Assembly: GCA_964411255.1 (NCBI GenBank) | Contig: CAYPKD010000005.1 | Coordinates: 109,631-173,630 of the forward strand | Source of the DNA: an uncultured Gammaproteobacteria bacterium | GTDB lineage: Bacteria; Patescibacteriota; Patescibacteriia; UBA11705; DATKZF01 | Direction: 5' to 3' | DNA length: 64,000 bases | Part shown: positions 1 to 64,000 of the stretch, in pieces | Position numbering within the stretch: position 1 is the stretch's first letter | Layout of the letters: every line of letters starts with the position of its first letter | Notes under the pieces: generated by a model | Told to the model about the DNA's origin: nothing | What the model saw: the letters and a program-made list of their open reading frames with translations, nothing else | The model's database searches: none | Made by a program: the position numbers and the translations under genes

Positions 1-6
1 ATTGTC

Positions 7-37
7 CCTGTAGATTCATTTCTGCAGGTTTTTTTTT
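7..37 (+). terminator. Intrinsic terminator-like hairpin (cctgtag/ctgcagg) followed by a T9 run at the window edge
   Basis: Stem cctgtag...ctgcagg followed by ttttttttt, directly read from sequence. Confidence 0.45.
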
Positions 38-48
38 CAAAAAAATTC

Positions 49-738
49 TTAATCAGCATATTGGCGCAGTGATTCTTTAAAAGCAACATATGCATCTTTA
101 TGTTTTTCATATGCTGCACTATCTTGATATTTAATACCGAATACATAGTGCAAATCACTTCCGGTTCCAACCTGTTCTTTGATAGATATAAATGAACGAT
201 AGTATGAGCTGTCTTTTGCTTTTAAAGTAACCCAGCGGACTACTTTGTCACCGTATTGGTCTGTAAGTTCATTTTCTTTTTTTTCTTCTATTTTTTCACT
301 TACTAATTCTTCTGTTGGGGCAATGATTAAATAATTTTTCGGATCTCCTCTCCAAAGCGGTGAATAAATAAAAAATTCAACAGTTCCATCAGGAGAAATA
401 AAGTATGCTTCATCCGTTTGCACATATGTGTTCCCTTTATACTCAGTGGTGGGAGCGTTTGGTTTTGCAGTGAAGTTTTGGGGATATTCAATATCAAACC
501 ATGAACCTCTATAGAGTGTGACTTCAATTTGTGCAGGCTCAGCTTTTGGTGTGGTTTTGCTTTCTGAAGCTGTTTGAGTTTGAGGCTTTTCGACTTTTTG
601 ACTTTCAGGAACTGTTTGAGTTTGAAGTTCTTCGACAGCAGGTGGTAAGGAAGTGATCTGATCTTGTGTTTGGATTTGGCATCCTGTTCCGAGTATAAAA
701 AATACAGAGAGTGATGCCAGTAAAGGTAGTTTATTCAT
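49..738 (-). CDS. Hypothetical lipoprotein
   Basis: ORF with N-terminal signal peptide and lipobox-like LGTGC; Thr/Gln/Pro-rich linker; no recognisable catalytic motif. Confidence 0.5.
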   Translation of the reverse strand: MNKLPLLASLSVFFILGTGCQIQTQDQITSLPPAVEELQTQTVPESQKVEKPQTQTASESKTTPKAEPAQIEVTLYRGSWFDIEYPQNFTAKPNAPTTEYKGNTYVQTDEAYFISPDGTVEFFIYSPLWRGDPKNYLIIAPTEELVSEKIEEKKENELTDQYGDKVVRWVTLKAKDSSYYRSFISIKEQVGTGSDLHYVFGIKYQDSAAYEKHKDAYVAFKESLRQYAD

Positions 739-864
739 AGTTTTTTAGTAATATAATAAATTTTTTTTTCGTACAACGTTTGCGAGTATTTGATGTACGA
801 ATGAAGTGAGGATATGGGCGCAGGTTTCGTAAGAAACCGCAGCCAGAATGCTGTTTCCAAAAAA

Positions 865-1479
865 TTATACCACAAAAACAAGCTTATCATCTGAAATATC
901 ATCTGAAATATGACAGTCTGGGAATGCAGTTATTGTATAAAATGGGAGTTGTTTTGTTTCAACAATTTGAACAGAAATTGTTTTTGTAAAAGATGTTTCT
1001 ATTCCTGATATAGTATTTACAACAACATCATTTTCTCCGACGCACTTACTTCGGAAAACGCGCTTGATTCGTGCTTTATCTTTTTCGGAAATGTTATCTA
1101 TGAGTAAGCAATTCATTTGGCCAACAGAAAATACGTATTCAAATGTAAATGTCGTAGTTTTATATCCCGTATTGTCAACCCAATGAATTTTGTTATCCAA
1201 TATTAACTCTTGAAACTTAGATTTGATTATTTCCAGAAGCTTTTTAGGATTTTCAATACCAGCGATATTTTTTTCAAATTTAGTGCTAATTGTTTTTAAA
1301 GCATTTTCAATATCAACTTTCGAAATCTTTGAATAAAAAAATCTCTTTTGAGTAAAGTCATAGTACCAGTATGGCTGATTGATTAAAGTTTCTTTATATT
1401 GATTCTCTACAAATTTGAAGTGCCTCAAAATATGAAATTCATTTGTTGGATTGATTTCGTATTTTTTCAGCTTATTCAT
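865..1479 (-). CDS. Hypothetical protein
   Basis: 204-aa ORF preceded, on the minus strand, by a consensus promoter (TTGACC-17-TAAAAT). Confidence 0.45.
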   Translation of the reverse strand: MNKLKKYEINPTNEFHILRHFKFVENQYKETLINQPYWYYDFTQKRFFYSKISKVDIENALKTISTKFEKNIAGIENPKKLLEIIKSKFQELILDNKIHWVDNTGYKTTTFTFEYVFSVGQMNCLLIDNISEKDKARIKRVFRSKCVGENDVVVNTISGIETSFTKTISVQIVETKQLPFYTITAFPDCHISDDISDDKLVFVV

Positions 1480-1573
1480 ATTTAAGTTTATTGATATTTA
1501 TAAAATAAGAGTAATTTTTTGGAAATTGCGAATAACTGATTTCTATGCAAAATATTTTGATTTTGCAATGCAA

Positions 1574-1602
1574 TTTTATCAAAATAAAATCTTGCGGTCA
1601 AA
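1574..1602 (-). promoter_or_regulatory. Sigma70-type promoter on minus strand (TTGACC, 17-nt spacer, extended -10 TGaTAAAAT)
   Basis: Reverse complement of 1572-1602 reads TTGACCgcaagattttatttTGaTAAAAT; a near-identical module recurs at 2299-2327. Confidence 0.55.
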
Positions 1603-1633
1603 AAAAAGAGGCTTGGCGCCTCTAATTTTTTTA
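1601..1633 (-). terminator. Intrinsic terminator (stem agaggc/gcctct, T8 run on minus strand) downstream of ORF 1650..1973
   Basis: Hairpin agaggc-ttggc-gcctct followed by tttttttt on the minus strand; overlaps the -35 of the adjacent promoter. Confidence 0.6.
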
Positions 1634-1649
1634 AATAAATTAAGATTTA

Positions 1650-1973
1650 TTAAAAATCTATTTCCTCCATTTTTTCCCCGTATAAAACAAAGTATAGTTC
1701 TTTGATTTCATCAGAAGTCCATCCTTCATAATGACCGCCTCCGCATGGATCATTAGGATCTTTAGCCAGATGAAAAAAATCGTTTTCTAAATCACCAAGA
1801 TGGCGCATGGCATAATTTCCTAGTTGGTTCATTTTGGGGATAAATCGTGATTCCACCCTTTCTTTAACTTTTTCACTAGCTGTTTGAGCACGTTGATGAA
1901 TGGCTTTGACCAACTCGCTTTCTTTTTGCTCTGGCGCCTGAGCGGATGCAGGCATTGTTTTTTCAGAATTCAT
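1650..1973 (-). CDS. Hypothetical protein (107 aa)
   Basis: ORF followed by terminator; no family recognised. Confidence 0.4.
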   Translation of the reverse strand: MNSEKTMPASAQAPEQKESELVKAIHQRAQTASEKVKERVESRFIPKMNQLGNYAMRHLGDLENDFFHLAKDPNDPCGGGHYEGWTSDEIKELYFVLYGEKMEEIDF

Positions 1974-2002
1974 AAAGATTTTTGTTTATAATTATAGTTA
2001 AG

Positions 2003-2278
2003 TTATTTTTCGAAAAGTGAAGTTATAATGTGTGGAAATGGTGTTACTCCCTTAAAACACACATGCTTTTTCGAGTAATCTTCGCTGCAAATAGTGCCTT
2101 CCAGTTGCACGGAAAATAGAAGGAAGATTACCAAAAATATCCAGAACAGCACTGTTCGCCATTTTGAAGTAACTCTTTTTCGCATTAAAAATAATATAAG
2201 CGCTAATAATCCAAAAAAGACTCCAAATAAAACAATTGTAATGCCTTTTTGTTCCGGGTAGACTGCTGGAAAAATCAT
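2003..2278 (-). CDS. Small hypothetical membrane protein (two predicted TM helices)
   Basis: 91-aa ORF with two hydrophobic segments; the promoter module 2299-2327 lies immediately upstream, giving a very short leader. Confidence 0.35.
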   Translation of the reverse strand: MIFPAVYPEQKGITIVLFGVFFGLLALILFLMRKRVTSKWRTVLFWIFLVIFLLFSVQLEGTICSEDYSKKHVCFKGVTPFPHIITSLFEK

Positions 2279-2298
2279 ATTTTTAATTTATTATTTTA

Positions 2299-2327
2299 AT
2301 TTTATCAAAATAAAAATTTAAGGTCAA
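2299..2327 (-). promoter_or_regulatory. Second copy of the sigma70 promoter module (TTGACC-17-TAAAAT) on the minus strand
   Basis: Reverse complement reads TTGACCttaaatttttattttgaTAAAAT; shares about 40 nt with 1568-1612. Confidence 0.5.
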
Positions 2328-2382
2328 AAAAACGAGGCCAGGCCCCGCTTTAAGTTGAAAGTTATAAGTTGATAGTTGAAAG

Positions 2383-4635
2383 TTATTCTTTTTCATCTTT
2401 TTTTTCTTTTTCCGCCTTACCAGTATAAGTACACTCTTTATTTGAACATCTGACCGTTCCTTTTGGCCCCAGCACTAGCTGTGATTCACAGTCTGGGCAT
2501 TTTTTATTAACTGGCTTTGACCAAAAGACCTGTTTGCAGTCTGGATAGCTCGAGCAGCCATAAAAAGTCCTGCCTTTTTTAGATTTTCTTTCTATAATGT
2601 CGCCCTTTTTACAGTCTGGACATTTTACCCCGGTCTTTATTAATATTGACTTAATAGTTTTGCATTCAGGATATTTGCTGCAGCCTAAAAATTTTCCATA
2701 CCGGCCGTGCTTGACCTGCATTGGCGCGCCGCATTTTTCACATTTTTCTTTTGTTAATTCCGGTTCTTCAGTTTCAATCTTCCCATCTTTGCCATCAGTC
2801 GAAACAATATTTTTTGTGTTTTTACAATCAGGATAATTTGAACAGGCAAGGAATTTTCCAAATCTTCCCAGTTTAATCACCATTGGCGATTTGCATTTTT
2901 CGCAAATCTCTTCTGTCTTTTCTTCAGTAAGATCCTTCTTTTGAATTTCTTTTTCTTTTTTTTCTAAATTCTTTTTAAATGGCGTATAAAAATCATCAAT
3001 AAGCGGCTGCCATTTCATTTTGCCTTCGGCAATTTTATCTAAGTCTTCCTCCATATGGGCGGTGAAATCATAATCAACAATTTTTGGGAAATGTTCTACT
3101 AAAAGATCATTGACCAAAAAGGCGATGTCTGTTGGTTTTAATTTTTTTTCTTCTTTGTCCACGTAATTTCTATCCTGTATGGTAGAAATTGTTGGTGCAT
3201 AAGTTGAAGGCCGGCCAATACCGCGCTCTTCTAAAGCTTTAACCAATGTTGCTTCACTATATCTGGCTGGCGGCTGGGTGAAATGCTGGATTGGCTCAAT
3301 CTTTTTTGCATCTACTTTATCTTTTTCTTTTAGCTCTGGTAGAATTGTTTCTTTCGTATCAGTTGAATAAACTTTTTGCCAGCCTAAAAATTTAATTTGT
3401 ACGCCATTAGCCCGGAAAGAATATTTATTTTTTTCATCTTCAATGTCCACTGCTGTCTGGTTCAGTTTGACATCTGACATTTGACTGGCTAAAGAGCGTT
3501 CCCAAATTAATTTATAAAGTTTATATTGATTGTTATTTAAAAATGATTTAATTGATTCTGGAGTTCTGTCAGCCTGAGTAGGACGGATAGCTTCATGAGC
3601 TTCTTGGGCGCCTTTTGTTTTTTTATATATCTTGTCTTGTAGCCCAAGATATTCTTTTCCATATTCTTTTTCAATAAAGTTTTTGGCTCCGCTTTTAAAT
3701 TCTTTTGATAAATTTAAAGAGTCAGTTCTCATGTAAGTAATTAAACCAGTAGATCCTTCTGATCCCAATTCAATACCTTCATAAAGCTGCTGAGCAAGCA
3801 TCATGGTTTGTTTGGCTGAAAAATATAATTTTCTGTTTGATTCTTGCTGCAGAGTTGATGTTTTAAATGGAGTAGGGGCTTTCTTTGATGATTCCTTAAG
3901 TTCTACTTTTGCTATTTTATAATTTTGTTTTTGAAGAGTATCTAAAAGTTTGTTTGCCTGTTTTTCATCTTTGATCTCAAGTTTTTTCAAAGTCTTTTGA
4001 TCGATTTTATGCAACTTAGCCTCAAATTCATTTTTTTCTTTTCCAAAGACAGCTTCAATTGTCCAATATTCATCCTGTTTAAAAGCTTTAATCTCCCGTT
4101 CGCGTTCAACAATTAATCTAACCGCTACCGATTGTACCCGGCCAGCTGATAAGCCTCTGGCCACTTTTTTCCAAAGAAAAGGAGACATTTCATAACCTAC
4201 TAATCTGTCTAAAATTCTTCTTGCCTGCTGAGCATCAACTAAACTAAGATCAATTTCTCTCGGACTTTTTATAGCATTTTCAATTGCTGCTTTGGTAATT
4301 TCATGAAAGGTAATTCTTTTTGACTTTTCTTTTTTAGGTTTTAAAATGTGTTCCAAATGCCAGGCAATGGCTTCGCCTTCACGATCTTCATCAGTTGCGA
4401 AATAGATGACATCTGATTTTTTTGCAGCATCTTTCAGCGCAGTTACGGTTTTTTTAGCCTTTGGCGGAATAACATATTTGGGCTCATAATTTTTCTCAGT
4501 GTCAACTCCCATTTTAGTTTTGGGTAGATCACGGATATGACCAAAAGACGACTGAATGTTATATTCAGCTTTTGGCAAAAATTTTGATATAGTTTTTGCT
4601 TTTGTCGGTGACTCGACTATTACTAAATTTTTCAT
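2383..4635 (-). CDS. topA: DNA topoisomerase I
   Basis: N-terminal TOPRIM (MKNLVIVESPTKAKTI...FATDEDREGE), topoisomerase IA core (catalytic Tyr region ITYMRTDS), multiple C-terminal C4 zinc ribbons (CxxC...CxxC repeated). Confidence 0.95.
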   Translation of the reverse strand: MKNLVIVESPTKAKTISKFLPKAEYNIQSSFGHIRDLPKTKMGVDTEKNYEPKYVIPPKAKKTVTALKDAAKKSDVIYFATDEDREGEAIAWHLEHILKPKKEKSKRITFHEITKAAIENAIKSPREIDLSLVDAQQARRILDRLVGYEMSPFLWKKVARGLSAGRVQSVAVRLIVEREREIKAFKQDEYWTIEAVFGKEKNEFEAKLHKIDQKTLKKLEIKDEKQANKLLDTLQKQNYKIAKVELKESSKKAPTPFKTSTLQQESNRKLYFSAKQTMMLAQQLYEGIELGSEGSTGLITYMRTDSLNLSKEFKSGAKNFIEKEYGKEYLGLQDKIYKKTKGAQEAHEAIRPTQADRTPESIKSFLNNNQYKLYKLIWERSLASQMSDVKLNQTAVDIEDEKNKYSFRANGVQIKFLGWQKVYSTDTKETILPELKEKDKVDAKKIEPIQHFTQPPARYSEATLVKALEERGIGRPSTYAPTISTIQDRNYVDKEEKKLKPTDIAFLVNDLLVEHFPKIVDYDFTAHMEEDLDKIAEGKMKWQPLIDDFYTPFKKNLEKKEKEIQKKDLTEEKTEEICEKCKSPMVIKLGRFGKFLACSNYPDCKNTKNIVSTDGKDGKIETEEPELTKEKCEKCGAPMQVKHGRYGKFLGCSKYPECKTIKSILIKTGVKCPDCKKGDIIERKSKKGRTFYGCSSYPDCKQVFWSKPVNKKCPDCESQLVLGPKGTVRCSNKECTYTGKAEKEKKDEKE

Positions 4636-4743
4636 AAAATTATGGTTGAAAGTTGTAAGTTGGAGGTTTATTTCATTAGTAAACTTTAATCTTACAACAT
4701 TAATCTGTCAACTTGTTACAAATACTGACATTAATTTAAAAAC

Positions 4744-4760
4744 TTGTCAAATTTTGACAA
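4744..4760. promoter_or_regulatory. Perfect 17-bp palindrome TTGTCAAatTTTGACAA in the topA / 4987-ORF intergenic region (candidate operator)
   Basis: Inverted repeat read directly; related half-sites (ctgtcaacttgttacaa) lie 30 bp upstream. Confidence 0.4.
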
Positions 4761-4986
4761 TGTTGATAAATGGGCTACGAATCTATCAATATTCTACAAA
4801 ATTTACGAAAATAAAGTTTTGATAGATACGAATCAAATACAAATTCTATACTATATTTGTATTGTAAAAGTTAGCTTTCGTAGGATTTGTAATATGATTC
4901 GTAGTTTTGTAGTTAATATTGAAAAATTTGAGAATAATGCTAAGCTTTTATCAGAATCCCAGAACAGAAACAGGAGGTGAATGATA

Positions 4987-5757
4987 ATGGGTGAATTAAA
5001 TCCAGAAAAATTTTGGGAAGCTCTTTTCCAATCTGGCCAGGCCCCAGGCGATATATGTGCTATGATTCAAAGTTCAGGATATGACTTGAAATTTATTCGT
5101 GCATTGAAAAAATTCCATATTACGTTTCATCGATTGCGAATAATAAAAAAATTTGTACCCAGGTTTGTAGAATCGGTTGAGAAAAAGTTTTTTGAACAGG
5201 AATTTTCTAATGATCAATTACGATTTATTGCTGAAAACTATCCTGAGTTCAGATATACGGCTTTGCATAGACTTTCAGAACAAAATCCTTCAAAACAAGA
5301 TATGAAATGTCTTTTGCATTACCGGGAGTTTTATAAACTTGATCAAATGGTTGAAAATGTCTTAAAAAATAATCCGACAACTTCAGTTCTTTGTGATATA
5401 TTTATGTATTATCATGAAGCACAGGATAAAATATGGGAAATGTTTAAAGAACGGGGTTTGAATAAATCTATCTTATGTATTGTTATTGCAACATCATTAA
5501 ATAAAGAAATTTTAAGGGAAGCCTTGCAATTATTGTTAGAGGCAGGAATGACTAAAAGGGATTTGTATTTAATGTCGCAATTTAAACTGCTGAGTGCATT
5601 TGAAATAATTAAATTGTTAGTTGAAATGGGATATGAAGAAGAAGATTTTGTAAGAATGTTTGGTCCATTAAGAGAAAGAAAGCCTTATTTAACAGCGATA
5701 AGAGAAGATCCAAAAAATTGGGAATATTATTTATTTATGGAGGTCATAGGAAGCTAA
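4987..5757 (+). CDS. Hypothetical cytoplasmic protein
   Basis: ORF preceded by strong SD AGGAGGTGA; ATG at 4987 has better spacing than the ORF-track start at 4981; no family recognised. Confidence 0.5.
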   Translation: MGELNPEKFWEALFQSGQAPGDICAMIQSSGYDLKFIRALKKFHITFHRLRIIKKFVPRFVESVEKKFFEQEFSNDQLRFIAENYPEFRYTALHRLSEQNPSKQDMKCLLHYREFYKLDQMVENVLKNNPTTSVLCDIFMYYHEAQDKIWEMFKERGLNKSILCIVIATSLNKEILREALQLLLEAGMTKRDLYLMSQFKLLSAFEIIKLLVEMGYEEEDFVRMFGPLRERKPYLTAIREDPKNWEYYLFMEVIGS

Positions 5758-5794
5758 TAGTTTATAATTTGCGGCAATAACAATTGCCGCTTTT

Positions 5795-7078
5795 TTAATT
5801 AAAACTTTTCCTTGATTTAAGAATCTGCTCTTCAGAAATCCAGTGTTTTCTGAGTTCACCGCAAAGGTATGTTGAGCCGGTGATTATAAGTGTTTGGCTT
5901 GATTTTAGATTTTGTTTGGCTTTATAAAATGCCTGCCATGGATCTAAAAAAGTTTGGCATTTTACTTTTGGCCAATGCTTTTTTATTATTGAAGAAATTT
6001 TTCTTGGATCAGTGGAATTTCTTTGCTCAATTAAAAAGCGTGTTGCATAAACCTGAGCGTTGAAATTGTCTAATAATGGTTTAAGACATGCTTTGATATC
6101 TTTTGGTGCAGAGAGGGCAAAAATAATATGGAGTTTACCCTCGGGGAAGCAGAGCCTCCCCTCGATACTGGAGTTTTTCAGTTTTTTAGTTAAGTATTTT
6201 AGTTTATCAGGATTGTGTGCTGAGTCTAAAATTATTAAAGGTTTTTTTTGAACAATTTCAAAGTGACAGGGCAGTTTAGCTGTTTGAATTCCTTTTTCAA
6301 TGTATTGATCTTTTATTTTTAAATGTTTGGCAATAGTTGCTGCAAGTTCCTGGTTTGGATTATTTTTGAAGTTAACTTTTATTAGATTAGATTTTGTTTT
6401 TTTTGTTTCGTTTTGAAATATTTTTAATAGTTGTTTTTTTCTCTCAGTGGTAAAACAAATGTTTTTATGAATAATGCCAGCCTTTTCATATGCAATATCT
6501 TTTTGAGTCGGGCCGATTATGTGCAAATGATCTTTTCCAATATTGGTAATGGCTGCAAGGTCGATTCTGCTTAAAGCGTTGGCAGCGTCATAGCGTCCGC
6601 CGCAGCCGACCTCAATTATTATGTAATCGCATTTTTTTTGTTTAAAATAAAGCAAAGCAATTAATAAAAAATTTTCAAAATATGATGGCGCATCAAGTTG
6701 CTGATAACATTTTTCAATGATTGGTTTTGCTTTTTCAACAGTTTGAACAAATTCATTTGGACTTATATATAATTCATTGACTTTGATACGCTCAATCGCA
6801 GTTGTTGGATGTGGTGAAAAGTAAGTGCCCACTTTTTTCCCAGCCTGAGAAAGGATTTGATGCAGAATATTGCAGGTTGTACCTTTACCACTGGTGCCTG
6901 TGACCACAATAATTTTTTTTGCAAACTTTTCCGGATTTCCTGCCAGTTTTAATAAAAGTTTTGCTCTTTGTAAATAGTGTTTTGGATTTTTGGCCCCAGT
7001 AATAGAAGCATCCTGGCGGATGTTGGCCAGGGAAGACAGATATTCAAAGGTTTGGTTGTAATTACCGTATGGATTCAT
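5795..7078 (-). CDS. folC: Folylpolyglutamate synthase / Mur-ligase family protein (FolC-like)
   Basis: P-loop VVTGTSGKGTT, YFSPH, EVGCGGRYDA and TNIGKDHL motifs typical of FolC/Mur ligases. Confidence 0.8.
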   Translation of the reverse strand: MNPYGNYNQTFEYLSSLANIRQDASITGAKNPKHYLQRAKLLLKLAGNPEKFAKKIIVVTGTSGKGTTCNILHQILSQAGKKVGTYFSPHPTTAIERIKVNELYISPNEFVQTVEKAKPIIEKCYQQLDAPSYFENFLLIALLYFKQKKCDYIIIEVGCGGRYDAANALSRIDLAAITNIGKDHLHIIGPTQKDIAYEKAGIIHKNICFTTERKKQLLKIFQNETKKTKSNLIKVNFKNNPNQELAATIAKHLKIKDQYIEKGIQTAKLPCHFEIVQKKPLIILDSAHNPDKLKYLTKKLKNSSIEGRLCFPEGKLHIIFALSAPKDIKACLKPLLDNFNAQVYATRFLIEQRNSTDPRKISSIIKKHWPKVKCQTFLDPWQAFYKAKQNLKSSQTLIITGSTYLCGELRKHWISEEQILKSRKSFN

Positions 7079-7114
7079 TTATTTAATGGTCATTAGGAAT
7101 ACAAATGACTAAAG

Positions 7115-8209
7115 CTAACTTTTTACGTAATTTTGGTTTCCTAGATTCTTAATCATGCCCTTCATCTCCATTATAATCAGATTTGAATTAATTTCAGAAG
7201 GGGATAAATTTGTCAGCTTTACGATTTTATCAATATGTTTTGGATCAGAATTTAAAATTTCAATGATTTTTTTCTCAATAGGAGAAGACGGTAGTACCTT
7301 TTTATTTTCAGAATATTCTTCAATTTTTTCAATATTTAATTCTTCGAAAATATCCTCGACTGTACAGACAGGTTTTGCACCCTGCTTGATTAAATTATTT
7401 GTACCCTTGCTGGTTTCTACCTGAATTGGTCCTGGAATGGCAAATACTTCTCGGTTCTGCTCCAATGCGTACTTGGCAGTGATTAAGGCGCCTGAGCTTT
7501 CTCCAGCTTCAATCACTAATGTGCCAAGGCTTAAGCCAGAAATAATTCTGTTTCGAGTAGGGAAGTGATGTTTCATTGGAATTGTATTGATGGGATATTC
7601 AGAAATTAAAAGTCCTTCCTGATCCAATATTTTATCAGCCAAATATCTGTTTGAGGTAGGATAAATATTTGCTTTGTCCAGACTTGATCCTAGGACAGCA
7701 ATGGTTTTGCCATTATAGTTTAAGGCATTAGAATGGGCCAGAGTATCTATTCCCAAAGCAAGGCCGCTAACTATTGTTAAATTGTGTTTGACTAAAGGTT
7801 TGATGATTTCAGGTAGAACCTGTTTACCATAATTAGAATATTTGCGGGTGCCGACCACGGCAATTGAATTTGACCTGAGTAAATCAATATTGCCACGGTA
7901 GAAAAGTATTGCCGGTGAATTAAAGGATTGATTTAGAATCTCCGGATAGTTTTTATCTTGATAAACTAAAATATTCAGCTTTTCTTTTTGAAAAAGTTCT
8001 AATTCTTTGTCTGGTGAAATTGATTTGCGTTTAATATCAAACTCTTCTGCGATTTTTTGATCCAGGCCAGCCTCAATCAATTCTGAAATGTGCGCATTGA
8101 ATGCTTCTTTTGAAGTAGGGAAGTAATTTAAAAGTTTTTTAAGCCTGGTAGCCCCGATTTTTGGATATCTGAGAATTGCTAATAGGTATTTGAGCTCATT
8201 TGTTTGCAT
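7115..8209 (-). CDS. dprA: DNA processing protein DprA (Smf)
   Basis: Rossmann-like DprA core (AVVGTRKYS...IVSGLALGIDTLAHSNAL...VLGSSLD) plus C-terminal winged-helix-like tail. Confidence 0.9.
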   Translation of the reverse strand: MQTNELKYLLAILRYPKIGATRLKKLLNYFPTSKEAFNAHISELIEAGLDQKIAEEFDIKRKSISPDKELELFQKEKLNILVYQDKNYPEILNQSFNSPAILFYRGNIDLLRSNSIAVVGTRKYSNYGKQVLPEIIKPLVKHNLTIVSGLALGIDTLAHSNALNYNGKTIAVLGSSLDKANIYPTSNRYLADKILDQEGLLISEYPINTIPMKHHFPTRNRIISGLSLGTLVIEAGESSGALITAKYALEQNREVFAIPGPIQVETSKGTNNLIKQGAKPVCTVEDIFEELNIEKIEEYSENKKVLPSSPIEKKIIEILNSDPKHIDKIVKLTNLSPSEINSNLIIMEMKGMIKNLGNQNYVKS

Positions 8210-8320
8210 ATTATATTAAGATATCATATATAAAAGTTAAAAGTCAAAAAGCAAAAGGTAGAAATTTGGAGTCCCTGACGGGACGTTTATATATATTTCA
8301 GAAAAGTTAAAAGTAAATAT

Positions 8321-8470
8321 TTGCCTAAAGAAAAGAAATGATTTAAAATATAGATAGATATAGTTCATCATCCATACAGTACTCAACTGTCTGGAAATGC
8401 CTGCTCTTTCCCTGCCCCCATCCCCGTCATGCGCCCATTAGATAATCTCTAGTGGGCGTCCCTTTTTTTA
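8321..8470 (+). ncRNA. Candidate small RNA A (promoter TTGCCT-17-TAAAAT; C-rich body; intrinsic terminator at 8431-8470)
   Basis: Promoter at 8321-8349; hairpin cgccca/tgggcg followed by a T7 run; no ORF; higher local GC than the flanks. Confidence 0.3.
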
Positions 8471-8542
8471 AGTAAAAAGCAAAATTAAAAAGTAAAAATA
8501 TAGAGTCCCAAATGGGACATTTATTTATAAAATGTGTACTAT

Positions 8543-8823
8543 TGACAAGGCTTTGTTATTGTGATATAATATAATTGCTTGGTTCCAAAGACGCTCTGGT
8601 TGTAAAAGCCGAGCAAAAAGGTTTAAACCCAGTTTCTCAGACCCATTTCCGCAAGGAGGTGATGCCATGATTGTGTCTACTTCGTTCGCATCGTGACCGA
8701 GTGCCAGGTACTGGACCTCAGCATGTGCTTATTCAAGCACAAGCAGATTCCTTCAAAAATCCTCAGTAAAAACCTACCATAAAAATAGACCTGTTAGTTC
8801 ATTGCTAGCAGGTCTTGTCTTTT
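8543..8823 (+). ncRNA. Candidate structured ncRNA 1 (about 245 nt), family not identified
   Basis: Consensus promoter TTGACA-16-TGaTATAAT (8543-8570). GC-rich body with multiple hairpins. Terminator agacctg...caggtct plus T-run at 8787-8823. A-rich UP-like element and a gagtccc/gggac hairpin lie upstream. Confidence 0.35.
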
Positions 8824-8992
8824 AAAAAAAGTAAAAAGCAAAATGCAAAAAGTAAAAATAAAGGAGGCTTTCCAAATATTTTGACTTTTTGAAATTTTCT
8901 GTATAAACTATATACGCTAAGAAAAATTGAAATAAAAAAACATCTAATTTTAGCTAAAAAAAAATACGGAAATTCAGAAAAGCCTGAAAATA

Positions 8993-9213
8993 TTGACAAA
9001 AAATTGTTTATGTGATATAATGGAATATTCTGGAGTATAAATTAGGGGGCTTATTTTAGGCAATATGCCCACAATTTTGCTTATCGGCCAGGTCAATGAA
9101 TGCAGCCCCTCCTCTGCAGTCTAGTGCCTGTGTTGGTAAGCAATATTGTGGATGGTATTGCCTCCACAGTTGAATCCCTAATGCCCTCTGGTATCTAGGG
9201 ATTCATTCTTTTT
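8993..9213 (+). ncRNA. Candidate structured ncRNA 2 (about 185 nt), family not identified (6S-like size; possible cis-leader of the downstream gene)
   Basis: Consensus promoter TTGACA-17-TGtgaTATAAT (8993-9021). GC-rich body includes a CCAGGTCA...GCAGCC segment and a CCCCUCCU loop. Terminator gaatcccta...tagggattc plus T-run at 9172-9213. Confidence 0.35.
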
Positions 9214-9258
9214 GGAAGTAATTCGATCTAATATATTTCAAGAACAAGGAGAGAGACG

Positions 9259-9654
9259 ATGAGATTTTTTCTGCCAGCCTTGTTGACAGCTTTGAGCTGT
9301 CTGGCAGGTGCAGGATGCCATGTGCATTCAGCGCCATTGGTTCTCGAGGACCGGCCCGCAGTCTATGTGCGGCCGTACTATCGGCACGGGTATTACAATG
9401 ACAGGTATTATTACCGTCATTACCCTCGCTACCATCACACCACATATGTGCGGCCACATCGGACTGTTGTCCGATCAACGATCGTTCATCGACGACGACC
9501 AGTGGCGGTCGTGCATCGGCCGAGGACTGTAGTCCATCGAAAGGTGGTAGTCAAAAAGAACCGGCCGAGGCCGAAATATCACAAGCCTCGCCCAAGATCT
9601 GGCAAGCCTCGCGGCGTGACCTATCGGGGCAGAGGGCGTCGGACACGACGCTGA
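9259..9654 (+). CDS. Highly basic Arg/Tyr/His/Val-rich secreted (lipo)protein, GC-rich gene
   Basis: SD AAGGAGAGAG; signal peptide MRFFLPALLTALSCLAGAGC; repetitive YYRH/HRRRP composition; local GC well above the genome background. Confidence 0.5.
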   Translation: MRFFLPALLTALSCLAGAGCHVHSAPLVLEDRPAVYVRPYYRHGYYNDRYYYRHYPRYHHTTYVRPHRTVVRSTIVHRRRPVAVVHRPRTVVHRKVVVKKNRPRPKYHKPRPRSGKPRGVTYRGRGRRTRR

Positions 9655-9660
9655 AAAAAA

Positions 9661-9700
9661 AGAGCGCTGATGAAAATTCTTCAGCGCTCTTAAATTTTAA
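9661..9700. terminator. Bidirectional hairpin terminator (agagcgctga...tcagcgctct)
   Basis: 10-bp stem flanked by an A-run (5') and a T-rich tract (3'); on the minus strand it is followed by T8. Confidence 0.5.
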
Positions 9701-9740
9701 ATAAAAGTATTTCTTTGGATATATTTTTAGTCTTTTCAAA

Positions 9741-9889
9741 ACAGGCCAAGGCCTGCGTTAGGCTTTGCAATGTTGGCTTGCGCCAAGTTACTTTTTGGCA
9801 CCAAAAAGTAACCAAAAAGTGCTGGGGGGCTTCAAATGCGAAGCATTGATTACGTTTGATGATCTTGCCAGGGGCAATCAGCCCCCCAG
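9741..9889. repeat. Structured GC-rich non-coding segment in three parts
   Basis: (i) A 47-nt repeat at 9741-9787 is also present at 61111-61157. (ii) A perfect 12-bp hairpin GTTACTTTTTGG/CCAAAAAGTAAC sits at 9787-9812. (iii) A cloverleaf-like element at 9822-9889 is closed by a 9-bp stem ctggggggc/gccccccag and contains internal hairpins gcttc..gaagc and ttgcc..ggcaa. No canonical tRNA T-loop is present. Confidence 0.4.
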
Positions 9890-10005
9890 ACCCCCGATTC
9901 TTTCAAAGATAAAAAGTTCTGATTGTTGAGGCTCTTGTTTCGTAACTTTCGTATTGCCTAGAATAATTGAACCCATCGTCCTATGAGATTATTGGTAATC
10001 GAAAA

Positions 10006-10545
10006 TTATATAAAAGTTAGAATCTCTTCAATTGCCAGCTCAATAATTTTTTTTAATTTCTTTTTTTCTAAAATCGTGAAATTCCGTAAAACAAAACTTG
10101 TGACATCGCCCATTTTTTTTCTTTCTGGTCTGGCAATGCCAATCCGAAGTCTCCAAAAATCTTTTGAGCCCAATTGATTTATAATTGAATCAATACCTCT
10201 ATGGCCAGCTGATGATTTTTCTCTTTGCAATTTGTATTTGCCAAGTAAAATATCAATATCATCGTGGATTACCAGTAAATTTTTTAAATCAATTTTATAA
10301 TATTCAGCCAGCTTGCTTACTGTTTCACCAGATTTGTTCATAAAAGTCTGAGGTTTAGCTAAAATGATTGTTTGGTCGTTGATTTTTGCTTTTGAAATCC
10401 TGCTCTGGCTTTTTTTATCATCTTTCCAATTTGAAAAGTCTGCTTCTTTTTTTTGAAGCTTATCCAAAGTCATAAAGCCAACATTGTGTCTGGTGTTTTT
10501 ATATACTGTTCCTGGATTTCCCAGACCGATTATTAATTTAGTCAT
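10006..10545 (-). CDS. pth: Peptidyl-tRNA hydrolase
   Basis: MTKLIIGLGNPG...TRHNVGF signature N-terminus of Pth. Confidence 0.95.
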   Translation of the reverse strand: MTKLIIGLGNPGTVYKNTRHNVGFMTLDKLQKKEADFSNWKDDKKSQSRISKAKINDQTIILAKPQTFMNKSGETVSKLAEYYKIDLKNLLVIHDDIDILLGKYKLQREKSSAGHRGIDSIINQLGSKDFWRLRIGIARPERKKMGDVTSFVLRNFTILEKKKLKKIIELAIEEILTFI

Positions 10546-10678
10546 ATATTTTAATGATTATTAGTTATTGGTCCTGGCTGCCGGTTTGGTCTAAGGTTAT
10601 TTGTTTTTCCAATGACTAAAAACAAATGACTATACTGGCTGCTATTCCCAACGACTAATGACTATAAACTTATTTATT

Positions 10679-12058
10679 TTATTTTTTTGGTTTTTGTCTT
10701 TTTTCTAAAACTATTTTTAATCCGCTTAGATTCAAATCAAATTCTTTTTTCAGGTGATTTAATAAAAATCTTCTGTATTCAAAGCTTACTCTTTTTGGAT
10801 CATCAACTATTAAAGCAAAAGTTGGTGGATTAATACCCACCTGATTTATTTCATAAATAAAAGGTCTTTTAGCAAATTTTGATTTTGCTCGTGGTGGCTG
10901 TTTTTTTATCATCTTTTTAAAAAACCTATTTAAATCTTTTTGTAAAACAATTCTTTTTCTTTCCTCAATTTGCTCAGTAATCATTTCAAGTAGTTTAGGT
11001 ACCTTAAACCCTGACTTTGATGAAATGAATAATATAGGCATGTCTTTTAAATAGGGTAGATTTGCCTTATAATATTTAACATATTTATCCTGGGTTTTTA
11101 AATCTTTTTCCGGGATTAAATCCCATTTGTTTGCAATAATAATATAGCTTGAATGATGCTCTGAAATTAACTTTGTTAAACTTTTATCCTGAGTTGATAT
11201 TTTTTTTGAGCAATCAGTGATAAATAAAACCAGATCAGTTTCTTTTATTGTTTCCAGACTTTGCCTAATGCCTTGCCGTTCAAGCTGGCCTTTTACTTTA
11301 TTTTTTTTCCTAACTCCAGCAGTGTCAATGAATTCCAAATTATATTTTTTTCCTTTTTTTGATGTGTATTCAATTTCAATCAGCTGGCGGTCTCTGGTTG
11401 TGTGGGGTTTTTCACTGACAATAACTCTTTCTTCTCCAGCAATAGCATTTAAAAGCGACGATTTACCAACATTTGGTTTTCCAATCAGGCCAATGGTGGT
11501 TTTTTCACTTTGTTCTTTAATTTGCTGCTGCTTTTTCTTGGTCAGATTGAGTTTGTTCCAAACGATGTCCAGTAGATCACCAGTACCTCGGCCATTGGCA
11601 GCGGAAACCGGTATTGGCTCGCCTAGGCCTAATTTGTAAAAATCAGGCAGATTTGGGTCGTATTTTATTGAGTCGGATTTGTTGGCTACTAAGATGATGT
11701 TTTTTTTATTCTTAATCCTTAATTTTTTTACAAGTTTTCGGTCATTAGCTAAAATCCCTGCTTGAGCATCAACTAAAAATAAAATCAAATCAGCTTGCTT
11801 AATCGCTTTTTCTGCTTGGCTGAGTGACTGCTTATCAATTAGGTCTGGATCCTGGACATCCAGTCCGGCTATATCAACTACAGTAATGTATTGTCCTCGC
11901 CAAAGACATTCGCCATATTGGCGGTCGCGGGTTGTACCTTCGACATCTGATACTATTGCTTGTTTTGTTTCGGTTAAGGTATTGAATAAAGTTGATTTAC
12001 CTGTATTAACCCTGCCGACCAGCACCACGATTGGATTTTCTTTTTTTATTCTGGACAT
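10679..12058 (-). CDS. der: Ribosome-associated GTPase Der (EngA), two tandem GTPase domains plus KH-like domain
   Basis: Two P-loops (GRVNTGKSTLFN and GKPNVGKSSLLN), DTAG switch motifs, C-terminal KH-like region. Confidence 0.95.
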   Translation of the reverse strand: MSRIKKENPIVVLVGRVNTGKSTLFNTLTETKQAIVSDVEGTTRDRQYGECLWRGQYITVVDIAGLDVQDPDLIDKQSLSQAEKAIKQADLILFLVDAQAGILANDRKLVKKLRIKNKKNIILVANKSDSIKYDPNLPDFYKLGLGEPIPVSAANGRGTGDLLDIVWNKLNLTKKKQQQIKEQSEKTTIGLIGKPNVGKSSLLNAIAGEERVIVSEKPHTTRDRQLIEIEYTSKKGKKYNLEFIDTAGVRKKNKVKGQLERQGIRQSLETIKETDLVLFITDCSKKISTQDKSLTKLISEHHSSYIIIANKWDLIPEKDLKTQDKYVKYYKANLPYLKDMPILFISSKSGFKVPKLLEMITEQIEERKRIVLQKDLNRFFKKMIKKQPPRAKSKFAKRPFIYEINQVGINPPTFALIVDDPKRVSFEYRRFLLNHLKKEFDLNLSGLKIVLEKRQKPKK

Positions 12059-12216
12059 AGTATTAAGAGGTTTAAGAGGGAGTTAGAAGGCGAAAGAGGT
12101 GAGATAGGAAAAGAGGTAAAGAAGGCTTTTCCAATATCCCACTGCTCATATCCTGATTCACATCCACCAATTAACAACCAACATCCTTTTTTTATTATAC
12201 CTTGCTGTGGCAAAAT

Positions 12217-12240
12217 AAAAAAGGCCTTTAAGCCTTTTAT
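12217..12240 (-). terminator. Intrinsic terminator (aaaaggc/gcctttt stem) downstream of the LCP gene
   Basis: 7-bp stem, 6-nt loop, flanked by A/T runs (bidirectional). Confidence 0.55.
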
Positions 12241-12275
12241 TATAATTATTTTTTTAAAAAAGTCAATAATGATGA

Positions 12276-13676
12276 TTAGATATTTGAGCTATCCTGACCT
12301 AATATTATGTAAAAATCAGTTGATGGATTGGCCACTTTTTCTACCCAATCTGGAATGTCATTTGAAACATCAACATTGAATACGCTTTTTAGCACCTCAT
12401 TGGTTTCATCTTTATTTCCGTCAGTCAGATCGTAAATCACACTTTTATCATAATCCTGAGTCGGCGCATTGCCGATTTTTATAACTTCATAACCTAGGTT
12501 TTCCAGCTTTTCTGAAGTGCGTCCAGCCAGGCCGTTTGTTTTTGTACCGTTTTTTATTTCAATTTTGGCAGTTTCTTTTGTTTCAATTGTCTGTTCCTGT
12601 AAAAATATGTTATGAACAGCAAATTGAATATCTGAGAAATCTTCTTCTTTTGGCATCAGAACAGAGGCTTCCCCGTATTTTGTTCCGTATAGCAGTCCAT
12701 TAGGTCCGTCTTCCAAAACCAGGGTGATCATATTTTCAGTATCTAATTCCTGGGTTAGTTTTGCCAGGTGAACAATTTCCCAAATTTCCAAATTGGTGGA
12801 AGAGTTTTCGCTAAAGTTATTTAAAATTTTAGATATTTTTTTCGGACTTAAAAATGTTTTATATGATAAAGTTTTTTCCCTTACTGCCTTTATGATTTGT
12901 TGCTGTCTTTTGCTTCTGGCAAAGTCGCCAGATTCCCAATTATTGCCGTGTCTTGACCTTGCGTATTTTAAAGCATCATCACCATCCATTTTTTGTAATC
13001 CTTCGTCAAAATGCACTACCTGGTATTTATAATTTGGCGCTGGATATTCATAATCTGTAAAGGTCCTTTCGACATAGACTTCAATCCCGCCAATATCGTC
13101 AACAAAACTTTCAAAACCGTCAAAATCAATCTGGACAAAATAAGGAATTTCCATGTTTAAAATATTGGAAACAGTCTGGGTGGCAAAAATACCTCCAGTA
13201 CCGGAAGACCTGGCCTCAGCAAAGGCATACGCATTATTTATTTTGCCTTTACCAAATCCTGGTAATGTAACTAAAAGATCTCGAGGAATAGAAATCAAAG
13301 CTACTTTTTTTGCAGAAGGCTTAATACTTGCTACCATGATCGTATCTGTTAGATTTGCGCCGTCATGCCCATAGCCTCCGTTACCTAACAACAATATATT
13401 AATTCGATCTTCATCTTCTCCCTGTAATTGATTCTCATGCCCTTTTAGCAATTGCCCCATGTTTTTGAAAAATTTAAAACCAGCAAAGTCTGTTTTACCT
13501 CCGTCGGAGAAAATTACCTGGAATGAAAAGACAGCTGCAATGGTAATTAATATAATAAATAAGTAAATTATAAACTTACTTACTTTAAATATTTTTTTCC
13601 CCTTTGGTTGGAGATTGTCCTCTTTGCTTAACAAATTTATTTTGATTGCCGGATCTAGATGTGAATTTTTACTCAT
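12276..13676 (-). CDS. LytR-CpsA-Psr (LCP) family cell-envelope phosphotransferase
   Basis: N-terminal TM; LCP core INILLLG...ANLTDTIMVASI...ALISIPRDL; C-terminal LytR_C-like extension. Confidence 0.9.
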   Translation of the reverse strand: MSKNSHLDPAIKINLLSKEDNLQPKGKKIFKVSKFIIYLFIILITIAAVFSFQVIFSDGGKTDFAGFKFFKNMGQLLKGHENQLQGEDEDRINILLLGNGGYGHDGANLTDTIMVASIKPSAKKVALISIPRDLLVTLPGFGKGKINNAYAFAEARSSGTGGIFATQTVSNILNMEIPYFVQIDFDGFESFVDDIGGIEVYVERTFTDYEYPAPNYKYQVVHFDEGLQKMDGDDALKYARSRHGNNWESGDFARSKRQQQIIKAVREKTLSYKTFLSPKKISKILNNFSENSSTNLEIWEIVHLAKLTQELDTENMITLVLEDGPNGLLYGTKYGEASVLMPKEEDFSDIQFAVHNIFLQEQTIETKETAKIEIKNGTKTNGLAGRTSEKLENLGYEVIKIGNAPTQDYDKSVIYDLTDGNKDETNEVLKSVFNVDVSNDIPDWVEKVANPSTDFYIILGQDSSNI

Positions 13677-13808
13677 ATAAAGGATGCTTCATGGAATTAT
13701 TATAAGAGAAAAATTGTGATTTGGCAACTGTGAGTAATTTTATATTTGCTTTTACAGATATTTGATGATATAATAAAAATCAATAAATTTAGAAAAAATT
13801 GTAAAATT

Positions 13809-14423
13809 ATGACGAAAACAGTCGATAAAGACCCTTATCTAGCAAATAAAACAAAATCTAGACAAATTTTTGAATTTCTTTGGGATTTAGTAAAAGTAAT
13901 ATGTATCTCATTGGCAATAATTATTCCAGTTAGATATTTTTTAATACAGCCTTTTTATGTAAAGGGTGCATCAATGGAGCCAAACCTTCAGGATCATGAA
14001 TATTTAATTATAAATGAAGTTGGTTATCGGCTGGATGATCCTCAGAGAGGGGATGTAGTGGTTTTTAAATATCCATTGGATCAGTCGCAATTTTTTATTA
14101 AAAGAATTATCGGTCTGCCTGGTGAAAAAATTGAAATTAAAGACGGCATGGTATATTTATATGCAGAAGATGAAACAGGCAATGCCAGAAAATATGTTTT
14201 AGACGAGACTGATTATCTTGATCCGTCAGTAAAAACCCACGGTATAAAAACTTATTCATTGGGTAATGACGAGTATTTTATGTTAGGCGATAATCGATCC
14301 CAAAGTTTGGATTCACGTTCTTTTGGCCCTGTCTATGAGGATTTAATTATGGGAAAGGTTTGGTTTAGAGGCTGGCCGTTTAGTAAGTTTGATATTTTTG
14401 ATCAAATTGATTACGGCTTTTAA
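13809..14423 (+). CDS. lepB: Signal peptidase I
   Basis: N-terminal TM; catalytic Ser box GASMEPNL; VVFKYP; GDNRSQSLDSR box. ATG at 13809 is preferred over the upstream TTG of the ORF track. Confidence 0.9.
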   Translation: MTKTVDKDPYLANKTKSRQIFEFLWDLVKVICISLAIIIPVRYFLIQPFYVKGASMEPNLQDHEYLIINEVGYRLDDPQRGDVVVFKYPLDQSQFFIKRIIGLPGEKIEIKDGMVYLYAEDETGNARKYVLDETDYLDPSVKTHGIKTYSLGNDEYFMLGDNRSQSLDSRSFGPVYEDLIMGKVWFRGWPFSKFDIFDQIDYGF

Positions 14424-14442
14424 CTTTTAACTTTATTAATAT

Positions 14443-15759
14443 ATGCCACGACGAAAAAAATCAGACGAACCAGCAATAAAAATTAAAACAATAAAAACAC
14501 CGCAACTTGTTCGCGGAATGAAAGATTTATTGCCTGTTGATCAAAAGTATTGGAATTTTGTCCGGGATCATTTACGTGCTTTCGCTTCTGATTATAGTTA
14601 TAAAAGGGTTGATACTCCGGTTTTAGAAAATTCTATTTTGTTTTCCCATGCAGTTGGCAAACAGACTGACATTGTTGAAAAAGAAATGTTTGTATTTACT
14701 GATAAGGGCGGTGATAAATTAGTTTTAAAGCCAGAGGGCACTGCAGCAATTGCCAGAGCGTATATTGGTCATGGGATGCTAAATTTACCCCAGCCGGTAA
14801 AGCTTTATTATATGGCTCCGATGTTTCGACATGAAAGGCCTCAGGCTGGCAGACTTAGACAGTTTCATCAAATAGGCTTTGAAATAGTTGGCGATGCTGC
14901 ACCGGCTATTGACGCTGAACTGATCTCAATAGCATCCAGTTATTTTGAAGATATTGGAATTGAAATAAATGTGCAAATAAACAGCATTGGAGATTTATCC
15001 AGCCGTGATCAATATAAAAAAGCATTGGTTAATTATTATAAAAATAAAAAGGCATCATTATGTGCTGATTGTAAAAAAAGATTGCTTAAAAATCCACTTC
15101 GAGTTTTAGATTGTAAAAATCCTAAGTGCGCTAAGCTTAAGGAAAATGCGCCACAGACAGTAGATTATTTAAGCGATGATTCACGTAATCATTTTTTCAG
15201 AACATTGGAATATTTAGATGAATTACAAATACCTTATAACCTAAATCCATTTTTAGTCCGCGGGTTGGATTATTACAATAATACAGTTTTTGAAATTTGG
15301 GAAAAAGATGATGAAACCGGTCAATCAGCTCTTGGCGGAGGCGGCCGATATGATTATTTACTGGAGATGCTTGGCGGAAGGCCGACTCCTGCATGTGGCT
15401 TTGCCTTAGGGGTTGAAAGAATTATTACTACGATAAAAGAAAAGAAAGTAGAAGTGCCGGAAGATCCAAAACCCGATGTTTTTTTAGCTCAGATCGGGGA
15501 ACAAGCCAGAAGACGGGCAATGCACTTTTTTAAAGAGCTTAGAAATTCTGGGCTGAGAGTAGCTGCAAATTTTTCAAAAGCAAGTCTAAAAGCGCAATTA
15601 GACATCGCAAATAAAATGGGAGCCAGTTTTGTCTTGATTTTAGGCCAGCGCGAAATCGTAGATGAGACAATTTTAATGCGAGATATGGAAAGTGGTATTC
15701 AGGAAGTTGTAAATTATAAAAAAGTTATAAAAGAAGTTAAGAAAAAGCTTGGCAAATAG
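14443..15759 (+). CDS. hisS: Histidyl-tRNA synthetase
   Basis: Class II motifs (MFRHERPQAGRLRQFHQIGFE; GGGRYD) and anticodon-binding C-terminus. Confidence 0.95.
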   Translation: MPRRKKSDEPAIKIKTIKTPQLVRGMKDLLPVDQKYWNFVRDHLRAFASDYSYKRVDTPVLENSILFSHAVGKQTDIVEKEMFVFTDKGGDKLVLKPEGTAAIARAYIGHGMLNLPQPVKLYYMAPMFRHERPQAGRLRQFHQIGFEIVGDAAPAIDAELISIASSYFEDIGIEINVQINSIGDLSSRDQYKKALVNYYKNKKASLCADCKKRLLKNPLRVLDCKNPKCAKLKENAPQTVDYLSDDSRNHFFRTLEYLDELQIPYNLNPFLVRGLDYYNNTVFEIWEKDDETGQSALGGGGRYDYLLEMLGGRPTPACGFALGVERIITTIKEKKVEVPEDPKPDVFLAQIGEQARRRAMHFFKELRNSGLRVAANFSKASLKAQLDIANKMGASFVLILGQREIVDETILMRDMESGIQEVVNYKKVIKEVKKKLGK

Positions 15760-15834
15760 CATTTGACAGACATAATAATTTAAACTAAACTTGATTAGGT
15801 AAATAATAAATTAAAGAAAGGACGGTGAATTGAA

Positions 15835-16080
15835 ATGGCCGAGGTAAGAAGAAAAAAAGGCGAGAGTTTTGAATCTTTTATAAGGCGATTCAATCGAAAA
15901 TTAATGGAAAGCGGCAAAATACTTCAATTTAAAAAGGTTAAGTATTTGCAGCCGAAGAAAAGTAGAAATTTAGGAAAGAAGAGCGCATTGGTAAAACTGT
16001 CAAAACAAAAGCAAAGGGAATATTTAAAAAAAATAGGCCGTTTGCCAGAAGACGATACGCCATACCGGCGGCGTAGATAA
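15835..16080 (+). CDS. rpsU: 30S ribosomal protein S21
   Basis: MAEVRRKKGESFESFIRRFNRKLMESGKI...KPK/KSR basic tail typical of S21. Confidence 0.8.
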   Translation: MAEVRRKKGESFESFIRRFNRKLMESGKILQFKKVKYLQPKKSRNLGKKSALVKLSKQKQREYLKKIGRLPEDDTPYRRRR

Positions 16081-16084
16081 ATAC

Positions 16085-16525
16085 ATGTCAATAAAAGAAA
16101 AAATTGAAAAAGACTTTTTAGAAGCAGCACGCGCAAAAGATAAAGTGCGTTTAGCTACTTTAAGGCTGATAAAATCTTCTCTGGAAAATAAAAGAATTGA
16201 AAAAATGAAAGATTTAACAGATGAAGATTCAATGGCTGTATTAAAAACTGAAGCTAAAAAAAGAAAGGAAGCTATCGAGTCATTTGAATCTGGTGGGCGA
16301 GAAGAAATGGCAAAAGCAGAAAAAGCCGAACTTGTCATAATTGAAGGCTATTTGCCAGAACAAATGTCAGAAGAAGAAGTTGAAAAAAAGATAAGAGAAG
16401 TAGTTGAAAAAATACCAGAGGAAGAAAGAGATTTTGGAAAAGTAATGGGAATGGCAATGAAGGAGTTGAAAGGACAAGCAGATGGACAAATAGTAAATCA
16501 AATTGTAAAAAAAATACTTGAATAA
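16085..16525 (+). CDS. yqeY: GatB/YqeY domain protein
   Basis: MSIKEKIEKDFLEAARAKDKVRLATLRLIKS... matches the YqeY family throughout; followed by terminator cggcc-taag-ggccg plus T-run (16527-16555). Confidence 0.85.
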   Translation: MSIKEKIEKDFLEAARAKDKVRLATLRLIKSSLENKRIEKMKDLTDEDSMAVLKTEAKKRKEAIESFESGGREEMAKAEKAELVIIEGYLPEQMSEEEVEKKIREVVEKIPEEERDFGKVMGMAMKELKGQADGQIVNQIVKKILE

Positions 16526-16736
16526 AAAAACGGCCTAAGGGCCGTTTTTTTAAAAGCAAAAAGTAAAAAGGAAAAAGCAAAAAATACCCTGAGGATAACT
16601 TAGGCTATTTTTTTTGAATAAATGTCAAAAATATTGTAAAATATGTATTAAGAAGGCATAAGATGGCTTAAGGGGGCAAAGGAGACATAGAGGTAAAGAA
16701 GGCTTCTCCAATGATCAATATTTTTATATATTGAAA

Positions 16737-16791
16737 ATCTTGTATATCTTGTAATCTGTACTATCTTGTATGTAAACCTCGTAATCTTGTA
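16737..16791 (+). promoter_or_regulatory. Array of five direct ATCTTGTA repeats (9-10 bp phasing) about 15-65 bp upstream of the first giant surface-protein gene
   Basis: Copies at 16737, 16746, 16755 (degenerate), 16763 and 16784; a possible -35 TTGAAA at 16731. Confidence 0.4.
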
Positions 16792-16803
16792 ACAAAAATT
16801 TAA

Positions 16804-18690
16804 ATGAACAAAAAGGCAAAAATTTTAAAGACTGCTTTATTTTTAGGTATTGTCATCATGGCAATAGGTTTTTTAGTACCTGATTTATGTTTTGCCCAGG
16901 AAGAAGCGTTAACGGTTGTTGGTGAAGAAGCAGGGGTTGAGACAGGTGAGCCGCTCCCAGTATTGATTGGCAAAATAATCCGAATATTCCTTTCAATTTT
17001 AGGAGTGGTTTTTTTATTGATTTTTATTTATGCTGGCTATCTTTGGATGACAGCTGGCGGTGAGGCAGAAAAAGTTGAAAAAGCAAAAAAATGGATGACC
17101 AATGCAGTGATTGGATTAGTTATTTGTTTGTTTGCTTTTTCCATAGTTACGTTCATTATAAATCGTTTAATGGAAGAAGTATTTGAACAACCTGCGCCAT
17201 CATATTATGCCGGATATGGCAGCGGAGGATCAGGCTATGGCGGTGGCGCTTTGGGAAATGGCGTAATTGAAGACCATTATCCGCCAAGAGATGCGAAGAA
17301 TATGCCGAGAAATGTTTTTATTATGGTTAAATTTTATGAGCCGCTAAAGATTGAGAGCGTAATGGATAATGCAGAATCCTGCGGTGATTTAGGTGATCAA
17401 TGGTGTGGAGGCATAAATTATGCAAACATTCGAATTTTTAAAACTGAAGATGCTGAAGAAGATGGTGCGCCACCATCAGATGTTAATAAATTAGTAACTA
17501 AAGGAGAGATGGGATTAACTGCTGATAAAAAGATATTTTTCTTTAGACCCTTCTGTACACCAGATGATACTTCAGAATGTTTAGGCAGTTCAACCACTGA
17601 GACTGATTATAGTGTTTATTTAACATCAGGCATTCAGGGTGAAGATGGTAGCGGTATTTTTGGAGAATTTAATGATTATGCATGGATTTTTGAAGTTGGC
17701 ACCTATCTTGATTTAACTCCGCCAAAAGTTACCAGTGTATATCCAATGCCGCCTGAAAATGATCCTAATCAGGAATTTTTTGCTAATTCAATAATCCAGA
17801 TTAATTTTAATGAAGCAGTGCTGCCGCCATCAGTTACCACTACTAGCGGTGAATCGCCAGATAAAAATAATTCTATTTACATTGCTTATGATAAAGAGAT
17901 TGAGGAAAAATTTGTGGCCGGTACATTTAATGTTGGTTTAAATCAGTTTAAGACTATTGAATTTGTTCCATTAGAAGATTGTGGAGAGGGAATTACAAAT
18001 TCCTGCGGTGAAACTCCAAAATGTTTGCCTCGAAATTCGGCAATTGAACCATATTTAAAATCAGCCAGTGTAAATAGTGAAGGATTAACTAATTTTCCGT
18101 TCAACGGCTTAGTTGATACAGCCGGAAATTCACTGGATGGAAATGAAGACGGCGTTGCTCAAGGGCCGACTGAAGATGATTATACCTGGCTTTTTAGAAC
18201 AAGCGCAGATTTAGATTTGATACCTCCAGCAATTTTAAATGATGTCAATGCATTACGGCCTACTTTAGCTGAAGGTGAAGTTCAGCCTGATGCACAAGTA
18301 GCTGCATTTTTTACTGAGGGATTGAGTGCTAGCTATGTAAATAGCAAAACAGCAGGCATAACCGGTGATAATTGGGCAAAATGGTATGTTTCTCATTTAC
18401 TAAATGAAATTGTTGATGTTGATGAAAACGGACAGGAATATACTGAAACAAATAATACAGCAATTGACATAACTCATGGTGATTTTGATAAAGCGCCTGA
18501 ACCTCCTCCTGGAGAGCCGGAAAATCCTTTTAAATATTATCCGACTATGACTTCAGCCATTAGAGATTTACAGCAAAATTGTTTTTATCCTGCTTCTGGA
18601 CCTGGCTGTACTGATACTTCAGGCTCTTGCTGCCCTGATGAAGCTGGAACGCAGGGAGCAACGACTGATCCATCTTGCGGTTACTATTAA
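16804..18690 (+). CDS. Large secreted/membrane-anchored surface protein (628 aa), N-terminal module shared with 18717-ORF
   Basis: Signal peptide, then two hydrophobic helices separated by the conserved loop WMTAGGEAEKVEKAKKW (VirB2/TrbC-pilin-like topology), then a Cys-containing extracellular region. Confidence 0.7.
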   Translation: MNKKAKILKTALFLGIVIMAIGFLVPDLCFAQEEALTVVGEEAGVETGEPLPVLIGKIIRIFLSILGVVFLLIFIYAGYLWMTAGGEAEKVEKAKKWMTNAVIGLVICLFAFSIVTFIINRLMEEVFEQPAPSYYAGYGSGGSGYGGGALGNGVIEDHYPPRDAKNMPRNVFIMVKFYEPLKIESVMDNAESCGDLGDQWCGGINYANIRIFKTEDAEEDGAPPSDVNKLVTKGEMGLTADKKIFFFRPFCTPDDTSECLGSSTTETDYSVYLTSGIQGEDGSGIFGEFNDYAWIFEVGTYLDLTPPKVTSVYPMPPENDPNQEFFANSIIQINFNEAVLPPSVTTTSGESPDKNNSIYIAYDKEIEEKFVAGTFNVGLNQFKTIEFVPLEDCGEGITNSCGETPKCLPRNSAIEPYLKSASVNSEGLTNFPFNGLVDTAGNSLDGNEDGVAQGPTEDDYTWLFRTSADLDLIPPAILNDVNALRPTLAEGEVQPDAQVAAFFTEGLSASYVNSKTAGITGDNWAKWYVSHLLNEIVDVDENGQEYTETNNTAIDITHGDFDKAPEPPPGEPENPFKYYPTMTSAIRDLQQNCFYPASGPGCTDTSGSCCPDEAGTQGATTDPSCGYY

Positions 18691-18716
18691 ATAAAAACCA
18701 AAATAAAATATAAATA

Positions 18717-21700
18717 ATGAATTGGTTTAAGAAAAATAAAAAGTTATTGCTAGGGTTATTAATAATAGCTGGTGTTTTTGTTTGTCTTAATTTTGCGTTA
18801 GCACAAGATACAGGTTTAGAAACAGTAGGCGAAGAAGCTGGTATTGAAACAGATGAGGATATTAGAGTACTTATTGCCAGGATTATTCGAATTGTATTTG
18901 GATTTTTAGGCGTGATTGCTTTACTTTTAGTATTGTACGGCGGTTTTGTCTGGATGACAGCTGGCGGTGATCCAGAAAAAGTAAATAAGGCAAAAAAGAT
19001 TTTAATTAATGCCTTTATTGGATTGGCAATAATGCTTTTAGCGTTTTCAATTACTTCGTTTATTATTTCAAGATTGCAGGAAGCAGTTTTAGGTCCTCCA
19101 TCTGAGTTTGAGGACGGTGATGGTTTTGACGGCGATGGCGGTATTCCTTCCGGAGCTTTTAAGGTAAAAAGTATTCAGCCAGTTGGTGCTTTGCCAATTT
19201 ATAATGTGGTAGTAAAAGCATCGTTTAATCAAAAGCTTGACCAGGAAATGGACGATGAATTACTGCAGAATAATTTTGAAGTTTATGATGTGGCAGATGA
19301 TCGGCTTGTATCAGGCAATGTGGTTATCAATAATTACACTTTAAGGTTTACTCCAAACCAGCCATGCCCTGAACCAAATGAGGATTTATTTTGTTTTGAT
19401 AAATTAAAAACGTACAGAGTGACGTTAAAAAGCGGAATCAGAGATGAAACCGGTGATAATCTGTTCTGCGGTCTGGGTAGTGTTTGTTCAGTAGAATTTA
19501 GAACCGGTGAATTAATTGATACTCAAGAGCCATCAGCATATATTACTTCTCCATACAATAATGAAAAGATTTGCAATGAATTTTTTGATGCAATTGCTGA
19601 TGTTGATGATGACAGCGCAATATCAATTGTAAATTTTTATTTAGATGATCAAAATATTGGAACAGCAGCTCCTCCTTCAGACGAGATTGTATCTTCATTT
19701 ACTGCTTTATTAAATTTTGAAGTTCCTTTGGCTGAAGAAGGTCCGCATACTATATATGTTGAAGCTGAAGATATTGATAATAACATGACTCAGTCAAATT
19801 CAAAGACATTTATTGTGCCAATAGCCCATTGCTGCAATGAAGTACAGGATTCTGATGAGACAGGAATAGACTGCGGTGGAGTAGATTGCGGATCATGTAT
19901 GGGAGAACCCTGTGACACTGATGATGACTGCGCTGACGGATTTTGTAGTGATGGAGTCTGCGTCAGCTATCCGACGATTACCAGTTTATCTCATACAGAA
20001 GGAGCGGCTGGAAATCTAATAACAATTTGGGGATCTGGGTTTGGAGGTTATGTAGAGGGACAGAGTAAATTAGAATTTACTGGTCCTGGTGGTACATTAG
20101 TTGAAGGAGGCATTGGATGTGACCCGGCAAGTAGCTGGACAAAAAGTCAGGTAGTGGTAAAAGTGCCTGATGATGCAGTGACCGGTCCATTAAAAATTAC
20201 TAATGCAGCTGGATTTTGGGACGATACTATTAATGATCGAGGCTGGCAGGGAGAGTTTATTTTAAATCCTGATCTTTCTTGGCCAGGTCTTTGTAATGTG
20301 GTAAATGCTGAGGGTGTAAATGAAGGAGAGTTTGAACAGATTGTAACAGCCAATGGAGAAAATTTTAACACTGCCCAGGGAAGAATTTTATTTGGAGAAT
20401 TTGAAGCTCCAATTACTGGTACTTGGTCTGACACTACTGTTACAGGCATTTCCTTGCCAAACATAGTACCAGGCCGGACATTAGTAAATGTAGAGTTAGC
20501 AGCAGAGCAACTAAGCAACCCTGTAGAATTTTATATATTATCAACTGAAAAGCTACCAAATATAGAACAAGTAATCCCAGATAATGGTGGCATAGGTCAA
20601 TATGTAGAATTAATCGGTACTAATTTTGGCAATTCACCAATTCCAGTTTTCTTTTTAAATGAAACTCTGGAAGGCGGTCAAATGATAGCAGATACAGTAT
20701 TTCCAGAAGGTTGCTCTGACAGCTATTGGTCTGATTCAAAAGTAATTATAAAAGTTCCTCCTGGGATTTCTCTGGGGCAATTTTTAATTCAAATGAAATC
20801 TGAAAATGTGGAAAGTAATCAAATGCCGTTTACAGTAACAGACGCACCTCCTGGTCCTGGAATTTGCGGGCTTGATCCTGATAATGGACCAGTCGGTACC
20901 TTTGTTGATGTTTTGGGAGAAGGTTTTGACATAAATGGAACAATACAGTTTTCAGAAAATCAGCCTGGCACAATTTCTGAAGCTTTAGATACTCTTATTC
21001 AAACAAGAGTGCCAGCTTTGGCTGTGTCTGGCCCAGTTCAATATTCTAATGAAGAGGGCGTTAGCAGTAATACACTGAATTTTAATGTTGGCGCTTGTAC
21101 GCCTGAATCCTGCCAGGAGAAATCTATTTTAGAAGGAGAAATATTTGAATGCTGTACCACAGGCGTTTGTCAGCCAGAAGGTGAGTGTGAAGACGTAGTG
21201 GGAGCTGGCGACGCGGAATATGTATGGATGTTCAGCACTGGCAAGCTACCGATCGTGCCAAAAGTAATTGAAGATCCTACTTGCGCTGACAATATTCAGT
21301 CACCATCTCCATGGATTGATTCTGAAGATGCCTGCACCAATGCTTTGATTGGCGCTAGATTTAATATTGATGTTCAAATGGCTAATATGCCATCAAAGAT
21401 AAAAGTTGCCAGATGTAATAATCAAAATGAAGAATGTTCATTTGTAAACTGCCAAAGTATTGATTCAGACTGTTTTGAAGAAACAGTAACCACTCTAAAA
21501 ACTGCTGGTACAGAAAATAATGGATTTTTAAGCAATTATTTTGTGGTTAGTTCATTAAGCGGTAGTCCTTCTCTTCTGCCAAATAGGTGGTATCAGGTTA
21601 CGATTTTAGGTGGTGACAATGGAGTTAAAGGTTATAATAATGTGGCCATGCCTCAGGATTATGTTTGGCGATTTAAAACAAAAGAAACACCGTGTGAAAT

Positions 21701-24700
21701 TGCAGATGTTATTGTTGAACCATCACCAGGGCAGATCGATGAATTTGAAGGCACTGAACTGTTTAATGTATTTGGCAAGGCAGAAAATTGTAATATTTTA
21801 GATGCTGGACTTTTTGACTGGGACTGGCAGCTGACAAATGAAGCAGATAAAGCAAGTCTTCAAACAATAACATATACTGATACAATTAATGTCACTAATG
21901 AACAAGGAGAAGAAGAACAGCAGGAAATTGTCAGAAATGACCAGGCAGAAGCAACTGGCCTTGGAGAAACTGATGATGAAAATCCAGTAGTAGTTGACGC
22001 TGCTACAACAAGCGAAGAAACTGGTGTTACTCAATCAGATGATGCAGAGCTTTTTATTGACTTTACAGATCCTCGGGTGATTGATTATGGTCCAGAATGC
22101 GATACAGCCTGTATTAATGCTGAAATTTGGGCAACTTTTAATACGAAAATGGATGAAAGCACAATGATAATACCAAATCTTCGCGGAAATTTGGAAAATA
22201 TTTTTATATATAAATGTAGCGGTCAAAATTGTTTGGGATTAACCTCAGTAACAGCTAATTTTTTTGGTACTTACCAGGAGGCAACAAAAACAATAAAAAT
22301 TAATATACATGAAGATTCAATTTTTGATTATTTAGAGCCGAATACTTATTATCGAGTTTTAATAAAAGATGATGTCCAGAGCCAAAGCGGCATAAATTTA
22401 ACAGGTCTTAATTTTGATCATGATAATGACGGGTTTAATGATTCTTTTTCCTGGATATTTAGGACCAAAAACGATGATACGCCTTGCGACATGGATAGAG
22501 CTGAAGTATTACCACCTGTTTATGAAACCTCCACTCCGCTTGAGCAATTAAAATATTTAGTTAATGCCCGCGGCGCTCCAGACGAGTGCAATCCGAACGG
22601 ACAGCTGTTAAATCCGTTTGATTTTAACTGGTCTTGGGACAGTACCAAAACTACAGTAGCGGAAATTACCAGTGAAAATATAAGCACTGAATTCCCAGCG
22701 GATACTTGTTCAGCTGAATGCTTGAATTTAGGAAGCAGTGTGATTGAATCAATTTGTGGCAATGGCGGATCACCTGATTATGCAGAGGAATGCGACGATG
22801 GCAATTCAAATGATGGCGATGGCTGCAGCTCAAGATGTTTATTTGAGCCAGTGGCTGATATCAATGAGGGCGGCACTTGCGGCAACGGACAGCTGGATAC
22901 ATTTGAAGAATGCGATTATGCAATTACTGAAGATGCAGATATATGCACTCCTGGATGCCAATTAGCAGGTTCATCAATTAGCGGCTATGATTGCGGTAAT
23001 AATAATGTTGACCCAGGAGAAGATTGTGATGATGGGAATAATTCAGCTGGCGATGGATGTTCCAAAGAATGTTTATGGGAAGGTAGTGATTATACATTTG
23101 ATCAAATACAACAAATTTCTATCTGTGGTAATAATCAAGTAGAAGCTGGAGAAGACTGTGACGATGGTGATTTTGAATCCGGTGATGGCTGTTCTTCAAA
23201 ATGTCTTGCAGAAGGCAGCCAGGCTATTTGCGGCAATGGCGGTGATCCAGAAGTGGGAGAAAATTGCGATGATGGCAATACTGAAGACGGCGACGGTTGC
23301 TCAAGCGTTTGTTTAAATGAAGGTTCAGATTGGGCCTATGGTTCATTCTGCGGTAATGGAATTGAAGAGACTGGCGAAAGCTGCGAAGCAGAAGGCGGAG
23401 ACTATTTTGGATCACCAGAGCAGCTGGTAACAATGACTGAATCTTTACCAGCAGGTACAAATGAAGATACTACAAATATTATCGCTCAGGCAGAAAATTT
23501 TGCTGGTGAAACGAAAGAAGGGACAGGAAATTTAACATTTATCCAGCCTTTTTGTGTAAGTATTGACCCATCATTTACAGAATTACCAGAACCAGGCTCA
23601 ACAGATGTTTGTCGAAATACAGCGATTCAAATAATTGTAAATCAGCCAGTTCAGCAATCAGGCATTAATGAAGCGATAACCCTGGAAGGACCTTGCTCTG
23701 CAGTAGAACAGCCTGAAGCCAGGGTTCCAAATGAATTAAGGCCTATTAAGTGGATTAAAAAAATAGTAAGGAGAATAAAGCAAGTTTTTTCTCCGTCAGC
23801 CAATGCATTTGGGTTGGTGTTTGACTGCACAATAGAAATAGATAAAATAAATGTGGTGGAAAATGATGATCAGACAACCATAACTGTATTTCCAAAGGAT
23901 TTACTTCCGCCATCTGTTTCTATTAGAGTAGATTATTCTGGCCTTAAAAATTTATGCGGAGAATATTTTGGCATAAATAATTTTATCTTTACAACCGGAC
24001 CAGAAGAAAAGATTTGTTTGGTTGATTTTGTCAATGTAAATCCTCCTGATAAATTTATCACTGAAGCAGATTATCAGCAGACGTATCAGGCTGAGGCAAA
24101 GAGTAATGATGCCAGTGCTCCGCTTAATCCGATTCCTGGATTTTATAGCTGGTCATGGTCTTGGAATTTAGAAAGTAATGATTTAGATATACCAGACGAT
24201 ATTCAAATAATTTCATTATCAACTATGGGACCAGAAGGAGAGGAGATTATTCCTGATCAGAAATTATTGGAAACCGGAGGAGCTAATGGTCAGGGTGATA
24301 TGATTGCCACCGCCAGCATTGAAGAAAGCGAATTTGGAGATATAGGAAATGACATTGTTGGCAAAGGTCACTTTACAATTTTTATTTGTGAAAATCCGTG
24401 GTCAGAAACGATGGAAGACGAATTCGCACGTATGCAATGGATATATGATGGTTGGTGGAAGAACTTTGCATTTAATTTTAAGACTTTATATTGCCGTGAT
24501 TATGGTGATCCTGATAAAACTTCAGATGATTTGCCAAATTTAAAGGTTATCAAAGCACCTGAACCAGAGTTTGCGGCAAGTCCTTGGGATGAACCAGATC
24601 CTGTAGTCATAAAAGAATATTTTTTACTTAGAGATGATAATTCACCAGACGCGATTGCGCTTCGGGTTTATACTAATAAAGAAGGTGTTAGCCCAGGACT

Positions 24701-25487
24701 TTGGTATGATTTGCATGTTCCAAATCCGGGCCAGTATGGTGAGTTGAATGTGGATTGCCTGGCGCAAAATGGTGACTTGTATTGCTACCGTGGCATTCAA
24801 GACGGACGAACCGTATATATTTCCGCATCAAATATGCCTGATGCTGGAGTAGATGTGGAATGTGAAGAATCTGATGGAGGGGATTTTGAATGTCTGTCAA
24901 GGTCTCCAAGTGCGTTTTATAATAATATTTTTGTCTTTTCATACAGTGAAAATGCAGATACTCAAACTTTAGAGATGTATAATCAATTATTAAATAATTT
25001 ACGATTTAATATAAATATTCCAGATACTTTGCCAGAAGATAAATTAAGCATTATTCGAGATACGCAAAGAATACATGACATGGTGTATATTCGAGGATTA
25101 GTTAATAGCTATTTTGATCAAAACGGCCGTGTACCTCTCCTCAATACCGATGGTTCATTTATTCCTGGCACATATGTAGGTGGACAGGCAGTAAGCACCT
25201 GGCCTTCATGGGATATAGTGTTTGGTAATATGCTGGGTACTACGATCTTGCCAAAGGATCCACTCAATGATTTTGGACCGCAATGTGCTGCTAATAATTT
25301 TGATGCAGACACCTGCTATAATTCAGAAACCGAACAATTTTTTAATGATTACAGTAAAAAGAAAGCATATGTTTATGATTATAAAATAGCTGAAGGCGGA
25401 TATTTAATATATTTAAATTTAGAAAATGACTTTGAAGCTATGTTCCCGTCTATTTGTACTGATTTAACGGGCGTTGTTTGCAATTAA
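18717..25487 (+). CDS. Giant surface protein (2256 aa) with N-terminal SP plus two-TM module and Cys-rich repeats
   Basis: N-terminus paralogous to the 16804-ORF (WMTAGGDPEKVNKAKK). Seven tandem CGNG...E.CDDGN...DGDGCS..C repeats (Myxococcus-type cysteine-rich repeat) at about 22740-23400. An additional CCNEVQD...CGGVDCGSC module. Confidence 0.8.
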   Translation: MNWFKKNKKLLLGLLIIAGVFVCLNFALAQDTGLETVGEEAGIETDEDIRVLIARIIRIVFGFLGVIALLLVLYGGFVWMTAGGDPEKVNKAKKILINAFIGLAIMLLAFSITSFIISRLQEAVLGPPSEFEDGDGFDGDGGIPSGAFKVKSIQPVGALPIYNVVVKASFNQKLDQEMDDELLQNNFEVYDVADDRLVSGNVVINNYTLRFTPNQPCPEPNEDLFCFDKLKTYRVTLKSGIRDETGDNLFCGLGSVCSVEFRTGELIDTQEPSAYITSPYNNEKICNEFFDAIADVDDDSAISIVNFYLDDQNIGTAAPPSDEIVSSFTALLNFEVPLAEEGPHTIYVEAEDIDNNMTQSNSKTFIVPIAHCCNEVQDSDETGIDCGGVDCGSCMGEPCDTDDDCADGFCSDGVCVSYPTITSLSHTEGAAGNLITIWGSGFGGYVEGQSKLEFTGPGGTLVEGGIGCDPASSWTKSQVVVKVPDDAVTGPLKITNAAGFWDDTINDRGWQGEFILNPDLSWPGLCNVVNAEGVNEGEFEQIVTANGENFNTAQGRILFGEFEAPITGTWSDTTVTGISLPNIVPGRTLVNVELAAEQLSNPVEFYILSTEKLPNIEQVIPDNGGIGQYVELIGTNFGNSPIPVFFLNETLEGGQMIADTVFPEGCSDSYWSDSKVIIKVPPGISLGQFLIQMKSENVESNQMPFTVTDAPPGPGICGLDPDNGPVGTFVDVLGEGFDINGTIQFSENQPGTISEALDTLIQTRVPALAVSGPVQYSNEEGVSSNTLNFNVGACTPESCQEKSILEGEIFECCTTGVCQPEGECEDVVGAGDAEYVWMFSTGKLPIVPKVIEDPTCADNIQSPSPWIDSEDACTNALIGARFNIDVQMANMPSKIKVARCNNQNEECSFVNCQSIDSDCFEETVTTLKTAGTENNGFLSNYFVVSSLSGSPSLLPNRWYQVTILGGDNGVKGYNNVAMPQDYVWRFKTKETPCEIADVIVEPSPGQIDEFEGTELFNVFGKAENCNILDAGLFDWDWQLTNEADKASLQTITYTDTINVTNEQGEEEQQEIVRNDQAEATGLGETDDENPVVVDAATTSEETGVTQSDDAELFIDFTDPRVIDYGPECDTACINAEIWATFNTKMDESTMIIPNLRGNLENIFIYKCSGQNCLGLTSVTANFFGTYQEATKTIKINIHEDSIFDYLEPNTYYRVLIKDDVQSQSGINLTGLNFDHDNDGFNDSFSWIFRTKNDDTPCDMDRAEVLPPVYETSTPLEQLKYLVNARGAPDECNPNGQLLNPFDFNWSWDSTKTTVAEITSENISTEFPADTCSAECLNLGSSVIESICGNGGSPDYAEECDDGNSNDGDGCSSRCLFEPVADINEGGTCGNGQLDTFEECDYAITEDADICTPGCQLAGSSISGYDCGNNNVDPGEDCDDGNNSAGDGCSKECLWEGSDYTFDQIQQISICGNNQVEAGEDCDDGDFESGDGCSSKCLAEGSQAICGNGGDPEVGENCDDGNTEDGDGCSSVCLNEGSDWAYGSFCGNGIEETGESCEAEGGDYFGSPEQLVTMTESLPAGTNEDTTNIIAQAENFAGETKEGTGNLTFIQPFCVSIDPSFTELPEPGSTDVCRNTAIQIIVNQPVQQSGINEAITLEGPCSAVEQPEARVPNELRPIKWIKKIVRRIKQVFSPSANAFGLVFDCTIEIDKINVVENDDQTTITVFPKDLLPPSVSIRVDYSGLKNLCGEYFGINNFIFTTGPEEKICLVDFVNVNPPDKFITEADYQQTYQAEAKSNDASAPLNPIPGFYSWSWSWNLESNDLDIPDDIQIISLSTMGPEGEEIIPDQKLLETGGANGQGDMIATASIEESEFGDIGNDIVGKGHFTIFICENPWSETMEDEFARMQWIYDGWWKNFAFNFKTLYCRDYGDPDKTSDDLPNLKVIKAPEPEFAASPWDEPDPVVIKEYFLLRDDNSPDAIALRVYTNKEGVSPGLWYDLHVPNPGQYGELNVDCLAQNGDLYCYRGIQDGRTVYISASNMPDAGVDVECEESDGGDFECLSRSPSAFYNNIFVFSYSENADTQTLEMYNQLLNNLRFNINIPDTLPEDKLSIIRDTQRIHDMVYIRGLVNSYFDQNGRVPLLNTDGSFIPGTYVGGQAVSTWPSWDIVFGNMLGTTILPKDPLNDFGPQCAANNFDADTCYNSETEQFFNDYSKKKAYVYDYKIAEGGYLIYLNLENDFEAMFPSICTDLTGVVCN

Positions 25488-25522
25488 TAATAAAAGAATA
25501 TCTAAAAATAAAAAGATAAATT

Positions 25523-26248
25523 ATGCCAAATGAAACAAACAGTCCTACTCCAGGACAAACTCCACCAACTCCGCCAGCATCAGATGAACCAAAAGATATT
25601 TTCGCTGAAGTGGAAGGAACGGCACCAGCTCCAAGCGCAGCCGCCGGACCGGCTCCTGTCCCTACTCCTGCACAGCCAAAGGCTGCGTCAAAAAGGCCTC
25701 AGGTCACTGGTGCACCTGGTGGTCCGTCAGGAGGTAAAAAAGTAGTAGTTATTGTTTTAATGATCGTCTTTATTGCAATTGTTGCAATTGTCGGGTACTT
25801 TATATATAGTCGCTATCTAGCTGTTTCAGATGAACCAGCAGCGCCAACCATACCTACTGTACCGACAAATACGGCTGTTCCAATTAATACTACCCCAGAA
25901 GTTCCTGAAATACCTGTAAATGAAGAGCCAGAATTGCCTGTTGTTCCCAAAGAGGCAACGAAAGAGGTTACTCCAACTCCAGGAGAAGATATGGATACTG
26001 ATAATGATCGATTATTAGATGAAGAAGAAACGCGCCTAGGCACTGATCCGACTGAAATTGATTCTGACAATGATAAATTGACTGATTATGAAGAAGTAAA
26101 AATTTATGAAACTGATCCTTTGGATCCTGACTCCGATGATGATGGTTTTCAGGATGGCGAAGAGGTTGCAGGTGGTTATGATCCGTCAAATCCGGCCAAA
26201 GGCGCCAGATTACCCGGATCTCCAATCCCAGATGGAATAATTGAATAA
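25523..26248 (+). CDS. Single-pass membrane protein with Pro-rich N-terminus and thrombospondin-type-3 (Ca-binding, dockerin-like) repeats
   Basis: TM helix VVVIVLMIVFIAIVAIVGYFIY; repeats DTDNDRLLDEEE, DSDNDKLTDYEE, DPLDPDSDDDGFQDGEEV, then ...GYDPSNP. Confidence 0.6.
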   Translation: MPNETNSPTPGQTPPTPPASDEPKDIFAEVEGTAPAPSAAAGPAPVPTPAQPKAASKRPQVTGAPGGPSGGKKVVVIVLMIVFIAIVAIVGYFIYSRYLAVSDEPAAPTIPTVPTNTAVPINTTPEVPEIPVNEEPELPVVPKEATKEVTPTPGEDMDTDNDRLLDEEETRLGTDPTEIDSDNDKLTDYEEVKIYETDPLDPDSDDDGFQDGEEVAGGYDPSNPAKGARLPGSPIPDGIIE

Positions 26249-26330
26249 ATAATATATATTAAAATAATAAGCGTACAAATACGACATAATGTTTTATTTT
26301 TTCAAAAATTAATTATTAGTGAATCGTGAT

Positions 26331-27395
26331 ATGGTAAATGACAATAAGGAGGAAGAAGTTCGAGTGATGCCTAAGTCTGACTTTGGGCATACTGACAAAA
26401 CAAAAGAATCAACAAAGCCTGCGTCTCAGCAGGCAACAAGTAGGCCATCAGCAGCAATGCCACCAGCATCAGACAGGGCAGGAGAGCCAATGAGTACAAA
26501 ACCAAAAAGATCCTGGATGAGGGCAGTGATTATAATTTTTGTTATTGCACTTATAGCTGCGTCAGGTTATTTTCTTTATAGTGCTTATAAGCCTGCAGAA
26601 CCTCAATCTCCTTTAGTGCCAACAGAGCCGGACGAAATTGAGGATGAAGAACCAAAAGCATTGCCTCCTACTACACCAGAAGAAGTTGCTACCCCAGAAG
26701 CGACAGTTGCTACTTCAGAAGCTGTGCCAGAGGTTGCCACTGAAGATGTGTTTCCAGACATCGTCACCGGTTCAAAAGATACATTTAAGTATGGTGATAT
26801 CTCAGAATTATCACTTGACATGATATCTTCCCAGGATAGTGATGAGGATGGACTAACTGATATAGAAGAGCGGCTTTTTGACACTGAGCAGCAAAATAAT
26901 GATACGGATGACGACTCCTATTTTGACGGAGCTGAAGTAGTAAATTTATATGATCCAAGAGCAGGTGAAGGAGCTTCACTTCAGGAAAGCGCTTTAGTGA
27001 AAACATTTGTTAATGAGAATTATAAATATACCATAATGTACCCAGAATCCTGGTTTGCAAAAGGCACTGACAAGTCAAATCTTGAGGTTGTGTTCACTTC
27101 AGAAAATAATGAATTTGTTTCTGTTTGGATTGAGGAAAATCCATCAAATCTTTCCCTAAAGGATTGGTATAATAAGCAGGCGCCAAATGTTGAACCGCAA
27201 GACCTGACTGAATTTATCAATAAGAACGGAATTGTCGGATTAAAAAGCCCTGATGGTTTTACCATTTATTTCAGTAAAGACGAGTTTGTCTACATTATTC
27301 ATTATAATATTGGATTAAAAGATAAGGCAGATTATCCGAGCGTATATCAAATGATGATTGAGAGTTTTAATTATGTTGTAAATCAAAGAGGATGA
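26331..27395 (+). CDS. Single-pass membrane protein with TSP3-like repeats and C-terminal globular domain (paralog of 25523 and 46183)
   Basis: TM AVIIIFVIALIAASGYFLY; repeats DSDEDGLTDIEE, DTDDDSYFDGAEV...YDPRAG. Start is ambiguous (26319 GTG, 26331 ATG, or 26367 ATG after SD AAGGAGG). Confidence 0.55.
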   Translation: MVNDNKEEEVRVMPKSDFGHTDKTKESTKPASQQATSRPSAAMPPASDRAGEPMSTKPKRSWMRAVIIIFVIALIAASGYFLYSAYKPAEPQSPLVPTEPDEIEDEEPKALPPTTPEEVATPEATVATSEAVPEVATEDVFPDIVTGSKDTFKYGDISELSLDMISSQDSDEDGLTDIEERLFDTEQQNNDTDDDSYFDGAEVVNLYDPRAGEGASLQESALVKTFVNENYKYTIMYPESWFAKGTDKSNLEVVFTSENNEFVSVWIEENPSNLSLKDWYNKQAPNVEPQDLTEFINKNGIVGLKSPDGFTIYFSKDEFVYIIHYNIGLKDKADYPSVYQMMIESFNYVVNQRG

Positions 27396-27799
27396 TCACG
27401 CTGGAAATAAACAATCAAACCAAAAACAGAGTGTACAGGTCAAGGCTGGAAAAAGTGGCGAAAATTTTAAGTAAGGAATTGAAAATTAAGAAGAAATATA
27501 ATGTTTCTGTTGGCTTTGTAAGTCAGACGAGAATGAAAGAGCTAAATAGAAAATTTAGAAAGAAAGATAGAGTGACTGATGTTTTATCATTTGCTGGTGA
27601 TAATGATTCCTTGGGAGAAATAATTATCTGTTTTATACAGGCAAAAAAGCAGGCTAAGGAATTTAGCCATACCTATCACAAAGAGATTCAGTTTTTATTG
27701 ATTCACGGTTTATTACATCTTTTGGGATATACTCATAAAATCGAGAAAAACAGAAAAAAGATGGAGATGCTGCAGCATAAAATTATGAAGAAGTTATGA
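27392..27799 (+). CDS. ybeY: rRNA maturation endoribonuclease YbeY
   Basis: Zinc-binding H-x3-H-x5-H motif IHGLLHLLGYTH. Confidence 0.85.
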   Translation: MITLEINNQTKNRVYRSRLEKVAKILSKELKIKKKYNVSVGFVSQTRMKELNRKFRKKDRVTDVLSFAGDNDSLGEIIICFIQAKKQAKEFSHTYHKEIQFLLIHGLLHLLGYTHKIEKNRKKMEMLQHKIMKKL

Positions 27800-28167
27800 T
27801 AATTGATTTTCGACGATTAAAAAAAAGTTTTAGTTTTGCTTTTTCTGGATTAAAAATAATCGTCAGAAAAGAGCAGAATTTTCGTATACATTTTGCTATT
27901 GGCATTTTGGTCGTTATTCTTGGTGCAATTTTCAGGGTAAATATTTGGGAATGGATCGCACTGCTTTTGATGATATTTTTTATTTTTTTACTGGAAATTG
28001 TAAATACAGTTTTTGAAAGGTTTGTAGATATGCTAAAGCCACGTTTGAGCGCATATGCAAAGGAAATAAAGGATTTGATGTCTGCGGCAGTGTTAATCGC
28101 AGCCATTCTTTCGATAATTATAGGTTTAATAATTTTTATACCACGCTTTATAGCATTTTTTAATTAA
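27796..28167 (+). CDS. dgkA: Diacylglycerol kinase / undecaprenol kinase family (DgkA)
   Basis: Three TM helices; E..NTVFERFVD and KD..SAAVL motifs of the DgkA family; ybeY-dgkA linkage is common. Confidence 0.8.
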   Translation: MIIDFRRLKKSFSFAFSGLKIIVRKEQNFRIHFAIGILVVILGAIFRVNIWEWIALLLMIFFIFLLEIVNTVFERFVDMLKPRLSAYAKEIKDLMSAAVLIAAILSIIIGLIIFIPRFIAFFN

Positions 28168-28248
28168 TTTGGATTTTATTCTGATTTATACTATAATGTT
28201 ACAAGAATTATCAGGCTAAAATTATCTCAATAATAAAAATAAAAACTT

Positions 28249-29496
28249 ATGGCAGATAATTTAATAGCAGGAATAGACATAGGAACAGCAAATATCCGAG
28301 TAGTCGTTGCTCAGATAGCAAAAGTAGCTGACGAAGAACAGCTAAATATTATTGGCGTGATTGAAGTGCCATCTCAGGGCGTAAGTAAAGGCTCGATTGT
28401 TAGCATTGAAGACGCTGTTTCGAGTATTTCAAATGCATTGGAAGGAACTGAACGCATGATCGGCTTGCCTGTTGACAATGCTTGGGTTGGAATTTCAGGC
28501 GTGCATATTAATTCACAAGAAAGTAATGGAGTGATTGCTATTTCCCGGACAAGTGGAGAGATTCAGGATGATGACGTAGAGCGGGTGATAGAGGCCGCCA
28601 GATCAGTGGCAGCGCCGGTGAATTATGAAGTTTTGCATGTTATTCCAAAATCTTTTACAATAGATAATCAATCAGGTGTAAAAGATCCGATTGGCATGTC
28701 AGGCATCCGATTAGAGGTCACCACGCAGGTGATTAGAGGCTTGTCTTCACATATAAAGAACCTGACAAAAAGTATTTACCGCACAGGCCTGGATATAAAC
28801 GACATTATTTTATCATCTTTAGCAGCTTCAGAATCTGTGTTATCAGTTCGGCAAAAAGAATTAGGCGTTGCCTTGGTAGATATTGGTGCTTCAACTACAA
28901 ATGTAATTGTTTTTGAGGAAGGAGATGTTTTGCATACAGCTGTTATCCCAATTGGGTCAGATCACATAACTTCTGATATTGCTATTGGTCTGCAAACCTC
29001 AATTGAAATAGCAGAAAGAGTAAAATTAGAGCATGGCAGCTGTAGCCCAAAGGATTTTGATAAAAAAGACATAGTAAATTTGCAGGATTTAGGTGGAGAC
29101 AATCAGGATTTTTCAAGAAAATACATTGCAGAGATAATAGAAGCCAGAGTTGATGAAATCTTTGAAAAAATTGATGCGGAGTTGCAAAAAATTAATAGGA
29201 GTGGTTTACTACCTGCAGGGATAGTATTGGTGGGTAGTGGAGCCAAATTAGCAAGCATTGTAGATGTTGGTAAGAAAAAGACAATGCTACCTGTATCATT
29301 AGGTAAAATACAAACATTTACAACTGCTGTGGATAACGTTCATGACATTTCTTTTGCCACTGCATTAGGCCTGGTTTTATGGGGCTACCAGATGGGACAG
29401 GAAGATAATAAGCAATTTGGATTTACAAATAAATTTGGTACAATAAAGGAATCAGCAGGCCGAATAAAAAATTGGTTCAAGTCATTAATATCTTAG
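28249..29496 (+). CDS. ftsA: Cell division protein FtsA
   Basis: Actin-like ATPase N-terminus IAGIDIGTANIRVVVAQ; DIGASTTNV; SHSP-like 1C insertion; ftsA-ftsZ synteny. Confidence 0.95.
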   Translation: MADNLIAGIDIGTANIRVVVAQIAKVADEEQLNIIGVIEVPSQGVSKGSIVSIEDAVSSISNALEGTERMIGLPVDNAWVGISGVHINSQESNGVIAISRTSGEIQDDDVERVIEAARSVAAPVNYEVLHVIPKSFTIDNQSGVKDPIGMSGIRLEVTTQVIRGLSSHIKNLTKSIYRTGLDINDIILSSLAASESVLSVRQKELGVALVDIGASTTNVIVFEEGDVLHTAVIPIGSDHITSDIAIGLQTSIEIAERVKLEHGSCSPKDFDKKDIVNLQDLGGDNQDFSRKYIAEIIEARVDEIFEKIDAELQKINRSGLLPAGIVLVGSGAKLASIVDVGKKKTMLPVSLGKIQTFTTAVDNVHDISFATALGLVLWGYQMGQEDNKQFGFTNKFGTIKESAGRIKNWFKSLIS

Positions 29497-29578
29497 GGCC
29501 GTAGGCCAGTAGGATAGTAGGTTGGTAGGAAACACCATAAACTTACAGTCCTACAGCCCTACTAGCCTACAATCCTAA
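29497..29578. repeat. Imperfect long hairpin built from TAGG units on an 8-nt period, between ftsA and ftsZ
   Basis: Arm 29502-29529 (tagg-ccag-tagg-atag-tagg-ttgg-tagg) pairs with arm 29550-29577 (ccta-cagc-ccta-ctag-ccta-caat-ccta). Confidence 0.5.
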
Positions 29579-29582
29579 AAAT

Positions 29583-30788
29583 ATGCAAGAAGTTAAACCA
29601 GAGATCGAAACCTTTGCCAAAATTAAGGTTTTTGGTATTGGAGGAGGGGGCGGATCTGCATTGAATCGAATGATTCAACATAGAATAAGGGGGGTTGAAT
29701 TTGTAGCTATAAATACTGATCTTCAGGCGCTACAACATTCTTTGGCTGATAAAAAAATTCATGTTGGCCGGACTACAACCAGAGGATTAGGAGCAGGAAT
29801 GAACCCTGAAATAGGAAGAAAGGCAGCTGAAGAATCTCAAAATGAGCTGAGAGAGATATTAAAAGGGTCAGACATGGTTTTTATTACATATGGACTGGGC
29901 GGGGGCACTGGAACTGGTTCAGGACCAATTATAGCTGAATTAGCCAAGGAGCAGGGAGCATTGACTATTGCGGTAGTTACCAAGCCATTTTCTTTTGAAG
30001 GTGCTCCGCGTAGACAAATTGCTGATGAAGGATTAGAAAATTTAAAGGATAAAGTAGATACATTAATAACCATACCTAATGATCGAATTTGGCAGATTAT
30101 TGATAAAAAAACACCTTTGCTAGAAGCGTTTTCTGTTGTAGATGAAGTATTGAGGCAGGGGGTACAGGGTATTGCAGAATTGATTACTCTGCCAGGATTA
30201 ATCAATGTTGACTTTGCCGATGTCAAAACCATAATGAGAGAAACTGGTGCAGCCCTTATGGGAGTAGGACAGGCAACCGGTGAAAATAGGGCAATTGAAG
30301 CAGCAAAGGCAGCTATTTCCAGCCCATTATTAGAATTAAATATTGACGGCGCAAAAGGAATCTTATTTAATATTGTGGGCGGTAATGATATAACAATGTA
30401 TGAGATCAGCGAAGCTGCTAAAGTAATTACAGAAAGCGTTGATCCTGATGCAAAAATAATTTTCGGCGCAGTTATTGATGAAGAATTAAAGGATGAAATG
30501 AAGATAACCGTGGTAGCTACAGGTTTTGATCCAAGCGTTGCATTCCAGGAAAAACCAAGAGTCACTCATAGTGTTAGCCCTGTTACCAAGGATTATTTTC
30601 AGCCAGAAACAGAAACTACGGATCCATTTCCTACTGAAAAGCCGAAAACCCAGGAACCTGTTAAACAGCCTTCACCGCCAACTCAGGCTCCAGCACAAAC
30701 TGAACAGCCTGAACAGTCAGTAACTGATACTGAAAGCGATGATGAGGATTTAGAAATACCTGCATTTATTAGGCGAAAAATGATGTAA
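29583..30788 (+). CDS. ftsZ: Cell division GTPase FtsZ
   Basis: Tubulin signature GGGTGTGSGPIIAE; FGIGGGGGSA; T7 loop NVDFADV; Pro/Gln-rich C-terminal linker and C-terminal peptide DLEIPAFIRR. Confidence 0.97.
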   Translation: MQEVKPEIETFAKIKVFGIGGGGGSALNRMIQHRIRGVEFVAINTDLQALQHSLADKKIHVGRTTTRGLGAGMNPEIGRKAAEESQNELREILKGSDMVFITYGLGGGTGTGSGPIIAELAKEQGALTIAVVTKPFSFEGAPRRQIADEGLENLKDKVDTLITIPNDRIWQIIDKKTPLLEAFSVVDEVLRQGVQGIAELITLPGLINVDFADVKTIMRETGAALMGVGQATGENRAIEAAKAAISSPLLELNIDGAKGILFNIVGGNDITMYEISEAAKVITESVDPDAKIIFGAVIDEELKDEMKITVVATGFDPSVAFQEKPRVTHSVSPVTKDYFQPETETTDPFPTEKPKTQEPVKQPSPPTQAPAQTEQPEQSVTDTESDDEDLEIPAFIRRKMM

Positions 30789-31066
30789 TTACGAATAAGC
30801 TAATATAATCGAAAATTATTTAGAAAAATTGAATTAATTACAAATACAAAACTGCCCGAGAGGGTGGTTTTTTGATGACGCTAGACTTCACATAAGGTTA
30901 TGGTTAGCAGGCAAAATCGCAAAATATACAAAAATGTAAAATTTGGTTTTGTCTTTTTGCGTTTTTATTTTATGAACAGAAAAATTTTGCGCTTGAGCAT
31001 CATTACTTATCCACAAAAATTTTATGACGCCTAAATCGCCCGATTTTTAGCAGATGTTTTTCAGTT

Positions 31067-31095
31067 TTGAGGCATGGAAAAATTTATGATATACT
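31067..31095 (+). promoter_or_regulatory. Sigma70-type promoter (TTGAGG-17-TGaTATACT) giving an approximately 185-nt leader for nrdD
   Basis: Hexamers and extended -10 read directly; the leader contains an 8-codon uORF with an SD. Confidence 0.4.
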
Positions 31096-31287
31096 AGAAG
31101 TAGGAAAGGAGATTTATTGCCTAAATGAATAGAGCATATAAATTTTCCTAATTTAGCTTAAAAAGACCTTAAATAAATATCACATTTTTTTAGGCATTTG
31201 TCTAAAACTTTGTGGGGAAAAAACGTTTAAGACTACTTAAACGGCATATTTTTTCTCTCTCAAAAAGGAGGCTGTTAAAACAAACTT

Positions 31288-33381
31288 ATGACATGGGAAG
31301 ATAATAAAATATTACAAATTAGAAAAAGAGATGATAGAATCGTTGATTTTGGTCAGGAAAAGATTACCAGTGCTGTTTTCAATTCAATGAAAGCAGTTAA
31401 TGAGGGCAGTCAGGAGCTAGCTGAAAGAATCTCAGATCAAATAGTCCAAATTCTAAATGAGAGATTTCATGAAAGATCAATTCCAGCTGTTGAAGAAATT
31501 CAAGATATTGTTGAAGAAATACTGATGTCTAATAAAATGTTTAAGGTTGCCAGATCCTACATCATATACCGCGATCAGCATTCAAAAATGAGAGAGATAA
31601 AGTCAATGGTTAATTCAGATGAATTGATGGAAAGCTATCTAAAAAAGGTTGATTGGAGAGTAAAGGAAAACAGCAACATGGATTATTCGCTTCAGGGATT
31701 AAATAATTACGTTGCTGCCACTATAAGTTCACATTATTGGTTAAATAAAATATACCCGCCAAATATTCGGGATGCTCATGTAAACGGCGATTTTCATATT
31801 CATGATTTGCAGCTATTATCAGCATACTGCTGCGGCTGGGATTTAAAGGATTTATTAATTCGGGGTTTTGGAGGGGTGACTGGAAAAGTAGAAAGTTCTC
31901 CAGCAAAGCATTTTGGCACAGCACTTGGACAGTTGGTAAATTTCTTTTATACATTGCAGGGAGAATCAGCCGGTGCTCAGGCAATTTCAGGTTTTGACAC
32001 TTTTTTAGCACCATTTATTAAATTTGATAATTTAGAATATAAGGAAGTCAAACAGCAATTACAGGTGTTCCTTTTTAACATGAATGTCCCTACCAGAGTA
32101 GGCTTTCAGACACCTTTTACTAACATTACTTTAGATTTATTTATACCTGATAACATGATAGATGAACCGGTTATTGTCGGCGGCAAACCTCAGAGAGAAA
32201 AATACGGAGAATTTCAAAAAGAAATGGATATGTTTAATGAGGCCCTGGTTGAAGTGATGCTTGAAGGCGATAACAGAGGCAGAGTTTTTTCCTTTCCAAT
32301 CCCAACATACAATGTTACCAAGAATTGGGACTGGGATTCTCCAATAATTGACAGAATAATGGAAATGACTGCCAAATACGGAATTCCGTACTTTTCCAAC
32401 TATATTAATAGCGACATGAAACCAGAGGATGCCAGGTCAATGTGCTGCCGGCTACGTCTTGATAATCGCGAGCTTAGAAAGCGTGGCGGAGGTTTATTCG
32501 GCGCCAACCCACTGACTGGCTCAGTCGGAGTAGTAACCCTGAACATGTCACGAATCGGATATGTAGCAAAAGATAAAGAGGATTTTTTTGAAAGAATTGC
32601 TAAATTAATGGATTTGGCCAAGGAGAGCCTGAAAATAAAAAGAGATATCTTGGAAAGATTTACAGAAGGTGGCCTTTACCCATATACAAGATATTATTTG
32701 TCAACTGTAAAAGAACGCTTTGGATATTATTGGAAAAATCATTTTAATACCATTGGATTAAACGGCGTAAACGAAGCATGCATCAATTTGCTGGGAGTTG
32801 ACATTACAGATCCAGAAGGCAACAAATTTGCCCAGCAGACGCTTGATTTTATGAGTGAGAGGCTACACCAGTATCAGCTGTCATCATCTGACCTGTATAA
32901 TTTGGAAGCTACTCCAGCAGAAGGCACTTCGTATAGATTTGCCAGAATTGACAAAGAAAAACATCCTGATATTATTTGCGCCAATGAAAAGGAACATAAA
33001 GAAAGCGGAGCAGAGCCATATTACACGAATTCTACTCAGCTACCGGTCGGCTATACACATGACATGCTCGAGGCATTGAAGCAGCAGGATTCTCTACAGA
33101 CAAAATATACAGGCGGTACGGTTTTTCACGGATTTATTGGTGAAAGAATGCCATCAATTCAGGCAACGAAAAATTTAGTTAAAAGAATTGCTGAAAATTT
33201 CCACCTGCCATATTTTACAATCACACCTACTTTCAGTGTTTGTCCAAAACATGGATATATTGAGGGCGAGCATGAATTCTGCCCAAAATGCGATGAGGAA
33301 ATGGGATATGTGGACAGCGCCCTTTTGGAGTGGAACGAGGAAAAAGAACCAATTGAAAAAATAACAAATGAAAACAAATAA
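31288..33381 (+). CDS. nrdD: Anaerobic ribonucleoside-triphosphate reductase, large polypeptide (class III RNR) lacking an in-frame glycyl-radical motif
   Basis: N-terminal ATP-cone (ILQIRKRDDRIVDF...); class III core; C-terminal Zn ribbon CPKHGY...CPKCD. No RxxGY glycyl-radical motif before the stop. Confidence 0.9.
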   Translation: MTWEDNKILQIRKRDDRIVDFGQEKITSAVFNSMKAVNEGSQELAERISDQIVQILNERFHERSIPAVEEIQDIVEEILMSNKMFKVARSYIIYRDQHSKMREIKSMVNSDELMESYLKKVDWRVKENSNMDYSLQGLNNYVAATISSHYWLNKIYPPNIRDAHVNGDFHIHDLQLLSAYCCGWDLKDLLIRGFGGVTGKVESSPAKHFGTALGQLVNFFYTLQGESAGAQAISGFDTFLAPFIKFDNLEYKEVKQQLQVFLFNMNVPTRVGFQTPFTNITLDLFIPDNMIDEPVIVGGKPQREKYGEFQKEMDMFNEALVEVMLEGDNRGRVFSFPIPTYNVTKNWDWDSPIIDRIMEMTAKYGIPYFSNYINSDMKPEDARSMCCRLRLDNRELRKRGGGLFGANPLTGSVGVVTLNMSRIGYVAKDKEDFFERIAKLMDLAKESLKIKRDILERFTEGGLYPYTRYYLSTVKERFGYYWKNHFNTIGLNGVNEACINLLGVDITDPEGNKFAQQTLDFMSERLHQYQLSSSDLYNLEATPAEGTSYRFARIDKEKHPDIICANEKEHKESGAEPYYTNSTQLPVGYTHDMLEALKQQDSLQTKYTGGTVFHGFIGERMPSIQATKNLVKRIAENFHLPYFTITPTFSVCPKHGYIEGEHEFCPKCDEEMGYVDSALLEWNEEKEPIEKITNENK

Positions 33382-33406
33382 ATTAAATATAAATAAAAAA
33401 TAATAT

Positions 33407-33424
33407 CTACAACCTAGGTTGTAG
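33407..33424. promoter_or_regulatory. Perfect 18-nt palindrome CTACAACCTAGGTTGTAG overlapping the SD of the downstream micro-ORF
   Basis: Read directly; its last two bases are the first bases of AGGAGGGAG. Confidence 0.5.
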
Positions 33425-33443
33425 GAGGGAGTAAATATATCAT

Positions 33444-33587
33444 ATGACTTCACAAAAATTAGAAAGACAAAAATGCGAAATTTATTCACGAGTTGTCGGA
33501 TATTTAAGCCCGGTACAGCGGTGGAATAAAGGCAAAAAAGCAGAATTTTCCGATCGCAAAGTATTTAATCCATCTTCTAGTGACTAG
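33444..33587 (+). CDS. 47-aa micro-ORF encoding the NrdD glycyl-radical domain (RVVGYLSP...NKGK...DRK)
   Basis: SD AGGAGGGAG; the sequence CEIYSRVVGYLSPVQRWNKGKKAEFSDRKVF matches the conserved C-terminal glycyl-radical segment of NrdD (RVCGYLGSP..NxGK...RV). It lies in a different frame from nrdD and is separated from it by stop codons. Confidence 0.6.
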   Translation: MTSQKLERQKCEIYSRVVGYLSPVQRWNKGKKAEFSDRKVFNPSSSD

Positions 33588-33662
33588 CGTTTTACTCTCA
33601 CCGGATGTTAATATATAATAAAGTTAAGGCTTGTTTGGAGCCTTAACTTTTGTTCTAGATTT

Positions 33663-34364
33663 ATGAAAATCAGTGCAATGCAAACATTAACCCTAATTGA
33701 TTATCCAGGGCAGGTAGCTGCTACTGTTTTTACTTTTGGCTGCAGTTTCCGATGTCATTTTTGTCATAACCCAGAGCTTGTGTTGCCGTCCCAAAAGGTA
33801 AAAACATTATCCGAGAAAGATATTTTAGAATTTTTAGAAAAGAGGAAGGATTTTTTAGATGGATTATGCATTACTGGCGGTGAACCGACTATTTGGAAGG
33901 ATTTGCCAGAATTTATAAAAAAAGTGAAAAAGAAGAAATTAAAAGTAAAACTCGATACCAATGGAACCAATCCAGAGATGCTTAAGGATTTAATAGAAAA
34001 AAAATTAATTGATTATGTAGCAATGGATATTAAAGCGCCTTGGGACAAATATGAAAATATTGTTGGAAAAAAAATTGATATTAAAAAAATTAAAAAAAGC
34101 GCAAAACTTTTACTTGATGGCAAGCTTGATTATGAATTTAGAAGCACAATTCTACCGCGCCTACATCCGGTTAAAGATATAATTCAAATGGCAGAACAGA
34201 TCAAAGGAGCGCACAAGTATTATTTACAACAGTTTAAACCATTTGCTAAAATGGTAAATAAGGAATATATAAATGAAAAGCCATACAGACAGGCTGATTT
34301 AAAAAAGATCTGTATTAAAATAAAGCCAATGTTTAAAAAATGCGAGGTTAGAGAAAACGTGTAA
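33663..34364 (+). CDS. nrdG: Anaerobic RNR activating enzyme (radical SAM)
   Basis: CxxxCxxC cluster FGCSFRCHFCHNPE; GGEPT glycine-rich SAM motif. Confidence 0.9.
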   Translation: MKISAMQTLTLIDYPGQVAATVFTFGCSFRCHFCHNPELVLPSQKVKTLSEKDILEFLEKRKDFLDGLCITGGEPTIWKDLPEFIKKVKKKKLKVKLDTNGTNPEMLKDLIEKKLIDYVAMDIKAPWDKYENIVGKKIDIKKIKKSAKLLLDGKLDYEFRSTILPRLHPVKDIIQMAEQIKGAHKYYLQQFKPFAKMVNKEYINEKPYRQADLKKICIKIKPMFKKCEVRENV

Positions 34365-34596
34365 AGGTTACGGACTGATGCGGATTTTGGCAGATTATTG
34401 CAGAGTAGAGCAGGCTTTACGCGGACAATCCCTGCTGTCCAATCTGTCATCTCGAGCCCCTCGACTACGCTCAGGCCATGGCTCGGGGCAGGCTCCGTCG
34501 AGAGATCTTATATCAGACTTGCATAACCCAAAACAGGAGTAAATTTAGAAATTTATATTTTATATTTGATAATATTAAAATAATGACTAATGAATA

Positions 34597-35709
34597 ATGT
34601 CTAACGATGTTATGCCAGAAAAGCCAGACCAATCATTAGAAAGTCAATTAAAAATGGCCCGCCCGCAGCGTGCTGAGGTTAAGCGTGTGCCGCTAACGCC
34701 TGATGAAGATAAGTTTTTGTTTTTAATTTTAAATAAAGCAATTGCAGCGGAAAAGGCTGGCGATTTAGCAAAGGCGATTGGATTTTATACAGACTATAAA
34801 AACGAGTTATTAAAGATAAAAGGAAAAAAAGAAGGTGAAAAGACTTTTGAACTGAAAAAGCAATATAATGAACAAATTGATACTTTGAAAAAGGCCGGGT
34901 TGATTGAGCAATTACCAAGTGGAGAAATGGGATTTGTTGATATAAATGGCCAACCAAGAAGAATCCCGACTTATGAAGAAATTTTAGAGCGAGTTGAGGC
35001 CAAGAAAGAATTTGTTGAAAAAAAGAAAGAACAAGGTTTTACGCAACTGCTTTTAGTGCCGTTTGGTATGAAATTGAGTGATATGGCCGAGAAAGCCAAG
35101 GAATTAATATTAAAAAAACATAGACAAGGTAAATTAAAGGGGACAAACGGAGATGAGCTTGAATTGAATGAAGATCAGCCTTTTTGGCTGGCAGAAGAGT
35201 ATAAAGGGGGAGAAGTGGATATTGGTGAAGATAGCGATTTAGTTTATTTTCCAGAAAAGTATGATCAGGAAAATCACGGCGGAAAAACCAAGAAGGAAAT
35301 TATAGAAAAGACAGATGGCTGGGACATAATGTTTATAGAAGATTTATCGGATTTGCCAGCAGAAGGCAAGGGAAAAGAAGTTGGCGGAAGAAAGCAATTG
35401 GAAGCGAATAAAACGCCGGAGCAATATTTAAAAAAAATGAAAGAAGACGAGCAATACGCGGGAGAGAGCGGCATGACGCCTGAAGCTGAGCTGGCATATT
35501 TTATGCATTATTTGCAGAAAAATAATCAGGTAATTGATGATTGGGAAGGCAGCGGTAAAGTTAATTGGAATTTAGGCGGATATTTAAAAAGCTCGGGCGG
35601 CGTTTGCTGTTCAAGCTGGCTTCGGTCTGGTCGGCGGATGCGCCTGTTTTGGGTCGGTTCTGGTCTTCCCGATGACTTTCGCGCGGTTCGTGCCTCGGTC
35701 AGGATTTAG
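34597..35709 (+). CDS. Hypothetical protein; the C-terminal about 45 codons run through a GC-rich segment of non-protein-like composition
   Basis: Charged low-complexity N-terminal two-thirds. The tail SSGGVCCSSWLRSGRRMRLFWVGSG... is encoded by the GC-rich 35580-35710 segment, and the true 3' end is uncertain. Confidence 0.45.
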   Translation: MSNDVMPEKPDQSLESQLKMARPQRAEVKRVPLTPDEDKFLFLILNKAIAAEKAGDLAKAIGFYTDYKNELLKIKGKKEGEKTFELKKQYNEQIDTLKKAGLIEQLPSGEMGFVDINGQPRRIPTYEEILERVEAKKEFVEKKKEQGFTQLLLVPFGMKLSDMAEKAKELILKKHRQGKLKGTNGDELELNEDQPFWLAEEYKGGEVDIGEDSDLVYFPEKYDQENHGGKTKKEIIEKTDGWDIMFIEDLSDLPAEGKGKEVGGRKQLEANKTPEQYLKKMKEDEQYAGESGMTPEAELAYFMHYLQKNNQVIDDWEGSGKVNWNLGGYLKSSGGVCCSSWLRSGRRMRLFWVGSGLPDDFRAVRASVRI

Positions 35710-35745
35710 GATCTTGACCTTTGATATTTGATCCTTTTTTTGTTT
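35707..35745 (+). terminator. Intrinsic terminator (ggatc...gatcc stem, T-run)
   Basis: ggatcttgacctttgatatttgatcc followed by tttttttgttttttt. Confidence 0.55.
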
Positions 35746-35949
35746 TTTTTATCTTTGTTTTTTTAAAATCGGTGAATACAGGCTTACCTCGGAGTAAGCT
35801 ACCGAAACGTGTCTACTATTGAATTATAGTAATATGTTTAATACAAACCTGGGCGGCATTTGCTATATTTCATGGTATAATATTAATAACAATAAAAAAT
35901 TTGTAATCAATTTTTAACATCTAACTTTTGACTTGTAACTTATATTTAT

Positions 35950-36222
35950 ATGGAGGGTAAAAAAATAGAAGAAGAAATTAGACAAATAAAATCTTTATTA
36001 AAAAGAAATTTGGAATATTCAAGACAGGCAATAGAAATAGCTGAGAGAAACAAAAGATATATTTTGTGGATCAAGATTATTAATCTGCTTAAATTAATTG
36101 TAATTTTAATTCCTATTATTTTGGCCTTAATTTATTTGCCGCCAGTTGTAAAAGAATTTGTAGGCAAATATAAGGATTTATTCGGACCAGGAGGATTTTT
36201 TATAGAATATTTTTCTAAATAA
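35950..36222 (+). CDS. Small protein with N-terminal coiled-coil-like segment and C-terminal TM helix
   Basis: 90-aa ORF with hydrophobic stretch LIVILIPIILALIYL; followed by a bidirectional terminator at 36228-36256. Confidence 0.4.
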   Translation: MEGKKIEEEIRQIKSLLKRNLEYSRQAIEIAERNKRYILWIKIINLLKLIVILIPIILALIYLPPVVKEFVGKYKDLFGPGGFFIEYFSK

Positions 36223-36227
36223 AACAA

Positions 36228-36256
36228 AGACCCACCAAGTGCTCGGTGGGTTTTAT
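36228..36256. terminator. Bidirectional intrinsic terminator (agacccacc/ggtgggttt)
   Basis: 9-bp stem with an 8-nt loop between convergent ORFs. Confidence 0.6.
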
Positions 36257-36274
36257 AATACTCCTGTTTGATTA

Positions 36275-36556
36275 CTAGAGGTGAACTTCGAAGATCTTGG
36301 ATTTCGGATGCCTAGAATTCCGGCCGTTGACCGGGCTGAGAATCCGTCGTCCAATCATTCGACTGATCGCCCTTTTCAATCCCCTGCAAGTTCGGGGCAG
36401 ATGGCGCGCCATTGGCAGCGTGCTCAGATCCTCATCATCGAACTGATCTGGATCTGGAACTGCTACCCTGACAGCCACCTTGCCGACAACCTCGACAGGC
36501 TTGGCATGCGAGCCAATGAACTGAAAAAAGCGGGCAATCTCCATTTCTCTGGTCAT
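36275..36556 (-). CDS. GC-rich 93-aa hypothetical protein (convergent with the 35950-ORF)
   Basis: Excellent SD on the minus strand (AAAGGGAGGTcacgaATG). GC about 55% against a 33% background. Ala/Arg/Val/Pro-rich with an acidic patch PDPDQFDDEDL. Confidence 0.5.
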   Translation of the reverse strand: MTREMEIARFFQFIGSHAKPVEVVGKVAVRVAVPDPDQFDDEDLSTLPMARHLPRTCRGLKRAISRMIGRRILSPVNGRNSRHPKSKIFEVHL

Positions 36557-36723
36557 TCGTGACCTCCCTTTATATAAAAATGAACTTCAGAGTAATCATA
36601 TTATAATAACATATTTTTATAATTAAGTCAATAGATTTAGCTATTATTTATCTAATTTTAGCTATTTTTATATGATTATATTATGACTTTTAATTATGTA
36701 AAATTTAGTGTAAAATATAAGAT

Positions 36724-37053
36724 ATGGATTTTGCACAAGTGGTATTAAATACTGTACGAAAAGTGCCAAAAGGCAAAATAACAACCTATAAATTGCTTGC
36801 AAAAGCTTGTAATAAGCCAAAAGCAAGCAGATCAGTGGGAAGAGCATTAAATAAAAATAAATGTTCATTTTTTGAAAATATTGCTAAAAATAAAATGATC
36901 CCCTGTCATCGAGTAATATATTCTAATGGCAGAATTGGTGGATTTTCGAAAGGTGTTGAAAAAAAGATTGTATTATTAGAAAAGGAGGGAGTTTTGGTGC
37001 AGAATGGGCGAGTGTTGGAGTTTAGTGAAAGATTATATGAATTCAAAGATTAA
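36724..37053 (+). CDS. ogt: Methylated-DNA-protein-cysteine methyltransferase (DNA-binding/active-site domain only)
   Basis: VPKGKITTYKLLA...PKASRSVGRALNKN...IPCHRVI (PCHR active-site Cys) ...GGF...LLEKEGV. Confidence 0.8.
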   Translation: MDFAQVVLNTVRKVPKGKITTYKLLAKACNKPKASRSVGRALNKNKCSFFENIAKNKMIPCHRVIYSNGRIGGFSKGVEKKIVLLEKEGVLVQNGRVLEFSERLYEFKD

Positions 37054-37087
37054 TTATATTAAATTTAGTTATTGGGCGTTGGGATTG

Positions 37088-37146
37088 GCAGCCAGTATAG
37101 TCATTAGGTTTTCTAAAGACAAATGGCCAATGACAGAACTGGCAGC
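37088..37146. repeat. Imperfect inverted repeat (gcagccagtatagtcattagg / ccaatgacagaactggcagc) upstream of htrA; the left arm is an exact 18-nt inverted match of 10625-10642
   Basis: Reverse complement of 37088-37105 equals aatgactatactggctgc, which is found at 10625-10642. Confidence 0.5.
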
Positions 37147-37178
37147 TTTTGACTAAAGCCCAATGACCATTCAATAAT

Positions 37179-38429
37179 ATGGACAAAACTAAAAAATCTT
37201 ATTCAAAAAAATTTGTTGTTTTTATTGTAATTGTCTCATTATTTTGGGGCAGCTTAGCTGGTGCTTTTTTTGGTTTTATAGGCGGTGTATTAGGACCAAA
37301 TTTATTGTCACCTTATATATCCAAAACTTCATGGGGCCAAGCATTAATTGAGCAGGGCACAAAAAATATAACATTACAAATTGAAGAAGAATCAGAAACA
37401 ATTGATGTGGTTGAAAAAGTATCGCCTTCAGTTGTCAGTATTGTAATATCAAAGGAATTAGATAATTTTTATAATATTAGCGGACCATTTGATTTTTTTG
37501 ACAACTTTTTCCCCTTCTTTCAAAGAAGATCACCTCAGCCAGAAAACGATGAACCAATAATACAAAAAGTAGGAGGAGGAACAGGATTTATAATTTCTGA
37601 AGATGGCATGATATTAACAAATAAACATGTGGTTGATGATGAGGATGCTGAATACACAGTAATTTTAAATGATGGCACTGAATATGAAGCAACAGTTTTA
37701 GGCAGGGATTTTACAAATGACATTGCAGTGATAAAAATTGAAGCAGAAAATTTATCAGTTGTTGAATTGGGTGATTCAGATGATATAAAAATAGGACAAA
37801 CAGTAATTGCTATTGGAAATGCTTTGGCAGAATTTTCAAATACGGTGACTAAGGGAGTAATCAGCGGAATTAATAGAGAAATAACTGCTGGTACCTCGAC
37901 TGGCCAGTCAGAAGAAATTAGAGAGGCTATCCAAACTGATGCAGCGATTAACCCAGGCAATTCTGGCGGACCATTACTGAATTTGAAAGGCCAGGTGATT
38001 GGCATTAATACAGCAATGAGCCAGGGCGGACAATTAGTCGGTTTTGCCATACCAGTTAATACAGCTAAACAAATTATTGAAAGTGTGAAAGAACATGGTA
38101 GAATTGTCAGACCATGGCTAGGGGTTCGTTATATTCCAATTAATGAACAAATTGCAAAAGAAAATAGTTTAGACTTTGATTATGGAGTTTTAATTTTGCG
38201 AGGCCAAACTCCAACTGAATTAGCTGTAGTTCCAGGTAGTCCGGCTGATAAAGCAGGTTTAATAGAAAATGATATAATATTAGAAGTCAGTGGGCAAAAA
38301 ATTGATGAAGATCATTTGCTCCCTTCAGAATTGTCAAAATATTCTCCAGGAGAAGAAATTGAATTAAAAATATTTCATAAAGGAGATGAGAAAAAAATAA
38401 AAGTTAAACTTGAAGAAAGAAAGCAGTAA
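37179..38429 (+). CDS. htrA: HtrA/DegP-family serine protease (trypsin-like plus PDZ)
   Basis: N-terminal TM; catalytic His (TNKHVV), Asp (DIAVIKI) and Ser (GNSGGPLLN); C-terminal PDZ. Confidence 0.9.
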   Translation: MDKTKKSYSKKFVVFIVIVSLFWGSLAGAFFGFIGGVLGPNLLSPYISKTSWGQALIEQGTKNITLQIEEESETIDVVEKVSPSVVSIVISKELDNFYNISGPFDFFDNFFPFFQRRSPQPENDEPIIQKVGGGTGFIISEDGMILTNKHVVDDEDAEYTVILNDGTEYEATVLGRDFTNDIAVIKIEAENLSVVELGDSDDIKIGQTVIAIGNALAEFSNTVTKGVISGINREITAGTSTGQSEEIREAIQTDAAINPGNSGGPLLNLKGQVIGINTAMSQGGQLVGFAIPVNTAKQIIESVKEHGRIVRPWLGVRYIPINEQIAKENSLDFDYGVLILRGQTPTELAVVPGSPADKAGLIENDIILEVSGQKIDEDHLLPSELSKYSPGEEIELKIFHKGDEKKIKVKLEERKQ

Positions 38430-38432
38430 TTT

Positions 38433-39524
38433 ATGGAAGATGTGTGGGAAAAGAAAATTGAATCTTTATCAAAGGTTTTAAATATTTCAAAACTTGATAA
38501 AGAAATAAAAAAGCTTGAACAAAAAATGGCCAAGCCGCGCTTTTGGGATGATCAAAAAAAAGCAGCAAAAATTTCAAAAGAGGCAAATTTTATAAAGGAA
38601 ACAATTGAAAAATTTGAAAGTTTACGAAAAGATTTAAAGGAGTTAAAAGAGTTAAAGAAGTTAGCAAAAGAGGAGTCAGCCTACGCCAAGGCTTCGGCCG
38701 ACAAGGAAAACTGGGATAAAGAATTAATTGAAAAGGAAAAACAAATTGAAAAGTTATATAACCAGCTTGAAATACAGGCTTTATTTAGTAGTAAATATGA
38801 TAAAGAAAATACATTGCTTAGTATTTATGCTGGCGCAGGCGGCACAGATGCCCAGGACTGGGCAGAGATGCTGCTTCGAATGTATTTAAGGTATGCTGAA
38901 AAAAAAGGCTGGAAAACACAGATTATTGAAATTTCCGCTGGTCAAGAGGCTGGCATTAAATATGTGACCATGGAAATTCAAGGCCCATTAGCATATGGGC
39001 ATTTAAAAGCAGAAAAAGGCGTGCATCGCCTGGTTCGAATTTCTCCGTTTGATGCAGAGAAAATGAGACACACTTCATTTGCCATGGTTCAGGTTATGCC
39101 AGAGATCGAAGAGGAAGTTGAGCTTGAAATTGAAGAAAAGGATTTGCGATTGGATACGTTTAAGTCAGGCGGCCATGGCGGCCAGGGCGTAAATACAACT
39201 GATTCTGCAGTTCGGATTACCCATATTCCAACGGGTATAGTGGCTGTTTGCCAAAATGAGAGATCACAAGCGCAAAATAAAGAAACCGCAATGAAGATTT
39301 TAAAATCAAAGCTTCAGCATTTTTTTGAAACAGAAAAAGAAGAAGAACAAAAAGAAATCCGTGGTGAATTTACTGAAGCTGCCTGGGGAAATCAGATCCG
39401 GTCTTATGTTCAGCATCCATATCATCATGTTAAAGACCATCGGACAGGCTATACGGTTGAGGATGTTGACGAAGTTTTAGATGGGGAACTGGATGAATTT
39501 ATTTTGGAAAAATTAAAAAAGTAA
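38433..39524 (+). CDS. prfB: Peptide chain release factor 2 (single uninterrupted ORF, no +1 frameshift site)
   Basis: SPF tripeptide (RISPFD) and GGQ (SGGHGGQGVNTTDSAVRITHIPTGIV). Contains the GC-rich in-frame segment EESAYAKASAD at 38670-38705. Confidence 0.9.
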   Translation: MEDVWEKKIESLSKVLNISKLDKEIKKLEQKMAKPRFWDDQKKAAKISKEANFIKETIEKFESLRKDLKELKELKKLAKEESAYAKASADKENWDKELIEKEKQIEKLYNQLEIQALFSSKYDKENTLLSIYAGAGGTDAQDWAEMLLRMYLRYAEKKGWKTQIIEISAGQEAGIKYVTMEIQGPLAYGHLKAEKGVHRLVRISPFDAEKMRHTSFAMVQVMPEIEEEVELEIEEKDLRLDTFKSGGHGGQGVNTTDSAVRITHIPTGIVAVCQNERSQAQNKETAMKILKSKLQHFFETEKEEEQKEIRGEFTEAAWGNQIRSYVQHPYHHVKDHRTGYTVEDVDEVLDGELDEFILEKLKK

Positions 39525-39555
39525 CAAATAAGTAAAATTTTAATATTTTCATAAA

Positions 39556-39582
39556 ACAGGCCTAGTGCCTGTTTTTCGTTTG
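39556..39582 (+). terminator. Intrinsic terminator (aaaacaggc/gcctgtttt)
   Basis: 9-bp stem, loop ctagt, followed by tttt. Confidence 0.6.
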
Positions 39583-39642
39583 TCATTGATTTATATAGCC
39601 ATTTTGCTAAAATATAGATAAACTTAATCATCAACAAAATCT

Positions 39643-41802
39643 ATGTCAAAAAATGAAAAAATTTCTTTAATTATTATTTTTGTCCTGGCTATTATTATTA
39701 TTGCTGGAGGTGTGTATTTTTGGTGGGATTCGAGAACCGTAGAAGTTCAAAAGGTGATAGAAAAAATTGAAGAACGAGCTGAAGATATTGTTGTCACCCC
39801 AGAGGCAGAAGCTGGAAATTTCGCCACTTATCAGGAGGTTGAAGTTAGTATTGATCCAAAGGTAGCTGCCTACACTGTAAAACCAGATTTTAGCGATGTT
39901 GAAAATTATGACCAGTTTACATTTTCAGACAGCGCAGAAGAGCTTTTATTAAAAAATTATTTTGCAGTAGTTCCGACATATAATGACGAGTTTTTCTCAA
40001 TTTATGAATCAAACCGATATGATTTAATTCCGAGCTTCATAACCACTGATTCAGTGCTGCATAATTATCATCTGCTTTTCAATTATTTATTAAAAAAAGT
40101 TGAAAAAGAAAAATTATATCAGGCAGCTATAGATTTAACAGAGGAGATGCTGGAGGCATCAGAGAGACAGTATGAAGATTTAAAAGATACAGATTGGGCA
40201 GATTCAGCGAAGAGAAATATTGCATTCTTTACAGTCGCTAAAAATTTATTAGACGAGGATGCAGATATTGATGAGCTGGTTGAAGATGAGGTTGAAACTG
40301 AATTAAATTTAATTAAAGAACATGCTGGTATTAAAGAATCAATGGTGATAAATATAGGACAAAACATTGAGGCAATTGACGCTTACCGGGAAGATTATTC
40401 CCAATACATTCCAAGAGGGCATTATACAAAAACAGAAGAATTAAAAAAATATTTTAAGGCTTTAATGTGGTATGGCCGGATTAATTTTAGATTAAAGAGC
40501 GATGAGGAAACAAAATCATCTATTTTAATGACCCAGGCTTTAAGAAATAATAAAGTAGCTTTTAAAAATTGGGAGATAATATTTAATCCTGTTAGTTTTT
40601 TTGTTGGTAAAACAGACGATTTGACTTTTTATGATTATGATTTGATTTATGATCAGGTATATAAAGGCAACAGTTTGACAGATGTTGAAAAATTTACCCA
40701 GTTTAAATCTGCTGTAAAGAATTTAGATAAGCCAAAAATTAATTCAATGCCAATTTTTCAGTCTGAAATTATGCCAGACCGTGAAGAGGAAATTTTTGGC
40801 TGGCGATTTATGGGCCAGCGGTATACGATTGACGCTGAGGTTTTTCAGCATTTAATTGACCGGGAAGTAGAAGACAGGATGCTGCCAAAGGGTTTGGATA
40901 TTCCTGCTGCCTTTGGTTCAGAATTGGCATCAGATCAGCTTGAATCTGAAGGTGAGTTTGAATACCCTGGCTATGAAACAAATTTGAAATTAATGCAGGA
41001 TTATGTAAAAACTTTAGAAGTTGATATTTGGACTCAAAATTTATATTGGGGCTGGCTTTATACTTTAACTGATTTGATTGATCCAGTTGATAAGGGTTAT
41101 CCGAGCTTTATGACAAACCAGGCCTGGCAGTATAAAGATTTGCAGACAATTTTGGCCAGTTGGACTGAATTAAAGCATGATACGATTTTATATGCTAAGC
41201 AAGTTTATGCAGAACTTGGCGGTGCGCCAGAAGATGAGGGGGATGATAGAGGTTATGTTGAACCACGGCCTTATGTTTATGCCAGATTAGCTTCTTTGTT
41301 AAAAATGACTGCTGAAGGTCTTCAAGTCAGACAATTAATTGGTGAAGATGACATTGCTTTATTAGAAAGATTTGAAAAATTAGTTATAGATTTGAAAGAA
41401 ATAAGTGAAAAAGAATTAAATGGCCAGAAATTAAGCGATGAGGATTACGAGCTAATTAAATATTTTGGCGGTGATCTGGAGCATTTATGGCTGGAAGTTA
41501 TGCGAGATGAGGGAGTAACCAGCCGTGCTCAGACAAATGATAATCCAGCTGCTTTAGTAGCAGATGTGGCCACTGATCCGAATGGATTTGTGCTGGAAGA
41601 AGCAATCGGCCATGTTGATGCTATATATGTCATTTTCCCGCTTGACGGAAAACTGCGAATCGGCAAAGGCGGAGTATTTTCTCATTATGAATTTATTCAT
41701 CCGATGAGTGACCGTTTAACAGATGAAGCCTGGCAGGAAATGCTTTATATGGAAGAAGATCCAGAACGAGCTGAGTGGCACAGTAATTTTTTAGCTGACT
41801 AA
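39643..41802 (+). CDS. Membrane-anchored hypothetical protein (719 aa)
   Basis: N-terminal TM LIIIFVLAIIIIAGGVYFWW followed by a large extracytoplasmic domain; family not recognised with confidence. Confidence 0.55.
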   Translation: MSKNEKISLIIIFVLAIIIIAGGVYFWWDSRTVEVQKVIEKIEERAEDIVVTPEAEAGNFATYQEVEVSIDPKVAAYTVKPDFSDVENYDQFTFSDSAEELLLKNYFAVVPTYNDEFFSIYESNRYDLIPSFITTDSVLHNYHLLFNYLLKKVEKEKLYQAAIDLTEEMLEASERQYEDLKDTDWADSAKRNIAFFTVAKNLLDEDADIDELVEDEVETELNLIKEHAGIKESMVINIGQNIEAIDAYREDYSQYIPRGHYTKTEELKKYFKALMWYGRINFRLKSDEETKSSILMTQALRNNKVAFKNWEIIFNPVSFFVGKTDDLTFYDYDLIYDQVYKGNSLTDVEKFTQFKSAVKNLDKPKINSMPIFQSEIMPDREEEIFGWRFMGQRYTIDAEVFQHLIDREVEDRMLPKGLDIPAAFGSELASDQLESEGEFEYPGYETNLKLMQDYVKTLEVDIWTQNLYWGWLYTLTDLIDPVDKGYPSFMTNQAWQYKDLQTILASWTELKHDTILYAKQVYAELGGAPEDEGDDRGYVEPRPYVYARLASLLKMTAEGLQVRQLIGEDDIALLERFEKLVIDLKEISEKELNGQKLSDEDYELIKYFGGDLEHLWLEVMRDEGVTSRAQTNDNPAALVADVATDPNGFVLEEAIGHVDAIYVIFPLDGKLRIGKGGVFSHYEFIHPMSDRLTDEAWQEMLYMEEDPERAEWHSNFLAD

Positions 41803-41824
41803 ATAATTAGTAACAATAGATTTT

Positions 41825-42742
41825 ATGTCAAAAATTTTAGTTACAGGAGGAGCTGGATTTATCGGCTCACATTTAACAGACAGTTTGATCAGCAATGGCC
41901 ATCAGGTAGTAGTGGTTGATAATTTAATCACAGGTGATAAAAGCAATCTAAATAAAGATGCTAAATTTTATGATTTAGACATTCAGGATAAAAAGCTGGA
42001 TAAAATATTTAAAAAAGAGAAATTTGATTATGTTTTTCATTTGGCAGCGCAAATGAATGTGCGTTTATCTATCAAAGATCCAATTTTTGATGCTCAAAAT
42101 AATATTTTAGGCAGCATAAATATTTTGGAGAATTGCGTAAAGCATAAAGTAAAAAAAATCATTTTCTCTTCTACTGGTGGCGCTCTTTATGGTGAGGCAG
42201 ATTTAATCCCAACACCAGAGGATTATAATATTGAACCGATTTCTCCTTATGGTATTGCAAAACTTAGCATTGAAAGTTATTTGCATTATTATCATCTTGT
42301 CTATGGTTTGAAATACACTTCTCTTCGTTATTCTAATGTGTATGGTCCAAGACAAAATCCAAAAGGAGAAGCCGGGGTAGTTGCAATTTTTATAAATAAA
42401 TTATTTAAAAAACAGCAGCCGATAATAAATGGCGATGGTACGCAAACACGAGATTATGTTTATGTGGATGATGTGGTGCAGGCAAATTTACTGGCTTTGG
42501 ATAATGATAAAGTCGGAGCGTTCAATGTCAGTTCTGGAAAGGAAACTTCAGTCAATGTATTATTTCATAAGTTAAATAAACTTACAGAGGCAGGTATGTC
42601 TGAGAAACATGCGCCAGCTATTTTAGGTGAACAGCAAAGAAGCTGTCTTAATTGTTCTAAAATAAAAAAAGAATTTGGCTGGGAGCCAAAAGTAGATTTG
42701 GATAAAGGTTTGCAGCAGACGGTTGACTGGTTTAAAAAATAA
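41825..42742 (+). CDS. NAD-dependent sugar epimerase/dehydratase (UDP-glucose 4-epimerase-like)
   Basis: Rossmann motif VTGGAGFIGSHL; catalytic YxxxK (YGIAKLSIESY). Confidence 0.85.
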   Translation: MSKILVTGGAGFIGSHLTDSLISNGHQVVVVDNLITGDKSNLNKDAKFYDLDIQDKKLDKIFKKEKFDYVFHLAAQMNVRLSIKDPIFDAQNNILGSINILENCVKHKVKKIIFSSTGGALYGEADLIPTPEDYNIEPISPYGIAKLSIESYLHYYHLVYGLKYTSLRYSNVYGPRQNPKGEAGVVAIFINKLFKKQQPIINGDGTQTRDYVYVDDVVQANLLALDNDKVGAFNVSSGKETSVNVLFHKLNKLTEAGMSEKHAPAILGEQQRSCLNCSKIKKEFGWEPKVDLDKGLQQTVDWFKK

Positions 42743-42746
42743 AAAT

Positions 42747-44411
42747 ATGAAAATTTTGGGCATATTTTTAAAAGCAATGTTTGTAGCCATGTGCGTATGG
42801 ATTTTTGTTTTTGAAGCGATTTGGATTTTAGTTTCAGTTTCTAAAGCTCAGCCCAATGTGTACCAGGAAAAGCAACGACCGGTTTGTGCGCGCAAGGATT
42901 TATCAGCCCAGGATTTTTATTTGTTTGAAACATCTGCGATTTTAGACGAGGTAAATAATTTTATCGGGCAAAGTAAAAAAAATATTTCAGTAATTTTTGT
43001 AGGTGACATAATGTTGTCCAGAGACGTCAATGATCGGATGCGAGCTTATAATGATTATTTTTATCCTTTCCTAGAGCTGGAAGGTTTTTTAAATAATGCT
43101 GATTTGACTTTTGGCAATTTAGAATCTCCGATTTTGTACGGCAATTATGTTCCGGTAAATAGCTTTTCTTTTGATGCTCATCCGGAAACCGCTAAAAGTA
43201 TGGCCAAGGCTGGGTTTGATGTTTTGTCTATGGCCAATAATCATGCTGGTAATATGGGTCAGGCAGGATTTTTGAAAAGCTTTGAAAAAATTAATGAAAA
43301 TGGAATGTATTATACTGGAGCAGCAAAGAAAAGATCTGACTTGGACCAACAAGGCGTGATCACAGAAGTTGAGGGTATAAAAATTGGCTGGTTAGCATAT
43401 GCTTATGGCCCGTCACATTATGGTACTGACGGAGATTATCCTGGCATGGCCTTGATGGATATTGAAAAAATGAAAAAGGATGTAGAACGTTTGAAAAAAG
43501 AGACTAATCATGTTTTTGTCTCAATGCATGCTGGTACAGAATATACTGAAAATATTTCAGGCCAGCAAAGAGATTTTGCCCAGGCAGCAATTGACCAGGG
43601 CGCAAGTATGGTAATTGGCCATCATCCGCATGTGGTTCAAAGAGTCGAAAGGTATAATGATGGCTTTATAATGTTTAGTTTGGGAAATTTTATTTTTGAT
43701 CAGATGTGGTCGCAGAATACCAGGCGTGGATTGGCAACAAAAATATATTTAGACAAAGAAAATATTAATCGGTTTGAATATTATCCGATAAAAATATTTG
43801 ATTATAGCCAGCCCAGATTAGCTGAAGAGAATGATAAGCAAAATATTTATAATCGACTTAGAACAGAATTGAATTTGGAAAAAGCAGTTTTTGTAAATGA
43901 TAATAAAATTAAGTTTACAGAAATAGCGACTCAAGGTTTAGCTGAGCAAATAGAAGAAAAAGTTTTAACAGCTGATTTAAATGAAAATAATATACCTGAA
44001 TATATTTATCAAAGAGAAGATAAGCTTTATATTATTGAAAATAATACTCTCCAATGGCAAAGCTTTCCAGACTGGCAGGTGAAAAAAGTATTCTTAGCAG
44101 ATGCCAATGCAGATGGCAAAATTGACATTAATATTATTTTAGATAAAGAAGATGGCAATCATTGGTTTATTTATGGATGGAGAAGAGACAGCTGGCAGCC
44201 GTATTGGGATTCATCAGAGATATTCCCAGCCATTATAGATATTGAAGAAATTTCTCCAGGCAAGTTTTTAATTTTAGAAAAAGAGAATGATAAAAAGAAT
44301 TTGACTGTCTGGGAATGGGAAGAATGGGGACATAAATTGGTAGATGAAGTGAAAGGGGTGGAATTTGAAAGTATTGAAAGGGTTGGGAATGGATTGTTTT
44401 TTATAAAATAG
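42747..44411 (+). CDS. CapA/PgsA-family metallophosphatase-like capsule (poly-gamma-glutamate) biosynthesis protein with extra C-terminal domain
   Basis: N-terminal TM; FVGDIMLSR, FGNLESPI, DVLSMANNHAGNMG, VSMHAGTEY and GHHPHVVQ motifs. Confidence 0.8.
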   Translation: MKILGIFLKAMFVAMCVWIFVFEAIWILVSVSKAQPNVYQEKQRPVCARKDLSAQDFYLFETSAILDEVNNFIGQSKKNISVIFVGDIMLSRDVNDRMRAYNDYFYPFLELEGFLNNADLTFGNLESPILYGNYVPVNSFSFDAHPETAKSMAKAGFDVLSMANNHAGNMGQAGFLKSFEKINENGMYYTGAAKKRSDLDQQGVITEVEGIKIGWLAYAYGPSHYGTDGDYPGMALMDIEKMKKDVERLKKETNHVFVSMHAGTEYTENISGQQRDFAQAAIDQGASMVIGHHPHVVQRVERYNDGFIMFSLGNFIFDQMWSQNTRRGLATKIYLDKENINRFEYYPIKIFDYSQPRLAEENDKQNIYNRLRTELNLEKAVFVNDNKIKFTEIATQGLAEQIEEKVLTADLNENNIPEYIYQREDKLYIIENNTLQWQSFPDWQVKKVFLADANADGKIDINIILDKEDGNHWFIYGWRRDSWQPYWDSSEIFPAIIDIEEISPGKFLILEKENDKKNLTVWEWEEWGHKLVDEVKGVEFESIERVGNGLFFIK

Positions 44412-45222
44412 CTTACTCGGGGAATCACAGATTCCCCTCGGCAGTAGGATTTTGACTCGGGGAATCGCATATTCTCCTCGTCACTCATCCTGCGCTGAGG
44501 GGTAACTGAGTTACCCCGACCGGGTATTAAGTATGTCAGTAGAAAAGCATAGTGAGATAAAAGAAAAAGGCGGAATCTATTTTTTTACAACTAGGGTTCT
44601 AGGTGGTAATAATATTTTTATTAAAAAGAGATATATTGATATTATTAAGAATGCGTATGATTTTGCAGAGAAGAAAAGAAATATAAAAAATTTAATTTGG
44701 ACTATAATGCCAAATCATTTGCATTGGATATTTAAGTTAGATGAAAGTAATGATGATCCAATTCCAATTTATCAATACTTTAAACGGCATACTGCCAGAG
44801 AGACATTGCAATTGTTAATGCATGAATCACAAATGAAACCATTTGAAATAGTTAGGTTTTTTAGAAAGTGTAGGTATTACACAGCTGAAGAATTATTAAG
44901 AAGTTTTAAAATTAGAAATAATTATCAATTGTGGGAAAGGAAGCCAGATTTAAAATTATTATATTCCTCTGAGTTTATTAGAATAAAAGTTAATTATATT
45001 TATGAAAATCCGTTCAGAGAGCCGTGGACATTAGTACAAGACCCACAAGATTATCCATTTACTTATATAAATTGGGATTTGATAAACGAATTTTTAGAAT
45101 AAAGTCTCTCTTACTCGGGGAATCGCAGATTCCCCTCGGCAGTAGGGTTTTGACTCGGGGAATCGCCAGCCTACGCCAAGGCTTCGGCTCGCAGGCAGAT
45201 TCCCCTCGACAATAAGATTTTT
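44412..45222 (+). mobile_element. REP-RAYT-REP unit (IS200/IS605-related REP-associated tyrosine transposase flanked by palindromic REP copies)
   Basis: REP hairpins ctcGGGGAATcacagATTCCCCtcgg at 44416-44440, 44456-44480, 45114-45139 and 45154-45210 (interrupted); additional hairpin ggggtaactgagttacccc at 44498-44519. Confidence 0.7.
44533..45102 (+). CDS. REP-associated tyrosine transposase (RAYT; Y1 HUH transposase, IS200-like)
   Basis: HUH motif IMPNHLHWIF; catalytic-Tyr region YQLWERK...EFIRIKVNYIYENP matching RAYT/TnpA-REP conservation. Confidence 0.8.
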   Translation: MSVEKHSEIKEKGGIYFFTTRVLGGNNIFIKKRYIDIIKNAYDFAEKKRNIKNLIWTIMPNHLHWIFKLDESNDDPIPIYQYFKRHTARETLQLLMHESQMKPFEIVRFFRKCRYYTAEELLRSFKIRNNYQLWERKPDLKLLYSSEFIRIKVNYIYENPFREPWTLVQDPQDYPFTYINWDLINEFLE

Positions 45223-46065
45223 ATGAAACAAGAGATTTTAAATTTATTAGAAAAATACGATTTAGGTCCAAAGAAATATTTTGGGCAAAATTTTTTAATA
45301 GATCAACAGGCCTTAAAAAAAATAATTCAGGTTTCTGAGATAAAAAGCGCTGACAACATTCTAGAAATCGGACCTGGACTGGGGTTTTTAACAAAAGAGC
45401 TTGCGAAAAAGGCAAAAAAAGTGGCAGCTGTTGAAATAGATAAAAGCTTGTATTTTATTTTAAAACAGGAATTGAAAAAAATAAAAAACATTGAATTAAT
45501 TAATGATGATATTTTGCAATATGGTTTGGAAAAACTAAAAAAAGTTTTTAATAATCAAAATTATAAAATTGTTGCTAATCTGCCTTATCAGATCACTTCT
45601 CATTTTTTGAAAAAATTTTTAACAGCCCCATATCATCCTGAGCAAATGACTTTGATGGTCCAAAAAGAAGTGGCTGAAAGAATATGCGCTAAGCCTGGAG
45701 CTCACAGCCTGCTTTCGTTATCTGCGCAGTTTTATAGCCAGCCTGAAATTATTCAGATCGTTGATGCAGAAAGTTTTTTTCCAAAGCCAAAGGTGGACAG
45801 TGCGATTATAAAGTTAAAAAATATTCACAAAAGTTCAATAGAAGTGGATGAAAATCTTTTTTTTAGACTTTTGCGCATTGGTTTTTCAGCAAAAAGAAAG
45901 CAATTGCAGAATAATTTAGCTAATGGGTTTCATGAAAATAAGGAAAAATTCAAGGATTTGCTTGAAAAAACAGGCCTTTCTGTGCAAATTAGGGCACAGG
46001 AGCTGGATCTAGCAGATTGGCAGGATTTATACAAATACTTAATAAAATTGAAAATATTAAAATAG
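45223..46065 (+). CDS. rsmA: 16S rRNA (adenine1518/1519-N6)-dimethyltransferase
   Basis: YFGQNFLID; SAM-binding ILEIGPGLGFLT; NLPYQITS motif; terminator agtgga-taac-tccact plus T-run at 46068-46097. Confidence 0.95.
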   Translation: MKQEILNLLEKYDLGPKKYFGQNFLIDQQALKKIIQVSEIKSADNILEIGPGLGFLTKELAKKAKKVAAVEIDKSLYFILKQELKKIKNIELINDDILQYGLEKLKKVFNNQNYKIVANLPYQITSHFLKKFLTAPYHPEQMTLMVQKEVAERICAKPGAHSLLSLSAQFYSQPEIIQIVDAESFFPKPKVDSAIIKLKNIHKSSIEVDENLFFRLLRIGFSAKRKQLQNNLANGFHENKEKFKDLLEKTGLSVQIRAQELDLADWQDLYKYLIKLKILK

Positions 46066-46182
46066 TGGATAACTCCACTATTTTTTAATGAAAACAGGCG
46101 TTTTTTGTGGTATAATAATTATAGTAAATCCAAAACTCTGATCGAAGAGGAGTTTTGAATTTTTATGTCTTTATAGCTTCTT

Positions 46183-46977
46183 ATGGAGCAAGATTATAAT
46201 AATGATCACAATTTAGAAAACACCCACTATCAAGATCCAGAAAAACCAGTTGAAGAACATCACAGGCTGGATCGACAGCAGAAAATTTCAATCGCTGTAA
46301 TTGCAGTAATTGGAATCGGGGTGCTTGTTTTGGGTTTTTGGCAATTTAGACGAACTGTAGAGGTTCCGTTTCCAGATTTTTCAAAAGACAAGACTGAAGA
46401 GCAAAGTCCAGTCCTTGAAGATACACGTGATGAAACATTAAAAGATCAGGATACAGATAGTGACGGACTTAATGATTATGACGAGGTTTATGTTTATCAG
46501 ACCAGCCCGTATTTGAATGATTCTGACAGTGACGGGTATTTAGACAAGGAAGAAATTGAAAACGGATATGATCCTAATTGTCCATCCGGTCAAAATTGCT
46601 TTAACGAATCTTTTGAGGACGTTGTTACCCAAACTCCGGCTCCAGCTGGCAATGGACAGCAGGCTGAAGGTGTAGAAATGACCGCTGATGAAATTAGGGC
46701 AGAGCTTCTGGCTACTGGCATGGTTGATGAACAGACCTTAAATTCAGTAGATGATGCTTCTTTGCTGCAATTATATGAGCAAAGCATGGGTGAACCTTCA
46801 ACACCTGAGGGTGTGAGTTCTGTTAATGATTTATATAATCTTTCAGCAGATGAAGTGAGGCAAATTTTAATTGACGAAGGAATGGATCCAGAGCAGTTAA
46901 ATCAGATAGATGATGAGACTATATTAAAAATGTATAAGGATACGCTGGATGAAGTGCAGAAGGAGCAGGAAGAATAG
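46183..46977 (+). CDS. Single-pass membrane protein with TSP3-like Ca-binding repeats (paralog of 25523 and 26331), immediately upstream of the giant ORF
   Basis: TM ISIAVIAVIGIGVLVLGFW; repeats DQDTDSDGLNDYDE, NDSDSDGYLDKEEIENGYDPNCP. Confidence 0.6.
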   Translation: MEQDYNNDHNLENTHYQDPEKPVEEHHRLDRQQKISIAVIAVIGIGVLVLGFWQFRRTVEVPFPDFSKDKTEEQSPVLEDTRDETLKDQDTDSDGLNDYDEVYVYQTSPYLNDSDSDGYLDKEEIENGYDPNCPSGQNCFNESFEDVVTQTPAPAGNGQQAEGVEMTADEIRAELLATGMVDEQTLNSVDDASLLQLYEQSMGEPSTPEGVSSVNDLYNLSADEVRQILIDEGMDPEQLNQIDDETILKMYKDTLDEVQKEQEE

Positions 46978-47059
46978 TTAGATTGGTAGATCAGTAGGTT
47001 TGTAGACCTGTAGGATATATTAATTAAATATCTGTTTTCCTTAATTCAAGAGTATAGTT

Positions 47060-50000
47060 ATGAAATATTTCCGAAAGAAAAAAATAAAAAGCATAATAAT
47101 AGTTGCGATTATCGCCTTAATGATTTCAACAGGCGTTTTTTTTGCAATAGGACCAAAACAAACAAAAGCGCAGGGAATGCCAGTTTTTGACGCTCAACAA
47201 TGGAATTTAGAAATGAATTGGTTGTTGTGGGAGCTTGATAAGTATCTTGCAGAATTGCAGGCGAAAGCTGCAGAAGAGGCAAAGAAGGCAATTTTAGAAA
47301 AAATAAAGCAGGCATTTATTCGTACCGCTGCTATTACGTTAAAAAATACTTTAATATATTTTATTCAGGAGGCTGGCAGGCAGACAATGGAATACGTTGC
47401 GACTGGCAGCTGGAGCCAGGGGCCAATGTTTTATGAAAAAACATTTGATTATTTTAAAGATACGCTTATTGGTGCGGCTTCGCAGGAATTTTTAGATGAG
47501 CTGGCTTATAATCTCTGGTCAGAAACTGGTTTTGATATTTGTGATCCTGATGTGTCAATAAAAATGATGATCATGCTTAACCTTCAGTTGACATTACCGC
47601 ATCCGACTTATGAAAAGGTAGCGCCTCGTTGCGACTGGAATAAAGTACGAGGAAACTGGGAAAACTTTTATGCTGATATTAGAAAAAATGTTGAGGATGT
47701 GAAAGGCCAGACATTTGCTGCTATGGGCGCAATGCAGGAATCATTAGATCCTCAGCAAAATGATTTTGGTATATTTTTAAAAACCATGGATGATAATATT
47801 ACCAAGCGGCAAGAGCAATATGAAAGGGAAAGAGATGAGAGAATGGCGCCATCCAAATTAAGAGCCAAAACATCATTGGTTACTGGTACAGTTGAGACGC
47901 CAAGTTTTATGATTGAGCCAGTTGTTAGAAGCGATGTTGAAGCTATTCAAGCCAGTAGAAAAACTGAGTTAAAAAGTGGAGAAGCAATTATAGAAGAAAT
48001 CCCAGAACAGGTATTGTTTGCTTTTATTCAAAGTTTTGGCCCGCAACAGTTTTTAATGGCAGCATTGCAAAGGATTTTTGGTGGTTTGGTAAAAAAAGCT
48101 GAGAGCTTTAATCCTGTTCATCAGGTTTTTGAAACGAAAAAAGCAATTCAAAAAGTAAATACAGAAATTTTAACTGCTGATTTTTCATTTGAGCCCAGAG
48201 ATGTCAGCCTAATAGACGAATTTGTAAATTGTCCGGCTGAAAGTTCGCCGTCTACAGGCGCAGATGTTCCTCGGGGAATCAATGACTGCGTAATGGACAG
48301 AAATTTTGCTGAAGCAGTCAGAAGATCATCTTCTTCAGGCGAGGCAATGACTGTTCAAGCAGCAATAAATGAAGGCTTATTAGATCCGAATAAGCCTTTT
48401 TATAGTTCAAGCGATCCAGAAAATACTCATGCTAAGTGTTATTCATTCGGCTATTGCTACAGTAATTTGAAAAAATTAAGAAAAGCCAGAATAATTCCAA
48501 TTGGCTGGGAAATAGCTGCTGAAAAGACTGCAGAGACAGGAAATAAATCACTACAGGATATAGTAAATGAATTTAACAATGAAAATTCAGATTTTTACAG
48601 ATTAATTGATCCAAGCTGGGTTTTGAAAGAACCGATTAATCAATGTAGAGCAAATGTATATGGCCCGGACTTGATTGCCAGCGGAGCTGAAGACCGGCCA
48701 GAAGTATGTGCTGATTATCGCACATGTATTGAAGAGACTCCAAACGGAGACTGCATTGGCGGATATGGATATTGCGCTGAAGAAGAAAGAACCTGGCGGC
48801 TAGATGGTGATTCATGCGAGCCGCAATACGCTGGTTGTACAACTTTATTTGACCGAAACGGTGTAGGGACAGGTTGGCTATTAGATACATTGGATCCAGT
48901 TGCTTGCAGCGCTGCTGACGTTGGCTGCCAATTATACAGTTTATGGAGAAATTATGAAACAGGTAGTGGCGAATGGATATATGATCTTGCCAGTAGCGAA
49001 AGCGACCGATTCTTATATTTAAATAAAAATGTTGAAAATGAGCTTTGCAGTCCGGAAAAAGAAGGCTGCACCCGGTTTATTAGAACAGCCGCAGATCTTG
49101 GTACGAATTTGATTTACAATTCAGGATTTGAAGAAGTGCCGGATAATGCAGATTTAACTGATTTGGTCAGTGTTCCAAACTGGGGAGATATAAATATTTC
49201 TGATCAAATATTTAACACTGGAAGCTATGCTACATTTTTTGGAAAAGAGACACCGAATTCTATAATAACATCTGAATATATTAATGTTGTTCCAAAAGAT
49301 TATGACAGATATTTTGTGTTAAGTGGATATGGCTATAGAACGTCAGATGCAATTGGAATAAATTGTACTCTGCAAACTTCTGATGGAGTTGGGCCTTTAT
49401 CAATTCGAACTTCATTTTTAGATTCAGGTCCTACAGTGCTTGAAACCTGGACCAGAAAATCATGGATTTTTAATATTCCAGGTGATTCGAATACAGCTTT
49501 TATCCAGATTCAATGTGCCCCTACAGATTTAATTTCAGGAGTGATTCATTATATGGATGATATTCAGCTTGAAGAGGTGTTAGATCCAAATTTAATTGCT
49601 TCATATAATGACTATGCCACTGTTAATGCTTCTTATTTAAAACAGGCGCCAGAATATTATGACTGCTATGATGGCAATCCAAATACCAATCATGTTAACT
49701 GCGATAATTTTGCTCCGATTTGCGATGCAGATGATGTAGGCTGTGAAACATACACGCCAACAGACGGCGGAGCATCGCAGAATGCAGTAGTGGGCAGATA
49801 TAATTATTGTCCAGCTGAATGTAATGGCTATGAAACTTTTTCCCAATCTGAAACATTTTTTGAGCTGTCAAAATTCCCACTATACTTTATCCCAGCCACA
49901 GCCAGGCAATGCTCAGAGCAAAACGTGGGCTGCGAAGCATATACAAATGTTGATGTGCTGGAAGCTGGTGGTGAGGCCGTCAGTTATTTCAAACAAATCA

Positions 50001-53000
50001 GACAGTGTTCAAAACCTGGGCCAGACTGCGCAACATTTTATACCTGGGAGGGATCTGAAGTAACCGGTTATCAGATTCAAAACCACAGTTTGCGAGATAT
50101 TGATGGAGATAATGATCCGGATGTTACCAGTGCTGCTCTAGATGGTCAGAATTGCAATGCTGATATTTTTGCTGCTCAGATAAACCCTGATTGCAGACAA
50201 TTTTATAATCAAGATGGTGACATATTTTATCATCTAAAATCTTTGACCATCACTTGTGCTGAAGATTGCAGCCCTCATCGGCTGGAAGTGGAAGATGCTT
50301 CAGAAGAAAAATGCACCAGCTCAAATGGTGAATGGGATGATAATACTAATAAATGTATTTATGACATTATAGTTGATGAAGCAGTAACTTGTCCGGTACA
50401 GGAAGTCGGTTGCAGAGAATACAAAGGCAATTTTGCTGGTGATATTGAAATATTACATACTCAGGATTTGGAAAATTATGATTCTCATGAGTGGAATCGC
50501 GGAGAGCTGTCCTCTGAGTCATTTGCATTAGGTGGTAAATCATACCGGGTGCCACAAACTGCACAAACCGGGGAGACTGCAGTTTATTATCGATTACCAG
50601 GATTCCCAGATCCGGATTTTGCTTTGACTTTATCAGCTAATGAACAATATCAATTTGAAATTTGGATAAAACCTAACTTAGAAGATACAGCTGATATTGC
50701 AGATATTGATAATATTGATGTTAATGGATTTGAAACAGATATTAATATTTTAGGCTTTAGCCAAATTCCTTTGAATATAAACAGTTTAGACTGGGCTGCT
50801 TATGGTTTGATTATCAAGCCAACCACTGATGTGGCAATCAACAGCATCAGCTTTACAAACATGGTCAAGCAAGTGCCAGGACAATCAAGGCCTCAGACCA
50901 TGGGATATTTTATAGATAATATTAAAATAAAAAAGATACAGGGAATGCAGACTTTAATCAGAGATACCTGGAGCACACCAGAGACTTGTGACAAGCGGCT
51001 TGATACAGATGAACCTTTGCCTCAGGCGATGCTGGGCTGTCGGGAATATAATGACCGGGCAGGCAATTTGCATTATTTGCGTTCTTATAATAATTTCTGT
51101 GACGCATCAGTTGTTGGCTGCGAAGCTTTAATTGATACAAAGAATTCTATATTGCATGATGGTAAAGTTTATGATCGAGAACCTGTAGATTTATGCAGTT
51201 TTTCTACTACTATGGTAGATCAACCATTGGGCAGGACCTGTAGAATGAAACTATTGCATTACATGTGTACTCAAAATGCAGATTGGGTTGGTGATTTTGC
51301 TACATTTGAAAATCCTTTGGAGGCCTGCTTAAATCAAAATAATAATGTTGTTCCAGTTACTGACTATGCGCTAGAGAAAGACACTTGCGAGACTATTGCT
51401 GAAAATGGAACAGATAATATTGCCTGGATAAATGAAAGATGCGAAAGAGTGGGTGTGCCTCCGCTGTATGAAGTATCTGATGACGAATATGTGTACCGGG
51501 TGATTTCTGAAGAAAATTCATGTACGGCAGAGGATAAAGGATGCACAGCTACAGCTTTGGCTAATTTAGATTATGATTTGAGTATTGGCGATTGGTTTGA
51601 AACCCATATTAAAATAGATCCTGATAATTTGGATGATAAAATGTGCAATGCTAACTCTGTTAGATGCGAAGAATATATTGATTCAAATAACAATGTGTAT
51701 TATTTTAAAAATCCAGCATTAAGATATTGCGAATATAGGACTGATCCATCTGGTGACGGCTGGTTTGAAGCTGGCAGTAATGAAAGATGCTTAACCTGGC
51801 AGCCATATAATGGCATTGATATTCCTTTGCCGTATTATCACTGGGATTATAGGGATGATACACAATTATCAGTTGACAGTTATGAAGGCTGGCCAGCAAT
51901 GTGTCCTGAAGAAGCTGATACTTGCACGGCATTTTTAGATCCTGCTGCGAAAACAGATGATAATCTAGTAGGCCATGCATATTTTTTGAAAAATAATGAA
52001 AAAATAGACAAAGAATCCTGTGAAAATATGGTTGATCCTGGTCAGGGTTGCGTATTATTCTTAGATACTTCAGATCCTAATGGCCCTCAATGGAGTTCTG
52101 AATTATCTAACTTTGAGAATGCTGGCTCTGGAGAACCCATTCCGCCTGTTTCAATTAATGAAACAACGAATGCTCAAAATACTATTAATCTTTTAACTAC
52201 TAATGATGTCCAAGCTGAAACAATGAGTTTTTCTCAATATTTTGATTGGATAGATAGTTTAGAAGCTTCTGAATTGTCTGTTGTATATGATTTTGCATCA
52301 GAGAAAAATAATTATTGGGTTGATATTAATTATTCAGATGGTAGCGGTGGTGTTTCAAATGTAACTCAGGCATTTAATGATAGTAATACTATAATAAAGG
52401 TAAAACAAGATCGCCAATGCTCAAAGTGGTATACCTGTTTAGGTCCGAGCTATGTTTGGGATCAAAATGCAGGTCAATGGGTTGAGATTTGTGAATTAGT
52501 TGGATTATGTGATGAATATGGCAATCAGGGTGGGGGCGCATATTGCAGCCATGTTGTATTGCCTGATGAAAACACGACTGATCCTCTCAATCAGAGGGAT
52601 TACTTTACAGTCGAAGATTATCAAAAACGACAATCAGCAAAATATCAATATTTAAATAAATATTTTGATCTATATACTCCTGAATTTTCTGGTATGGCAA
52701 TTGTAAACAATATCCCTTTGCAGTATTTAGAGCCAAAGGATTTGAATGAAGATGTAGAAGATCCATACTATACTTTAGCTGGAAATATGAATCAGATTGG
52801 AGATAATAATGAATGTAGTGGTATTGTCAGCGATATGATAGAAGCAGTTGTTCCTAATTTAGCAGATCAGCTGCCAACTTCTGCTGGCGCCTCAGTTAAT
52901 GGAAAATGTTATGCGCCTAAGAATTTATTTGAAACATTAAATTCTACAACACCTGACAGATGGCCGGAGGAAAAGCTGTGCCGCGCTTATCCCCGGGATA

Positions 53001-56000
53001 ACACTCCATTTCCGGTTGATGCTGTCTTTGAGACTTTAAGTGATCCTGAAACAAAGAGCAATGAGAAAAAACGTGAAAAATATAGAAATGTAAATAATTT
53101 CGGATATAATTTGACAGAAATGACATCTGACGAAAAGGTTGCAGATTCCGGATGCAGATATAGAGAAGTTAAATATGGCAGGGGACAGGTTACGTTATAT
53201 TTATCCCCTGATATGCCTGCGCCAACTGCAATTTGTGAACAAACTCAAAAGCCATGCGAATGTCTGGATCAAAGAAATCCTGATAATCCTGTCTGTATGG
53301 ACAGCGACTGTCCGGGTACTCAGTCATGTTTGCAAAAAGAGTTAAGCATAGTTGATTTATATGGATGGGAAGGATATTGTTTGGAAGAAGATGAATCAAT
53401 AAATTTATTTGCAAATGAAAATAAAAATCCATGTTTAACATGGTATCCGGTTGACATGACAGTTGGTTTGTCAGACCATTATAATCAATATGCTAAGGCT
53501 GGGTATACAAGTAATGAACTTCCATATTATTGCTTAACTGCAGAGCCTTATCTGCAGGAAAAAGCATATTTTTCCGGCTGTACAGCACAGGAAACTACTG
53601 GTGCATGGAATGGATTTTTAGCATGGACTAATATAAATAGTAGTAGCTGGAGCGTTCATGGTGAGTGCAATTCCCATGAATCCAAGAATCAAAAATTATG
53701 GACTGAATGGCTTTATGAAAAAATACAAGAAGCAGCGACTGATTTTGAAGCAGAAACTCCAGATGATAAACTATATGCAGTTTCAAGCGCATTTGGAGAA
53801 TTTTTATCCACCGCAGGTACTGGACATGAAAGAGGCTGGTATCCTGATGAAGACGATGACGATAGGATTGAAATGGGTGAAATGAGAGCTGAAATGAATA
53901 GTATGTTAATAAGTTATTATTTTTCAGCTGCATCAGATAATGATAATAATTCATCTGATCCATATTATAATAGAGATTGCGGTGATGGATATTTTCCAGT
54001 ATTTGCTCCATGCGGTGGAAATGAATCTGGGAATCCTTGGGAAAATTCTCCAGGAATGGGATATAAATGCGATTCAAATGAAGCTGGAGGTGTTTTATGT
54101 GTACCGTTTAATTCATATATTGATATTCCTGATGAGGAAATAATAAAATGGAAAGAAATGGATCCAATAGGAATTGATGTTACAGCTTTTCAGGGTGCTG
54201 AATGTAGGCCGCATTTTACTAGAGGAGAATTATTACGAAAAGGAACTGTAACTGCAGGTGGTAAAGAATCTTGTTTCGACAATTCCAGAAATGTGGATCC
54301 GTATAGAAATTTCGCGGTTTATACTGATGATGATGGTAATACAGTAAAAGAATGTGAAACTGATGAAGTAATATGGGTTAATACTGTATATGATATGGTG
54401 GTAGCTGTTGATAACGGCTATGAAGTTGCATGGCCAAGTGCAATCCCTAAACCTGAGGAATGGAATGATTGGGGGTCTACAAATAGTAAAAGTAGTATAA
54501 TTGATGATGTTTTCTCTTTGAGGAAAAGTGATACAGGTGGGCCGTATTTCTGGAGAGTTCGGGACAAATCAGAGTTAAAAGACGGGGCAGAAGAATATTT
54601 ATACGGGACAACTGCTTGGTCGGGAGGAAATGCCAGTGATGGAATTTGGGATGCTGCATTATATGAGCGAGGCTGGGATAATATTAATTTTGATTTTATA
54701 GTGCCATTATATAGATATTGTGTTCAAAAAACCCCAGTCACTGATACATACAGAATTTATACTGATGCAAATGAAAATGACTGGGATACAGTTGCTGAAT
54801 TTATTGAGAGAGAATCAATTGAAGCACAAGATGTTAAGTCGTCTAACGGCACAGTGGGTGACTTATTAATATCAGTATCAGCGAAAAACGATACTTATTT
54901 AAGTGGTGAGGGTCAAATCTTTGCAACAGGTAATACATTATGCAGCCATTTAGCAGAAGTGGAAAATACAAAATTTGAAGATAAAGCCTGGACAGACAAA
55001 TTATATAATAATGATTTGTCAAAGAGACTTGATGCCATTCCATATTTAACACAAGGTACACCTGATGATGCGTGGGAACTGTTGTTATATGATAATTTAC
55101 GATTTTATTTAGGTTCTATATCGTTTAATTATGGACAAACAGAGATGCCAAGGCTTGTAGAAGGTGAATTAAATGATGAATTTGTTCCTGCTGCCACCTG
55201 CGCATACAACACAGGGATAGTTGAGACTTCAAGTCCTTCATTATTAAATTATCGAATGTTATTGAATCCAAAGATTACAGATGATTTTAAAGGAACTGAT
55301 GTGGAATGTTCTCCTGTTACATATCAAAAAGTTGGAGGAGGATCCTTCCAGACAACATCTACATTATTAGATAAAGAATCAGCAAAAGCTTATAATGCAT
55401 ATAGAGTTGAGGGGGGTAGATTCCCTGATTGTATTGGTGGTGGAGATTGTTCTATAGATACACCTTATGGATTATCTGCTTCTACATATTATGGAGCTGA
55501 CCCAAGTGATGGTGCTGATGATTTTAGTTACGGATCTGTGGCAACACCGCGAAGATTAAGAATGACTCGTCCCTTAGAAAGATTGCAGCTCATATTTGCT
55601 AAAGTTTATGATGTATGGAGATGGCAACCGATATTTGAAAATAGTTCAAATTCTGTTGATAATTATTTACCAGGTGGATCAGGTGTTTCTCATGATGATC
55701 ATGCTAAAAGATGGTATAGGGGATTTGAATATAAGTCTGATAGAAATTTAGTTGATGATATGGGCGGTGATGCATATATGTCAACATTATCAGAGAATAA
55801 TGTACAACCATATTATAAATATACTGATGATGCTTCATATAATATTGTGAAGGATGTAGATTATTCAGAAGTTTTAATTCCTCAGGTTACAGGCGTGGAA
55901 TTAAGACCTGGCAAAAAATATCGGGCTGTACCAGGTACCATTACATTAGAAACAGAAGCTGAAAGAAAAAATGATGGAGTTCTTGGATTAGACAGTGATA

Positions 56001-56692
56001 ACAGAGGGCAATTAGTCGTCAGCTCTCAATTCTTTGGCTGGGCAAATAATGATCATATGCCTGTTCGAAGTGTTCGAGTGCATTGGGGTGACGGCGTGGA
56101 TAGCATATCTGGTGGTGCTAAGGGTCAGTATAAAAATCATAAAGCTGTTTGCGCAGAAACTCCAGATCAACCAATAAGTTTTTGTGCTGGAGGGGGAAGC
56201 GCAGGGCAAGAAACTTGTTTTTATGATGATGATTGTTCAAATCAGAATTGTAATACAGGTGTTTCAGTTGTTCAATTTGGAGCAGTACCTGATGCCTGTA
56301 CAATGAGTTATTTCCAAAAGACTCATGTATATGCTTGCGCAGAACATGGAGGTGATCTGCCAATTTGTGATAATTCTGCTACCAGCATAATTAATAGTGG
56401 ATCATGGGGTGATGTTCCGTTGACGACTGGATGTTATGATTCTTCCTTTATTCCATCAACTGTTGATGATAATGGTTCGACCTCAGTAACTGGCGCATGT
56501 TTATTCAGACCTGGCGCTCAGGTATTGGATAACTGGGGCTGGTGTAATGGTGATTGTGAAGGATCTGGAGAGGGATGTTATAATGATCCTGTTCCGGGAC
56601 TTCAAGCAGGAGTTTGTGATAATTCTGGTGATCCATTGCACGACAAAGCTTATACGCGCTACAATGGTATAATTATAGTTATTCCTCAATAA
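47060..56692 (+). CDS. Giant (3210 aa) Cys-rich secreted/membrane-anchored protein of unknown function
   Basis: Uninterrupted 9.6-kb ORF. N-terminal TM IIIVAIIALMISTGVFFAIG. Numerous paired Cys and Asn/Asp/Tyr/Trp-rich beta-like regions. Terminator (ccctttaata/tattaaaggg) at 56712-56746. Confidence 0.8.
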   Translation: MKYFRKKKIKSIIIVAIIALMISTGVFFAIGPKQTKAQGMPVFDAQQWNLEMNWLLWELDKYLAELQAKAAEEAKKAILEKIKQAFIRTAAITLKNTLIYFIQEAGRQTMEYVATGSWSQGPMFYEKTFDYFKDTLIGAASQEFLDELAYNLWSETGFDICDPDVSIKMMIMLNLQLTLPHPTYEKVAPRCDWNKVRGNWENFYADIRKNVEDVKGQTFAAMGAMQESLDPQQNDFGIFLKTMDDNITKRQEQYERERDERMAPSKLRAKTSLVTGTVETPSFMIEPVVRSDVEAIQASRKTELKSGEAIIEEIPEQVLFAFIQSFGPQQFLMAALQRIFGGLVKKAESFNPVHQVFETKKAIQKVNTEILTADFSFEPRDVSLIDEFVNCPAESSPSTGADVPRGINDCVMDRNFAEAVRRSSSSGEAMTVQAAINEGLLDPNKPFYSSSDPENTHAKCYSFGYCYSNLKKLRKARIIPIGWEIAAEKTAETGNKSLQDIVNEFNNENSDFYRLIDPSWVLKEPINQCRANVYGPDLIASGAEDRPEVCADYRTCIEETPNGDCIGGYGYCAEEERTWRLDGDSCEPQYAGCTTLFDRNGVGTGWLLDTLDPVACSAADVGCQLYSLWRNYETGSGEWIYDLASSESDRFLYLNKNVENELCSPEKEGCTRFIRTAADLGTNLIYNSGFEEVPDNADLTDLVSVPNWGDINISDQIFNTGSYATFFGKETPNSIITSEYINVVPKDYDRYFVLSGYGYRTSDAIGINCTLQTSDGVGPLSIRTSFLDSGPTVLETWTRKSWIFNIPGDSNTAFIQIQCAPTDLISGVIHYMDDIQLEEVLDPNLIASYNDYATVNASYLKQAPEYYDCYDGNPNTNHVNCDNFAPICDADDVGCETYTPTDGGASQNAVVGRYNYCPAECNGYETFSQSETFFELSKFPLYFIPATARQCSEQNVGCEAYTNVDVLEAGGEAVSYFKQIRQCSKPGPDCATFYTWEGSEVTGYQIQNHSLRDIDGDNDPDVTSAALDGQNCNADIFAAQINPDCRQFYNQDGDIFYHLKSLTITCAEDCSPHRLEVEDASEEKCTSSNGEWDDNTNKCIYDIIVDEAVTCPVQEVGCREYKGNFAGDIEILHTQDLENYDSHEWNRGELSSESFALGGKSYRVPQTAQTGETAVYYRLPGFPDPDFALTLSANEQYQFEIWIKPNLEDTADIADIDNIDVNGFETDINILGFSQIPLNINSLDWAAYGLIIKPTTDVAINSISFTNMVKQVPGQSRPQTMGYFIDNIKIKKIQGMQTLIRDTWSTPETCDKRLDTDEPLPQAMLGCREYNDRAGNLHYLRSYNNFCDASVVGCEALIDTKNSILHDGKVYDREPVDLCSFSTTMVDQPLGRTCRMKLLHYMCTQNADWVGDFATFENPLEACLNQNNNVVPVTDYALEKDTCETIAENGTDNIAWINERCERVGVPPLYEVSDDEYVYRVISEENSCTAEDKGCTATALANLDYDLSIGDWFETHIKIDPDNLDDKMCNANSVRCEEYIDSNNNVYYFKNPALRYCEYRTDPSGDGWFEAGSNERCLTWQPYNGIDIPLPYYHWDYRDDTQLSVDSYEGWPAMCPEEADTCTAFLDPAAKTDDNLVGHAYFLKNNEKIDKESCENMVDPGQGCVLFLDTSDPNGPQWSSELSNFENAGSGEPIPPVSINETTNAQNTINLLTTNDVQAETMSFSQYFDWIDSLEASELSVVYDFASEKNNYWVDINYSDGSGGVSNVTQAFNDSNTIIKVKQDRQCSKWYTCLGPSYVWDQNAGQWVEICELVGLCDEYGNQGGGAYCSHVVLPDENTTDPLNQRDYFTVEDYQKRQSAKYQYLNKYFDLYTPEFSGMAIVNNIPLQYLEPKDLNEDVEDPYYTLAGNMNQIGDNNECSGIVSDMIEAVVPNLADQLPTSAGASVNGKCYAPKNLFETLNSTTPDRWPEEKLCRAYPRDNTPFPVDAVFETLSDPETKSNEKKREKYRNVNNFGYNLTEMTSDEKVADSGCRYREVKYGRGQVTLYLSPDMPAPTAICEQTQKPCECLDQRNPDNPVCMDSDCPGTQSCLQKELSIVDLYGWEGYCLEEDESINLFANENKNPCLTWYPVDMTVGLSDHYNQYAKAGYTSNELPYYCLTAEPYLQEKAYFSGCTAQETTGAWNGFLAWTNINSSSWSVHGECNSHESKNQKLWTEWLYEKIQEAATDFEAETPDDKLYAVSSAFGEFLSTAGTGHERGWYPDEDDDDRIEMGEMRAEMNSMLISYYFSAASDNDNNSSDPYYNRDCGDGYFPVFAPCGGNESGNPWENSPGMGYKCDSNEAGGVLCVPFNSYIDIPDEEIIKWKEMDPIGIDVTAFQGAECRPHFTRGELLRKGTVTAGGKESCFDNSRNVDPYRNFAVYTDDDGNTVKECETDEVIWVNTVYDMVVAVDNGYEVAWPSAIPKPEEWNDWGSTNSKSSIIDDVFSLRKSDTGGPYFWRVRDKSELKDGAEEYLYGTTAWSGGNASDGIWDAALYERGWDNINFDFIVPLYRYCVQKTPVTDTYRIYTDANENDWDTVAEFIERESIEAQDVKSSNGTVGDLLISVSAKNDTYLSGEGQIFATGNTLCSHLAEVENTKFEDKAWTDKLYNNDLSKRLDAIPYLTQGTPDDAWELLLYDNLRFYLGSISFNYGQTEMPRLVEGELNDEFVPAATCAYNTGIVETSSPSLLNYRMLLNPKITDDFKGTDVECSPVTYQKVGGGSFQTTSTLLDKESAKAYNAYRVEGGRFPDCIGGGDCSIDTPYGLSASTYYGADPSDGADDFSYGSVATPRRLRMTRPLERLQLIFAKVYDVWRWQPIFENSSNSVDNYLPGGSGVSHDDHAKRWYRGFEYKSDRNLVDDMGGDAYMSTLSENNVQPYYKYTDDASYNIVKDVDYSEVLIPQVTGVELRPGKKYRAVPGTITLETEAERKNDGVLGLDSDNRGQLVVSSQFFGWANNDHMPVRSVRVHWGDGVDSISGGAKGQYKNHKAVCAETPDQPISFCAGGGSAGQETCFYDDDCSNQNCNTGVSVVQFGAVPDACTMSYFQKTHVYACAEHGGDLPICDNSATSIINSGSWGDVPLTTGCYDSSFIPSTVDDNGSTSVTGACLFRPGAQVLDNWGWCNGDCEGSGEGCYNDPVPGLQAGVCDNSGDPLHDKAYTRYNGIIIVIPQ

Positions 56693-56742
56693 ATTATTTA
56701 TATATATAATAAAAAGCCCTTTAATATGTGTATTAAAGGGTT

Positions 56743-57453
56743 TTATTGTTTTTCATAAATATATTCTGAGATCACGGATGACCCACTTGTTGATTGCGTG
56801 AGGTGTATAGTAATGTCACCATGGTTTATTTCAGAAAATAAATTGCGTCCATATGAATCAGTCCAGTCAACGATATACTTATCACCGACCTTTTTGATTG
56901 GAATTCCCAGCTCTGCAGGATAGAATCCTAGCAGAACAGCTTCGTAGTCAGAAAAATACTGATCAAAATTTTCTGAAGGAGCAGCAACGTAGACAGTCAC
57001 TTCCCTGGGTCCAGAGGAGCTTGAATCAGTTCTGGCCCAGTCTCCTTCAATAAATTTCAGCTCTTCGACTATGTTGTTGTCAGCGTGTAGAATGATCGGA
57101 TCCAGCTCTGTGTTTTCATTTACGCACAACAGGCTTTCCCAATCATGATACCCTTGAAGCGTGACTGCAATATCATAGCAGCCCTCTGTAACTTCTACAT
57201 TTCCTGGCGTGGTAGCGCCTGTGCTTTTACCATCCACCCAGATCTGGGCGTTTTCAGGTGAGCTGGCCACAGTGACCGTGTACTTGTCCACGGGCGTGGT
57301 CTGGTCTGGCAGCAGAGTGCTGTCTGGGCCAGGGCCAATGTCAGGGTTGACAGTGCTGTCTGGGCCAGGGCCTGTCCCACCAGAATCAGAATCGCAGCTG
57401 AGAGTGCCAAAAGAAAGGATGAAAATGCTGAAAATGGTTACGAAATACTTCAT
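56743..57453 (-). CDS. Lipoprotein with PEGA domain, relatively GC-rich
   Basis: Signal peptide plus lipobox LSC; Gly/Pro repeats GTGPGPDSTVNPDIGPGPDST; PEGA-like segment YTVTVASSPENAQIWVDGKSTGATTPGNVEVTEGCYDIAVTLQGY. Confidence 0.6.
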   Translation of the reverse strand: MKYFVTIFSIFILSFGTLSCDSDSGGTGPGPDSTVNPDIGPGPDSTLLPDQTTPVDKYTVTVASSPENAQIWVDGKSTGATTPGNVEVTEGCYDIAVTLQGYHDWESLLCVNENTELDPIILHADNNIVEELKFIEGDWARTDSSSSGPREVTVYVAAPSENFDQYFSDYEAVLLGFYPAELGIPIKKVGDKYIVDWTDSYGRNLFSEINHGDITIHLTQSTSGSSVISEYIYEKQ

Positions 57454-57579
57454 GGCTTGTGCCTCCTATCGTATCGTGAATTGTCTTGGTTTTTGAAAGG
57501 ACAGAATACCTTAACCTATTAGAGGGGATTTGTCAAGGGTAGTTCGCAATATTATGCAAATTTAGACCCATTTGACTCG

Positions 57580-57608
57580 TTGACCCCTCTCTACTTATAT
57601 TGTATTAT
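57580..57608 (+). promoter_or_regulatory. Sigma70-type promoter (TTGACC-17-TATTAT) reading into the tandem-repeat region
   Basis: Hexamers read directly; the tattatgcaaa motif is duplicated (57549 and 57603). Confidence 0.4.
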
Positions 57609-57637
57609 GCAAAAACGTAAAATGTCAAGAGATTATA

Positions 57638-57804
57638 TAATGTCGGAATTAAATCATTCGTATTGTCTGTAGGGACAGAATATTATTCTGTCCCTACACT
57701 GCGGACATCATTTTTTTCCATAATGTCGGAATTAAATTATTCGTATTGCCTGAAAGGACAGAATAATATTCTGTCCCTACATTACCGACATCATTTATTT
57801 TTTT
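57638..57804 (+). repeat. Two tandem 83-bp direct repeats, each a nested palindrome ending in a T-run (hairpin-terminator-like)
   Basis: Inner palindromes gtagggacagaata|tattctgtccctac at 57669-57697 and ggacagaataatattctgtcc at 57756-57776; outer arms atgtcgg...ccgacat; partial third copy (gaaaggacagaata) at 57495-57508; a further hairpin plus T-run at 57822-57848. Confidence 0.6.
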
Positions 57805-58004
57805 AACATACAATTTTGTCGACCTGCTTTGACAGGTTTTTTTGTTTTATTTAGGTCAAAATTTAAATGGCTGTCAAATGTGGATAACATTTTGCTACAG
57901 GTTTAGGATTTGGATCAGATATGCTGACAATAGAGGAGAGAAGAACTTTGACAATTTCGTCGAAATTCTCTCTTATCATTAACCTCATTGAAAGGAGAAG
58001 GCAT

Positions 58005-58625
58005 ATGCTGAACCAAACCATTAAAATTATTTTTATTATTGTCTTGGCTTTTAGTCTGTTTGGCTGTCGGAATTTAAAACAATATGATCCAGGCAGCAAT
58101 GATTATAAAGCTCCTGAAAAAAAAGAGGATATTGAATTTCATGCAGAACCAGATGAAGAAAATCTATTTGCTGATATTCGGTTTGACTATCCAGCTGAAT
58201 GGCATATTAATTTTGAAGAAAATGACACTATTATTTTAAAAGATGTTGAACAGGATGTGCTGCTGTCAACCGGTTTTGCGCCTGTAGATTATTTTATTCC
58301 AAATGGAATGGTCAATGATGAAAAATATTCAGAGCATTATATTTTAGTAAAGTTGCAGGTGATTGATTACACAGTAGAAAAAATGTCAGATTGGAATAAT
58401 TTTATAAGAATTAATGTGCCTGATATTGTATCATTTGAAAATGTTGATTTAGACAGTAGGCAGCTGGCAATTAGGCCGATTGAATTTTCAGGAATTATGC
58501 TGGGTAATAAAATTATGATTGTGGCTGTTTATGACAAGGTAGTAATAGCCTCGCTTCATTATCAGGCCAGAACGCACGAAGAAGCTGAAGATAGTTTTAT
58601 GCTAATCATTGAAAGTTTGCGCTAA
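58005..58625 (+). CDS. Hypothetical lipoprotein
   Basis: SD AAAGGAGAAGG; signal peptide plus lipobox LFGC; the start chosen is the internal ATG after the SD, not the ORF-track 57921. Confidence 0.5.
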   Translation: MLNQTIKIIFIIVLAFSLFGCRNLKQYDPGSNDYKAPEKKEDIEFHAEPDEENLFADIRFDYPAEWHINFEENDTIILKDVEQDVLLSTGFAPVDYFIPNGMVNDEKYSEHYILVKLQVIDYTVEKMSDWNNFIRINVPDIVSFENVDLDSRQLAIRPIEFSGIMLGNKIMIVAVYDKVVIASLHYQARTHEEAEDSFMLIIESLR

Positions 58626-58637
58626 AAGGAGGTTGCC

Positions 58638-60944
58638 ATGACATACGCAAAGTCTGTTTTCTTTATTTATATTCTTTGTATTTGCAGTTTTGCCCAGGCG
58701 GAAAGTCTAGTTTTAGATGTTCCATTTAAAAGCCAGGTGCTGCCTGGCAGCTGGCAGTATACCAGAAACTGCGGACCAACTGCAGCATTAATGATGGCCG
58801 GATATTATTTGAATTTTCAGCCGACCACTGAGGATATTATTGCTGTTGATGACTGGCTTTATGATATGGAAATTATCCATGCTCAGCATGGTATTGATAA
58901 ATATAATGGTAATTACACAAACATTACAGATTTGCAGTATTTATTAGGTGATTATTTTGAGTTAGGCAGTATTGAAAAAACATATGCTCCAGAATTAAAG
59001 CAGGAATACATTAAAGAACAAATTCGGCGCGGAAATCCCATTCTAGTTGCTGTTAGAATAAATATGAAAGCATCTGGCCCAGGACATTTTATGCTGGTTA
59101 TCGGTTTTGATGATACTGGTGTAATTGTCCATGACCCTGGGCATTCTGCAGCAAATGGCGGATTAGCCAAACATTATTCATATTCTCAATTTTTAGCTTC
59201 ATGGAGCAGCTGGAGTTATGTTGCGCTTCATATTGGCCGGTTCACTACCTGGCACCCAAATGGTACTTTGATTAAAATTGCGCAAAACCCAGATGTTTAT
59301 CAGTTAATGGACAATGTAAAGCATTTAATCATTGATTGGTCAGTGTTTTTAGCCCATGGCTTTGATTCAAATAAAATTATTGAAGTTAAGCAGCAGGAAA
59401 TGGATTGCTATTCTACTTCCTGGGAAATAAACTGGAAGCCATATAGAGAAACCTTTAAATCTGAAGGCGATAGCAGAATTTATTTATTGGAAAAAAATAA
59501 TGCTGCTGATATTGGTTGTATTATTTATAGTTTTGCTACTAATTTGGCAGCTGAAAGCTGGGGGTATTTAATTGAAGATATTCAAATTTTACCAGCGGAT
59601 ATGGCTGAGCAAAAGATTAATAATTGTAATCCTGGAGAAACGATTTATATTCGCGATGGAAGTTTAATTAAGCCAGATCCAGCTTTGTACAATTGGGGTT
59701 TTGGGCAGGGGGCAGTATTTGTCATTTCTGACCAGGGTTTAGCCAGAGTGTTTATTAATAATCAAGTATTTCAGCAAATGGGATATAATTCTCAAAATAT
59801 TATAAATGCTGATCGGGATCAGTTTTTAATGAGTGTTAATGGTTTTGGAGAAACTATTATTACTGATAATTTAAATCAATGTTTAATGAGCCCGCAGGGA
59901 AGCGGCGCAGAATGCGTTGATGGAGATATTTTAGAAACATATTCAGGCTTAATAGAAACTTTTGGTATTGGAGTCTGCCAGCCCATGCAGAAAAGCTGCT
60001 CAAATGGCATTTGGTATGTGATTCAGGATGAAATGCTGCCATCTAATGAAATTGAAGACGGGCTGGACAATGACTGCGATGGACTAATTGATGAAGATTT
60101 TATTTTAGAGCCTGAAATTCAAGAGCATGTTTGCAATGATGGTGAATTAATAAATACTTATTCTGGCCAGATTGAAACATTAAGTATTGGCATTTGTCAG
60201 GCAGAAATAAAAATTTGCCAGAATAATGCTTGGATTTTAATTCAGCAGCAGGTTTTGCCAAATGAAGAGCAAAATGACGGGCTGGATAATGATTGCGACG
60301 GACTGATTGATGACGGATTTAATCAATATCCAGATCCGCCGCAGGAAGATGAAGAATGCATTGACGGAGAATTGCAGAATAATTATTCTGGACCGTTAAA
60401 TACGTTTGGTATTGGAAATTGCCAGCCTGAAATTCTTTCATGCGTGGATGGATTTTGGCAATTAGTTCAGTATGAAATTTTGCCATCAATAGAAATTGCT
60501 GACAATTTAGATAATGATTGTGATGGATTAGTTGATGAGGCTTTAACTCAAGGATTTGAGCAAAATCCTCAGACTGCTGATGGGCATTTATGGGCAGCAA
60601 AAAGTTGCGGCCTATATTGTATTGCTTTTTGCGATGATTATTTACTGGGCCAGCCAGATCAGGCGATCGTAGTAGGTAATGTGCCCGGTATCTGGTGGAC
60701 ATATGAGTTAGGCTTGGTTTTGCAAAAGCAAGCAGACGGTTATTATCATTTTAATATGTATCAAACTATTTTGCCTGGGATTTATCGCGTATCATATATG
60801 CGAACAGACCAGACCTGGGCATTGTATGGAGATGATTTGTATGATGATGTAGGGCCGTTTAGAAAATGTGGATTTGATGAGTTTGGCTATACTTGCTGGA
60901 TTGAGTTTGAGGTTTTGAGTAATGGCAATATTATTTCTGTATAA
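58638..60944 (+). CDS. Secreted papain-like (peptidase C39-like) domain protein with three Cys-rich metal-binding-motif repeats
   Basis: Signal peptide; DVPFKSQ...NCGPTAALMMAGYY...GHFMLVIGFDD...HDPG (C39_2-like Cys/His); three repeats of about 80 aa ending in DGLDNDCDGLIDE. Confidence 0.7.
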   Translation: MTYAKSVFFIYILCICSFAQAESLVLDVPFKSQVLPGSWQYTRNCGPTAALMMAGYYLNFQPTTEDIIAVDDWLYDMEIIHAQHGIDKYNGNYTNITDLQYLLGDYFELGSIEKTYAPELKQEYIKEQIRRGNPILVAVRINMKASGPGHFMLVIGFDDTGVIVHDPGHSAANGGLAKHYSYSQFLASWSSWSYVALHIGRFTTWHPNGTLIKIAQNPDVYQLMDNVKHLIIDWSVFLAHGFDSNKIIEVKQQEMDCYSTSWEINWKPYRETFKSEGDSRIYLLEKNNAADIGCIIYSFATNLAAESWGYLIEDIQILPADMAEQKINNCNPGETIYIRDGSLIKPDPALYNWGFGQGAVFVISDQGLARVFINNQVFQQMGYNSQNIINADRDQFLMSVNGFGETIITDNLNQCLMSPQGSGAECVDGDILETYSGLIETFGIGVCQPMQKSCSNGIWYVIQDEMLPSNEIEDGLDNDCDGLIDEDFILEPEIQEHVCNDGELINTYSGQIETLSIGICQAEIKICQNNAWILIQQQVLPNEEQNDGLDNDCDGLIDDGFNQYPDPPQEDEECIDGELQNNYSGPLNTFGIGNCQPEILSCVDGFWQLVQYEILPSIEIADNLDNDCDGLVDEALTQGFEQNPQTADGHLWAAKSCGLYCIAFCDDYLLGQPDQAIVVGNVPGIWWTYELGLVLQKQADGYYHFNMYQTILPGIYRVSYMRTDQTWALYGDDLYDDVGPFRKCGFDEFGYTCWIEFEVLSNGNIISV

Positions 60945-60970
60945 TAATTTAAAAAACGCAACTATTTTGG

Positions 60971-60995
60971 TCGGGGAAACAGAGTTTCCCCTCAG
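60971..60995. repeat. Solo REP-like hairpin (GGGGAAAC-aga-GTTTCCCC) immediately after the 58638-ORF stop
   Basis: Same architecture as the REP copies flanking the RAYT gene. Confidence 0.5.
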
Positions 60996-61110
60996 CATTT
61001 AGGTGCGGTAAGACTTTTAGTCCAAGGGAAATTTAAGATTTTCCGAGTAATAAAAAGGGCGTATCAAATACAGCCTTTTTTTTTATTATAGAAAGTTTAA
61101 ATTTAACTAT

Positions 61111-61157
61111 ACAGACCCAAGCCTGCTTTGGGCTTTACAATGTTGGCTTGCCAGACC
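61111..61157. repeat. 47-nt repeat shared with 9741-9787 (acag.cc.aagcctgc.tt.ggctttacaatgttggcttgc)
   Basis: About 38/47 identical positions when aligned by eye to 9741-9787. Confidence 0.5.
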
Positions 61158-61202
61158 TCCAATACTATTGATGTCTTATGTTTTTAAAAAACTGATATAA
61201 AA

Positions 61203-61237
61203 AATCACCAGACTTGCGTACTGGTGACTTATTTATA
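61203..61237 (-). terminator. Intrinsic terminator for rpmA (caccag/ctggtg stem, T-run on minus strand)
   Basis: Reverse complement reads gtcaccagtacgcaagtctggtgatttttta. Confidence 0.6.
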
Positions 61238-61243
61238 CAAAAA

Positions 61244-61537
61244 TTATTTTTTTTCAGTTTTTTGAGGAACAACATGAACCAACCTGACTTTATCCAAATT
61301 GCCGGTGAACTTTTTCATTTTCTTTTGTGAAAATTTGATAATGCCATTAGTAGTTGCAAACAAGGTATCATCTTTTCCTATTTTTACATTATCTCCAGGT
61401 CTGAATTTTGAACCTCTTTGCCGTACTATAATACTACCAGCCTTTGCGTATTGGCCAGCATATAATTTTACGCCTAATCTTTGAGCATTTGAATCTCTTC
61501 CTAAATGGGTTGATCCCGCTGCTTTTTTATGTGCCAT
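61244..61537 (-). CDS. rpmA: 50S ribosomal protein L27
   Basis: [24 protein letters not shown]...[12 protein letters not shown] conserved L27 core. Confidence 0.9.
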
Positions 61538-61684
61538 ATAATAATAGTTAAAAGTTATAAGTTGAAAGTTGAAAATTGTGGATTGAATATTTGTAAAATA
61601 TTACATATAGATTCTAGCTTATTATTATAATTTCGTCAAGTTTTTGATTGACTTTTTTATATAATTCAAATAGTATGTATATAT

Positions 61685-62521
61685 ATGAAAAAATTGCTTA
61701 CATTTACTTTATTATTCAGTTTGGTTTTTATTATTTCAGGCTGTGGCAAGGCTGGCAGTGATGTTGAAATAACAAATTTTGAAATTAATGAGGTTCCAGT
61801 AACGGTTTCAACAGTTGATTTTGAAATGGAACAAGCAACTATTGAGGAAAAAGCTGAAATTGAGAAAAAAGAGTCTGAGCTTGAGCCTTTGCCATCAACT
61901 TATGACACAGATGTATTATTTGCTTCCCAGGCGCCATTTGCCAATTGGAGCCTGCCATATCAGGAAGCTTGCGAAGAAGCCAGTTTAATTATGGCTTATA
62001 AATATTTTGCTAATCAGGCTTTGGACAAAAAAATAATGGATGATGAAATAAAAGGATTAGTTGAATGGCAGCTTGATAATTTTGGCTATTATACAGATAC
62101 CAATTTGGAAGAAGTGGCAATAATTGCAAACGAATATTTTAATTTAGACGTAGAAATTTCTGATAATGTTTCTATTGAAAATATAAAAAGGCAGCTGGTC
62201 AATGGAAATTTAATTATTATTCCAGCATCAGGCAGGGATTTAGGCAATCCAAACTTTACAACACCTGGCCCATTGTTTCATATGCTGGTTATCCGAGGTT
62301 ATGACAGAAATGAGTTTATTACCAATGATCCAGGCACTCGAAAAGGCTTAAAATTCAAATATAAATACCAGACTTTAATCGATGCAATTCATGATTTACC
62401 AATTATTGAAGGAAAAAAATTTCGACCATATGAGGAGGAAAGTGTGGCAGACAGTGTAAAGCTAAGCCGAATAAGATCAGGGCCTAAACAAATATTAATT
62501 ATTAAAGGATTGATAAAATAG
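61685..62521 (+). CDS. Lipoprotein with peptidase C39-like (papain-fold) domain
   Basis: Signal peptide plus lipobox ISGC; FASQAPFANWSLPYQEACEEASLIMAYKYF (Cys box); HMLVIRGYD...NDPG (His box); terminator at 62527-62555. Confidence 0.65.
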   Translation: MKKLLTFTLLFSLVFIISGCGKAGSDVEITNFEINEVPVTVSTVDFEMEQATIEEKAEIEKKESELEPLPSTYDTDVLFASQAPFANWSLPYQEACEEASLIMAYKYFANQALDKKIMDDEIKGLVEWQLDNFGYYTDTNLEEVAIIANEYFNLDVEISDNVSIENIKRQLVNGNLIIIPASGRDLGNPNFTTPGPLFHMLVIRGYDRNEFITNDPGTRKGLKFKYKYQTLIDAIHDLPIIEGKKFRPYEEESVADSVKLSRIRSGPKQILIIKGLIK

Positions 62522-62640
62522 TAAAAAGTGGCTAAATTAAGCCATTTTTTTAATTCATTGACAAATATGTGATAATTTGTTAATATAAATCATCTTGTGT
62601 TCCTTTTACCAAAAAACGCCAAACTAACAGGAGGGGGCGA

Positions 62641-64000
62641 TGGCAGATAAGAATGGGGCTGAACAGCCCATCCCAGACACTCATAAAGATACAATTCTTG
62701 ACGGAGTTTTAGAATCATTTGAAGAAGATCCTCAAAAGTATTCATTAGAACTTGTCAGATTATATTCAGATTCAAATACTCAGGCTCTTTTTAAGGGTCG
62801 AGAAAGAGAAGTTTTGGATAAACTTGAAAAAGGTGCAAAGCCGTCAGACTCAGGTCAGGTTGAAAATCTTGCCTTTTTGATGAGTGAACTTCAAAAGCAG
62901 GTAAATGGCCGGCAAATCGTTGTCGGTGATAAAAAACGTATCCGAAGTACTGGCACTGCAGTGCATGGTATTTTGGAAGATTTTGATGAAGATCCTGACA
63001 TTCATGTCAAGTATTTTCATGAATATTTTCAGGAACATCCTGAATTGTTTAAGGATGAAGGTATTCGAGCACAGGTTGTTTCTAAACTGAAGGCATTTCT
63101 TGCATCTGATTCAGAAGATTATGAGGCTAGGGCAAAAGCTGCATTTTTAATCAAGGATTTCACTGGCGAGGAGGTGCCAATGGATAAGAAAGCCCTGGAC
63201 GCTTCCCTGCATAGACAGAACGATAAAATCGCAGATACCCAAGATCGTATTCGTGTTTTGAAAGACAAAATGAATGGAAAAGGAAAGAAATTTGCTGATG
63301 AAGAGCCTGAAGCAAAACCAGCCGCAGCAATTGGCGTTCGTCCGCCTGTATCTGTTGAAATTCCTCCCAGACAAATCATTGCTGGTGGGATTTCAGACAG
63401 TACTTCAGATGGTCCGGTGGCTGCTTTTGGCAATGGCAATGAAAAAGAAACCAGAGCTGAAATGCCAGCTATAGGCGCTGAAGATGACCAGGCCAGACAA
63501 ATGCCCGCAGTCACGAAAGATGATATGATGGATGACCAAGGGCCTGAACCTCAGTCTGAGGATTCAGCTACAGTTAGTGAAAAGTTTGAACAATGGAAGG
63601 CTGTCATTCAGACGGTTTGTTTCAATCAGGCTTTCGCCCCTATTTTTGAAGACACTTTGATGCTGCTATTTAATACATTGGCTTTGCCTGATTTACAAGA
63701 AAGGTTTGAGCTTTGCGATTATTTATACAATGCGCTGGACCCAAGCTCCTGGAACGGTTTTCTGGTCATTGAGTGTAAAGGTTTGTCAGTCAAAGTAAAA
63801 AAAGAATGTGTCATTGTCGACTCAGAATTGGGCACAGAAGTATTTGATATTAAATTTTTTGACGCAGTAAAGAGCGGGAGAAAGTTTTCTGCAGAGGAAT
63901 ATAAAGTATTGAATGCTCTTTATACGGCTCTCTATAAGGCGGTACTTGCTGATTATGAGAGAGTGAACGGATTTTTTAGGGAATTTGAACAGGTGAAAGA
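62641..64000 (+). CDS. Hypothetical protein, 5' partial view (ORF runs off the window end), relatively GC-rich
   Basis: Strong SD AGGAGGGGG 8 nt before the ATG; at least 453 codons with no stop; not in the ORF track because the stop is outside the window. Confidence 0.5.

Follow-up and report, generated by a model that had tools for sequence, protein, structure and literature searches.

A RAYT gene amid REP hairpins in a small, low-GC, probably patescibacterial genome

Most of the RAYT/REP systems characterised so far come from Proteobacteria, Cyanobacteria and Bacteroidetes. The stretch of DNA analysed here (64,000 nucleotides, hereafter the window) raises the question of whether such a system can reside in a small, gene-dense genome as well. 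In one gap between two genes it carries an ORF with motifs of an HUH transposase, and repeated hairpins stand on both sides of this ORF. Is it a REP-associated tyrosine transposase (RAYT) with its cognate REPs, a mobile insertion sequence, a gene that happens to neighbour ordinary structural elements, or the fossil of an old system? The window is approximately 88% coding, has a GC content of 36% and shows typical small-genome content, together with a T4SS-pilin protein and giant ORFs. Its gene content and composition are compatible with Patescibacteria. Rfam and tRNA scans of the window returned no matches.

The RAYT protein

The gap (44412-45222, 811 bp) is bounded by a capA-like gene (PGA_cap), which ends at 44411, and by ksgA (RrnaAD), which starts at 45223. 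Its entire content has a REP-RAYT-REP layout with a single ORF inside. The original prediction, made from the sequence letters, had described this ORF as a 189-aa RAYT with an MPNHLHW motif and a Y..NP region. Both the ORF (44533..45102, plus strand, with a tyrosine region that reads VNYIYENP) and its assignment were borne out. The NCBIfam model NF047646 (REP_Tyr_transpos) matches the protein with 80.5 bits, clearing the cut-off of 80 by only 0.5 bit. The Pfam model Y1_Tnp (PF01797), which had been put forward as a check, fared worse and gave a sub-threshold match only (16.7 bits against a gathering score of 23, E 0.008).

The best sequence match in the PDB is TnpAREP of E. coli (4ER8), at only about 20% identity. 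The PNHLHW of the window protein is aligned to PEHMHC of 4ER8, and Y155 to the catalytic Y115, the residue replaced in the Y115F catalytic mutant of the E. coli enzyme (PMC8266576). H62 and H64 thus make up the HUH motif, and Y155, within YIYENP, is the catalytic tyrosine by alignment. Across 50 homologs Y155 is invariant, while H62, H64, W134, N159 and P160 are conserved in at least 90%. All 50 aligned relatives match NF047646 and 24 of them also weakly match the IS200 NCBIfam model; for the window protein itself, no match to the IS200 model NF033573 was found at E<=1. When the AlphaFold model of the 189-aa protein (pLDDT 95.2) was compared with known structures by Foldseek, 4ER8 was again the top match (E 2.5e-9, TM 0.61/0.69), followed by the IS200, IS608 and ISDra2 transposases. 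Compared with E. coli TnpAREP, the protein carries an insertion of approximately 35 aa after helix 77-100 and ahead of strand 139-142. The distance from HUH to Y is 91-93 aa; its medians are about 58-67 in most TnpAY1 subclasses (Quentin et al. 2018).

Class-2 TnpAY1 proteins carry the signature Y---NP, and those of class 1 carry Y---Q and DH[VI]H (PMC6006769). With its NHLH, WE and YIYENP motifs the window protein belongs to class 2 of Quentin et al. 2018, and the class-1 motifs (DH[VI]H, Y---Q) are absent from it. We regard its RAYT/TnpAREP identity as supported.

The clade of the window RAYT is thinly populated: a search of 1.84 billion representative proteins gave 422 matches at E<=1e-3, and no more than two at E<=1e-30. 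The relatives include a catalytically dead subgroup; the window protein and its orthologs on contigs L005 and L013 retain their catalytic residues. The closest relative outside the syntenic loci, P0004, is 47% identical and has another gene context. By its amino-acid composition only, the called N-terminus of P0004 looks like a translated upstream GC-rich repeat.

REP hairpins beside the gene and away from it

The hairpins around the gene share one design, an 8-bp GGGGAAWC stem with a 3-nt loop and the feet TC...TCRGC (on the other strand, 5'-GCYGA-stem-GA-3'). A relaxed 23-nt motif of this kind is matched six times in the window, where shuffles lead one to expect 0.01 matches, so REP hairpin copies are present far beyond chance. 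We built a covariance model, R1, from 19 REP copies of the window and related contigs. Its scan of the 64 kb gave five strong matches, four of which belong to the RAYT locus. The locus is composed as follows.

44412..44451, plus strand: REP-1, a 40-nt unit; core 44417-44439, TCGGGGAATC-ACA-GATTCCCCTC; R1 48.5 bits, E 7e-12
44452..44486, plus strand: REP-2, degenerate; core 44457-44479, TCGGGGAATCGCATATTCTCCTC, with two mismatches and a weakened stem; R1 37.9 bits
44490..44524, minus strand: REP-3, inverted variant; core 44497-44519, stem GGGGTAAC/GTTACCCC; R1 45.7 bits on the minus strand
44533..45102, plus strand: RAYT/TnpAREP gene, 189 aa, with MPNHLHW and VNYIYENP
45110..45144, plus strand: REP-4; core 45115-45137, TCGGGGAATC-GCA-GATTCCCCTC; R1 48.4 bits
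45155..45207, plus strand: REP-5, long-loop variant; arms 45157-45164 and 45198-45205, 30-nt insert 45166-45195

The RAYT gene thus has five REPs at a distance of no more than 120 nt, four of them in direct and not inverted orientation. REP-1 begins directly behind the stop codon of the capA-like gene and its hairpin (44419-44437) reads GGGGAATC-NNN-GATTCCCC; the hairpin of REP-2, at 44459-44477, is a degenerate GGGGAATCGCATATTCTCC. REP-3, which has no mismatch to the relaxed motif, lies 13 nt ahead of the RAYT start codon. It is paired convergently with REP-2, and L022 shows this TAAC+AATC pairing too. On the other side of the gene, REP-4 begins 7 nt past the stop codon (hairpin at 45117-45135), in a position and orientation also found in L005 and L013, and the start codon of ksgA (45223) follows 15 nt past the end of REP-5. 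A 57-nt block (44412-44468) is repeated at 45110-45166 on the same strand with 96% identity, one copy on each side of the RAYT gene. The hairpins had been predicted to be doubled on each side. They are indeed present on both sides, but the third upstream copy, the inverted REP-3 (44497-44519), had been missed, and the second downstream hairpin, correctly located, carries in its loop a 30-nt insert that had gone unremarked.

Three Logan contigs stop 38 nt past the RAYT stop codon, inside REP-4. Repeat-induced assembly breaks or strain variation are candidate causes of these stops.

Over the 19 copies the stem is 98.7% paired and the TC and TC.GC feet are invariant; at one stem position, A:T is swapped to T:A in eight of the 19. 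No shuffle of these copies reaches the observed pairing score and no slid register comes close to it. Many AAAC-type copies also possess an outer CCCGC/GCGGG stem. All clear REP copies of the window are intergenic. A conserved GTAG tetranucleotide at the REP foot, which is the 5' guide of the canonical groups 2/3, was not found; GTAG is present only 3' of two RAYT-adjacent copies, is unconserved in the others and was rejected as a guide. The identity of the hairpins as REPs is supported.

Away from the RAYT locus, three further sites of the window deserve attention.

60966..61000, plus strand: dispersed REP; core 60971-60993, GGGGAAAC-AGA-GTTTCCCC, with outer stem; R1 50.3 bits
61024..61050 (approximate), minus strand: decayed inverted partner of the dispersed REP, TTACTCGGAAAATCTTAAATTTCCCTT; assigned solely through its alignment with L021; R1 score sub-threshold
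6141..6163, plus strand: possible REP relic, TCGGGGAAGCAGAGCCTCCCCTC; three mismatches, R1 E 0.05, membership uncertain

The dispersed REP, located between convergent genes (a 768-aa ORF and rpmA), had been announced as a solo copy at 60971-60995. It is a member of the family, but its stem is GGGGAAAC/GTTTCCCC and not the predicted GGGGAAT...ATTCCCC, owing to a compensatory T:A to A:T change between the same TC...TCRGC flanks. Its solo status could not be upheld either. Contig L021 is an 83%-identical ortholog of the window between 58.5 and 64 kb, and the dispersed REP is orthologous to positions 2443-2477 of it. Since L021 has an inverted partner which is decayed in the window, the 60971 REP is one half of an old doublet. 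In L021 the partner is better preserved (its arms are slightly degraded) and carries a 30-nt insert in its loop. With two to three substitutions, this is the insert of REP-5, to which the L021 copy is not orthologous; it is absent from the window's decayed partner, the true ortholog of that copy. Because the insert is common to non-orthologous REPs and absent at the orthologous site, the comparison suggests that REP hairpins were remodelled and turned over after the split of the window and L021 lineages.

The possible relic at 6141..6163 falls, in frame, within the coding sequence of a minus-strand FolC-like gene. The approximately 63 kb of the window outside the RAYT locus therefore hold one dispersed site and one doubtful intragenic relic, and the REP copy number appears to be low, with copies concentrated near the RAYT gene. 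High copy number is part of the usual definition of REPs.

The hairpin was expected to recur away from the RAYT gene. It does so at 60971, and approximately ten contigs of low GC content (33-38%) that share the window's sample series carry it as well. These contigs represent a mixture of related species and were not pooled into one genome; because related species co-occur in the samples (as L013 demonstrates), the dispersed copies are not assignable to the genome of the window. According to R1, inverted pairs make up eight of the ten dispersed sites on these other contigs. Such a pair usually joins an AATC-type copy to one of AAAC or TAAC type, and the two either converge or diverge. Seven of the doublets were folded, and each gave a long, imperfect hairpin (z-scores -3.4 to -7.4). 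Inverted REP doublets that fold into long hairpins are the organisation known from REPINs and BIMEs (PMC3337134). Most of the dispersed sites are at gene boundaries.

A motif scan of 185,579 species representatives, a set that does not include the source genome of the window, found three loci with the 23-nt motif. The only inverted doublet among them is in a MAG titled Patescibacteria group bacterium, which is indirect evidence for a CPR-like host. High-GC hits (L010, L012, L016, L023, L025-L027 and L033) have no TCRGC foot or no perfect stem, and we set them aside as apparent chance or coding matches. Viral contigs gave one chance motif match and no RAYT relative, and a phage origin was rejected on these grounds.

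Inheritance of the locus and its rival explanations

The RAYT gene is present in one copy in the 64 kb, and all ten contigs with an identical protein share the same neighbours. L005, a contig of another metagenome, has the gene order of the window over 11 genes, whose products are 48-69% identical in amino acids. Its RAYT ortholog is 58% identical, and RAYT has thus diverged like its housekeeping neighbours. L013 represents a third lineage, in which the 3' end of the RAYT ortholog (at the contig edge), one identically oriented REP that retains the AATC stem, and ksgA follow one another in the order seen in the window. Across these sequences, the pattern marks a domesticated, vertically inherited gene and not an insertion sequence.

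The hairpins follow the enzyme. The RAYT of L005 is flanked by at least ten copies in both orientations, of the GGGGGAAC and GGGGAAAC variants and with the same feet. REP number at the locus is therefore five in the window, at least ten in L005 and at least one in L013, and orientation varies as well. Two relatives with approximately 35% identity, P0003 (L006) and P0005 (L030), are flanked by arrays of unrelated repeated hairpins. Flanking hairpins thus differ between lineages in step with RAYT divergence. In each of the three syntenic lineages, the next element behind the RAYT stop codon is a REP of the same orientation. The start codon is preceded at close range by an inverted REP, immediately in the window and with one further short hairpin between in L005; the L013 contig is cut before this region. 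With an inverted REP before the start and a REP after the stop, the immediate flanks of RAYT are inverted, as in classical REPtrons.

We consider it very probable that the 811-bp interval is a REPtron, that is, a vertically inherited gene of a class-2 HUH/Y1 single-stranded DNA nuclease, found at one locus only, amid its cognate REPs. Points against this reading are the sub-threshold Y1_Tnp score and the narrow clearance of the NCBIfam cut-off, the lack of a conserved GTAG, the direct orientation of four of the five RAYT-adjacent copies, and the single dispersed site of the window, since REPs are usually defined as having a high copy number. By analogy with TnpAREP of E. coli, Stenotrophomonas (S. 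maltophilia) and Marinomonas and with IS608, RAYT protein would bind the REP hairpin on single-stranded DNA, for example on the lagging-strand template. Conserved nucleotides at the foot of the hairpin might then position a nearby cut by Y155. Rejoining of strands would result in REP doublets being moved, duplicated or deleted while the RAYT gene itself stays in place. REP arrays beside the gene, with number and orientation varying by lineage, might accordingly be viewed as a footprint of RAYT activity. Cleavage and rejoining of single-stranded REP DNA by RAYT is what we infer from these better-studied enzymes.

Could the unit as a whole be mobile? An autonomous IS200/IS605-type element, whose direct hairpins would be left and right subterminal ends and whose 0.8-kb unit would transpose by single-strand peel-and-paste, might explain the 57-nt blocks, same-stranded and 96% identical, on the two sides. 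The IS200-family transposases as next-best fold matches and the weak matches of 24 of the 50 relatives to the IS200 model point in the same direction. However, the unit occupies the same locus in three lineages which themselves are diverged to about 58% amino-acid identity, and every contig with the identical protein has the same neighbours. The window protein itself does not match the IS200 model at E<=1, its tyrosine motif is the class-2 Y---NP and not the Y---Q of class 1 (PMC6006769), the hairpin is also found gene-free, as doublets, and there is no tnpB. We find this explanation highly improbable. Hardly better are the prospects of the idea that the hairpins are ordinary terminators or mRNA stabilisers, which the HUH gene adjoins by coincidence and on which its protein does not act. 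REP units can form extended stems followed by ATTTTG, dispersed copies stand at 3' ends of genes (for example between the convergent genes at 60.97 kb), and co-option of REPs as terminators is known (PMC6006769). Yet a terminator consensus scan gave no hit at any of the REPs, whose stems lack the T-run that would have to come directly behind them; five copies gather at the RAYT gene, compared with one site in the remaining 63 kb; and RAYT orthologs and distant relatives each have their own repeated flanking hairpins, as a cognate pair of enzyme and substrate would.

The explanation that deserves more weight, although we still think it unlikely, is a fossil system, in which RAYT would be retained, possibly for another host function, and REPs would be immobile, decaying remnants of an old burst. 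The low density of dispersed REPs fits it, and so do the degenerate state of REP-2 and of the partner at 61024-61050, the catalytically dead subgroup among the relatives, and the 60971 REP, which is kept at an orthologous site in a 17%-divergent genome and is hence old. For dispersed copies the fossil reading is possible. At the RAYT locus it is opposed by the intact catalytic residues (window, L005 and L013) and by the variable number and orientation of REPs (5, >=10 and >=1 copies). The 30-nt loop insert, found in non-orthologous REPs and absent at the orthologous site, likewise speaks for turnover after the split. Returning to the REPtron, we take the intact catalytic residues, the lineage-specific arrays and the polymorphic insert to argue for some continuing activity of the system.

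Related systems and biological meaning

The E. coli REPtron (TnpAREP/RAYT yafM with REP/BIME; 4ER8; subclass 2.2 of Quentin, Group 2 of Bertels) resembles the window in its monomer-type HUH/Y1 fold with aligned HUH and tyrosine residues, and in having a fixed, vertically inherited gene flanked by cognate REPs. The Y and Z units of E. coli BIMEs are, like the dispersed REPs here, of at least two stem types paired in inverted orientation. In contrast to E. coli, the REP of the window is a perfect 8-bp stem with no bulge and no conserved 5' GTAG, the protein has about 35 extra residues and a longer HUH-to-Y distance, and apparently tens of REPs at most stand against hundreds. The E. coli system cannot do without GTAG (PMC8266576). 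The Ma and Mb REPtrons of Marinomonas sp. MWYL1, with short perfect palindromes and 3-4-nt loops concentrated by tnpAREP and not scattered over the genome, are similar to the window REPs (PMC8266576), but they keep the GTAG guide and belong to proteobacterial groups 2/3.

Also comparable to the window protein are subclasses 2.6 (Bertels Group 5, Bacteroidetes) and 2.4 (Group 4) of Quentin et al. 2018. They have in common with it Y---NP and an NH[L]H-type HUH, and are similar in HUH-to-Y medians (82 and 88), lengths of 179-194 aa and an insertion between alphaC and beta4. Both are likewise flanked by 'atypical secondary structures' with copies elsewhere in the genome, although their hosts belong to another phylum. 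The signature of subclass 2.6 fits the consensus of the 50 relatives (NHxH, WQ, YIHxNP, Y.YSS), whereas the window protein has WE instead of WQ and YIYENP instead of YIH[QN]NP, and no SS tail motif. In its HUH-to-Y distance and its insertion the window protein resembles subclasses 2.4 and 2.6, and there is no subclass whose published signature it fits exactly.

In class 3 TnpAY1 (Planctomycetes/Acidobacteria) the hairpin foot is 'CnGA', which matches the C-Y-G-A located on the opposite strand directly 5' of the hairpin foot in the window. Class 3 enzymes, however, have Y----Q and NHVH/W[TA] motifs, unlike the class-2 Y---NP here. The IS200/IS605 elements (IS608, ISDra2) belong to the same enzyme superfamily, with the same fold, and their subterminal hairpins are recognised on single-stranded DNA; they are mobile, multicopy and often accompanied by tnpB, whereas the window gene is fixed and its hairpins disperse without it.

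Taken together, this is a real but fairly ordinary REPtron, notable mainly for its small, low-GC, probably Patescibacteria (CPR) host. In taxonomy and in sequence it extends a system that is already well known; it is no new kind of system. In a literature search we found no link of RAYTs or REPINs to Patescibacteria/CPR. Among complete genomes, non-IS tnpAY1 genes are enriched in larger genomes (PMC6006769). The stable inheritance of a REPtron with few REPINs, in a genome that is small and dense in genes, widens the range of hosts and bears on the question of why single-copy RAYTs are maintained. Its non-GTAG foot, together with a class-2 enzyme that has a long insertion next to its hairpin-binding region, provides biochemists with a new variant of recognition to compare. 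On the practical side, such repeats can cause breaks in assemblies and lead gene callers astray; the called N-terminus of P0004 may be an instance of the latter.

A broader proposal can be made, although we offer it tentatively and would sooner expect it to fail than to hold. Several ultra-small lineages of the Patescibacteria type might keep a REPIN-RAYT system by descent, with a handful of REPINs per genome, a non-GTAG guide (of GCYGA/CnGA type) and a class-2 enzyme, and the hairpins might still be undergoing remodelling, as the 30-nt loop insert suggests. If this is true, then RAYT would be maintained for a benefit at the level of the host and not for the proliferation of REPINs, and the locus would provide a minimal natural model for why RAYTs persist.

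Sequence variation at the REP array

The features considered here, all in the window, are the following:
44533..45102 (+), RAYT gene, encoding the HUH/Y1 nuclease
45110..45144 (+), REP-4
45155..45207 (+), REP-5
61024-61050 (-), decayed inverted partner of the dispersed REP at 60971-60993
6141-6163, REP-like 23-mer within the FolC-like ORF 5795..7078 (minus strand)

A 30-nt segment, CCAGCCTAYGCCAAGGCTYCGGCTSGCAGG, lies in the REP loop at 45166-45195 and recurs at 2513-2542 (-) of L021, a metagenome contig orthologous to the 58.5-64 kb part of the window. The two REPs carrying it are non-orthologous and belong to two genomes, and the segment is not present in the orthologous partner at window 61024-61050. 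It looks like a nested or expanding variant of the hairpin. Three Logan contigs from independent assemblies (L002, L003 and L004) each stop 38 nt past the RAYT stop codon, within REP-4; this shared end point suggests that repeats or a variant in the REP array caused the assemblies to break there. Immediately downstream of the REPtron neighbourhood lies a 3210-aa ORF (47060-56692).

Other features of the window

Gene orientation switches from minus to plus at about 13.7 kb, and the cumulative GC skew rises from there onward. The region (about 12000-14500) may be that of the replication origin; no dnaA was seen near it. Positions 8209-10006 hold few genes at a GC content raised to 0.40, the sole sizeable ORF (9259..9654, 131 aa) having an extremely high content of Arg, Tyr, His and Pro. 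Rfam and tRNA searches of this stretch gave no match, and across the entire 64 kb window (1-64000) neither tRNA genes nor Rfam families at gathering threshold were found. In 16804-25487, the gene for a 628-aa protein bearing a T4SS_pilin domain precedes an ORF of 2256 aa. About 1.6 kb (34365-35950), including a 370-aa ORF without Pfam match, is missing from the elsewhere collinear contig L005, where counterparts of the bordering genes are separated by 18 nt.

RAYT-like proteins and a REP-like coding segment

P0006, P0007, P0013, P0014 and P0015 form a subgroup of RAYT-like proteins at 29-36% identity. Because HUH is replaced in them by NFFYW, NYFYW, NFFFW or NHFFW and the Y..NP motif is missing, these proteins are, judged by their motifs, presumably catalytically dead. 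In the single context inspected, around the member at L031 1609-2328, REP arrays were not found.

The 23-mer at 6141-6163 resembles REP with 3 mismatches (covariance model E 0.05) and encodes, in frame, EGRLCFPE of the FolC-like protein. This segment falls in a variable loop, with a 7-aa gap relative to T. maritima FolC (1o5z). The 23-mer may represent an in-frame insertion derived from REP.

Follow-up and report, generated by a model that had tools for sequence, protein, structure and literature searches.

Results

A RAYT gene between paired REP hairpins

The window, i.e. the whole 64-kb stretch of DNA that was analyzed, has a G+C content of 36% and carries one copy of a gene for a REP-associated tyrosine transposase (RAYT; Table 1). 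The predicted product matches the NCBIfam equivalog NF047646 over residues 8–176 of 189, with 80.5 bits (cut-off 80) and E = 1e-22, and scores 16.7 against the Pfam family Y1_Tnp, which is below the threshold of 23. When compared to E. coli TnpA_REP (PDB 4ER8; E = 3e-7), both the HUH and the tyrosine regions are aligned: H62-L63-H64 lies opposite the HMH of 4ER8, and NYIYENP, which includes Tyr155 and Asn159, lies opposite DYIYINP (Y115 and N119), with a Glu at the H123 position. The roles of the TnpA_REP residues, including catalytic Y115 and N119, have been described, and RAYTs cut and rejoin single-stranded DNA at REPs in vitro (PMC3479197). Judged from these alignments, the ORF is a genuine RAYT, for which cleavage and strand transfer are predicted. 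The gene was not among the features of an earlier note on this DNA.

Table 1. Features of the window discussed in the text
Feature	Position	Strand	Remarks
REP hairpin in FolC, diverged	6140..6165	.	CTCGGGGAAGC-AGA-GCCTCCCCTCGA; in-frame in FolC, encodes SSIEGRLCFPEG
prfB (RF2)	38433..39524	+	One unbroken 363-aa ORF; SPF and GGQ motifs
In-frame insert in RF2	38676..38705	+	30 nt (10 codons); encodes SAYAKASADK (residues 82–91)
57-nt direct repeat, copy 1	44412..44468	+	REP, spacer and next left arm
REP hairpin, 5' of RAYT	44416..44440	+	Uninterrupted
REP hairpin, 5' of RAYT	44456..44480	+	Degenerate (2 mismatches)
RAYT (REP-associated tyrosine transposase)	44533..45102	+	189 aa; NCBIfam NF047646; PDB 4ER8
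57-nt direct repeat, copy 2	45110..45166	+
REP hairpin, 3' of RAYT	45114..45138	+	Uninterrupted; GCA loop
REP hairpin, long form with module	45154..45208	+	Arms CTCGGGGAATC / GATTCCCCTCG
30-nt module in GCA loop of REP	45167..45196	+	(C)CAGCC-TACGCCAAGGCTTC-GGCTCG-CAGG(C)

Four REP hairpins are arranged in two pairs, one on each side of the RAYT ORF. The basic unit, CTCGGGGAATC-GCA-GATTCCCCTCG, is 25 nt long, with an 8-bp stem and a 3-nt loop; the long form is calculated to fold as RNA at -26.2 kcal/mol (z = -2.9). The pairs are directly repeated and not in the usual inverted arrangement, and the 57-nt direct repeats, which are 96% identical, enclose the RAYT segment that is missing from a sister lineage (L005; see below). 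There is no GTAG/CGTC tag at the foot of the RAYT-flanking hairpin; a GTAG is located 12 nt upstream of the second hairpin in each pair (CAGTAGGRTTTTGA-CTCGGGG). The earlier note had interpreted the hairpin as a true REP, and its position beside a gene that matches NF047646 and 4ER8 bears this out. It is a repeated, RAYT-associated imperfect palindrome in the range of 20–40 nt, present in four copies and a diverged one in FolC. REPs are nevertheless few, with 5 in 64 kb. A metagenome scan for the REP arms separated by a loop of 3–33 nt returned 8 unrelated high-GC chance matches, that collection evidently being without this lineage.

A more distant relative (L137) carries a RAYT ortholog with 58% identity at the same syntenic site (PGA_cap - RAYT - rsmA), with arrays of its own REP, TCGGGGGAAC-GCA-GTTCCCCC, and the inverse on its flanks, while in L138 a homolog with 35% identity is accompanied by yet another flanking REP, with a 39-nt period. 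The closer sister lineage L005 (84–86% DNA identity) has no RAYT, a single hairpin between PGA_cap and rsmA, and one REP copy only in the ~35 kb of contigs examined; the breakpoints of its BLAST alignment with the window fall within the REP left arm. The comparison of the four loci suggests that the window holds a classical, vertically inherited RAYT/REP system in which the REP co-evolves with the RAYT, and that L005 apparently lost its RAYT through REP-REP recombination.

The REP family of the RAYT also has a member inside a protein-coding gene. FolC (ORF 5795–7078, minus strand) contains a GC island (positions 6140–6165) that is identical to the RAYT-flanking REP at 21 of 26 positions. The closest relative has no such island, its FolC being 6 residues shorter at this point, and it comes from a sample that also gave a contig of the lineage without RAYT. 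A related patch is present in the FolC of three more distant relatives; L150 has a perfect L137-type REP, GGGGGAAC-TGC-GTTCCCCC, at the same codon position, and L151 carries another GC-rich palindromic 10-codon insert elsewhere in FolC. Simple in-frame insertion with duplication at this site could be discarded, since the flanking AACTCCA repeat has a 40-nt period that is incompatible with it.

A 30-nt module within a REP loop

In the long form of the REP, the loop is split between GC and A by exactly 30 nt, referred to here as the module. All REPs of L137 have a bare 3-nt loop, GCA or TGC, which identifies the 30 nt as an insertion into a REP loop, as had been proposed from the window alone. 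The hairpin retained by L005 is the long form (ACTCGGGGAATCGCCATCCTATGCCAAGGCTCCGGCTGGCAGGCAGATTCCC), with the module at the same site (41.8 bits with a covariance model). A recent event is thus contradicted by a copy in L005 that has already diverged, and the intergenic insertion predates the split of the two lineages. The L005 and window modules differ at 5 of 30 positions, approximately the same divergence as that of the surrounding DNA, and 3 of the 5 changes in L005 affect the module interior or the inner stem. The ancestral intergenic form, GCCAGCC...GGCTGGCAGGC, matches copies adjacent to tRNA-Ser in Dehalococcoidales exactly over 32 nt.

A younger, in-frame copy in RF2

The prfB ORF matches entries named release factor 2, the PCRF and RF-1 Pfam domains and RF2 in the PDB (E = 6e-104). 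The decapeptide SAYAKASADK is missing from 12 of 12 aligned RF2 orthologs, including P0002, which is 88% identical, and the 30 nt are missing from the DNA of three relatives. The junction reads GAGGAG|TCAGCC...GACAAG|GAAAAC in the window versus CAGGAA|GAGAAT in L005, and the boundary can be rotated by up to 2 nt leftward. In L005, the available contigs lack both the RF2 and the FolC inserts. The GC-rich patch in the AT-rich prfB gene, which had been noted as preserving the frame, is thus a lineage-specific insert of 10 codons and the same kind of sequence as the insert in the REP loop. This insertion is the younger of the two and specific to the window lineage.

Alignment with solved RF2 structures leaves the same 10-residue gap. 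In the AlphaFold (AF2) model of RF2 (mean pLDDT 77.5, ~60 locally at the insert), residues 82–91 form the turn between two antiparallel helices of domain 1 (41–84 and 88–117), which places the insert at the predicted solvent-exposed tip of this helical hairpin, a structurally tolerant spot. With exactly 10 codons added at an exposed turn, the protein is predicted to stay intact.

Comparison of the two window copies

The 22-mer CAGCCTACGCCAAGGCTTCGGC has exactly two matches in the window, both on the + strand: 38677–38698 in prfB and 45167–45188 in the intergenic region. No third match was found in the 64 kb even with up to 3 mismatches, and the chance expectation is 0 (0/100 dinucleotide shuffles, 3 mismatches permitted). 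The identity between prfB and the REP-loop insert, and the claim that it would very rarely arise by chance, were therefore both confirmed; the prfB match had been placed one base too low in the earlier note, whose description is accurate in the rest. Both copies are GC-rich islands. Over their whole overlap with the window, four independent assemblies show 100% identity; the overlap includes the RF2 site in 4/4 and the module-bearing intergenic copy in 2/4.

The RF2 unit is spelled TCAGCC-TACGCCAAGGCTTC-GGCCGA-CAAG and the REP-loop unit CCAGCC-TACGCCAAGGCTTC-GGCTCG-CAGG, where TACGCCAAGGCTTC accounts for 14 nt. The two units are unlike at 5 of 30 positions, every one of them in the outer stem or the tail, and the outermost pair is T...A in RF2 versus C...G in the REP loop, while the central 20 nt are unchanged. 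The same pattern of arm and tail differences is found between members of the module family described below, in which 19 of the 22 shared bases form a core that occurs exactly in loci of ~15 phyla, the other three being stem bases. A covariance-model census of the 64 kb recovered two copies only (48.1 bits for RF2 and 47.1 bits for the REP loop), and a census of 41 kb from relatives recovered the orthologous intergenic copy only. The 22-mer had been taken as a sign of a mobile or recombined sequence; as an argument for exchange between the two sites it loses its force, because most of it is the cross-phylum core and only 25 of the 30 positions agree between the units. Sequence comparison thus presents the window copies as siblings and not as parent and child, with the 22-mer made up of the conserved family core and three stem bases.

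The module belongs to a covarying hairpin family

The core CCTAYGCCAAGGCTYCGGC was scanned in one genome per species (596 Gb), and at least 120 stretches were matched; for a 19-mer pattern and uniform composition, we calculate that ~17 matches are expected by chance in 596 Gb. Among the matches listed, the stretches come from roughly 15 phylum-level groups, as judged by record titles, including several CPR lineages, Bacteroidota, Verrucomicrobiota, Alpha-, Gamma- and Delta-proteobacteria, Chloroflexota, Acidobacteriota, Planctomycetota, Omnitrophota, Lentisphaerota, Bdellovibrionota and Actinomycetota. Perhaps a fifth of the exact matches have no stem and are probably due to chance, mostly in high-GC coding DNA (e.g. 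L012, L044 and L066).

Because members of the family were collected by means of an exact 19-mer, the search itself accounts for part of the invariance of the interior. The flanks, however, were left free and yet are conserved, with YCCN before the core and NGGR after it, followed by CA(A/G)GCC. The module thus consists of a 6-bp outer stem whose sequence is free but complementary, an interior TAC-GC-CAAG-GC-TTC, and a 4–6-nt tail, CA(A/G)G(CC), and its thermodynamic fold is ((((((...((....))...)))))). When the copies are read in the correct register, pairing at the three flanking positions is seen in 114, 97 and 111 of 122, with C-G, T-A, A-T and T-G pairs, and pairing at the next position is at background level (34/122). 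In an alignment of 124 sequences, 64 double-sided compensatory cells were counted versus 14.1 +/- 3.1 in shuffles, none of 500 reaching 64. The covariation score is 0.176 for the named structure, compared to 0.063 at most in slid registers.

Diverged copies with 2–4 mismatches, sought in the same loci (~0.83 Mb), numbered 27 versus 3 in shuffles. In these copies TAC...TTC may become TTC...TAC, and GC...GC may become GT...AC; TGC...TCC also occurs and makes a G-C middle pair, so that the middle pair is A-T, T-A or G-C. Their centres are CAAG, TAAA, TGAA or CGAG, and the pyrimidine-pyrimidine mismatches T.C and C.T are retained. The module therefore has a trait of the REP class, that of a short imperfect palindrome with conserved mismatches. 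A terminal GTAG/CGTC tag is not part of its consensus, in which the tail is CA(A/G)GCC, and GTAG is found internally on the complementary strand.

The window has no Rfam match at the gathering threshold, and the module region (44350–45300) gave nothing at E ≤ 10. Elsewhere in the window, a GC-rich region (9100–9950) gave nothing but sub-threshold noise with Rfam, and a structured patch at 34451–34508 folds no better than shuffles. When 7.3 Gb of plasmids were searched by BLAST with a 32-nt consensus, nothing matched. Viral contigs yielded only 6 matches, which gives no sign of a phage as vector for the module. A literature search with literal DNA and RNA spellings of the sequence found nothing.

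Genomic contexts of the module

For 11 of 124 copies, a tRNA gene is found no more than 60 nt away. Many of these copies abut the gene at 0–3 nt, either at its 3' end and oriented like the gene, in which case the stem takes in the CCA, or at its 5' end and oriented against it. The P3 helix of an RNase P RNA (307 bits) in a Geobacter MAG is formed by the module, which adds 8 nt relative to the consensus; the tip of P12 in the same RNA carries a related palindrome. Copies from lower-GC genomes are mostly intergenic and show a weak excess of the sense orientation after gene 3' ends (12 vs 6). This bias is too weak for a terminator-like orientation, and an intrinsic (rho-independent) terminator was rejected because the consensus continues after the stem with CAAGCC, with no T run or U-tract.

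The module also occurs in ORFs, in three reading frames and antisense. In other phyla it lies in-frame within RecR (Toprim domain), TsaD and HsdS, and when compared to solved homologs there are ~12 extra residues at the module in RecR and ~17 in TsaD. In-frame residence in other genes thus recurs, both for the module and for the REP of the RAYT itself, and the proposal that a small palindrome can enter a coding sequence and leave the frame unbroken is upheld by FolC in the window and by these three genes.

Hairpin loops are not a general target, since outer stems of at least 9 bp surround 3 of 122 copies, compared to 0.3% in controls. No target-site duplication was found at RF2 or at the REP loop, and no common target motif was seen. 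A search with phmmer and a 3-sequence profile found no RAYT-like ORF near the module copies in 120 loci, which says little because RAYTs are single-copy. The repeats that flank the RAYTs in L137 and L138 are sequences other than the module, and in the window the module is associated with RAYT only by being nested in one REP.

Discussion

Origin of the two copies

We favor, with a probability of roughly 0.68, the interpretation that the 30-nt segment is a REP-class miniature palindromic hairpin module that was inserted at least twice in this Patescibacteria lineage. In the older event, shared with the sister lineage, the module would have entered the GCA loop of a REP beside the resident RAYT; in the younger, lineage-specific one it would have entered RF2 as exactly 10 codons. 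The module would presumably move in the form of a single-stranded DNA hairpin that an HUH Y1 transposase cuts and rejoins, or alternatively by microhomology or template-switch repair, and selection would leave only frame-preserving insertions in tolerant loops. The 2-nt rotation at both junctions also fits microhomology or template-switch insertion.

The resident RAYT is the obvious candidate for moving the module, but we regard this step as doubtful: the REP that flanks this RAYT is a different sequence from the module, the related RAYTs of L137 and L138 have no module on their flanks, and the module has no terminal GTAG. REPs are usually lineage-specific. Exactness across phyla is thus atypical for them and could instead reflect a constraint at the level of RNA or of a host factor.

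Such a constraint is central to an alternative in which the module acts chiefly as an RNA hairpin, with a function at 3' ends, in processing or in stability, or as a stable helix cap, and is kept by selection wherever it occurs, its conservation across phyla stemming from a universal RNA-binding factor or from exceptional stability, and the RF2 copy being a by-product. The covariation that maintains the stem, the sense copies abutting tRNA 3' ends, the P3 helix of a functional-looking RNase P RNA, the weak sense excess after gene 3' ends (12 vs 6) and a C(UUCG)G-type sequence in the module all point in this direction. We nevertheless consider it unlikely. Copies are found in either orientation, including opposite-strand copies at tRNA 5' ends and copies in ORFs in three frames and antisense; the module has no Rfam match and no U-tract behind it, and its folding energy is unexceptional for its composition (z = -1.7). 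An RNA function also leaves the appearance of a 30-nt unit in RF2 unexplained.

Direct ectopic copying, in which the REP-loop copy 6.5 kb away served as donor for RF2 through gene conversion, template switching or break repair, appears rather improbable. The two copies are the sole ones in the 64 kb, lie on the same strand and share 22 identical bases; both have an A at stem position -2, which is uncommon in the family (10/122), and the rotation at both junctions is a possible trace of microhomology. The donor and the presumed product, however, have no flanking homology, and their 5 differences are all in the outer arms and tail, are partly compensatory and match the variation within the family. 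If 5 substitutions were random, the probability that all fall within those 10 outer positions would be ~0.002, and strong constraint on the interior does not account for this at the intergenic site, as indicated by the positions of the changes in L005.

The probability of chance, codon-driven convergence or an assembly chimera is negligible: some chance 19-mer matches are indeed expected in 596 Gb, and some high-GC coding matches have no stem, but the shuffles gave no match, the orthologs lack a patch that is GC-rich in an AT-rich gene, flanks left free by the search are conserved and covary, and independent assemblies agree on the RF2 site (four) and on the intergenic copy (two).

Relation to known elements

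The module, which we thus read as an inserted REP-class hairpin, resembles several known elements in part. Palindromes that lie in-frame in conserved protein genes and in RNA genes, tolerated at surface positions, are known as RPE; they measure roughly 100–150 bp and are known from Rickettsia only. The module shares with them the in-frame residence in protein and RNA genes, but has only 30 nt and crosses phyla. These Rickettsia palindromic elements are mentioned in a study that also documents REPs lying wholly within ORFs and translated, as well as REP families with short loops beside long self-complementary loops, with GC/GGC termini (Di Nocera et al. 2013, PMC3733652). The REP families of that study have terminal GTAG/CGTC tags and are lineage-restricted, whereas the module has a CARG tail, an internal GTAG on the complementary strand and one exact core over ~15 phyla. 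In yeast mitochondria, GC clusters are GC-rich palindromic mobile units of ~30–50 bp in an AT-rich genome that may reside in coding sequence (e.g. PMC4478555). They are organellar and have no transposase, so that the analogy is one of behavior only. Since intragenic translated REPs and long-loop REP families are documented, and RPE and GC clusters behave similarly, the type of event, a REP-class palindrome in-frame in a gene, is already known.

The chemistry proposed here, HUH and tyrosine acting on single-stranded DNA hairpins without target duplication, is that of IS200/IS605 Y1 transposition and of PATEs. Unlike these, the module has no identified pair of left and right ends, guide or cleavage tetranucleotide, and it is far smaller than any known PATE. 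A close parallel to the locus as a whole is the REP/REPIN-RAYT system (E. coli TnpA_REP; Pseudomonas REPINs), with its single RAYT carrying HUH and a catalytic Tyr, short imperfect palindromes on its flanks, a fixed locus and a REP that co-evolves with the RAYT, as seen for the window versus L137. The locus departs from it in that the host belongs to the CPR, the REPs are few and direct, GTAG is not at the foot of the hairpin, and the 30-nt module, a sequence other than the REP of the RAYT, is nested in the loop of one REP.

Among the papers searched, none links RAYTs to CPR. What is new is the presence of a RAYT/REP system in a CPR genome, a second and distinct palindrome nested in a REP and, above all, a palindrome core that many phyla share exactly and that is met at tRNA ends and in RNase P RNA.

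Implications

A single 64-kb window of a reduced CPR genome displays a transposase, its REPs, a REP in FolC and a second, distinct palindrome that is both nested in a REP loop and inserted in RF2. We raise, tentatively, the broader possibility that the CARG-tailed 30-nt hairpin represents a miniature mobile element that is coherent and pan-bacterial and would be the smallest described, its movement in trans being due either to RAYT-type HUH transposases or to a universal host process. If so, its targets would be tRNA gene ends, the P3 of RNase P, the loops of other palindromes and, in-frame, essential proteins, and either frequent transfer between phyla or an unusually strong shared constraint on sequence would be implied. 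A single mobile family would challenge the view of REP-type repeats as lineage-private and provide a minimal substrate for the study of hairpin-directed DNA transposition. It would also account for GC-rich peptide patches such as AYAKASAGK, PTPRLRRA and RLRQGFGGQA that contaminate metagenome protein predictions.

Module copies in and beside genes

In a Geobacter MAG (locus L013, 2586–2977), the P3 helix of RNase P RNA is formed by the module, the 30-nt GC-rich hairpin, with 8 extra nucleotides, and the tip of P12 carries a palindrome related to it, GCCGAAGCUUAUGCGAAGGC. Module copies also adjoin tRNA genes at a distance of 0–3 nt in loci from other genomes (L017, L031, L038, L048, L069 and L103). 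At tRNA 3' ends the CCA is taken into the module stem (CCAGCC...GGCTGG). Modules located at 5' ends are on the strand opposite to the tRNA and have acceptor-stem bases in common with it. The window prfB (38433–39524), which encodes RF2 and harbors the module, is a single ORF without interruption, and no programmed +1 frameshift arrangement was found at its start.

Other palindromes and GC-rich patches

Features of the window are listed in the table below. Each intergenic tandem repeat contains a near-perfect 31-nt palindrome, T-GTAG-GGACAGAAT-ATT-ATTCTGTCC-CTAC-A. The hairpin has GTAG at its foot and a T run after it; this palindrome family is distinct from the REP of the RAYT transposase. Folding of the intergenic GC-rich patch was no better than that of shuffled sequences. 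For the longer GC-rich stretch, a search against Rfam gave no match above noise, and the region may represent foreign DNA or an unrecognised structured RNA. The weak covariance-model match displays the arms and tail of the module (TCAGCC...GGCTGG-CAG), but with only 4 nt between the arms, and may be due to chance.

Features of the window
Feature	Window position	Context	Details
Diverged copy of RAYT-flanking REP	6140–6165	Within FolC ORF 5795–7078, minus strand	In-frame
GC-rich stretch, 360 nt	9296–9655	AT-rich genome	Covered by doubtful ORF, 131 aa
Giant ORF, 2256 aa	18717–25487		Internal Cys/Asp-rich repeats (GEDCDDGN-type)
GC-rich patch CTCGAGCCCCTCGACTACGCTCAGGCCATGGCTCGGGGCAGGCTCCGTCGAGAG	34451–34508	Intergenic	REP-like words CCCCTCGA, CTCGGGG
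Weak covariance-model match	35171–35200	Inside ORF 34597–35709	10.6 bits, E=2.6
Giant ORF, 3210 aa	47060–56692		
Two tandem repeats, 81–83 nt each	57637–57800	Intergenic	

REP copies at a contig end and in FolC

In L003, an independent assembly that overlaps the window, the contig end falls within a REP copy beside the RAYT gene (window position about 45140), which would fit repeat-induced assembly breaks at the RAYT-flanking hairpins.

The REP copy within FolC encodes the peptide SSIEGRLCFPEG and is absent from FolC of the closest relative. At the same codon position, FolC of another relative (L150) carries a perfect REP of the type found in L137, a more distant relative with a RAYT ortholog and its own REP. 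A distinct GC-rich palindromic insertion of 10 codons (…CGCCTGCCTGCCGGCCAGGCAGG…, IRQRRLPAGQAG) was observed in FolC of relative P0132 (L151, 945–1050), at a position that differs from that of the window copy. In-frame GC palindromes seem to be common in the clade of the window.

Follow-up and report, generated by a model that had tools for sequence, protein, structure and literature searches.

A giant cysteine-rich protein family with a membrane partner in one branch of the Patescibacteria: a candidate secreted surface fibre

The forward strand of the 64-kb stretch of DNA analysed here (the window) carries, at 47060..56692, an open reading frame with an ATG start that encodes a protein of 3210 amino acids, followed by the stop codon. 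These exact coordinates, together with an exact copy of the 3210-aa protein on five public contigs (records at NCBI, JGI, ENA, and Logan), bear out the single 9.6-kb frame of the original prediction, and its estimate of about 15% of the window was computed as 15.05% (9633 nt). The giant gene is not an artefact, because the same protein occurs on these five contigs and a 42%-identical homologue is colinear with it along 100% of its length.

Upstream of the giant gene lies the gene of a 264-aa single-pass membrane protein (46183..46977, forward strand), delineated by alignment with three orthologues and referred to hereafter as the partner. Its product contains a transmembrane helix at approximately aa 36-58, a C-terminal helical motif that occurs twice, calcium-binding repeats of TSP3 type that are invariant (DTDxDGxxDxDE...DSDSDG), and a DPxCPxGQxC cysteine pair, and gave weak TSP3_bac and EF-hand matches. 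A bona fide TSP3 protein encoded at 25523-26248 is 52% identical to the partner over 46 aa; paralogy of the two was rejected since the likeness is confined to the TSP3 repeats. In 77 of 85 loci the partner directly precedes the giant gene, the two being separated by a median of 9 nt. Right after the ksgA stop codon, a palindromic hairpin with an 11-bp stem and a T-run (46059..46084, no strand assigned) is, to judge from its sequence, likely a terminator parting ksgA from the partner-giant unit. It is followed by a promoter-like site on the forward strand (46088..46116) upstream of the partner, composed of ATGAAA, a 17-nt spacer, and TATAAT preceded by TG (extended -10), which matches the consensus at 10 of 12 positions in addition to the TG and is a putative promoter. 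On the other side, a hairpin with a 14-bp stem and T-runs on both strands (56713..56744, no strand assigned), lying where the giant gene and an oppositely oriented PEGA lipoprotein gene converge, is a predicted bidirectional terminator, so that promoter-like and terminator-like sites flank the pair. The order nrdD-nrdG-htrA-prfA-ksgA-partner-giant is fixed in relatives that are just 25-42% identical; the genes downstream of the giant gene differ between loci. Envelope-related neighbours include PGA_cap, DUF3160, the PEGA lipoprotein, and LCP, and a signal peptidase I gene is also encoded within the window.

The giant protein belongs to a family that comprises no fewer than 1133 clusters when grouped at 50% identity, represented in 360 species genomes and conserved in length, with a median of about 3000 aa (3027 aa). 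Every relative with an informative label (Falkowbacteria, Uhrbacteria, Komeilibacteria, Kuenenbacteria, and Buchananbacteria) falls within the Patescibacteria/Parcubacteria group, in keeping with the small-genome lineage that had been guessed for this DNA, and the gene content and low GC of the window are as expected for a Patescibacteria genome. A search with representatives gave only family members among the best 150 matches, and the conserved-domain profile of the family matched only fragments of the same family. No second copy was found in the window or in the flanks of 6-10 kb on either side of the loci examined, and reuse of its modules by neighbouring genes was rejected, no instance being found at these loci. 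Neither the full-length protein nor its 350-aa tiles gave a near-threshold match in Pfam, NCBIfam, or the PDB sequences; full-length homology to a family of characterised function, which would have spoken against the original prediction, was accordingly found in none of these searches. A literature search found no paper describing the family, which is an unnamed and unannotated one of a single branch of the ultra-small Patescibacteria.

The first 37 residues (47060..47170, forward strand) constitute a predicted Sec signal peptide with a basic n-region (KKKIK), a hydrophobic core, and a TKA|QG site, and hydropathy analysis placed the sole strongly hydrophobic segment of the giant protein at aa ~8-30. 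Across the family, a hydrophobic N-terminal core is present in 164 of 170 long members and is followed by A-x-A in 129 members (shuffled sequences: mean 82, maximum 96), with a strongly hydrophobic 19-mer beyond residue 90 in only 5 of 163. Because the A-x-A|Q site follows it family-wide, the hydrophobic N-terminus is likelier to be cleaved than to serve as a permanent anchor, and it is probably a cleavable Sec signal peptide cut after Ala37. The N-terminal transmembrane anchor proposed earlier thus survives as a single strong hydrophobic segment but not as a lasting anchor. Sortase anchoring was rejected given the absence of LPXTG and a hydrophobic tail, the C-termini ending in ...WTxFxGxIxVxP(K), as was membership of the RTX/T1SS adhesins, since a Sec-type signal is present and neither RTX, HemolysinCabind, or Big matches nor internal repeats were found. 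SLH and CWB2 domains likewise gave no Pfam match at E<=1 with the full-length protein or its tiles. With no covalent or known non-covalent anchor seen once the signal peptide is removed, surface retention would therefore depend on an interaction with the partner.

The mature protein, all of whose modules lie on the forward strand, opens with a seven-residue VirB5/TrbJ-like start, QGMPVFD (aa 38-44; 47171..47191). It continues into an N-terminal helical region (aa 45-375; 47192..48184) for which AF2 model 1 gives long helices, with a pLDDT of mostly 33-57, a median identity of 25% across loci, and the conserved motifs GGxGQxPLF and RxEGxGxKxxTxxISGxIxTPA; the AF2 models are of low confidence for this region and for parts of the cysteine blocks. 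The most conserved domain of the family, defined by invariant columns, comes next (aa 376-545; 48185..48694) and contains GYCYSNLxKLRKARIIPIGWEIAA, the invariant residues R474, R477, G482, E484, and W520, and three cysteine pairs. It was modelled confidently (pLDDT 84-97 over most of aa ~384-524); no fold match was found in the PDB (best E 1.4) or BFVD, and no PDB profile matched it. Its median identity across loci is 41.3% versus 40.8% for ksgA, and the scaffold and this domain are conserved as tightly as that neighbouring housekeeping gene. Cys-repeat block A (aa 546-682; 48695..49105), recognised by its invariant cysteine columns (C550, 556, 565, 572, 586, 593, 616, 623, 663, and 670), leads into CBM-A, a CBM4/9/16/22-like jelly-roll (aa 683-855; 49106..49624). 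The CBM-A model matched CBM4-2, CBM16, and CBM22 in Foldseek at a probability of 1.0 (E 3e-4 to 1e-3), with target-normalised TM-scores of 0.5-0.6 to 3jxs, 2y64, 2zey, and 4xup, and the PF02018 match of homologue P0057 maps onto aa 683-773 of the query.

Beyond the beta-rich Cys-repeat block B (aa 856-1129; 49625..50446), which reaches a pLDDT of 83-91 over aa ~950-1120, lies CBM-B, a second CBM_4_9-like module (aa 1130-1300; 50447..50959) recognised through homologues P0001 and P0025, whose PF02018 matches above the gathering score correspond to aa 1130-1265 of the query. The scores of the homologues range from 30.5 to 57.4 bits against a cutoff of 25.9 bits, whereas the query's own CBM regions, full-length or tiled, stay below the Pfam threshold. 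The absence of any nameable family, as first reported, therefore applies to the whole protein, with the exception of these two internal modules, which are of CBM_4_9 type by the Pfam matches of homologues and, for CBM-A, by structure match, and are putative glycan-binding modules. Further conserved Cys-repeat blocks and a middle region (aa 1301-2150; 50960..53509), defined by homologue coverage and invariant cysteines, come next, with 37-58 of 58 homologue clusters extending over each 50-aa window. By BLAST and tblastn coverage, the next 800 residues (aa 2151-2950; 53510..55909) form a lineage-variable region: BLAST aligned it with the two closest homologues only, tblastn found it in 4 of 86 sequences, and no Pfam match was found for it. 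Alignment then identified a conserved C-terminal module (aa 2951-3210; 55910..56689) with the pattern FYAWADxxQMPIR...DWGD...DNWGWCNG...WTxFxGxIxVxP and 14 cysteines, the last ~260 aa being conserved in 25-52 of 58 homologue clusters; a PKD-like reading of this module was rejected, there being no PKD or other Pfam/PDB relative. Both CBM-like modules and aa 2151-2950 are the least conserved and fastest-evolving parts of the protein, even against the closest homologue, with which identity falls to 33% in the aa 701-800 window (CBM-A) versus 50-74% in the flanking blocks, and to 25% in the aa 1201-1300 window (CBM-B). Self-BLAST found no internal duplications or tandem repeats, recurrence being limited to a short cysteine motif, and neither recognised adhesin domains nor tandem Ig-like repeats were seen with Pfam and self-BLAST.

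The dense pattern of paired cysteines remarked upon at the outset was confirmed. The giant protein has 104 cysteines (3.24% of residues), and C-x6-C accounts for 15 of the 103 Cys-to-Cys gaps, many fitting C-x4-(V/K/A)GC-x2-(Y/F). Family-wide, C-x5-C and C-x6-C spacings are 3-3.7-fold above shuffled expectation, and the metal-cluster reading was rejected because C-x2-C is depleted 8-fold (0.6 per protein versus 4.7 expected). The cysteine count is even in 153 of 163 mature family proteins (p~5e-34), 50 cysteine positions are at least 95% conserved across the family, and cysteines are gained or lost together, with 12 reciprocal co-varying pairs of which four have r=1.0. By these patterns the cysteines look like disulfides, about 52 bridges in all. 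MdbA-like oxidoreductase and VKOR families have been described as enriched in CPR (bioRxiv 10.1101/335083). Cysteine richness is not unique to the giant protein within the window, the other large exported proteins having 2.2-3.5% Cys and most cytoplasmic proteins ~0-1.5%.

We consider that there is about an even chance that the giant protein is a secreted, partner-tethered, disulfide-stapled surface fibre that binds glycans, with adhesion as its likeliest role. It would be made from a two-gene operon with the small TSP3 single-pass membrane partner, exported via Sec, and relieved of its signal peptide after Ala37, whereupon the mature protein would fold oxidatively into a largely beta-rich, multi-module molecule with about 52 disulfides. 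The partner and the conserved N-terminal half, comprising the helical region and the 376-545 domain, may hold the molecule by its base to the cell surface, and the conserved Cys-repeat blocks may act as a rigid, fibre-shaped scaffold. This scaffold would present the two fast-evolving CBM4/9-type jelly-rolls and the ~800-aa variable region, and the displayed modules may bind glycans or other surface structures of a presumed host cell or of the environment. The host attachment put forward in the original interpretation, which is partly supported overall, is plausible: it agrees with the export signal and the pair of CBM-like modules, and with the fact that these modules and the 800-aa region evolve fastest.

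Classic giant adhesins, exported by Sec or T1SS, carry long tandem Ig-like arrays, typically with few or no cysteines, and are anchored by LPXTG/sortase or retained by T1SS. The giant protein resembles adhesins of this kind (LPXTG MSCRAMM/Bap-type proteins; RTX LapA, SiiE, and MpIBP; Apilactobacillus kunkeei Giant1-5, PMC12863079) in being extracellular and of 3000+ aa and, probably, in being a long modular molecule whose ligand-binding modules lie towards the distal part. It differs in having neither tandem repeats by self-BLAST nor LPXTG nor a hydrophobic tail, and in relying on ~52 disulfides and a separate membrane partner. Another parallel is Vampirococcus lugosii, a CPR predator whose ten longest proteins (1392-4163 aa) are giant membrane or surface proteins with a proposed role in host recognition and attachment (PMC8080830). 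Both sets are very large, predicted to be extracellular or membrane-associated, and encoded by small-genome Patescibacteria. The V. lugosii giants, compared by domain description, carry WD40, PKD, DUF11, integrin, and fibronectin domains, all of which are missing from the present family; the latter is made up instead of cysteine-stapled blocks, a pair of CBM-like modules, and two conserved domains lacking a family assignment, and its members are orthologues of one another in a fixed gene order with an obligate partner. With CBM families 4/9, 16, and 22 (PF02018) it shares the jelly-roll fold at aa ~683-855, and homologues score above the PF02018 threshold at both positions, but the modules here sit inside a giant non-enzymatic scaffold and are not appended to a glycoside hydrolase, and those of the query itself are too diverged for Pfam.

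The housekeeping-level conservation of the core and the fixed chromosomal site are unusual for host-specific adhesins and count against that role; together with the obligate partner, they fit a core envelope structure equally well. The giant protein could accordingly be a self-directed envelope component, for instance a coat of the S-layer type, a scaffold that spans the wall, or a matrix protein, with the CBM-like modules binding the cell's own wall polysaccharide and the partner serving as membrane attachment point. We regard this as possible, if rather doubtful. The 376-545 domain has diverged at no higher rate than ksgA (median identities of 41.3% and 40.8%), the position in a housekeeping neighbourhood is fixed among relatives of 25-42% identity, a single family copy occurs in the window and flanks examined with the median length kept at 3027 aa, and the neighbours PGA_cap, DUF3160, PEGA lipoprotein, and LCP are envelope-related. 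Set against these points, SLH, CWB2, and other known wall-binding or S-layer domains were not found with Pfam, and variation by lineage in the 800-aa region and both CBM-like modules is more typical of variable external targets. CBMs are classically attached to carbohydrate-active enzymes (CAZy modular enzymes), and their presence at two positions, together with a 376-545 domain whose fold has no known relative and which contains invariant charged residues, would suit a secreted enzyme or lytic factor in which that domain is a new catalytic module, targeted by the CBMs and degrading host or environmental polymers. A reported link between giant genes of predatory bacteria and the breakdown of cell walls (bioRxiv 10.1101/2023.11.21.568195) speaks for the same idea. 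It is nevertheless decidedly improbable: searches with Pfam, NCBIfam, Foldseek, and PDB profiles revealed no catalytic family, a non-catalytic scaffold exceeding 2500 residues would be atypical of an enzyme, and the invariant residues suit a binding site equally. The succession of a conserved N-terminal 2150 aa and a lineage-variable region also recalls a polymorphic toxin or a DGR-diversified protein, with the variable region as payload or ligand-binding site, and DGRs are common in CPR. The polymorphic toxin was rejected, however, as the extreme C-terminus is conserved rather than variable; toxin domains were not detected with Pfam, and there is no conserved immunity-like gene downstream because the downstream genes differ between loci. 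DGR diversification was rejected as well, there being no template/variable repeat (TR/VR) pair with the giant gene in the window, where the one direct repeat that involves it is a chance-level 41-nt match, and no reverse transcriptase among the window ORFs. Either version is extremely improbable and largely refuted.

The mature N-terminus raises a further candidate role, in which the giant protein would be the missing VirB5 counterpart of the VirB2-like pili/T4SSs of Patescibacteria, a tip or nucleator of ~350 kDa whose mature N-terminus docks into the pilus/VirB6 platform and whose CBM-bearing, lineage-variable body acts as host-contact adhesin. Proteins of the VirB5/TrbJ type (PF07996, TrwJ) share with it a Sec signal peptide, a near-identical mature start, and a helical region thereafter: the query reads TKA|QGMPVFD and TrwJ of plasmid R388 reads VMA|QGIPVFD, and the family variants A|Q(L/F)VV(S/T)DP resemble the VirB5 variants A|QLIVEDP and EIVFDP. 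The strict motif immediately follows the predicted cut in 33 members versus 0.3 expected (shuffle maximum 3), and DUF4141 gave sub-threshold matches on the mature N-terminal segment of the family. The window also encodes two T4SS_pilin (PF18895) fusions, and surveys of Patescibacteria T4SSs, which recorded VirB2-like pilins in 1,948 assemblies, found no PrgB-type adhesin and located VirB5 in a single genome, one with a Gram-negative-type system (PMC12102498, PMC12857230). Membership of the VirB5 family itself was rejected, the likeness being at motif level only: hhalign of the family N-domain profile with a profile of nine VirB5 proteins aligned 25 columns at a probability of 6.5%, a signal owed partly to signal-peptide composition, and PF07996 matched none of nine family N-termini while the first 80 aa of TrwJ, as control, gave 1.3e-10. 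VirB5/TraC/TrwJ chains were absent from the PDB profile search results, and tblastn of the family N-terminus against plasmids found nothing. The motif is moreover limited to ~20-35% of members overall (among the 129 with an A-x-A site, 56 in its loose and 33 in its strict form), no VirB4, VirB6, or VirD4 domain was found in window ORFs of at least 100 aa, and it is ksgA, rather than T4SS genes, with which synteny is conserved. VirB5/TrbJ proteins are only ~210-250 aa long and adjoin virB4 and virB6, whereas the giant protein has 3210 aa and no domain-level homology to them. A counterpart role is on balance unlikely.

Patescibacteria account for much of bacterial diversity, and an attached life on other cells is generally assumed for them; to our knowledge, their contact molecules outside the Saccharibacteria are essentially unknown. 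A populous, length-conserved family has now been defined in this setting; its operon partner and chromosomal position are fixed, and it has two conserved domains without detectable relatives in sequence or fold. The apparently heavy reliance on extracellular disulfides (~52 bonds) is unusual for organisms usually described as anaerobic fermenters. Testable handles are provided by the interaction with the partner, by the glycans that each of the two CBM-like modules may recognise, and by a dependence on MdbA/VKOR. A specific hypothesis is also raised on the missing VirB5/adhesin components of Patescibacteria T4SSs; if the giant protein were the VirB5 counterpart, an essential and mechanistically opaque machine of episymbiotic bacteria would be tied to a concrete adhesin. 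If it proved instead to be a self-directed scaffold, the distinctive envelope of this Patescibacteria branch would gain its first proposed molecular component.

The open reading frame at 47060-56692 (+), which opens with ATG and runs for 3210 codons plus a stop, occupies 15% of the window, in agreement with the original prediction, and is a real gene; five public contigs encode the identical protein, unnamed in NCBI, JGI, ENA, and Logan, and a full-length colinear homologue shares 42% identity with it. The dense cysteine pattern ascribed to it was borne out by 104 cysteines (3.24%), with 15 of the 103 Cys-to-Cys gaps being C-x6-C and many following the recurrent motif C-x4-(V/K/A)GC-x2-(Y/F). 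Whether queried whole or in 350-aa tiles, the protein returned nothing near significance in Pfam, NCBIfam, or PDB sequences, and no full-length homology to a characterised family was found there. The earlier claim that it matches no family thus holds for the whole protein and fails for two internal CBM_4_9-like jelly-rolls.

A word-indexed search with the giant protein yielded 58 clusters, nearly all of 2600-3470 aa and all labelled ‘hypothetical’ or ‘carbohydrate binding domain-containing’, the names among them being Falkowbacteria, Parcubacteria, Buchananbacteria, and generic Patescibacteria MAGs. With one genome per species scanned, 360 genomes carried relatives, among them a complete 1.17-Mb chromosome; titles that were informative read Falkowbacteria, Uhrbacteria, Komeilibacteria, Kuenenbacteria, and Parcubacteria, which NCBI taxonomy assigns to the Patescibacteria/Parcubacteria group. 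Together these lineages form GTDB class ABY1. When the N-terminal 500 residues were used for an exhaustive profile search of 50%-identity cluster representatives, 2274 scored E<=1e-3, of which 1133 reached E<=1e-30. Among the top 150, most measure ~2500-3700 aa, and the shorter ones, about two dozen, are probably fragments. Long members have a median length of 3027 aa and a median cysteine content of 4.0%. Family members of 440-600 aa (P0188, P0191, and P0193) also occur away from the ends of 12-75 kb contigs, which suggests giant genes split or frameshifted in some genomes, as pseudogenes or through sequencing errors.

Nearly all members share aa 1-2150 and ~2950-3210, and aa 2150-2950 can be aligned with the two closest homologues only. 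The sole strongly hydrophobic segment (residues ~8-30), formerly read as a transmembrane anchor, more probably belongs to a cleaved leader, because a hydrophobic N-terminal core recurs in 164 of 170 long members, is followed by A-x-A in 129 (shuffles: mean 82, maximum 96), and is joined by a further strongly hydrophobic stretch in only 5 of 163. This predicted signal peptide (aa 1-37) comprises a basic n-region, the hydrophobic core, and A-x-A usually followed by Q, the putative site here lying between TKA and QG. Beyond a region of long helices predicted at low confidence (aa 38-375) comes the most conserved part of the family (aa 376-545), bearing GYCYSNLxKLRKARIIPIGWEIAA and the invariant residues R474, R477, G482, E484, and W520. 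A second AlphaFold model of this domain reached pLDDT 84-97 over most of aa ~384-524; neither Foldseek against the PDB (best E 1.4, probability <=0.13) and BFVD nor sequence profiles against the PDB found a relative, and its own profile retrieved only more fragments of the giant family. Cysteine-repeat blocks, which are beta-rich (pLDDT 83-91 at aa 950-1120), occupy aa 546-682, 856-1129, and 1301-~2150. Between them lie the two CBM_4_9-type jelly-rolls, module A at aa ~683-855, with structure matches to CBM4-2, CBM16, and CBM22 at probability 1.0, and a second at aa 1130-1300; above-threshold Pfam PF02018 matches in homologues project onto aa 683-773 and 1130-1265. A lineage-variable region with no detectable domain (aa 2151-2950) precedes the conserved C-terminal module (aa 2951-3210; …DWGD…DNWGWCNG…WTxFxGxIxVxP), for which searches of Pfam and the PDB found no relative, and in which neither a sortase nor a hydrophobic anchor was seen.

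Several statistics argue that the cysteines are disulfides. Even counts are expected if all cysteines pair, and the mature protein has an even count in 153 of 163 complete members (binomial p ~5e-34), with 104 in the query. C-x2-C, as usually seen at metal sites, is under-represented (0.6 per protein versus 4.7 in shuffles), and C-x5-C and C-x6-C are enriched 3-3.7-fold across the family. Fifty of the query's cysteine positions are at least 95% conserved; the variable ones include 12 reciprocal pairs gained or lost together, four of them perfectly, and the perfect long-range pair C990-C1066 is present in 42% of members and otherwise absent at both positions. Disulfide machinery is plausible given that CPR bacteria are reported to be enriched in an MdbA-like thiol-disulfide oxidoreductase family, often adjoining VKOR (bioRxiv 10.1101/335083). 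Other large exported proteins of the window are likewise cysteine-enriched (2.2-3.5%, versus ~0-1.5% in most cytoplasmic ones).

The gene order ksgA, ~260-aa protein, giant recurs in relatives only 25-42% identical. In 77 of 85 loci, tblastn places the partner (here 264 aa, 46183-46977, +) directly upstream of the giant gene; seven of the other eight have at most ~200 nt of upstream DNA, and ksgA was found in 70. The gap from partner stop to giant start has a median of 9 nt over 74 loci and is sometimes negative; it is 82 nt here, with no convincing terminator between the two genes. Upstream of the partner, a T-run hairpin after ksgA is followed by a promoter-like site whose -10 is extended; 3' of the giant gene lies a bidirectional hairpin of 14 bp. 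The partner combines a short basic N-terminus and a single transmembrane helix with invariant TSP3-type calcium-binding repeats, a DPxCPxGQxC pair, and a C-terminal motif that occurs twice. The PEGA lipoprotein gene downstream of the giant is conserved in the closest relatives only. Many records with this synteny and a Patescibacteria-type giant gene (L008, L009, L014, L019, L023, L028, and other loci; protein P0002) are titled ‘uncultured Gammaproteobacteria bacterium’, ‘Candidatus Methylomirabilis sp.’, or ‘Candidatus Bipolaricaulota’; these titles are probably placeholders or mis-binned contigs, not true occurrences outside Patescibacteria.

The window itself is a chromosomal stretch of low GC (~36%) with the housekeeping genes topA, dprA, der, pth, hisS, ybeY, ftsA, ftsZ, nrdD, nrdG, htrA, prfA, and ksgA; exported or envelope proteins include signal peptidase I, an LCP protein, PGA_cap, DUF3160, the PEGA lipoprotein, two T4SS_pilin (PF18895) fusions, and two proteins with C39-like peptidase domains. 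No tRNA or Rfam family was found across it. At ~10000-14000, gene orientation changes from mostly minus (before 13.7 kb) to almost wholly plus, and GC and AT skew reverse sign, which could mark a replication-related strand switch. Nearby, ~1 kb (8210-9258) holds no ORF above 64 aa, no tRNA, and no Rfam match even at E<=0.1; it lies in the second-highest-GC 2-kb bin (8001-10000, 0.399) and is followed by a 131-aa protein (9259-9654) whose leader is of lipoprotein type and whose body is Arg/His/Tyr-rich and extremely basic.

The adjacent genes 16804-18690 and 18717-25487 (+) are fusions, each with an N-terminal VirB2-like T4SS_pilin ahead of a long extracellular region rich in cysteine (628 aa, Big_5, 2.2% Cys; 2256 aa, Big_5, Big_7, and DUF4215, 3.5% Cys). 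A 241-aa TSP3-repeat protein follows (25523-26248), an arrangement mirroring partner and giant; these two fusions and the giant, three large exported proteins, together fill ~29% of the window. A 189-aa ORF (44533-45102) with a weak IS200/Y1-transposase-like match (E 0.008) sits between two 57-nt direct repeats (44412-44468 and 45110-45166) that are 96% identical and carry one CTCGGGGAATC…GATTCCCCTCGG palindrome apiece; because this ORF is absent from 85 of 85 related loci, 44412-45166 resembles a RAYT/IS200-type insertion separating the PGA_cap gene from ksgA. A tandem duplication at 57637-57800 (81-83-nt unit, 89% identical, a GTAGGGACAGAATA…TATTCTGTCCCTAC palindrome per copy), located in the intergenic stretch from which the PEGA lipoprotein gene (-) and an ORF at 57921 (+) diverge, could be a regulatory or REP-like element. 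Two exported Peptidase_C39_2 proteins (58638-60944 and 61685-62521) lie 3' of the giant gene, as in the closest relative (L001) and not in more distant ones; in the 768-aa one (3.1% Cys), an internal repeat of ~220 nt occurs three times and encodes DNDCDGLIDE-type (MopE/TSP3-like) cysteine motifs.

The signal, cysteine statistics, module map, operon and synteny, and family distribution are shown directly; the best-supported account built on them is that of a Sec-exported, disulfide-stapled multi-module surface protein that would be held by its partner and would bind glycans or other surface structures. After export, the leader would be cleaved and the protein would fold oxidatively into an extracellular set of modules, whose overall shape we infer; the base (helical region and 376-545 domain) would be kept at the cell surface by the co-transcribed calcium-binding membrane partner, and the CBM-like modules and variable distal region would be displayed to bind structures most plausibly belonging to a host cell. 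The main rival, a self-directed envelope scaffold, is rather unlikely: fixed synteny and housekeeping-level conservation (median identity in the same genome set 41.3% for the aa 376-545 domain versus 40.8% for KsgA) favour it, but the fast-evolving modules count against it. In that genome set, the cysteine block at aa 856-1129 has a median identity of 34.5%. Single-sequence tblastn detects both CBM-like modules and aa 2151-2950 in the 4-5 closest relatives only, and identity to the closest homologue is 25-33% and 28-51%, respectively, against mostly 50-74% in flanking scaffold blocks; therefore, conservation is the rule in the base and scaffold, and evolution is fast in the parts that putatively bind ligand. 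Neither a TR/VR repeat nor a reverse transcriptase was found in the window, which argues against a retroelement as the source of variation. An enzyme found little support and is decidedly improbable, and a toxin or DGR target, similarly placed, is scarcely credible.

That the family is VirB5-like is also improbable, although the predicted mature N-terminus, QGMPVFD, nearly reproduces the QGIPVFD following VMA in TrwJ (VirB5 of plasmid R388). Other members start Q(L/F)VV(S/T)DP, comparable with QLIVEDP and EIVFDP of VirB5 proteins, and in 33 members the cleavage site is followed by the strict motif (0.3 expected, maximum 3 in 200 shuffles). However, the likeness ends at the motif: profile-profile alignment spans 25 columns at 6.5% probability, PF07996 finds the TrwJ control at 1.3e-10 and 0 of 9 family N-termini, recurring DUF4141 matches are all sub-threshold (19.2 bits at most, cutoff 30), and the window has no VirB4, VirB6, or VirD4 gene. 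The lead is worth recording because Patescibacteria T4SSs are essential in the sole genetically tractable species, with VirB2-like pilins widespread, a PrgB-type adhesin not detected, and VirB5 in one genome only, with a Gram-negative-type system (PMC12102498; PMC12857230).

By the tests that define these classes, the giant protein does not qualify as a VirB5, a sortase-anchored protein, an RTX adhesin, an SLH S-layer protein, a DGR target, or a polymorphic toxin, and the CBM_4_9 superfamily is the only known grouping fitting any part of it. It probably functions as other giant bacterial surface proteins do, but belongs to no described family, and no description of the family was found in the literature searched. 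Giant surface proteins are already a known phenomenon in CPR bacteria (PMC8080830); what is new, as far as the literature and databases searched show, is the orthologous family, its partner, the two orphan domains, and the extreme disulfide content.
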